Made by a program: the position numbers and the translations under genes. Below are positions 1 through 28,111 of a stretch of DNA of 28,111 bases, piece after piece. The first letter of the stretch is position 1. Every line of letters begins with the position of its first letter. The notes under the pieces were generated by a model. It searched no databases, was not told the DNA's origin, and was given only the letters and a program-made list of their open reading frames with translations. Source of the stretch: an uncultured Thiobacillus sp. (GTDB lineage: Bacteria; Pseudomonadota; Gammaproteobacteria; Burkholderiales; Thiobacillaceae); contig CAZEOR010000001.1 of assembly GCA_964513695.1 (NCBI GenBank), positions 1 through 28,111 on the forward strand, read 5' to 3'.

Positions 1-1
1 G

Positions 2-145
2 CAGCGTTTCGAGAATATCCTCCACCGGCTCGGCATTTTCGGCGAGCAGATCGCGCAGCACCGGCAGGCGCTCGCTGGGCACGAAATGCGTCGCGATGCC
101 GGCATAGAGGCAATCGGCCGCCTTCAGCCGCGCCCCGGTCAGTGC
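2..145 (-). other. Internal fragment of an enoyl-CoA hydratase/3-hydroxyisobutyryl-CoA hydrolase-like gene (no start or stop in window)
   Basis: Minus-strand frame 145->2 reads ALTGARLKAADCLYAGIATHFVPSERLPVLRDLLAENAEPVEDILETL, matching the crotonase-family HIBCH segment ALTGxRLxxxDxxxxGxATHFVPS. Similarity stops abruptly at about 146. Confidence 0.75.
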
Positions 146-668
146 CACCGTCGGCGACTTCCCGGACATGGACCCGGCCGCTGTCGTCGCGGCGATCGCG
201 GCGATGGCCGAAACCGGTGTGGATTACGTCAAGATCGGCCTGTTTCCTGCGCCGAATCTGGCCGCCTGCCTTGCCGCCCTGGCCGCCATCGCCGGGCGCC
301 AGCCCCTGGTCGCGGTGCTGTTCGCCGACCGGGAGCCCGACTACGGACTGATCCCCCGTCTGGCCGAACTGGGTTTCGCCGGCGTCATGCTGGATACCGC
401 CGGGAAAAGCGGCGGCGGCCTGCTTGCCCATCTGGCCCCGCCCGTCCTGGCCGATTTCGTCCGCCGCGCCCGGGCGCATGGCCTGCTCACCGGCCTGGCC
501 GGCTCCCTGAAACTGGCCGACATCGACCGCCTGCTGCCCCTGAAACCCGACTATCTGGGCTTTCGCGGCGCCCTGTGTCGGGAGCACGTCCGCGTCGCCG
601 GCCTGGACCCGGTTGCCTTGGCCGCCGTGGCCGAACGCTTGGCACTGACCGATTCGCTGGTGAGCTAG
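135..668 (+). CDS. mfnB: (5-formylfuran-3-yl)methyl phosphate synthase (MfnB/Orf22, DUF556 family), 5'-truncated
   Basis: Frame reads PVSATVGDFPDMDP...VDYVKIG...GVMLDTAGK...GLAGSL...PDYLGFRGALC, typical of MfnB. An in-frame TAG at 105-107 and unrelated upstream sequence show the N-terminal part is missing. Confidence 0.85.
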   Translation, partial: PVSATVGDFPDMDPAAVVAAIAAMAETGVDYVKIGLFPAPNLAACLAALAAIAGRQPLVAVLFADREPDYGLIPRLAELGFAGVMLDTAGKSGGGLLAHLAPPVLADFVRRARAHGLLTGLAGSLKLADIDRLLPLKPDYLGFRGALCREHVRVAGLDPVALAAVAERLALTDSLVS

Positions 669-835
669 TCAGCCCCAGTCCGCCATGCGCCATGGCAAAT
701 TACAAATGGCCATCCGTAAACGATGCTTCATTTGCACAGTGATACCTGTCGTCACACCGAGGTTTACCCCAGTATCTTCCTCAACCTTCTCGCGCTACCC
801 TTGGGTCAAACGAACAACACCCCGGAAGACGGTCC

Positions 836-1786
836 ATGAAACCCTCCTGGAAGGACAGCATCTATCTCCAGCGCGAGAAACTCGCGCAAATGTTGCACGA
901 ACCCCTGGCCCGGCTGGCGGAAAAGTGCGCCCCGGCCTGGGGCTGCCGGGAAAGCCTGGACGCGGTGCTGCTGGCGGGCTTCCCGGACATTCCCCATTGC
1001 ACCTATCTCTACTGTGTCGGCTTCGACGGCATCCAGAACTGCGACAACGTCAGCGCCGAGGGCCTGGCGCCGGAACACTACGGCCGCGACCGGTCGCGGC
1101 GTCCCTACATGCAGGAGGCGGTGCCCGCCTGGGGCTTCCTGCTCTCGGATGCCTACATCAGCCTGATGAAGCAGCGACCCTCCCTCACGGCCTTGCAGAT
1201 GGTGCGCGGCGAGGATGGCCGGCCACTGGGCTACCTGGGCGCCGATTTCGACCTGCGCGACCTGCCGGTGACGGCGGACCTGTACGAGGAATCGGGCCAC
1301 TGGCGCCAGGTGCGGGGCGATCCGTCGATCCGCGGCATGGTGTTCCAGCAATGCCGCGCGGAAAGCGCCCTGGACCGGGGCCTGGAAAAAGGTCTGTCCA
1401 TCCTGGGCGAGTTGTTGATGGAACGGGGCGTGTTCCAGTGCATCGTCCACTTCTCCAGCAGTCAGGCCACCGTGTGGACCATAGACGACCCGTTTCGCTA
1501 TCGCATCCTGGATCAGGAAGCCCTGAGCGACCCGGACATATGCCTGGTCTACCCGTCCCGTCCCTACCCGGCCGAAGCGGTGGTTCCTCCCGAGGATATC
1601 CCGCGCATCCTGGCCCACCTGCGCGACCTGCGCATGGCTGACGAGAACATCTACCTGCGCATGTCTTCCCTCAACCTGTTCAATGGCATGATCAGTCTGA
1701 CTTTCTCCTGCGACGGTACCCACTACATGCGCTACGACGAGTTCCTCGTCAAAGGCAACGAGTTCTGGTTCGGCACTGCGGGGTAG
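836..1786 (+). CDS. Soluble PDC/Cache-like sensor-domain protein with uncharacterised C-terminal domain
   Basis: 316-aa ORF with host-like codon usage. GRDRSRRPY...SDAYIS...LTALQMVRGEDGRPLGYLGADFDL resembles the Cache/PDC pocket. No evident signal peptide or TM helix. Confidence 0.65.
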   Translation: MKPSWKDSIYLQREKLAQMLHEPLARLAEKCAPAWGCRESLDAVLLAGFPDIPHCTYLYCVGFDGIQNCDNVSAEGLAPEHYGRDRSRRPYMQEAVPAWGFLLSDAYISLMKQRPSLTALQMVRGEDGRPLGYLGADFDLRDLPVTADLYEESGHWRQVRGDPSIRGMVFQQCRAESALDRGLEKGLSILGELLMERGVFQCIVHFSSSQATVWTIDDPFRYRILDQEALSDPDICLVYPSRPYPAEAVVPPEDIPRILAHLRDLRMADENIYLRMSSLNLFNGMISLTFSCDGTHYMRYDEFLVKGNEFWFGTAG

Positions 1787-1889
1787 GCCTGTTACCGGCC
1801 AATGTGTTGTTTTCGCAAGGCCTCATTCCGGAATTTCCGATGTCGGCGCCCATGTCACTTTCCTTTTGTCCTGTCAGTGTATAAAGGCA

Positions 1890-1906
1890 TTGTTGCAATG
1901 CAGCAA
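1890..1906. promoter_or_regulatory. Near-palindrome TTGTTGCA-A-TGCAGCAA, candidate repressor site (PhaR-box-like)
   Basis: 7 of 8 arm positions pair. It lies in an AT-richer intergenic region 50 bp upstream of the 1956 ORF. The TGC/GCA-rich pattern resembles PhaR operators (inference). Confidence 0.35.
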
Positions 1907-1955
1907 TAACTGGTTTTCGGTATCTACCGATGCTGATAAATGAAAGGAATTCGAG

Positions 1956-2315
1956 ATGAGGACAGTCAGTTTCGATACACGGCCGCCCAAGCTGCTGCCC
2001 TGGCTGGCACGCCGCGCCGGTGTCTCCGACGAGCGCGCCGTGGAGCTTTGGCGTCAAGCGGTGGATGAGGCCGGCACCGGCACATCGACTATCGACGAAA
2101 GCGCGTTCTGGAAACGCTCCATGGATGGCTTTCGGGCGTTGCTTGCGCAAGAAGCCCGCGTGATGGCCTTGAGCGGCCTGAATCCCTGGTTCAACCTCCA
2201 GGACCGGCTCTGGCGCGGCAGCTCGCTGCTGCTCGCCGATACCGTCATCCGGGGCATGAGCCGCTCGGTCCGCATCTGGCGGCAAACCCTGAATATGGCG
2301 CCAGACGCCCGCTAG
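1956..2315 (+). CDS. Hypothetical protein (119 aa)
   Basis: ATG preceded by AAAGGAA SD-like sequence. Fills the gap between flanking genes. Helical-looking sequence (LLPWLARRAGVSDERAVELWRQA). Confidence 0.6.
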   Translation: MRTVSFDTRPPKLLPWLARRAGVSDERAVELWRQAVDEAGTGTSTIDESAFWKRSMDGFRALLAQEARVMALSGLNPWFNLQDRLWRGSSLLLADTVIRGMSRSVRIWRQTLNMAPDAR

Positions 2316-2434
2316 TTGGTGCGTCGGTCCGGGGGGTGCCTCAGACCTTGAACCCCAGGATCGTTCCTGGCCCCGGCTGGCTACGCGTATCGGCCCAGAT
2401 ATTGGGCCGCCCAGGCGCGCAAGCCCAGTTCACT

Positions 2435-3043
2435 TCACGGGTTATCGTTGCCGGGCTGACAGGCTGGATCGTCCAGCCATTTCTCGAAGGCAATCATGTC
2501 GTTCCGGCCGAAAATCCGCACGGGCAGAGGGCGGCGGGCCAGATAGGCTGGGAACGCCCGGTCCACCTGGCCCGCCTCGGCAAGTTGGGCGATATCCTTG
2601 TCCGCGCCGGGCGCGGCATGCTTGATGAGGGCCACGGCATCGGCATCGAGTACGCCGGCCAGCCATAGGGCCAGGCTGTCGGAAGTGACGTCCCAATTTT
2701 CCGGTATATCCGGGTCGTTCAGGCAAAGCTTGGTCGGCTGCCAGACTGGCGTGGCGCCCCGAGCCAGGAGTACGGCGATTTCGTCTCGACTGGCGGCGGG
2801 TTCCAGTCCGGAGGCCAGCCCACACAGCATCAGCCCATACTGTTCCATGGCGAGCAGCGCCATGCGATGGGCCATGGAATCGGAAAAACGCCAGCGGGCC
2901 TGGGCCACTCGGACCTGGTCGGCGAAGGGACCACCGCCGGGAACCAGGACAACGCGCCCACCCGCGTTGGCGACCGCGCTGAGCCAATCGGCCAGTTCCG
3001 GGGCTGTATGCAGGCTGCCGCCCAGCTTGACGACCCGGATCAA
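2435..3043 (-). CDS. Amino-acid-kinase family protein, Orf21/MfnE-like furan-phosphate kinase
   Basis: VVKLGGSL...VLVPGGGPFAD...HRMALLAMEQYG...WDVTSDSLALWLA motifs. Likely TTG start at 3043 overlapping the pabB TGA. The upstream part of the 508-aa ORF is off-frame pabB. Confidence 0.85.
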   Translation of the reverse strand: MIRVVKLGGSLHTAPELADWLSAVANAGGRVVLVPGGGPFADQVRVAQARWRFSDSMAHRMALLAMEQYGLMLCGLASGLEPAASRDEIAVLLARGATPVWQPTKLCLNDPDIPENWDVTSDSLALWLAGVLDADAVALIKHAAPGADKDIAQLAEAGQVDRAFPAYLARRPLPVRIFGRNDMIAFEKWLDDPACQPGNDNP

Positions 3044-4458
3044 TTGGCCGCTTGCCCGCTGTCGCCTACCCGATGCTGGGCGATCAGGCGCAGCATGGCC
3101 GCCGCCTTGTCCAGGCATTCCTGGTATTCGGCGTCTGCCCTGGAGTCGGCGACGATGCCGCCGCCGGCCCAGAAGCGTATCTGGCCTTCCGAGGAAACCA
3201 GGGTGCGGATGGCGATGTTGGTATCCATGTCGCCGTTGAAGCCCAGCCAGCCGATGGCGCCGCAATAGACGCCGCGCCGGTTCGGCTCCAGTTCCTCGAT
3301 GATCTCCATGCTGCGCAGCTTGGGCGCGCCGGTGATGGAGCCGCCGGGGAAGGAAGCGCGCAGTAATGCAATGGCATCCAACCCTTGCGCAAGCCTGCCG
3401 GTGACAGTGCTGACCAGATGATGCACGGTAGTGAAGCTTTCCAGGGCGAACAGCTTGGGCACTGCCACGGAACCCGGCGCACACACCTTGCCCAGATCGT
3501 TGCGCAAGAGGTCCACGATCATCAGGTTCTCGGCCCGGTCTTTGGCGCTTTCGCACAGTTCCCGTGCCAGGGCGGAATCCGCCTCGGGTGCGGCGGCCCG
3601 GGGCCTGGTGCCCTTGATGGGCTTGGTTTCCACCCTGCTGCGCTTCACTTCCAGGAAGCGTTCCGGCGAGGAGGACAGGATGCGGCAGGCGGGGTGGTTC
3701 AGATAGGCGGAATAGGGCGCCGGATTGAGCCGGCGCAAGGCCTGGTAGCCCAGCCAGTGATCTCCCGCCACTGGTGCCGCGAAGCGCTGGGCCAGGTTGA
3801 CCTGGTAGCAGTCGCCGGCGCCGATGTAGCGCTGAATGCGGGCGAAGGCGCGTTGGTAGGTGTTTGCGTCGAAGTTGGATGCCACCGGCCCGGTGACCCT
3901 GAAGGGCTGACGGGAACCTGGCAGGGGCGGCTCGGAAAACAGTTCGACCAGCTTGTCCCAAGCCGCTGCGGTGCGCGCGTCACGGCCGGCGGAAACCAGC
4001 CAGGATTGCCTGGACTCGTGGTCTACCAGCACCGCCCAGTCGTAGATGCCCACCGCCATCTCAGGGATGGCTTCCGCGTCACGGGCTCGAACCTGTAGTC
4101 GTTCAACACGACGGGCCAGATCGTAGCCGAAGTAGCCGATGGCGCCACCGGCGAAGGGCAAGGGGCTGGACCGCGCATCCGCCGCCAATTCCGCGCGCAA
4201 CAGTTCAAAGGGGTCGGCGGGGGACAGGCTGGCGTCGCCCAGGGGGGTTTTGCCCGATCGGCGGATCTCGGTCATGCCGCCCCGTGTCACCAGCGTTGCG
4301 TAGGGCCGCGCCGCCAGGATGTCCAGGCGTCCGGCCGTGGAGCGCGGTCGGCCGCTGTCCAGGAAAACAGCCCAGGGTTCGTCGGCGATGGCCTCGAACA
4401 GTTCGGCGCTGTCCGGGCGGTAGGGGAGGGAGGCAATGCGGCCATTCGGTGTGCTCAT
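3040..4458 (-). CDS. pabB: Aminodeoxychorismate synthase component I
   Basis: FLDSG, GGAIGYFGYDL, GDCYQVNLAQRF, SSSPERFL, TKPIKGTRPR, KDRAENLMIVDLLRNDLG, FPGGSITGAPKLR, DTNIAIRT, GGGIVADS. ATG at 4458 forms an ATGA overlap with the orf9 stop. Confidence 0.93.
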   Translation of the reverse strand: MSTPNGRIASLPYRPDSAELFEAIADEPWAVFLDSGRPRSTAGRLDILAARPYATLVTRGGMTEIRRSGKTPLGDASLSPADPFELLRAELAADARSSPLPFAGGAIGYFGYDLARRVERLQVRARDAEAIPEMAVGIYDWAVLVDHESRQSWLVSAGRDARTAAAWDKLVELFSEPPLPGSRQPFRVTGPVASNFDANTYQRAFARIQRYIGAGDCYQVNLAQRFAAPVAGDHWLGYQALRRLNPAPYSAYLNHPACRILSSSPERFLEVKRSRVETKPIKGTRPRAAAPEADSALARELCESAKDRAENLMIVDLLRNDLGKVCAPGSVAVPKLFALESFTTVHHLVSTVTGRLAQGLDAIALLRASFPGGSITGAPKLRSMEIIEELEPNRRGVYCGAIGWLGFNGDMDTNIAIRTLVSSEGQIRFWAGGGIVADSRADAEYQECLDKAAAMLRLIAQHRVGDSGQAAN

Positions 4459-5498
4459 GACTTCTCCTCCTTCAGCAGCCAACCCGCGGCGACGGCCGGC
4501 GCGCACCAAGCCGTCCAATTTCTTTCCAGCGGCTCGCCCAGCAGTTCGGCGAAATCCAGAACCGGCCGGCCAAGGCGGGCCGCCAGCCGCTCTGCGAGAA
4601 ACGCCCCCACGCCGGCCGTGACCACCGGCGCGCCAGCGGGCAACAGCCCCCGGGACAGGACCAGGCGGGCGGCCCGGGTGATCTTCTCCAATTGGGCATC
4701 GGCGAACCAGGCGGCCAGTTCGCTCCAGGTATCTTCCGGCAGTTCGTCGGCATCGCGCCCCACCATGCGTGCCAGACGAACCCGGCTTGCCGCCGGAGTC
4801 TTGGCGCCGCCGTCGGCGCTGTCCTGCAGATCGGCGCCTTCGGGCAGCCAGCCCAGGATCCGGTAGATATCGGCGCTGGTGGCGAAATGCTCGGCCATCA
4901 GAGGTATCCAGCGGCCCTGTACCGGCGCCGAATCGGCCAGGGCCATGAGAGGCGTGCGTACCGCGCCGCTGTATACCAGTTCCCCCGCCGCCAGACGATC
5001 GGCGTCACTGTCGCTGGTGGTGGCCACCTGACGGCCGCGCACGGGAATGAGGTCGGAAGTGGTGCTGCCGATGTCCACCAGCAAGGCTTCACCCAGGCGC
5101 GCGGCTACCAGGGCCGCCGTGGCGTGCCAGTTGGCGGAGGCCACCCGCTGGGGCCGGAGGCGCGCGGAACCGGCGTTGAGCCAGCCGTCGGCGCCAGCGT
5201 AGAAACGCACCTTCTCGGCCCCCAGCCGCCGGCACAGGATGTCCACCAGGGTGTGCACACCATCGGTGCGGTCGGCGAACAGGTCGGTCATCTCGCCGGT
5301 CATGGTGACGCCGTGGCGAACCGGAGTTGGGTTCATGTCGCCCAGGATGCTGTCGATGGCGCTGTCCAGGTGATCCATTCCGCGCCACAGGGGGCAGTAT
5401 TCCTGCCAGACCCCGGACACACGACCGTCCGCTTCGAGGCGGGCCGCCTTCAGGTGGGCGCCGCCCACGTCCCAGCCGAGCACCGCGTCAGTGGCCAT
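4455..5498 (-). CDS. Hydantoinase/oxoprolinase-family H4MPT-linked protein, Orf9/MfnF-like
   Basis: LGWDVGGAHLK, HGVTMTGEMTDLF, ASANWHATA, LVDIGSTTSDLIP, GELVYSGAVRTP, EHFATSAD. Start trimmed to ATG 5498. Confidence 0.88.
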   Translation of the reverse strand: MATDAVLGWDVGGAHLKAARLEADGRVSGVWQEYCPLWRGMDHLDSAIDSILGDMNPTPVRHGVTMTGEMTDLFADRTDGVHTLVDILCRRLGAEKVRFYAGADGWLNAGSARLRPQRVASANWHATAALVAARLGEALLVDIGSTTSDLIPVRGRQVATTSDSDADRLAAGELVYSGAVRTPLMALADSAPVQGRWIPLMAEHFATSADIYRILGWLPEGADLQDSADGGAKTPAASRVRLARMVGRDADELPEDTWSELAAWFADAQLEKITRAARLVLSRGLLPAGAPVVTAGVGAFLAERLAARLGRPVLDFAELLGEPLERNWTAWCAPAVAAGWLLKEEKS

Positions 5499-6465
5499 GA
5501 TGCGTCTCCAGGTGTACGGGGTGCACGCCCCGGCAGGGGCTGAAAACGGGCAGATCGAGCAGGCGTTCGGCCGGATTGCAATCCAGGGCCGCGCGCAGGC
5601 CGGCATAGGACACGGTGGGGCGCGGATTCACCTCCACCACCACGGCCTGTCCGCCGGCAGCCTCGATCAAATCCACACCCACATAGCCCCACAGATCCGG
5701 GATCGCCGCCGCCACCCGGCCGGCCAGTTCAGCGTAGCGGCCATCGGTGTCGGCGATGGCGTTGACGGTGACACCGTGGAAGCCGAGCAAACCGTTGCGG
5801 GCAACCACCCGCTGGCGGTTCACGGCCAGCAACTGGGCCTGCCCGTCGGCGCACAGCAGGGACAGGGACAAGGGTTCGCCCGGCACGTAGGGCTGGTAGA
5901 TGCAGCCGCGCGCGGCATGCATCAGTGTCCAGGTTTCGGCGTCGGTCAGGCTGGCGAACAGCCGCGTGTCCTGGCAACCGGCGCCGTCGTCGGGTTTCAT
6001 GACCACCGGGCATTCCTCTTCGATGAGATAGGGCGAAGTGTAGGTCGGGATGGCTTCCACGCCGAATTCCGCCAACCGCGAGGCGGTGGCCGTCTTGCTG
6101 GCGGCGATGCGCACCCCGCCGGGCCGGCTACCCAGCAGGCGCTTGCCCGATGCCAGCACATCCCGGTTGACCAGTTCCAGGATGCCGCCGCTTTCCGGTG
6201 CCACGGTCAGCACCGCGTCCGCCGCATCCAGGCAATGGTTGAAATCGTCGTCGAAGCTGGCGGCGCGGGTTGTGACGATGTGAAGGCGCGGCAGGCGCGG
6301 CTGATCGAGGCGCGCGTCGCGCAGGGTGATGACTTCCACCCCCGTGATAGCGGTGAGATCATCCACCAGTGCCCGCCACATCAACTCGCCGTCGGCCAGG
6401 AAGTCCGGCAGCGGCTCCCCGGCGCAACCGCCGCCCGTGACGAATTCGTAGACGAAAACCTTCAT
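5488..6465 (-). CDS. ATP-grasp protein, Orf1/MfnD-like (tyramine-glutamate ligase family)
   Basis: MKVFVYEFVTGGG, APESGG, VMKPDDGAGC, QPYVPGEPLSLS, GYVGVDLI, EVNPRPTVSY. SD-like GAGG/GGGA upstream. Confidence 0.88.
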   Translation of the reverse strand: MKVFVYEFVTGGGCAGEPLPDFLADGELMWRALVDDLTAITGVEVITLRDARLDQPRLPRLHIVTTRAASFDDDFNHCLDAADAVLTVAPESGGILELVNRDVLASGKRLLGSRPGGVRIAASKTATASRLAEFGVEAIPTYTSPYLIEEECPVVMKPDDGAGCQDTRLFASLTDAETWTLMHAARGCIYQPYVPGEPLSLSLLCADGQAQLLAVNRQRVVARNGLLGFHGVTVNAIADTDGRYAELAGRVAAAIPDLWGYVGVDLIEAAGGQAVVVEVNPRPTVSYAGLRAALDCNPAERLLDLPVFSPCRGVHPVHLETHHGH

Positions 6466-7207
6466 GTCCCTACCTCTGCGCCTGATACCCGTGCTCGACC
6501 TGATGGGCGGCCGGGTGGTGCATGCCCGGGAGGGCAGGCGCGACGAATACCGCCCGCTGGTTTCCGCCCTGTGCCGATCGAGCGAGCCGGCGGCGGTGCT
6601 GGACGGCTTGCTGGAACTGCATCCGTTTCGTTGCTGCTACATCGCCGACCTGGATGCGATCCTGGCGCGGGGCGATCATCGCGCTGTCGTCGCCGCATTG
6701 GGCCGGGCCCATCCGGCGCTTGAATTCTGGGTGGACGCGGGCCGCCTCGCCGGCACCCTGGGCGCCGCCCCGATCCGGCCGGTATTCGGCAGCGAAAGCC
6801 TGGACGAGGGGGAGGCGGCCAGTCTGGACGCACAAGCCATCCTGTCCCTGGATTTTCGCGGCGACGAATTCCTCGGTCCGCGCGCCCTGCTGGAAAGCGC
6901 CGCGCTCTGGCCCAGGGATGTCATCGTCATGAACCTGGAACGGGTGGGTGGCAGCGGCGGCCCTGACCTGGAACGCCTCGCCGCCCTGCGCGGGCGGGCG
7001 CCGGACCGGTGCTTCCACGCGGCGGGCGGCGTGCGCGGCGGCGCCGATCTGGCCGCCCTCGCCCGGGCCGGCGCCGCCGGCGTGCTGCTGGCCTCCGCCC
7101 TGCACGACGGCCGCCTCAGCCGGGCCGAGCTTGCCGCCTGGCATGATCCGTTACCCGGGGACGCAGTGCTTCCCGCCAGGGAGACAGGCCCAGGGCGGGG
7201 TCGGTGA
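6464..7207 (+). CDS. HisA/HisF-related TIM-barrel protein (Orf17)
   Basis: LIPVLDLMGGRVVHA, YIADLDAI, WVDAG, LSLDFRG, IVMNLERVGGSGGPD, AAGGVRG, GVLLASALHDG. Confidence 0.88.
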   Translation: MSLPLRLIPVLDLMGGRVVHAREGRRDEYRPLVSALCRSSEPAAVLDGLLELHPFRCCYIADLDAILARGDHRAVVAALGRAHPALEFWVDAGRLAGTLGAAPIRPVFGSESLDEGEAASLDAQAILSLDFRGDEFLGPRALLESAALWPRDVIVMNLERVGGSGGPDLERLAALRGRAPDRCFHAAGGVRGGADLAALARAGAAGVLLASALHDGRLSRAELAAWHDPLPGDAVLPARETGPGRGR

Positions 7208-8153
7208 AGCGCCCGAGCGGGGGCTGGGAACCCTGTTCCTGCCAGGTTTCCATGTCCGGGCCGCGGTAGCGGCACCAGGACTGGGGCGTCTCGTAGTTCA
7301 GGGTGTGGTGGTCGAAGCGATCCACCACGCGGGCGTTCACCACCCGCTTGAGATAACCGTAATCCAGCACGCAGCCGGTGACCGGGTCGATCCGGCCGCT
7401 CACCTTCACGTGCAGCACGTAGCGGTCGCCGTGCAGGTTGCTGCACTTGGCGGGATGGTCGGTGAGGAAGTGGGCGGAATCGAACACCACTTCCTTGCTC
7501 ACCGTGACTTCCGGGGTGTCCGGATGGAAGCGCGCCCAGACCACGGGCATGGCTTCCCGCCGCAGGAATTGGGCTGCCGCTTCGGCTTCGTCGGCGGAAG
7601 CGAAGGGCAGGAACAGAAATCCGGCATGCCGTTCGGCGGCATGGGCCAGATAGCATGCGTACCGCAAACGCTGTTCCGGCGGAGGCACCCTGGCGGGAAG
7701 CCAGGGGCCGACCAGATTGCGCTTTTGGGTGGACAGGCGATTCCTCGCCACCACCCGATGGGTGCCGGGGGCGTAGTGGTAGTCCTGGCGGAAGCAAAAA
7801 CCATAGGTGGACAGTTTGGCCAGATCCCAGAACAGCAGATCCAGCCAAGCCACCTCGCCTTCCACGTGGCACAGGCTGCCCGCTTCCCGCACCTTGCCGG
7901 CCAGGCGCAAGCCCGCCAGCACGGCCCGGGCCGCCTCGTCGGGAAGCGGACCCGCCAGGTAAGGCGGGGCCGCCCCGGCGTCCGCTTCGGCGTCCCCTTC
8001 CCCGATCCTGTCCGGAGACAGCAACAGGTCCAGGGGCAGGGTGTGGCGCGGGGCGTATTCCTGGAGGGGCAGGCCGCTGCACGCGAGCGGATGCCCGGTA
8101 TCCAGCCGCGCCTTGTCCACCAGTTCCGCGCCGCACTCCCGGCAAGCCACCAT
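7116..8153 (-). CDS. Fusion protein: N-terminal Zn-finger-like motif, unknown middle domain, C-terminal QueD/PTPS (T-fold) domain with apparent internal deletion
   Basis: ATG 8153 with GGAGAGAAGG SD, 17 nt after the fae stop. Begins CRECG...H.LAC.GL.LQEY..RH.LP.D. The C-terminal part has VSKEVVFDSAHF...KCSNLHGDRY...VLDYGYLK...RFDHHTLNY-ETPQSWCRYRG. Confidence 0.75.
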   Translation of the reverse strand: MVACRECGAELVDKARLDTGHPLACSGLPLQEYAPRHTLPLDLLLSPDRIGEGDAEADAGAAPPYLAGPLPDEAARAVLAGLRLAGKVREAGSLCHVEGEVAWLDLLFWDLAKLSTYGFCFRQDYHYAPGTHRVVARNRLSTQKRNLVGPWLPARVPPPEQRLRYACYLAHAAERHAGFLFLPFASADEAEAAAQFLRREAMPVVWARFHPDTPEVTVSKEVVFDSAHFLTDHPAKCSNLHGDRYVLHVKVSGRIDPVTGCVLDYGYLKRVVNARVVDRFDHHTLNYETPQSWCRYRGPDMETWQEQGSQPPLGRFTDPALGLSPWREALRPRVTDHARRQARPG

Positions 8154-8169
8154 GCCTTCTCTCCGCGGC

Positions 8170-8682
8170 TTAGACGTGGGCGGCGAAGGGATGGCCGGTG
8201 CTACCCTTCTTCGCCACCACTTCGGCGGCCGTGGGCGTGCCGGCGACGGCGCGCTTGATGGACTGCTTGGTGGCTTCGTAGTTGTAGTCCTGGATCTTGG
8301 CGTCGTCCTCGGCCTGCCAATGGATGAACACACCCACACTGATGAACAGGTTGTCGGCCTCGTCCATGGGAATGGTGCCGTCTTCCACGCAATCGGCCAC
8401 GGCCATGGCCACGCCGCGCTGGGCCGGCCCGAACATCTGCACCGCCTGTTTCGCGCCCTTGATGGTCACCTTGTTGAACATCATGGTGTTGGGCTTGCAG
8501 GGCAGATTGGGGGCCACCACCGCCAGCAGGCTGGTAAAGCCGTCCTTGTTGTTGACCAGGCCGTTGCAGAACGCCGTTTCGGCCGCGCTGCCGCGCGGTC
8601 CGATCAGCAGATCAATGTGGGCCACCTCGTTGCCGTCGCCCACCAGGGACTCACCTACCATTACGCGATCAATCTTTGCCAT
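8170..8682 (-). CDS. fae: Formaldehyde-activating enzyme
   Basis: [31 protein letters not shown]...[20 protein letters not shown]...GVFIHW...NYEATK. Strong AAGGAGG SD. Confidence 0.98.
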
Positions 8683-9613
8683 GACATCCTCCTTGAGTTG
8701 AAACGAAAAAAGTCGGCTCGGCTAACCAAAGGTCGCGTTCCGGCGCCGAGCCACCCACCGGTACACGTTGTGAATCGAAATCCGCCATGAGCAGGCGCTC
8801 CGCCAAGCAGGTCGCCACGGTCAGGTCAGCGCTGGTGCCGGGATTGATGCGGGCGGCTTTGAAGGCGTCATCCAGTTGTTCCAGATGGGGCCGGGCCGCC
8901 GCCCAGTCCGCGCAGCGGTCCAGTTCGGCCTGGCAGGCGGCGGCCTGGATCAGCACCGCCTCCGAGGATGCGGCGCCGTATTTGCGCAGCACATGGCTGT
9001 CCGGGAAGGCGGCCAGGAAGCCCATGAACGCGGTGGTCACCGCCTGTTCCTCGCCGTTCCAGCGGGCGCGCCCTTCGCGCAGACGGGGCAGGCCGATCTC
9101 GAACACATCGGAATAGACGTTGGTGTACTGGCGCGCGATGCGGTCCCGCGACGCCGCCTCGTGCATGGCCGCGAGCAGGGTGACGGCGGGCGGCTGGGCG
9201 ACGTCGTGGCGCTCGCTGCGGCCGAGGCCGGCGGGGTTGGCCAGGCGGATGGCGCGATACACCCAGTCCGCGTCCTCCCGGCCCAAGCCGGCCAGGGTGC
9301 GTTGCAGCCGCCGCAGGAAGGATTCATCCGGCAAGCGGCGCTGGGCGGCGTGGATCAGGGGCGCGGCCAGCAGCAGGATGCCCAGGTTGGTGTTGCAGGC
9401 CACCGTGTCCCAGGTGGCTTCCATGGCCCAGTAGACCCGCTCGCCCACCGTCAGCCCGGCGTCGCACAGGATGGGCGCGGCAACTTGGGCGCTGGCGCGG
9501 AAATCCTCCGCGCTCATGCCGTGGCCGGGGGAGTCCACGCTCACATTGCCCGGTTTCAGGGCCAGCACGTCCAGCTCGCAGGCGTGCAGGAAGGCTGCGG
9601 CGCAGGGGTTCAT
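8669..9613 (-). CDS. CitG-like triphosphoribosyl-dephospho-CoA synthase family protein (Orf7)
   Basis: [50 protein letters not shown] 9613 forms an ATGA overlap with orf5. The C-terminus overlaps the fae start by 14 nt. Confidence 0.9.
8701..8756 (-). promoter_or_regulatory. GC stem-loop followed by U-tract just upstream of the fae SD (terminator/attenuator/stabiliser-like)
   Basis: GGCTCGGC (8715-8722) and GCCGAGCC (8745-8752) are perfect reverse complements. On the minus strand the stem is followed by GAC-TTTTTT. Confidence 0.4.
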
Positions 9614-10536
9614 GCCCGCAACTCCCGGCGCGTGCGGGCGAGATGGCGGTCGATCAGATCGTCGGCCAGCATCTGGGCGATGTCGGCCTTCGTCACGCTT
9701 TGCAGGCCGCGCCAGGCGGGGATGCTGTTCACCTCCAGCACGGTCAGGCGGCCGTCCCGGTCGCGCATCACATCCACGCCGGCGTAATCCATCTCCAGGG
9801 CGCGGGTCGCGGCTTCCGCCAGGCGGTACAGCTCCGGGTCGGCGGGCGCCGGCGCGCAGGCGGCGCCCTGGGCCACGTTGTTGATCCAGGAGGCGCCCCG
9901 GCGCGTCATGGCGGCGCGGGCGGAACCGCCCACCACCAGCACCCGGTAGTCTTCCCAGCCGGCCGCTTCGTCCGAAGGGCCGACGTAGCGTTGCAGGTAA
10001 TACACGCCCTGGCAGTCGCACACCGGCGGCAGGTCGGCGGGCGTGGCCAGGCGGCGCAGGCCCTTGCCCTGGGAACCGAACAGGGGCTTCAGCACCAGCT
10101 CGTTGCCGCGCGCGCTTTCCCGCATGAGGATGCCGCGCGCCTGGGCCTCGGATTCGGCGGCCCAGGTGGCGGGCGTCGGCACGCCGGACACCTTGAGCAG
10201 GAGGCTGGTCATGGCCTTGTCCACGCTCTTCTCGATGGCCCGGGCAGGGTTGTAGACCGGCACGCCCAGCGCCGGCAGGACATGCAGGAAATCCAGGCGC
10301 AGCACCACCTGCTCCAGGCTGCCGCCCGACACCCCGCGCACGAAGGCGGCGTCCGGCAGGCGCTCCTCGAAGCCGGGGATGACGATGCCGCCCAGCAAGT
10401 CGGCCCCCTCCAGGTCCACCCGGCAATCGGCCAGTGCCACGTAGACCGCCTCGTAGCCGCGCCGGGCGAAGGCCTGCGTCAGACGCTTGCCGTGCCAGCC
10501 CGGATCGTCGGTGAAGAGGGCGATGCGGCCGGTCAT
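9610..10536 (-). CDS. RimK-like ATP-grasp glutamate ligase (Orf5; H4MPT/methylofuran glutamylation family)
   Basis: [79 protein letters not shown]. Confidence 0.9.
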
Positions 10537-11498
10537 GCGAACGAACGCTCCAGCAGTTCGGCGTTCAGCCGCCCCGCCCGGAAGCTGCGTCCCGAGGCCA
10601 GGCTGGTCACCGTCACCCGGGCCGGGGCGAACAGCAGCGGATCGATCTTATAGAAGTCGTGGCCGGCCGCCTTGAACACCTGAGCGAAGGGCTGGCCGTA
10701 GTCGGCGGAGGCCTCGCTGGGCAGGCGCTTCGCCAGATCCTCGGCGGCGGCTTCCGCGCCGGACACGAAAAGCTGTACCCGGCCGCCGAACAGGATGGCG
10801 TCGTTGGTGCGGCCCATGGCGGTGAGGAAATCCGGCGAGGGCGGGCAGAGCGGTGCCGTGCCCATGCCGTCGACGATGTGCTCCAGGGGAAAGCCGAGGA
10901 AGTGGGCCTTGTGCAGGGCCACTTCCAGCACCCGCGCCACCACCTGCACGCTGCCGGCCAGACTGGTGGTGGGGGTGAGGATGAGGGTGAGGTTCTCCGG
11001 CGCCACCTTGCACTGGTCGGCGATCTTGTCGAGCAGGGGCAGGGGCGGCGTCCTGTCGGTCTCCAGCACCAGGCAGGCGCTGGTCGAACCGTCCCGGTAA
11101 CCCAGTTCGGCGAACAGTTCCTCCTTGCCGGCAAGGGCGCGGCCGGGGCCGGAGCCGAGGGCGAAGAAGCCGCCCTTGCCCTCGCCGTGGGCCAGGCTCC
11201 AGCCCGCGTACTGGCTGCCCAGGCAGGCCAGCACCGGCTGGGCGGTGGACACCGCGAGTTCCCAGGGCCAGCCGGCGTCGGCGCCGCCGGGATGCAGGGC
11301 CACGCGGCCGAGACCGCCCAGGCATATTTCGGCGATGCGGCGGCCGGCTTCGATGCCGCCGGGGACCTGGATGCCCGCGTCGACGATGCGCGTGCCGTTG
11401 TCCTGGCGCGAGACGGCCAGGCGCAGTTCGTCGGCCTGTTCCACCAGGCGTTCCACCAGGGGAGCGGTCAGTGTGTTGATGCTGGGTCGGGTGTTCAT
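10533..11498 (-). CDS. mch: Methenyltetrahydromethanopterin cyclohydrolase
   Basis: [81 protein letters not shown]. Confidence 0.97.
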
Positions 11499-12637
11499 GA
11501 GCGGTTCGCGAGACAGGCGGAATGGATGTGCACCAGGCGTTCCAGAATGATCCGGCGCCGGGACAGGGCAAGGGTTTCCGCGCCAGCGGCGTCTTCAGCC
11601 AGGGCGCGAACGGTGCATACCGGCTCGCCGGGCGGGATGTTCACGCCGCTCCGGGGCAGGTCGGCGCACCATTCCGGCCAGGGGAAGCCCGGGGGAATGC
11701 GCACCGGCGCCGGCGCGTAGGCCACTGCGACGGCGCGCGCGCCAGCCGGTCCGGGCAGGGCTTCCGGCAATTCGCCCCGGCAGGCCCGGACGTGCAGGTC
11801 GAACAAGGCGGGCAGCGGGTCCGCGTCCCACAGTTCCAGGGTGGCGGTGGGCCGGGGATTGAGTTCCAGCAGGTTCCAGCTTTCGCCGTCCAGCATGAAA
11901 TCCAGGCCGTTCAGGCCCACCAGGCCCAGTTCGGCGGTGAGGGCGCGGGCCGCTTCCAGCGCCCCGGCTTGCACGGAGTCCGGCAGCCCGGCCAGGGCGA
12001 CTGCGCCGGAATAGGCCCAGGGCGTCGGCGCCGCCGGCGGCGCCGGCAACATGCGGTTGAAACCCACCGGGAGGATGGCGTGGCCGTTAGCGAGGAACAG
12101 CAGGGAACAGGGTGTGCCGGGTACCTGACGCTGGAAGTAGTCGTCCGGCCGCGCGTCGGCTTGCGCGGCGCGGCGGATGTGCAGGCCGCCACTGGCGCCG
12201 GCCCGTTTGACCAGCCAACCGGCGGGATCGGGGGGGGGTGTCGTCCGGGTCTCCGGATGGGGCAGGCCGAGACGGCGCGCCAGATCGAAAAAGTAGGCGG
12301 GGTCGTTGGCCCGCGCCAGGCTTTCCGGGGCGTTGCCGAACAAGGTCCGGCCCCGGGCCAGCCGTTCCAGCAAGGCCGGTTGGGACTCGAAGCCGGAACC
12401 GTAGACCAGCCCGGCGCAGCGCCCTGCCGGGCAGAGCCGGTCGGCGCTGGCCACGAGGGCGTCGGCCTCGAACTCCCAGGCGTCGTTCAGGGGCGCTTTT
12501 TCCCAGGCCCGGGCCAAATCGCAGGTGTCCCGGTCGGCGAAGGCATCCATGCCCGCCGCGTGGCCGCCGGCACGCGCCGCCGCCTGGGCCAGGCCGCGTC
12601 CGGACAGGGAAACCAGGAGGAAAGCCTCAGGCCGCAT
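11495..12637 (-). CDS. ATP-grasp protein OrfY
   Basis: [74 protein letters not shown]. Start at ATG 12637 overlapping the mtdB 3' end. Confidence 0.85.
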
Positions 12638-13529
12638 GCCCGCGCGCCTCGTCCAGGCATTCCGCGAAGCCCAGGTAGAGCGGCTTCTCCGCCGCCCGCA
12701 TCCGTTGCAGCAAGCCCTGCTGCACCTTGTACTTGACGTTGCCGATGGCCAGGGGGCCGATGGCCACGGCCTTGCCGGAGGCGGCGGCCAGGGGCGCGGC
12801 GTCGTCCATGACGCCGATGCCCTCGATGCCGGCCGGCGGCACTGCGTTGATGTCCGCCGCCACCAGCAGGCGCGAGGCCAGGGCGAGATGGGCCGGGGCA
12901 ATGACCTGCACCCCCGCCTTTGCCGTGGCGAGCAAGACTTCGCTTTCCGCGACCAGAGTGTCCTTCTCAGCCACACCGCTCGCGTCGGCGGCGGCGATGG
13001 CGGTGCCGAAGCGCGCGTTCAGAAACGTTACCGCCTCCTGGGCGCGGGCGATGCCATCATGGCCAGGGATGGTGACTTCGGCGCCGGCTTGCGCCGCCAG
13101 CGCCGCCGCGATCATGCCCACCGGGCCGGTACCGCCGAACACTGCGACACGGCGCCCGGCCAGGGTCAGCCCGTGGGACTTGGCCAGTGCCCGCTCCACC
13201 TTGGCGACCATGGCGGCCGCCGTGGTGAAGGCGCCGCTGGGATCGGCGAACACCGACACTTCGAAGGGCGGCACCATGGCCTTGCGCGCCGCCTCCAGCA
13301 TGTCGCTGGCCAACACCGCGTCGCGGCCGCCGATGAAGATGCCGGTGCGTTTCACGCCCCTGGGGCCGCGTGAGAAGATGGCATCCTGGGTGAAGCCGGC
13401 GATGTCCTCAAGGCCGACGCCAGCATAGGGGATCACCGCGTCCCAGCCCGCGTCGTAGGCCATGTTCACATCGAAGGGGCTGACCCGGGCGCCGGGCGTG
13501 GCGAAGTGGAGGAGGAAGGGCTTTTCCAT
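12627..13529 (-). CDS. mtdB: NAD(P)-dependent methylene-H4MPT dehydrogenase
   Basis: SPFDVNMAYDAGW, QDAIFSRGP, GIFIGGRD, DPSGAFTTAAAMVA, Rossmann GGTGPVG, GPLAIGNVKYK. N-terminus is MtdB-type rather than MtdA-type. Confidence 0.93.
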   Translation of the reverse strand: MEKPFLLHFATPGARVSPFDVNMAYDAGWDAVIPYAGVGLEDIAGFTQDAIFSRGPRGVKRTGIFIGGRDAVLASDMLEAARKAMVPPFEVSVFADPSGAFTTAAAMVAKVERALAKSHGLTLAGRRVAVFGGTGPVGMIAAALAAQAGAEVTIPGHDGIARAQEAVTFLNARFGTAIAAADASGVAEKDTLVAESEVLLATAKAGVQVIAPAHLALASRLLVAADINAVPPAGIEGIGVMDDAAPLAAASGKAVAIGPLAIGNVKYKVQQGLLQRMRAAEKPLYLGFAECLDEARGHAA

Positions 13530-13568
13530 GATCTGATTTCCAGTTGTCGTTATTCACCGTACCCGGCG

Positions 13569-14600
13569 TTACCCGGCAGCGGCGCGCAGGGAGCGCATCT
13601 CGCCGGTGATGTCAGCGCCCCGGTTACGGGCGGCGCAGACCATGAATTCCAGGCCCGCGTCGGCCAGTTCCACGCGGGCGGCCCGGGCCAGACCGTGGGC
13701 CGCGACTTCGGAATCGACCAGGGCGAAACCGGTGGGGCCCCAGGAGCTTTGCCCGATGCCGGCGGCGCCGTGTTCGCGCAGCCAGGCCAGGGCGCGGCTG
13801 ACGCGGGGGCTGGCATAGCGGCCGCCCTGGGCGGGGGCGAAATGATCGCCGACCAGATCCTGGATGCCGCTGACGGCGGCGCCGAAGCCCTGGATGTCCT
13901 GTTCCGCCAGGGCCGGCAGGGCGCCCATCAGGGCCAGCCGGCAGAGCTGGCCGGCGCGTTCCTCGGAGAATCTGGGCAGATCGGCGAAGGCCTGTTTCTC
14001 CTGGGCGCCGTGCAGGCCCTTGAAGCCGTGGTCGAATACCAGCAGCAGGCGCCAGGCGGCGGGGAATTCCATGCGGACGATGGCGGTGGGCGGCTCATCC
14101 TGGTCGCCGCGCCGGCCGCCGTCCACCAGGAAGCCGCCCTGGCCGAACAGGCCCAGGCCGATGCCCGAGCGGCCGCCCCGGCCCAGGGCGCGGGCGATGT
14201 CCCGGGCCGGCCAGTCGATGTCGTGCAGCCGCGCCAGCGCGGTACCCACCGCCAGGGCGAGCTGGGTGCCGGAACCCAGGCCGGCGTGGTCGGGAATGGC
14301 CTGCTCAACCCGGATATGGGCTCCGGAATGGGCTCCAGTTCGGGCACCCGATGTGATGTCTCCCGACCCGAAGCCCAACGCGGCGAGGGCGCGGCGCCCG
14401 TAGTCGGCGGCCCGCTCGGCCTGGGGCCCTTCGGCGTAAACGCCTTCGGCCGGGCTGACGGTGACCCGCGCCGCCAGTTCGTCCAGGGCCAGGCCCAGGC
14501 TGCCGAAGCGTCTGCCCAGGCCGCCATTGAGGTCGAGAAACCCCATATGCAGCCGTGCCGGAGCATGGACGGTGACGCTTTGGAACACTGCCAGGGACAT
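13569..14600 (-). CDS. mptG: Beta-ribofuranosylaminobenzene 5'-phosphate synthase (GHMP family)
   Basis: APARLHMGFLD...FGSLG, IPDHAGLGSGTQ, GRGGRSGIG, GGFLVDGG, GQSSWGPTGFA, ARNRGA. ATG 14600 has the better SD. ATG 14612 is an alternative start. Confidence 0.93.
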   Translation of the reverse strand: MSLAVFQSVTVHAPARLHMGFLDLNGGLGRRFGSLGLALDELAARVTVSPAEGVYAEGPQAERAADYGRRALAALGFGSGDITSGARTGAHSGAHIRVEQAIPDHAGLGSGTQLALAVGTALARLHDIDWPARDIARALGRGGRSGIGLGLFGQGGFLVDGGRRGDQDEPPTAIVRMEFPAAWRLLLVFDHGFKGLHGAQEKQAFADLPRFSEERAGQLCRLALMGALPALAEQDIQGFGAAVSGIQDLVGDHFAPAQGGRYASPRVSRALAWLREHGAAGIGQSSWGPTGFALVDSEVAAHGLARAARVELADAGLEFMVCAARNRGADITGEMRSLRAAAG

Positions 14601-14635
14601 GGTTTTTTCCATCGATGGGCTTGGGCAACATCAAT

Positions 14636-14651
14636 AGCAAGCCCCATGCCA
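14636..14651 (-). promoter_or_regulatory. Sigma54 (-24/-12) promoter for the mptG operon
   Basis: Minus strand TGGCATGGGGCTTGCT gives exact GG-N10-GC with TGGCA and TTGCT. Predicted +1 near 14625. Confidence 0.7.
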
Positions 14652-14669
14652 TGGGGAAATCTCCTTGCC

Positions 14670-14682
14670 AATCAAACTCCTA
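14670..14682 (+). promoter_or_regulatory. IHF-like site
   Basis: AATCAA-ACTC-CTA versus WATCAANNNNTTR, one mismatch. Lies between the sigma54 promoter and the palindrome. Confidence 0.35.
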
Positions 14683-14703
14683 GCGAGAAGCGGCGGGGCC
14701 GGC

Positions 14704-14720
14704 CGTGACACAGTGTCACG
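14704..14720. promoter_or_regulatory. Perfect palindrome CGTGACAC-A-GTGTCACG, candidate upstream activator site
   Basis: 8-bp arms. The half-site CCGTGACA recurs at 14736-14743. Located between two divergent sigma54 motifs. Confidence 0.55.
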
Positions 14721-14778
14721 AGGCTTGTGCCAGCGCCGTGACAGGAAAGCCGGCGGGAGCGAAGCACCGGGCCGCGCG

Positions 14779-14791
14779 GAAGGTATTGATT
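14779..14791 (-). promoter_or_regulatory. IHF-like site
   Basis: Minus strand AATCAA-TACC-TTC versus WATCAANNNNTTR, one mismatch. Lies between the palindrome and the rightward sigma54 promoter. Confidence 0.35.
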
Positions 14792-14832
14792 CCCCGACGG
14801 ACCGGCTCGGGTTCGTCGACTTTGCCAAGACA

Positions 14833-14848
14833 TGGCACGATCCCTGCA
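14833..14848 (+). promoter_or_regulatory. Sigma54 (-24/-12) promoter for fhcBADC
   Basis: TGGCACGATCCCTGCA equals TGGCACG-N4-(C)TGCA with exact GG-N10-GC. Predicted +1 near 14859. Confidence 0.7.
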
Positions 14849-14883
14849 TAGTTGCTCGGCCCTCTCTGGAAGACACATCGCCC

Positions 14884-16221
14884 GTGCCCGATATCACCTG
14901 TCCCTTTTGCGGTTTGCTCTGTGATGACCTGCGCATCGCCGTCGCCAATGGCCGCGCCCGTATCGAAGCGGGGGGCTGCCCCCGTTCCGAACGTCTGTTC
15001 GATGCGCCTTCGGACGGCCAGGCCCGGGTCGGCGGCCAGGTCGTGGATGCCGACGCGGCCTGCCGCGCCGCGGCGCGCATCCTCGCCGCCGCCCGCCGTC
15101 CCCTGATCGGCGGCCTGGCCTGCGACGTCACCGGCCAGCGCGCCGCCATCGCCCTGGCGGAACAGGTGGGCGGCGTGCTCGATCACATGAACGGCCGCGC
15201 CCAGTTCCGCAACATCCTGGCTTTCCAGGACGGCGGCTGGATGACCACCACCCTGTCGGAAGTGCGCAACCGGGCCGATCTGGTCCTGCTGGCGGGCACC
15301 GATGCCGCGACCTTCCCCCGTTTCTTCGAGCGCCTGCTGGCGGGCGAATCCCAGTTCGGCGAGCCGCGCCGGCGCCTCATCGCCCTGCTTCCCGCATTGC
15401 CGTCGCCGCCGCTTTCCGCCAAGGCGGAGTTGGCTGTGCCCCCGGCTCAGGAAAAGCGCCCGAGCCGCCGCCCGTGGGGGCCAAGTCGTTGTTGGGACGG
15501 CCCGGCGAACAACTTGAGCGGCGTGGATCTCGCCATCCCCTGTCCGCGCGAACGGCTCGGCGAGCTGTTCGCCGCCCTGCGCGCCCGTCTGGCCGGCAAG
15601 CGCTTGGATGCCGCGGACGTGGCCGGCGTGCCCATCGCCCAGCTCGACGAGCTGCTCGACGCCCTGCGCGCCGCCCGCTACGGCGTGCTGGTGTGGAACG
15701 CGGCGGAACTGGACTTCCCCCAGGCCGACCTGACCGTGCAGGCCATGGTGGACCTGGTCAAGGATCTGAACCGGGACACCCGCTGGTCCGGCCTGCCCCT
15801 GGGCGGCAACGACGGCGACACCTGCGCCGCCCAGGTCTGCACCTGGCAGACCGGCTATCCCCTGCGCACCGCCTACACCGCCGGCGGCCCCCATTACGAC
15901 CCGCTCCGCTACGGCACCGACAGCCTGCTGGCGAGCGGGGAGGTGGATGCCCTGGTATGGATTTCCGCTTTCGATCCGGAGCGCAAACCTCCGGCGTGCG
16001 CCCAACCGGCCATCGTCCTGGGCCGCGCCGACATGGCTTTTGCCACCCCGCCGGACGTGTTCATCCCGGTGGCCGTGCCCGGCGTGCAGCAGATCGGCTT
16101 CCTGCACCGCATGGACGGCGTGGTGGCCCTGCCCCTGGCGGCGCCCGTCACCAGCGGGTTGCCCGGCGTCGCCCAGGTCTTGGCCATGATCCGGAAGGAG
16201 CTGAACCATGCTGCGGCTTAA
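14884..16221 (+). CDS. fhcB: Formyltransferase/hydrolase complex subunit B (FwdB-like)
   Basis: ITCPFCGLLCDDL, TLSEVRNRADL, YGVLVWNA, LPLGGNDG, WQTGYPLRT, VFIPVAVPG, RMDGVVALPL. GTG 14884 inferred as start because it lies downstream of the promoter. Contains an extra segment of about 30-35 codons near 15410-15520. Confidence 0.9.
   Translation: MPDITCPFCGLLCDDLRIAVANGRARIEAGGCPRSERLFDAPSDGQARVGGQVVDADAACRAAARILAAARRPLIGGLACDVTGQRAAIALAEQVGGVLDHMNGRAQFRNILAFQDGGWMTTTLSEVRNRADLVLLAGTDAATFPRFFERLLAGESQFGEPRRRLIALLPALPSPPLSAKAELAVPPAQEKRPSRRPWGPSRCWDGPANNLSGVDLAIPCPRERLGELFAALRARLAGKRLDAADVAGVPIAQLDELLDALRAARYGVLVWNAAELDFPQADLTVQAMVDLVKDLNRDTRWSGLPLGGNDGDTCAAQVCTWQTGYPLRTAYTAGGPHYDPLRYGTDSLLASGEVDALVWISAFDPERKPPACAQPAIVLGRADMAFATPPDVFIPVAVPGVQQIGFLHRMDGVVALPLAAPVTSGLPGVAQVLAMIRKELNHAAA
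15411..15516. repeat. Palindromic insertion (three hairpins) read in-frame within fhcB
   Basis: TCCGCC-AA-GGCGGA (15415-15428). GCCCCC/GGGGGC (15438-15481) enclosing GGCTC/GAGCC. GTTGTT/AACAAC (15488-15513). Codons are atypical for the host. Confidence 0.55.
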
Positions 16222-17887
16222 GGGCGGACGCCTCTACGACCCCGCCCACGGCATCGACGGGCAGGTGCGCGACCTTTACGTGGAAGCCGGCCGCGTCGTC
16301 GCCGCGCCCGGCCCCGATGCCGTCATCGACAGCGAAATCGACCTGGCCGGCCGCGTGGTGATGGCCGGCGCCATCGACCTGCATACCCACATCGGCGGCG
16401 GCAAGATGAACATCGCCCGCGCCTTGCTGCCGGAAGACCACCGCATCGATCCGGTGCCGGCCCGATCCCTGGCGGGAGGCGGCCATCTCCACGCCGGCTG
16501 CGGCCACGCCGCGCCGTCAACCTGGACCACCGGCTACCGCTACGCCGAGATGGGCTACACCGCCTGCTTCGAGCCGGCCATGCTGCCCGCCAACGCGCGC
16601 CACGCCCACCTGGAGATGGGCGACATCCCCATGGTGGACAAGGGCGCCTACGCCATGCTGGGTAGCGACGATTTCTTCCTGCGCCTGCTCTCATCCGGCG
16701 CCGACCAGCGCCTGATCAACGACTACGTCGGCTGGACCCTGGACGCCAGCCAGGCCATGGCCATCAAGGTGGTGAACCCAGGCGGCATCTCGGCGTTCAA
16801 GTTCAACGCCCGCAACCTGGATCTGGACGAGGCCCATCCCCATTACGGCGTCACTCCCCGGCGCGTCATCCAGGCCCTGGCCCGCGCCGTGCACGAACTG
16901 GGCGTGGCCCACCCGCTGCACGTGCACGCCAGCAACCTGGGCATCCCCGGCAACGCCGACACCACTTTGGCCACCATGGCCGCCGCCGAGGGGCTGCCCA
17001 TCCACCTGACCCACATCCAGTTCCACAGCTACGGCACGGAAGGGGAGCGCAAGTTCTCCTCGGAAGCGGAACGCATCGCCGACGCCATCAACCGCATGGC
17101 CAACGTCTCGGCGGATGTGGGCCAGATCCTGTTCGGCCAGACCGTCACCGCCTCCGGCGACAACATGGCCCAACACCGCAACCGGGGCCACGCCAGCCCG
17201 GACAAGTGGGTGGTCATGGACATCGAGTGCGACGCCGGCTGCGGCGTGGTGCCCTTCAAGTACAAGGACAAGAACTTCGTCAACGCGCTGCAATGGGCCA
17301 TCGGCCTGGAACTGTTCCTGCGCGTCAGCGACCCCTGGCGCATCTTCCTCACCACCGACCATCCCAACGGCGCGCCGTTCACCAGCTACCCGCACCTGAT
17401 CCGCCTGCTCATGGACCGGGGTTTCCGCAATTCCAAGCTGGACGAGATCAACGCGGAAGCCGCGGCGCACAGCCAGTTGCGCGGCATGGAACGGGAATAC
17501 AGCCTGTACGAGATCGCCATCATGACCCGCGCCGCGCCGGCCCGTTCCCTGGGCCTGACCGATCGCGGCCACCTGGGCGCGGGCGCCGCCGCCGACATCG
17601 TGGTCTACCGGGACGATCCGGACCGGGAAGCCATGTTCGCCAAGCCGGAATACGTGTTCAAGGATGGCGAGCAGATCGTGCGCGACGGCCAGGTGGTGAA
17701 AGTGGTCAACGGCGCCCTGCACGCGGTAAAGCCCGAGTACGACAAGGGCATCGAGAAGCCGTTGAAGGACTATTTCGACCGCTACATGACGGTGCGGATG
17801 GAACACATCAAGCTGAGTGACGAGGAGGTTTGCGCCTGCGGGGCGAGCAAACTGATTCCGCACCAGTGCGGCGGGAGGAAGACGTGA
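16208..17887 (+). CDS. fhcA: Formyltransferase/hydrolase complex subunit A (FwdA-like amidohydrolase)
   Basis: GAIDLHTHIGGGK, YRYAEMGYT, IKVVNPGG, HVHASNLG, HLTHIQFHSYG, LQWAIGLE, LTTDHPNG, EIAIMTRAAPA. Confidence 0.97.
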   Translation: MLRLKGGRLYDPAHGIDGQVRDLYVEAGRVVAAPGPDAVIDSEIDLAGRVVMAGAIDLHTHIGGGKMNIARALLPEDHRIDPVPARSLAGGGHLHAGCGHAAPSTWTTGYRYAEMGYTACFEPAMLPANARHAHLEMGDIPMVDKGAYAMLGSDDFFLRLLSSGADQRLINDYVGWTLDASQAMAIKVVNPGGISAFKFNARNLDLDEAHPHYGVTPRRVIQALARAVHELGVAHPLHVHASNLGIPGNADTTLATMAAAEGLPIHLTHIQFHSYGTEGERKFSSEAERIADAINRMANVSADVGQILFGQTVTASGDNMAQHRNRGHASPDKWVVMDIECDAGCGVVPFKYKDKNFVNALQWAIGLELFLRVSDPWRIFLTTDHPNGAPFTSYPHLIRLLMDRGFRNSKLDEINAEAAAHSQLRGMEREYSLYEIAIMTRAAPARSLGLTDRGHLGAGAAADIVVYRDDPDREAMFAKPEYVFKDGEQIVRDGQVVKVVNGALHAVKPEYDKGIEKPLKDYFDRYMTVRMEHIKLSDEEVCACGASKLIPHQCGGRKT

Positions 17888-17934
17888 TGGCGGGGTGGGA
17901 TATTGAGGGCTTGGCCTTGTGGGCACGCGGGTTG

Positions 17935-18028
17935 AATCCCCCCTGTCCCCCCTTTTCCAAAGGGGGGAGTGGCTTCAGCGTTCTGCCCGGGGGTTCCCCC
18001 CTTTGCAAAAGGGGGGACAGGGGGGATT
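17935..18028. mobile_element. 94-bp MITE/REP-like palindromic element between fhcA and fhcD
   Basis: AATCCCCCCTGTCCCCCCTTTT (17935-17956) is the exact reverse complement of 18007-18028. Arms extend to 33/34 bp around a 26-bp spacer. Each arm has an internal CCCCCCTTT-N3-AAAGGGGGG hairpin. Confidence 0.7.
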
Positions 18029-18077
18029 TCTCCGCCCTTCGCTCGACCGCACCACCCACTTCCGGAACTTTCGCATC

Positions 18078-18974
18078 ATGATCATCAACGGCGTCCTCAT
18101 CGACGACACCTATGCCGAGGCCTTCGGCATGAAGGCCACCCGCATCCTCATCACCGCGGATACCCTGACCTGGGCGAAGCACGCGGCGAACGCGGCCTTC
18201 GGCTTCGCCACCTCGGTCATCGCCTGCGGCTGCGAGGCGGGCATCGAACGGGAGCTCTCCCCCGAGGAAACCCCGGACGGCCGCCCCGGCGTGGCCGGCC
18301 TGCTGTTCGCCGTGTCCACCAAGGAACTGGGCAAGCAATTGGAACGCCGCGTCGGCCAGTGCGTGCTTACCTGCCCTTCCACCGCCGTGTTCGCCGGCTG
18401 CGAGGGGGAGGAGCGACTGCCCCTGGGCAAGAACCTGCGCTACTTCGGCGATGGCTGGCAGATGTCGAAACTCCTCGCCGGCAAACGCTACTGGCGCATC
18501 CCGGTCATGGACGGGGAGTTCCTGGCCGAGGAATCCACCGGCCTGCTGCGCTCGGTGGGCGGCGGCAACTTCCTGGTGCTGGCCCGTTCCCGTGCCCAGG
18601 CCCTGGCGGCCTGCGAAGCGGCGGTGGAAGCCATCAAAGGCGTGCCCGGCGCCATCGCGCCCTTCCCCGGCGGCGTGGTGCGCTCCGGTTCCAAAGTGGG
18701 TTCCAAGTACAAGGCCCTGCCCGCTTCCACCAACGACGCCTTCTGCCCCACCTTGCGCGGCGTGGCGAAGACCGAACTGGGCCCGGAAGTGGAAGCAGTG
18801 CTGGAGATCGTCATCGACGCGGTCACCGACGCCGACATGCGCGTGGCCATGAAGGCTGGCCTGGAGGCGGTCTGCGCCATCGGCGCGGCGGGCGGCATCC
18901 TGCGCCTGTCGGCGGGCAACTACGGCGGCAAGCTGGGGCAGTTCCATTACCGCTTGCGGGAGATATTGGCATGA
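18078..18974 (+). CDS. fhcD: Formylmethanofuran:H4MPT formyltransferase (FhcD/Ftr)
   Basis: MIINGVLIDDTYAEAFGM, GFATSVIACGCEAG, TPDGRPG, RVGQCVLTCP, LRYFGDG, VGGGNF, PFPGGVVRSGSKVGSKY, AGNYGGKLG. Confidence 0.97.
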   Translation: MIINGVLIDDTYAEAFGMKATRILITADTLTWAKHAANAAFGFATSVIACGCEAGIERELSPEETPDGRPGVAGLLFAVSTKELGKQLERRVGQCVLTCPSTAVFAGCEGEERLPLGKNLRYFGDGWQMSKLLAGKRYWRIPVMDGEFLAEESTGLLRSVGGGNFLVLARSRAQALAACEAAVEAIKGVPGAIAPFPGGVVRSGSKVGSKYKALPASTNDAFCPTLRGVAKTELGPEVEAVLEIVIDAVTDADMRVAMKAGLEAVCAIGAAGGILRLSAGNYGGKLGQFHYRLREILA

Positions 18975-19771
18975 CCACCCTGACCCAGCGTGGTGGCGCT
19001 TCCGGCCGGGTGGACATGGCCGGCATCCTGCCGGAACTCATCGCGGGACTGTCGCCGGCGGACATCGCCGTCCTGACCGTGGGCCACGACGGCGCTCCGA
19101 CGCCCCTGGGCGAGTTGTTCGAGGTCCAGGCCGGCACGGCGGAATGCCTGGTGATCCGCTGCGAGCGGGCCTGCCTGGACGACCTGGGCGCTGACATGGG
19201 CGCCGGCCGACTCATCGTCGAAGGACCGGCCGGCGATTTCGCCGGACAGGGCATGAGCGGCGGTGAACTGGTGCTGCGCGGCGGCGCCGGTGACTTCGCG
19301 GCTTCCGGTATGAAGGGCGGCCTGATCCGCATCGAGGGCCGCGCCGGCGACTGGCTAGGCGCGGCGCGCATCGGTGAGCGCAACGGCATGGCCGGCGGCG
19401 TGGTGACGGTGGCGGGCAGCGTCGGCGCCCGCGCTGGCGACCGTATGCGCCGGGGCCTGATCCTGATCCGCGGCGACGCCGGCGACCACTGCGGCAGCCG
19501 CCTGCTGGCCGGCACCATCGCCGTGGCCGGCGCATGCGGAGCGATGGCGGGTTTCGGCCTGCGCCGGGGCTCCCTGGTACTGGGCCGGGCGCCGGCCGGG
19601 CTGCCCGCCACCTTCAACGATGCCGGCGTGGTGGAGTTGTCCTACCTGGGACTGCTGCATCGCCACGCGGAAACCCTGCTGCCGGGCGCGGTGCCTGCCA
19701 GCCGGCGCATGCGCCGCCACATCGGCGACCTGGCCTTCGGCGGCAAGGGAGAAATCCTGGTGGCGGCATGA
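18971..19771 (+). CDS. fhcC: Formyltransferase/hydrolase complex subunit C (FwdC-like beta-helix)
   Basis: Gly-rich repeats (GADMGAG, AGQGMSGG, ASGMKGG, GDRMRRG, GSRLLAGTI), ending GDLAFGGKGEILV. ATGA overlap with fhcD. Confidence 0.95.
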   Translation: MTTLTQRGGASGRVDMAGILPELIAGLSPADIAVLTVGHDGAPTPLGELFEVQAGTAECLVIRCERACLDDLGADMGAGRLIVEGPAGDFAGQGMSGGELVLRGGAGDFAASGMKGGLIRIEGRAGDWLGAARIGERNGMAGGVVTVAGSVGARAGDRMRRGLILIRGDAGDHCGSRLLAGTIAVAGACGAMAGFGLRRGSLVLGRAPAGLPATFNDAGVVELSYLGLLHRHAETLLPGAVPASRRMRRHIGDLAFGGKGEILVAA

Positions 19772-20310
19772 AGATGGTGTTCCTGCGCCACGGCGAATCC
19801 GCCTACAACCGTCTGGGCCGTTGCAATTCCGACCCGGCGCTGCCGGTGCCACTCACCGAGGAAGGCCGCGCCCAGGCCGACCGGGCCGCCGACCGGCTGC
19901 GGGCTCAGCCCATCGCCCGCATCTACGTGTCCCGGCTGCAAAGGGCACAGGAAACCGCCGCGATCGTCAATCTCCATCATGGTGCCGAGATCATCGTCGA
20001 TGCCCGGCTCGACGACCGCCGCACCGGCTTCGAGGGTGAATCCGTCACCGATTACCTTCAAGCCATGTCCGCCGCTCCTGATCCCTTCACCTGGAAGGCG
20101 CCGGGTGGCGAGTCCTACCGGGAGATGGTGGTACGGGTGCACGGTTTCCTCGATGACCTGGCCCGGAGCGAAGCCCCCTGCGTTTTGGTGGTTTCCCACC
20201 ACGAACCCATTCAGGCTGTGGCAGGCCGTTTCCGCGCCCTCAGCCTGTTTCAGATGTGGCAGGTCTGGCTGGACAACGGCGAGAGCCTGGTATTCGGAGA
20301 TTCCGTCTGA
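19768..20310 (+). CDS. Histidine phosphatase (PGM/CobC-like) family protein
   Basis: FLRHGESAYN, LTEEGRAQA, SRLQRAQETA, GGESY, LVVSHH. ATGA overlap with fhcC. Confidence 0.88.
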   Translation: MKMVFLRHGESAYNRLGRCNSDPALPVPLTEEGRAQADRAADRLRAQPIARIYVSRLQRAQETAAIVNLHHGAEIIVDARLDDRRTGFEGESVTDYLQAMSAAPDPFTWKAPGGESYREMVVRVHGFLDDLARSEAPCVLVVSHHEPIQAVAGRFRALSLFQMWQVWLDNGESLVFGDSV

Positions 20311-20376
20311 TCCCCGCCGACCCCCGCACCCTCGCTGCCACCCGTGTTTTCCGATGTATTGATCCCAGGAGTCCGT

Positions 20377-20814
20377 ATGTCCATGAACCCAGTGTTTTCC
20401 ACCCTGTGCGCTGTCCTTTTCTGTCACCTGGCCGCGGCCGCCGAAGTCAAGGTGGAGAGTGCCTGGGTGCGCCCCACCGCGCCTGGCCAGAAAGTGGCCG
20501 GCGCATTCATGAAGCTCACCGCTGATAGCGACATGGCCCTGGTGAAAGGGGCCTCGCCGGCGGCGAGGAGCGTGGAGCTGCATTTCATGCGCATGGATGG
20601 CGGCATGATGGAAATGCGCGAGCTGAAAAAGATCGAACTGCCCAAGGACACCACCGTCAGCCTGGAACCGGGCGGTCTGCACGTCATGCTGATCGGCCTC
20701 AAGACCCGGATCAAACCCGGCGACAAGATTCCTCTCAGCCTGATCGTGAAGGATCGCAGGGGCGGCCGCCACATCGTGCCGGTCAGCCTGGATGTGCCGG
20801 CCTCGGCTGAGTGA
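20377..20814 (+). CDS. Periplasmic copper chaperone PCu(A)C
   Basis: Signal-peptide-like N-terminus, AWVRPT, VELHFMRMDGGMMEMR, LEPGGLHVMLIG. AGGAG SD 5 nt upstream. Confidence 0.9.
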   Translation: MSMNPVFSTLCAVLFCHLAAAAEVKVESAWVRPTAPGQKVAGAFMKLTADSDMALVKGASPAARSVELHFMRMDGGMMEMRELKKIELPKDTTVSLEPGGLHVMLIGLKTRIKPGDKIPLSLIVKDRRGGRHIVPVSLDVPASAE

Positions 20815-20880
20815 GGATTACCGGCCGGCAATCCCGTTGACCCACCATCTGGAAAGCTGAATCAAACCGGCCTAGAAACC

Positions 20881-21342
20881 TCAATGCTTGCCGCCTGCAC
20901 GTGTTTCGATCCGAAATGTGGCATGGCAGGAAATGCAGTTCGACATCAACTGGCTGAGTTGTTTCAAGGCCAGGTTGGGGTCGGCCATGCTGGCTGCGTC
21001 CCGTGCCAGATCGTCAAAGCCGGTATGGGTTGCGTGGCCCAGCTTCTTGAACTCCAGGGGTAGTTTCTCGCGCAGGCCGGCGGGAACTTCATGGGCGGCG
21101 GCCATGCCGACGGACTGGGCGGCTTCCGCGACCATCCGCATATCGTTGTGGGCGGCGCCGGTGACGATCTTCTGTACACCGGAAAGAAAGGTGCGCATTT
21201 CCAAGCGTATGTGGGCGGCTTCCTCAGCTTTGAGGAGGATGGGTTTGCGCCGCTCGATGGGTTTGCTGTGTTCGTGGTCGAGTTCGGCCGCAAACGTGAC
21301 AAAGGGCGTGGCGGCCAACAGCAACATAACAAGACGATACAT
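20881..21342 (-). CDS. Class II (four-helix, c'/c556-like) cytochrome c
   Basis: Signal peptide and a single C-terminal CISCH haem motif. GAGG SD before ATG 21342. An alternative ATG at 21357 overlaps the bioA stop. Confidence 0.8.
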   Translation of the reverse strand: MYRLVMLLLAATPFVTFAAELDHEHSKPIERRKPILLKAEEAAHIRLEMRTFLSGVQKIVTGAAHNDMRMVAEAAQSVGMAAAHEVPAGLREKLPLEFKKLGHATHTGFDDLARDAASMADPNLALKQLSQLMSNCISCHATFRIETRAGGKH

Positions 21343-21353
21343 TGAAACCTCTT

Positions 21354-22661
21354 TCATATCTGAGCTAGGAGCTCGTGGGTCACGTGAGCCATCAGGACCA
21401 TCTCCGGTTCTTCGATGACATAGGGGGGCATGAAATAGACGGTGTTGCCGATGGGCCGTATGAACAGGCCACGGGCCAGGGCGCGTTGGTGGAAATCCCG
21501 GGCGAAATGGGGCGCCGCATGTTGTACGTCGAAGGCCCAGATCATGCCGGTTTGGCGGAAATGCCGAACGCTGGGATAGGCGGCGATGGCTGCACTCAGC
21601 AGCTCCGTGAAGCGAGCAGCCTTCATCCGGTTGGCAGTGATGACATTGTCCTGCTCGAATATGTCCAGCACAGCCAGGGCGGCACGGCAGGCCAGGGGGT
21701 TGCCGGTGTAGGAGTGGGAGTGGAGAAACCCCCTGGCGCTGGCATCGTCGTAGAAGGCGGCATAGACGGCGTCCGTGGTGAGGACACAGGAAAGCGGGAG
21801 GTAACCGCCGGTAATGCCTTTTGACAGACAGAGGAAGTCCGGTTTGATACCGGCCTGCTGACAGGCGAACAGGCTACCTGTGCGGCCGAAGCCGACTGCG
21901 ATTTCGTCGGCGATCAGGTGGACGCCGTATTCATCGCACAAAGCCCGCAAGCGGGCCAGATAGGCGGGGTGGTACATGGCCATGCCAGCGGCGCCCTGGA
22001 CCAGCGGTTCGAGGATGACGGCGGCGGTGGAGTCGGCGCACTCGGACAGGAAGGCTTCCGCATGGTCGGCGCAGCGTAGGGCATAGGCCTCGGCGGATTC
22101 ACCCGGCTCTGCCAAGCGCCAGTCCGGACTGGGCAACTGGTGGGACTGGCGTAGAAGCGGTGCGTAGGTGTCCTTGAACAGGGCGACGTCGGTAACCGAT
22201 AGAGCGCCTAGCGTTTCGCCGTGATAGCCGTTTTGCAGGCTGACAAAATTGGTCTTCTGGGGCCGGTCCCGGTTGCGCCAGTAGTGGAAGCTCATCTTCA
22301 GGGCGATCTCGGTGGCGCTGGCGCCATCGGAGCCATAGAAGGCGTGGCCCAGGCCGGTGAGCCTTCCCAGCCGTTCCGAGAGTTCCACCACCGGGGCATG
22401 GGTGCAGCCGGCCAGGATGACGTGTTCGATCTTGCCTAGTTGATCCGTGATGGCCGAGTTGATGCGCGGATTGGCGTGGCCGAACAGATTCACCCACCAT
22501 GAGGAAATGCAATCCAGGTAGCGGCGGCCATCGTAGTCGATGAGCCAGGGGCCTTCACCCCGCTCGATGGGCAGGGGTGGCATCCGCTCCAGATGTTTCA
22601 TCTGGGTGCAGGGATGCCAGAGAGCCGCCTGGGTACGGTTCAGCCAATCGGCATTGGACAT
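21354..22661 (-). CDS. bioA: Adenosylmethionine-8-amino-7-oxononanoate aminotransferase
   Basis: LWHPCTQM, ISSWWVNLFGH, DGASATEIALKM, GYHGET, DEIAVGFGRTG, SKGITGGYLPL, HSHSYTGNPLAC, YFMPPY. Confidence 0.95.
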   Translation of the reverse strand: MSNADWLNRTQAALWHPCTQMKHLERMPPLPIERGEGPWLIDYDGRRYLDCISSWWVNLFGHANPRINSAITDQLGKIEHVILAGCTHAPVVELSERLGRLTGLGHAFYGSDGASATEIALKMSFHYWRNRDRPQKTNFVSLQNGYHGETLGALSVTDVALFKDTYAPLLRQSHQLPSPDWRLAEPGESAEAYALRCADHAEAFLSECADSTAAVILEPLVQGAAGMAMYHPAYLARLRALCDEYGVHLIADEIAVGFGRTGSLFACQQAGIKPDFLCLSKGITGGYLPLSCVLTTDAVYAAFYDDASARGFLHSHSYTGNPLACRAALAVLDIFEQDNVITANRMKAARFTELLSAAIAAYPSVRHFRQTGMIWAFDVQHAAPHFARDFHQRALARGLFIRPIGNTVYFMPPYVIEEPEMVLMAHVTHELLAQI

Positions 22662-22675
22662 GGGATAACCGTTTT

Positions 22676-22799
22676 ATCCACGAAATAGCACGAATGAACA
22701 CGAAACGAGGCCACGGGCCATGCGGAATCGGTGAGCGGAAGGGTGGGCCGCGGATTTGGCCCCCGAGTCATTCGTGTTATTCCGTATTCACGCGTGGAT
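22676..22799. repeat. Inverted-repeat element with 10-bp-periodic CACG units
   Basis: CACG at 22679, 22689 and 22699. CGTG/CGTA/CGTG at 22773, 22783 and 22793. Outer ATCCACG/CGTGGAT. Confidence 0.65.
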
Positions 22800-22806
22800 G
22801 AATGGT

Positions 22807-23571
22807 TTATTGAAAAAACCCCTTGGACAGCAACTCCATGGTGAGCAGCCTGTAGTCGTGGGCGCCGGGGGAATCGGCCGAGTAAGCGAAGATGTCCATG
22901 CCATGGGCCGGGCTCTCGGACAGGGCCGGGTCGTCCTGGATGCGGGTTTCACACAGGTTCTCTCCGTAGCGGCTCTTCAAGCTGGCCAGGGCTTCGCGGC
23001 ACAGTGGCTTGCTTTCGTCGAAACGGGTCATCACGACACGACGCGGGATACGCCGCTTGAGCGGGCCTTCCAGCACGTTGAGGGCCATATCCAGACGGTT
23101 CAGGCCCTGAATGGAGAGAAAGTCAGCGGTGACCGGAATCAGAACCCGGTCCGCGGCAAACAGCGCGTTCAGGGAAAGCACGCCCAGGGCCGGGGCACAA
23201 TCTATGAGGATCGGGGAGTCTTCCCAGGCCAGGGTGGCTTCCAGCCCTCGTTTCAGGCTGCCCGCCACCCCCGGCGTGGAACCCATCATCGCGTCGATCT
23301 TGGACAGGTCCGGATGGCCTGGCAACAGTCGAATTCCATTGCCGAGACGGCGGATGAGCCGATCCACCGGGGTTTTGTCGCGGAAAAACGCGGCAATGGA
23401 AGCATTGCTGGGGGGATTCTTCACGCCCAGTGCCAGGCTGACATGGGCCTGGGGATCGAGATCCAGCACGATAGGTTTGCGTTCCAGCAGGGCCAGAGAG
23501 GCAGCAACGTTGAGCGTGGTGGTGGTCTTGCCTACGCCGCCTTTCTGGTTGAATACCGCAATGACTGCCAT
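22807..23571 (-). CDS. ParA/Soj-family ATPase (orphan)
   Basis: NQKGGVGKTTT deviant Walker A, LDLDPQAH, LIDCAPALG, AADRVLIPV, SESPAHG. No parB nearby. Confidence 0.9.
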   Translation of the reverse strand: MAVIAVFNQKGGVGKTTTTLNVAASLALLERKPIVLDLDPQAHVSLALGVKNPPSNASIAAFFRDKTPVDRLIRRLGNGIRLLPGHPDLSKIDAMMGSTPGVAGSLKRGLEATLAWEDSPILIDCAPALGVLSLNALFAADRVLIPVTADFLSIQGLNRLDMALNVLEGPLKRRIPRRVVMTRFDESKPLCREALASLKSRYGENLCETRIQDDPALSESPAHGMDIFAYSADSPGAHDYRLLTMELLSKGFFQ

Positions 23572-23613
23572 CTCTGTTGCCTTTCTGAGTTAGATGCCTG
23601 TTTCAGTAGGCTG

Positions 23614-25440
23614 TTATTCCACTGTGACCGACTTGGCCAGATTGCGGGGCTGATCCACGTCGGTGCCCTTCAGCACTGCCACGTGATAAGCCAGAAGTTG
23701 CAGCGGCACACTGTAGACGATGGGTGCCGTGCTCGGATAGATGTCTGCCAGGGTCAGGTTCTGGTAACGGTCCAATTCGATCTTCACGGTCTGGTCGCTG
23801 AACAGGAACAACTCGCCGCCCCGGGCGCGGACTTCCTGAAGGTTGGACAGAACCTTGTCCAGCAGTGGGTCATCCGGCAGGGCACAAACCACGGGCATGG
23901 AGGCGTCCACCAGGGCCAGGGGGCCGTGCTTCAGCTCGCCGGCAGGGTAGGCCTCGGCGTGTATGTAGGAGATTTCCTTTAGCTTGAGAGCGCCTTCCAG
24001 GGCAATGGGGTAGAACGGCCCGCGCCCCAGGAACAAAGCATGGACCTTGTCGGCAAAGGCTTCCGCCATGGTTTTGATGGCATCCGATAGTTTCAGCACC
24101 ACTTCCACCTGGCGGGGAAGGGCATGCAGTTCATCCACCAGGCGCTTCTCATCATCGGCGGATAAACCCCGCCGTTTTGCCAGCGCCAGAGTGACCAGAC
24201 GCAGCGCGGTGAGCTGAGTCGTGAAGGCCTTGGTGGAGGCCACACCGATTTCAGGCCCGGCCCGGGTCATCAGGGCAACATCGGATTCCCGAGTAAGGGA
24301 GCTTTCCGGCACGTTGCAGATGGTCAGGGAGCCCACGTAGCCCGCCTGTTTGGCGAAGCGCAAGGCAGCCAGGGTGTCGGCCGTCTCACCGGACTGGGAA
24401 ATGGATAGGAAAAGCGTGCCGGGCGGCACCACCACCTTGCGGTAGCGGTATTCGCTGGCCACTTCGACGCTACAAGGGATACCGATCTCTTCCAGCCAGT
24501 AACGCGCCACCATGCCGGCGTGGTAACTGGTGCCGCAGGCGATGATATGGACACCCCCGGTCTTGTCGAATAGCGTCTTGGCCTCGTGTCCGAAGCTTTC
24601 CTCCAGCAACTTGCCCTTGTGGATGCGGCCTTCAAGGGTTTCCGAAATCACCGCGGGCTGCTCGAAGATTTCCTTCAGCATGTAGTGCTGATAAGGGCCT
24701 TTGTCGGCGGTAGACGCGGAGATCTGGGAAATGCGCTCTGGACGCTGGACGGCATTGCCAGCGACATCGAAGACGCGGACAGAGTCCCGGCGAATTTCGG
24801 CAATGTCGCCTTCTTCCAGGAACATGAAGCGCTGGGTGACAGGCAACAGGGCGAAAACGTCGGAGGCGATGAAGTTCTCGCCCACACCGAGACCGACCAC
24901 CAGAGGACTGCCGGCTCGGGCGACCACCAGCCGGTCAGGCTCGTTGGGCGTGGACACAGCGAGTCCGTAGGCGCCGACCAGACGCTTCACCGCCTTCTGG
25001 ACGGCATGCAGAAGGTCAGGCTCACTATCCAGCAGATAGGCCAGGAGGTGAGCGATCACTTCCGTATCGGTTTCCGAAGTGAAGAAAAAGCCCTTGGCTT
25101 TGAGTTCTCCGCGCAGTTCGGCATGGTTTTCGATGATGCCGTTGTGCACCACGGCCACTTTCTCACCACTCATGTGAGGGTGGGCGTTACGTTCAGCGGG
25201 AATTCCGTGGGTGGCCCAACGGGTATGGGCGATACCGAGATCGCCGCTGATGGGGTTCGCCTCCACCAGCTGGCGCAGCATCGCCACCTTGCCCACGGAT
25301 CGGATGCGGGCCAGATGGCCGTCTGCTTGGCGTACGGCCAAGCCGGCGGAGTCATAGCCCCGGTATTCCAGACGTTGCAGGCCCTCTATCAGGATGGGAA
25401 CCACGTTTCGTTGGGCGACTGCGCCAACAATGCCACACAT
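23614..25440 (-). CDS. glmS: Glutamine-fructose-6-phosphate aminotransferase
   Basis: [71 protein letters not shown]. Confidence 0.98.
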
Positions 25441-25469
25441 GCTGTTCTCCTCGTATTTCTAATACCTGG

Positions 25470-26840
25470 TTATTTCTTCTTGACCGGCCGCTGCCAGCCG
25501 GGAATGGTGAGTTGCTTCGCACGGGACAGGGTAAGCTGGCCGGCGGGCGCATCCTTAGTCAGCGTGGTACCGGCGCCCAGGGTGGCACCTTCGCCCACGG
25601 TGACGGGAGCGACAAGCTGGGTGTCAGAACCGATGAAGGCGTTGTCCTCGATCACCGTGCGGAACTTGTTGGCACCGTCGTAATTGCAGGTGATGGTGCC
25701 GGCCCCGATGTTCACCTTGCGGCCCACGGTGGCATCGCCCACATAGGACAGATGGTTGATCTTGGAATTGAAGCCCACCTGGCTGTTCTTGATCTCGACG
25801 AAGTTGCCGATGTGGGTTTCCTCGGCCAGGTCGGTGCCCGGGCGCAGGCGCGAAAAGGGGCCGATCTGGGCGCGGGCGCCGACTTTCGCGCCTTCGAAAT
25901 GGCAGAACGGGCGTATTTCCACGCCCGCTTCGACCTGGGTGTCCTTGAGCACGCAGTTAGCGCCCACTTTCACGCCATCGCCAAGAACGACGCGACCCTC
26001 GAACACGCAGTTGACATCGATTAGCACATCCTTGCCGCACTCCAGGCTGCCGCGCACGTCGATGCGGGCCGGGTCGATGAGGGTGACGCCCTGGACCATG
26101 AGGGTGTCGGCGATGTTGCTCTGATGGGTGCGCTCCAGTTCGGCCAGTTGCTGGCGGCTGTTGATGCCCAGCACTTCCCACTCGGCGGCCGGGTGGCAGG
26201 GAATGACCTTCTCGCCCTCGGCGGCGGCCATGCCGATCACATCGGTGAGGTAGTACTCGCCCTGGGCATTCTTGTTGGTGAGCCGGGACAGCCAGCCGGC
26301 AAGCTTGCCGGCGGGCAGGCAGAGGATGCCGGTGTTCACCTCGTCGATGGCCAACTCCTCGGGGCTGGCGTCCTTGTGCTCGACGATGCGCTCCACCTGA
26401 CCCCGGGCGTTGCGCACGATGCGACCGTAGCCGGCGGGATTGGCGAGTCGCACGGTGAGCAGGGCGATGACGCCTTCCCGGGCGATGAGGGTCATTTCCT
26501 GGAGCGTTTCCGGCCGTGTCAGGGGCACGTCGCCGTAGAGAATCAGACAAAGGGCGTCCGGATTGAGATAGGGGACGGCTTGCTGCACCGCGTGGCCGGT
26601 GCCGAGCTGGGGTTCCTGTTTCGCCCAGGCGAGATCTGGACGAGCGATGGCCTGGGGCAGGACTTCGCCGCCATGGCCATAAACCACGCAGATCTTTTCC
26701 GGGGCCAGGCTATCGGCAGCGGCGAGCACGTGGCCGAGCAGGGGTTTGCCGGCGAGGGGGTGCAGGACCTTGGGCAGATCGGATTTCATCCGGGTACCCT
26801 TGCCGGCGGCGAGGATGACGACATTCAGGGCTGTGCTCAT
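25470..26840 (-). CDS. glmU: Bifunctional UDP-GlcNAc pyrophosphorylase/GlcN-1-P acetyltransferase
   Basis: [36 protein letters not shown], hexapeptide repeats, NYDGANK. Confidence 0.98.
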
Positions 26841-26890
26841 GGGGGGCGGCTCGGGCTGCTTGTTATCAGGTGGGACCGGAAACGCGCGTA

Positions 26891-26919
26891 AGTATAAACA
26901 GCCGGCCTGCCGCTGTCCG
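26891..26919 (-). promoter_or_regulatory. Possible sigma70 promoter for glmUS
   Basis: Minus strand CGGACA-N17-TATACT. Confidence 0.35.
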
Positions 26920-26924
26920 GGCCG

Positions 26925-26960
26925 CGCAAAAGAAAACGGCAGCCATCCGGGCTGCCGTTT
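26925..26960 (-). terminator. Rho-independent terminator of the atp operon
   Basis: AAACGGCAGCC/GGCTGCCGTTT 11-bp stem, followed on the minus strand by TCTTTT. Confidence 0.8.
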
Positions 26961-26981
26961 CGTCCGCCATTCCTACCTGCC

Positions 26982-27407
26982 TCAGTGCTTGATCTTGCGC
27001 AGTTTCTGGATGGCGGCCAGTTGTGCCACAGCCTCCGCCAGTTCGGCCTGGGCGCGGGCGTAATCCATGGACGAGGAGCGGTTTTTCATGGCCTCCTCGG
27101 CCTGGCGCTTGGCTTCCATGACGCGGGCCTCGTCCAGGTCGGCGCCGCGCAGGGCGGTGTCGGACAGGATGGTGACCACGCCGGGCTGGACTTCCAGGAT
27201 ACCGCCGGAGACGTAGATCAGGTCTTCCTCGGCCTTGTCCGGCGACTTGATGCGCACGGACCCCGGCTTGATGCGCGTGAGGAGCGGGGTATGGCGCGGA
27301 TAGATGCCCACTTCGCCCATCTCGGCAGGCACCACCACGAACTCGGCGAGACCCGAGTAGATGGAGGCTTCCGCGCTCACGATATCGACATGGATGGTCA
27401 TGGCCAT
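26982..27407 (-). CDS. atpC: F0F1 ATP synthase epsilon subunit
   Basis: [48 protein letters not shown]. Confidence 0.97.
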
Positions 27408-27431
27408 GATGGCTGTCCTTTTTCCGTCCGC

Positions 27432-28111
<680 letters not shown>

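Follow-up and report, generated by a model that had tools for sequence, protein, structure and literature searches.

A putative bidirectional sigma-54 control region between the two arms of an H4MPT gene cluster in a Thiobacillus species

The window, that is, the whole 28,111-nucleotide stretch of DNA analysed here, carries two divergently oriented sets of genes of the H4MPT-linked pathway:

2435..14612, minus strand: putative minus-arm transcription unit of 13 genes (NCBIfam and Pfam matches; gene calls of the source contig)
14884..20814, plus strand: putative plus-arm unit of fhcB (GTG start at 14884), fhcA, fhcD, fhcC and genes for a histidine phosphatase and a PCuAC copper chaperone (NCBIfam and Pfam matches; gene calls of the source contig)

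The minus arm begins with mptG (13569–14600/14612; relatives share the start ATG at 14600), the product of which belongs to the beta-RFAP synthase family (above the cut-off), and with mtdB, which encodes an Mpt_N domain. These are followed by genes for an ATP-grasp protein, Mch, an MptN-like RimK ligase, a CitG-like protein, Fae, a PTPS-like protein, a 224-residue open reading frame product, a second ATP-grasp protein, an MfnF/hydantoinase-like protein, a PabB-like protein and, at 2435, an amino-acid-kinase-like protein. The gaps between them are at most 39 nt, terminator-like sites within this arm are not above chance, and we infer that the arm is a single operon; the plus-arm operon probably has the extent given above. 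NCBIfam and Pfam matches thus bear out the identities given to the two arms in the initial annotation (mptG-mtdB-mch-fae and fhcBADC). The nearest FhcB relative, 75% identical, is encoded in a metagenome-assembled genome (MAG) of the Thiobacillaceae. Further to the right on the source contig lie the atp operon, parAB and gidAB.

The two arms are separated by a single 283-nt divergent intergenic region, which holds two outward-facing motifs 181 nt apart:

14636..14651, minus strand: predicted sigma-54 (-24/-12) promoter of the mptG arm, TGGCATGGGGCTTGCT; start site predicted at about 14625
14833..14848, plus strand: predicted sigma-54 (-24/-12) promoter of the fhcBADC arm, TGGCACGATCCCTGCA; start site predicted at about 14859; the -12 element is the weaker CTGC

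Both 16-mers, TGGCATGGGGCTTGCT and TGGCACGATCCCTGCA, are found at the coordinates and on the strands where the initial annotation had placed them, with the exact GG-N10-GC spacing that it had ascribed to them (GG at 14650–14649 and GC at 14638–14637 on the minus strand; GG at 14834–14835 and GC at 14846–14847 on the plus strand). Its further claim, that they sit some 25 nt ahead of start codons, holds for the predicted start sites, which leave leaders of 25 nt to ATG 14600 of mptG and 25 nt to GTG 14884 of fhcB, but not for the motif ends, which lie 35 nt from the same two codons. Compared with TGGCAY-N5-TTGCW, the mptG promoter has no mismatch and the fhcB promoter one, CTGC in place of TTGC at -12. 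The pattern TGGCAY-N6-TGCW has just two matches on both strands of the window, and these are the two promoters; dinucleotide shuffles yield a mean of 0.36 matches, with two or more anywhere in 4 of 100 shuffles. The looser TGGC-N8-TGCW matches 11 times in the window, so only the strict pattern is informative. A sigma-70 consensus promoter is found neither in the intergenic region nor anywhere between 2200 and 21500, and an Rfam scan of the window returned no RNA family. One terminator-like hairpin, at 14656–14642, was dismissed: it coincides with the palindromic CCATGGCATGG core of the -24 element and is not kept as a hairpin in relatives. On the 53.6-kb source contig there is no rpoN gene.

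Conservation of both motifs in related mptG–fhcB regions, which the initial annotation had proposed as a check, is seen in about 27 assemblies, where the sequence between and inside the motifs diverges. In the first scan, 17 full-length related loci had both motifs, with their relative placement unchanged; a wider scan by FhcB alignment extended the pair to at least 26 assemblies (about 27 counted overall), with FhcB 55–75% identical. The carriers are Thiobacillus and other Thiobacillaceae, Gallionellaceae, Parasulfuritortus and several MAGs of the Burkholderiales and Rhodocyclaceae. Among the matches listed, about 48 fhcB loci are without the pair (Gemmatimonadota, Methylophilaceae and other beta- and gammaproteobacterial MAGs), and this set, used as a negative control, gave merely three stray motif matches at unrelated positions. 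A control region general to all H4MPT organisms is thereby ruled out, as Gemmatimonadota, Methylophilaceae and many further MAGs have no such motifs ahead of fhcB. From 26 distinct orthologous sequences each, the consensus is TGGCAtgg-N3-TTGCT for the mptG promoter and TGGCAyG-N4-cCTGCw for the fhcB promoter; fixed -24 and -12 elements around a free spacer are the pattern expected of sigma-54 promoters. The distance from the end of the fhcB motif to fhcB is 36–67 nt in 20 of 22 Thiobacillaceae-type loci, and 86–133 nt in the other two and in four outlying MAGs.

In an alignment of 15 intergenic regions, columns are on average 47% identical, and the invariant ones all fall within the two promoters, a palindrome, a half-site and two WATCAA boxes. 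The invariant blocks are, from left to right, the -12 and -24 elements of the minus-strand promoter, AATCA and CTAG, GTGACA-N3-TGTCAC and GTGACA, GAA-N4-TTGATT, and TGGCA and TGC of the plus-strand promoter. Both motifs are very probably functional sigma-54 promoters.

Between the promoters, the conserved blocks correspond to the following elements:

14704..14720, unstranded: putative enhancer (UAS), the perfect palindrome CGTGACACAGTGTCACG, with its core GTGACA-N3-TGTCAC at 14705–14719
14738..14743, plus strand: third half-site, GTGACA, 18 nt to the right of the palindrome
14670..14684, plus strand: IHF-like box, AATCAA-N4-CTAGC, between the UAS and the mptG promoter
14779..14791, minus strand: IHF-like box, AATCAATACCTTC, between the UAS and the fhcB promoter

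The palindrome CGTGACACAGTGTCACG is the sole inverted repeat with arms of at least 6 nt between the promoters, and its half-sites are invariant in all 15 aligned loci. The third half-site is kept as G(T/G)(G/T)ACA, with invariant G, A, C and A columns in the same alignment. In 22 of 24 loci, 60–63 nt separate the centre of the palindrome from the T of the mptG TGGCA (two Burkholderiales MAGs have 72 nt); the distance from the centre to the fhcB TGGCA is 106–122 nt in 23 of 24. Relative to the predicted start sites, the centre is at about -87 for mptG and about -146 for fhcB, both within the roughly 80–150 nt typical of the class. Searching 185,579 species genomes for the palindrome followed by a 48–60-nt spacer and TGGCA-N7-TGC gave 53 matches, where about 14 would be expected by chance on our estimate; 25 of the 53 are mptG/fhcB intergenic regions. 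Neither an NtrC-type site (the best match has 5 of 12 positions mismatched) nor a NifA-type TGT-N10-ACA site is present between the promoters.

The two IHF-like boxes are less regular. On the mptG side, where AATCA is invariant in the alignment, a WATCAA lies 18–19 nt from TGGCA in 17 of 26 loci, and the TTR part of the IHF consensus is here CTA. The fhcB-side box agrees with WATCAA-N4-TTR except in its last base; 14 of 26 loci have it, at 29–42 nt from the TGGCA of the fhcB promoter, with TTGATT and GAA kept in the alignment. IHF may bind at both boxes, their TTR part being imperfect and a match being lacking in 9–12 of the 26 loci.

Sigma-54 promoters depend on an activator, and the initial annotation had suggested a search for NtrC-family activators that co-occur with the cluster. 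No activator gene lies within the window, but the same H4MPT cluster does encode an enhancer-binding protein with the GAFTGA loop just outside it, further left on the source contig, about 3.2 kb from the window start. The protein has 662 residues, with the Pfam domains MimR_N (precomputed), GAF, PAS (weak), Sigma54_activat, AAA_lid_14 and HTH_8, the Walker A sequence GETGTGKE and the GAFTGA motif. Its gene is the first in a cofactor operon for H4MPT and methanofuran, where it is followed by a PTPS gene, genes for a dihydromethanopterin-reductase-like flavoprotein, a dihydropteroate-synthase-like DUF6513 protein and a DUF447 protein, and mfnB, the 3' end of which is found at positions 168–668 of the window.

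Orthologues of the sensor domain that are 75–92% identical are encoded on fhcB-bearing contigs of the Thiobacillus group. At 47–60% identity, the flavoprotein, DUF6513, DUF447 and mfnB genes still follow downstream in many beta- and gammaproteobacteria, among them Burkholderiales MAGs, Pelomicrobium, Thiorhodococcus and Ca. Thiodiazotropha. On annotated plasmids the activator gene stands inside the H4MPT clusters of Azoarcus sp. KH32C and P. phymatum STM815, and in Ca. Thiodictyon syntrophicum it is found near H4MPT, fae and formate dehydrogenase genes; the plasmid records name it just 'sigma-54-dependent Fis family transcriptional regulator'. In addition, plasmid pAZKH of Azoarcus sp. KH32C has TGGCCCGGAGCTTGCT before mptG, with GTGACACTGTGTCCC centred 62 nt upstream. 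Among the matches listed, 20 of the 27 assemblies that have the promoter pair also have the activator, as against none of the 48 that lack the pair; the assemblies are related and the counts phylogenetically non-independent. Steroidobacteraceae homologues (46–50% identity) were set aside as H4MPT regulators: their flanks hold no H4MPT genes, and they probably serve other regulons.

As judged by its sequence matches, the activator is a member of the EatR/AcoR/DhaR-type family and not an orthologue of any named regulator. The best full-length NCBIfam model, DhaR, scores 297.5 bits where the cut-off is 551, and no equivalog model passed. The sensor domain matches that of DhaR (4LRX, E = 1e-4), the only relative with a solved sensor domain. 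For DhaR, control comes from protein partners instead of a small ligand, and a ligand-sensing model for the protein here is therefore not assured.

A second putative control region accompanies the activator gene. The divergent gap between it and a SCO1-like gene contains conserved sigma-54-like motifs on both strands, TGGCATGnTTCcTGCw facing SCO1 and TGGCGyGGATATTGCT facing the activator gene, together with a degenerate palindrome, G[G/T][G/T]ACA-N3-TGT..., whose centre is 60 nt away from the SCO1 promoter. The next gene after SCO1 in T. thioparus and T. denitrificans is folE2, which encodes a pterin-precursor enzyme. Because the layout before the activator operon and SCO1 resembles that of the mptG/fhcB region, the regulon seems to include cofactor synthesis and positive autoregulation. 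We note that the start predicted from the activator's own motif falls at or past the Shine–Dalgarno sequence on the source contig, which makes autoregulation from that motif uncertain in this lineage.

The closest named homologue found is EatR of P. aeruginosa (PA4021), which is 45% identical to the activator over 650 residues. The sigma-54 promoter that EatR activates, that of the eat/eutBC operon, is switched on by acetaldehyde, an intermediate of the pathway, and not by its starting substrate, ethanolamine (PMC5821096). Its target region contains TGGCCCGGCCCTTGCT, the palindrome GTGACACTCTGTACC and a TGTCAC half-site, and thus resembles the region here in having a palindrome (GTGACA-N3-TGTAC there) with an additional half-site; the two systems also share the GAF-PAS-AAA+-HTH_8 architecture and a regulator gene divergent from a sigma-54 target operon. 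From the likeness of the palindromes, the recognition sequence seems to be a family trait, which favours the cluster-encoded protein as the factor for the palindrome here; its binding there is our inference from the likeness. The systems differ in that the EatR palindrome is about 97 nt from its promoter, as against 60–63 nt here, and in that one sigma-54 promoter is seen at the EatR target. The EatR pathway, moreover, is that of ethanolamine and acetaldehyde, in a different gene context and with no orthology by synteny.

The overall layout has counterparts elsewhere. In the E. coli formate regulon, the divergent hyc and hyp operons have sigma-54 promoters with FhlA sites between them and involve IHF. 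FhlA is a sigma-54 activator (PMC6540204). The likeness lies in an outward-facing sigma-54 promoter pair with one intergenic enhancer, a GAF-containing activator and a probable need for DNA bending; FhlA responds to a one-carbon compound, as is only proposed for the signal here. The protein here belongs to a different activator family (the FhlA model scored far below the DhaR-type match), and the UAS and the H4MPT-linked target are different as well. Divergent sigma-54 promoters with shared ZraR sites, and autoregulation of the activator operon, are also known from E. coli zraP/zraSR. That locus has the same back-to-back pair with activator sites in between, but ZraR is a two-component response regulator for metal and envelope stress, whereas the protein here has no receiver domain. 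As to one-carbon oxidation, MmoR is a sigma-54 activator for soluble methane monooxygenase. In Methylobacillus flagellatus, the sigma-54 activator Mfla_0343 adjoins xoxF (PMC9988556). Both resemble the present activator in being encoded beside C1-oxidation genes, but they act on methane or methanol oxidation genes and not on the H4MPT formaldehyde module.

Published expression data bear on the fhcB side. P. phymatum plasmid pBPHY01, which has the activator orthologue inside its H4MPT cluster, carries CGGCACGGACCTTGCT directly upstream of fhcB. In nodules formed by a P. phymatum rpoN mutant, fhcA (Bphy_6505) has a log2 fold change of -3.5 (PMC5979394, Table 3), the gene not being discussed there; in another study it is listed as bacteroid-induced (PMC5748707). 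The nodules of the mutant are non-fixing, and the drop could be an indirect effect.

Taken together, the cluster-encoded protein probably activates both promoters. It is unlikely that both sigma-54 promoters are real and answer to a different activator (for example NtrC or another global regulator), with the cluster protein limited to its own cofactor operon. Sigma-54 promoters can be cross-activated, and seven assemblies with the promoter pair are without an activator orthologue among the matches listed, as that reading would allow; yet the space between the promoters offers neither an NtrC-type nor a NifA-type site, its sole conserved inverted repeat resembles one in the EatR target region, a degenerate palindrome recurs at the same 60-nt spacing beside the activator gene, and activator and promoter pair co-occur.

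About equally improbable is that only the mptG promoter works, the fhcB motif being weak or silent and fhcBADC being transcribed from an unrecognised promoter. The single mismatch to TTGC at the fhcB -12 element would fit such a division of roles, as would the distance to the UAS, which is fixed for the mptG promoter only and varies from 106 to 122 nt for fhcB. Against this, TGGCAyG and cTGC show little or no variation across the 26 distinct sequences despite a varying spacer, no other promoter-like block is conserved in the alignment and no sigma-70 consensus is present, and the P. phymatum rpoN mutant has a lower level of fhcA. That the 16-mers are no promoters at all, being another regulator's sites or chance resemblances kept for unrelated reasons, draws on the many loose GG-N10-GC matches of GC-rich genomes (as in the 11 of TGGC-N8-TGCW in the window) and is very improbable, given that the strict motif occurs twice in the window, both times here and in the correct orientation, is conserved exactly as -24 and -12 elements with a free spacer, fits in its distance to the start codons, is accompanied by a GAFTGA activator in the cluster and is missing from the 48 control loci.

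We therefore return to control of both arms by the cluster-encoded activator. In this model, which we hold to be quite likely as a whole, the mptG/fhcB region would be a bidirectional sigma-54 control region, in which two outward-facing -24/-12 promoters flank one enhancer composed of the palindrome and the GTGACA half-site. The EatR/AcoR/DhaR-type cluster protein (GAF-PAS-AAA+-HTH_8) would bind the palindromic enhancer, and, once its sensor domain is triggered, its AAA+ ring would contact sigma-54 RNA polymerase in the closed complexes at both promoters. Bending of the DNA at the WATCAA (IHF-like) boxes on either side of the enhancer would probably help activator and polymerase to meet. The result would be joint expression of the two arms, with the C1-transfer and cofactor genes of the H4MPT pathway (mptG-mtdB-mch-fae onward) on the one side and fhcBADC, for the formyltransferase/hydrolase, on the other. 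From this arrangement, the pathway looks tightly inducible. By analogy with the acetaldehyde-responsive EatR, and because of the pathway that is controlled, formaldehyde or a close derivative may be the signal, an assignment that we make tentatively.

Sigma-54 promoters, shared enhancers and GAF-type activators are already well known; what appears to be new is their link to H4MPT formaldehyde oxidation. The initial annotation had been aware of no description of sigma-54 control for these clusters, and in the searchable full-text literature (subscription-only papers being outside that scope) we likewise found none, nor any regulator or promoter for H4MPT clusters; on rpoN of Thiobacillus denitrificans, the same literature yielded nothing of use. 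Most methylotrophs, and many of the non-methylotrophs that carry the H4MPT-linked pathway, oxidise and detoxify formaldehyde mainly by this route. To our knowledge, little has been published on its transcriptional control.

A wider reading, which we advance with reserve, is that the EatR-like activator could be a dedicated master regulator, responsive to formaldehyde or methylene-H4MPT, of the entire H4MPT module and of itself across a broad range of beta- and gammaproteobacteria. Such a regulator might cover the C1-transfer enzymes, the Fhc complex and H4MPT and methanofuran biosynthesis, by way of sigma-54 and one type of palindromic enhancer, and its hosts might include Thiobacillus, Azoarcus, Paraburkholderia, purple sulfur bacteria and lucinid symbionts. 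If true, this reading would supply the transcriptional regulator that is missing for the H4MPT pathway and, with it, a natural expression switch activated by formaldehyde; the activator–promoter pair would also be a candidate for a positive-acting formaldehyde biosensor, should formaldehyde be the effector. The proposed regulon is concrete, consisting of two promoters, one 17-bp palindrome and one activator gene, and cultured, sequenced hosts exist in T. thioparus DSM 505, T. denitrificans DSM 12475, Azoarcus sp. KH32C and P. phymatum STM815, for the last of which there is an rpoN mutant. A sigma-54 promoter is silent without its activator, so with this architecture sulfur-oxidising autotrophs such as Thiobacillus would keep the whole 19-gene module, cofactor synthesis included, switched off until a signal arrives, perhaps formaldehyde set free from methanethiol or from other methylated compounds.

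A second pair of back-to-back sigma-54-like motifs lies between the SCO1-like gene and the activator gene (L023 3633-3958; L023 being the record left of the window), on the same contig and about 5.2-5.5 kb to the left of the window start. The layout of this motif pair, together with its degenerate palindrome, is kept in relatives.

L023 3681-3666, minus strand: sigma-54-like motif CGGCACGCTTCCTGCT, SCO1/activator intergenic region
L023 3734-3748: degenerate palindrome GGGACAGTTTGTCTC, 60 nt from the SCO1 promoter
L023 3926-3941, plus strand: sigma-54-like motif TGGCGTGGATATTGCT, SCO1/activator intergenic region

In Thiobacillus thioparus DSM 505 (L049 4251-5147, minus strand) and T. denitrificans DSM 12475 (L039 4264-5118, minus strand), the next gene after the SCO1-like one is folE2, encoding GTP cyclohydrolase IB; on the window's contig the SCO1-like gene is followed by a 345-nt gap and then by folD.

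Genes of the copper-chaperone type border both sigma-54 units: one closes the fhc arm, the other lies opposite the activator. One speculative idea is that these PCuAC and SCO1/SenC genes may mark a link to a formaldehyde-producing copper enzyme.

Window 20377-20814, plus strand: PCuAC gene, end of the fhc arm
L023 3072-3632, minus strand: SCO1/SenC gene, opposite the activator

Within the fhc arm, FhcB (window 14884-16221) is a divergent subunit B, as its score of 281 bits falls short of the 327.8 that NCBIfam sets as equivalog cut-off, and the match is split into two stretches; the N-terminal CPFCGLLCDD motif is kept. The stretch at window 17887-18078 is either a 190-nt gap between fhcA and fhcD or, reading from the GTG at 17919, a 53-residue N-terminal extension of FhcD. 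Family profiles align with FhcD only from residue 54-61 onward, and the gene call on the contig is 298 aa long.

The interval separating mfnB from the amino-acid-kinase gene contains two additional coding-looking ORFs with high GC3; Pfam and NCBIfam give no match for either.

Window 836-1786, plus strand: 316-aa ORF
Window 1956-2315, plus strand: 119-aa ORF

Because tblastn matches are confined to the two closest relatives (L027 and L029) for the 316-aa ORF, and to L027 for the 119-aa ORF, the pair looks like an insertion into the H4MPT cluster that is specific to this lineage. To the right of the window (L020), the cluster is adjoined by the atp operon, parAB and gidAB, a set of neighbours typical of origin-proximal regions, and the left end of the contig carries an IS110-family transposase (L023 30-1103).

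On plasmid pAZKH of Azoarcus sp. KH32C (L187), where a formate dehydrogenase operon replaces fhc as the unit divergent from mptG, two more sigma-54-like motifs are present.

L187 28974-28989: TGGCACGTCGCTTGCG, upstream of a xoxF-like PQQ dehydrogenase
L187 19658-19673: TGGCACGTTCGATGCA, upstream of the activator gene

EatR, an activator that has been characterised, has its target region in the eatR/aldehyde dehydrogenase intergenic region of Pseudomonas aeruginosa (L243 3700-3830). The palindrome GTGACACTCTGTACC occurs there together with a TGTCAC half-site, some 97 nt ahead of TGGCCCGGCCCTTGCT. The window's palindrome, in the form GTGACACTGTGTCAC, recurs elsewhere with a sigma-54 promoter at equal spacing, preceding an acetyl-CoA synthetase gene in Salinisphaeraceae/Spectribacter (L198, L205, L217 and L228) and a small 105-aa ORF in Solimonas (L230 and L232). 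This shared combination of palindrome, promoter and spacing suggests that the enhancer type is common to related activators having other regulons.
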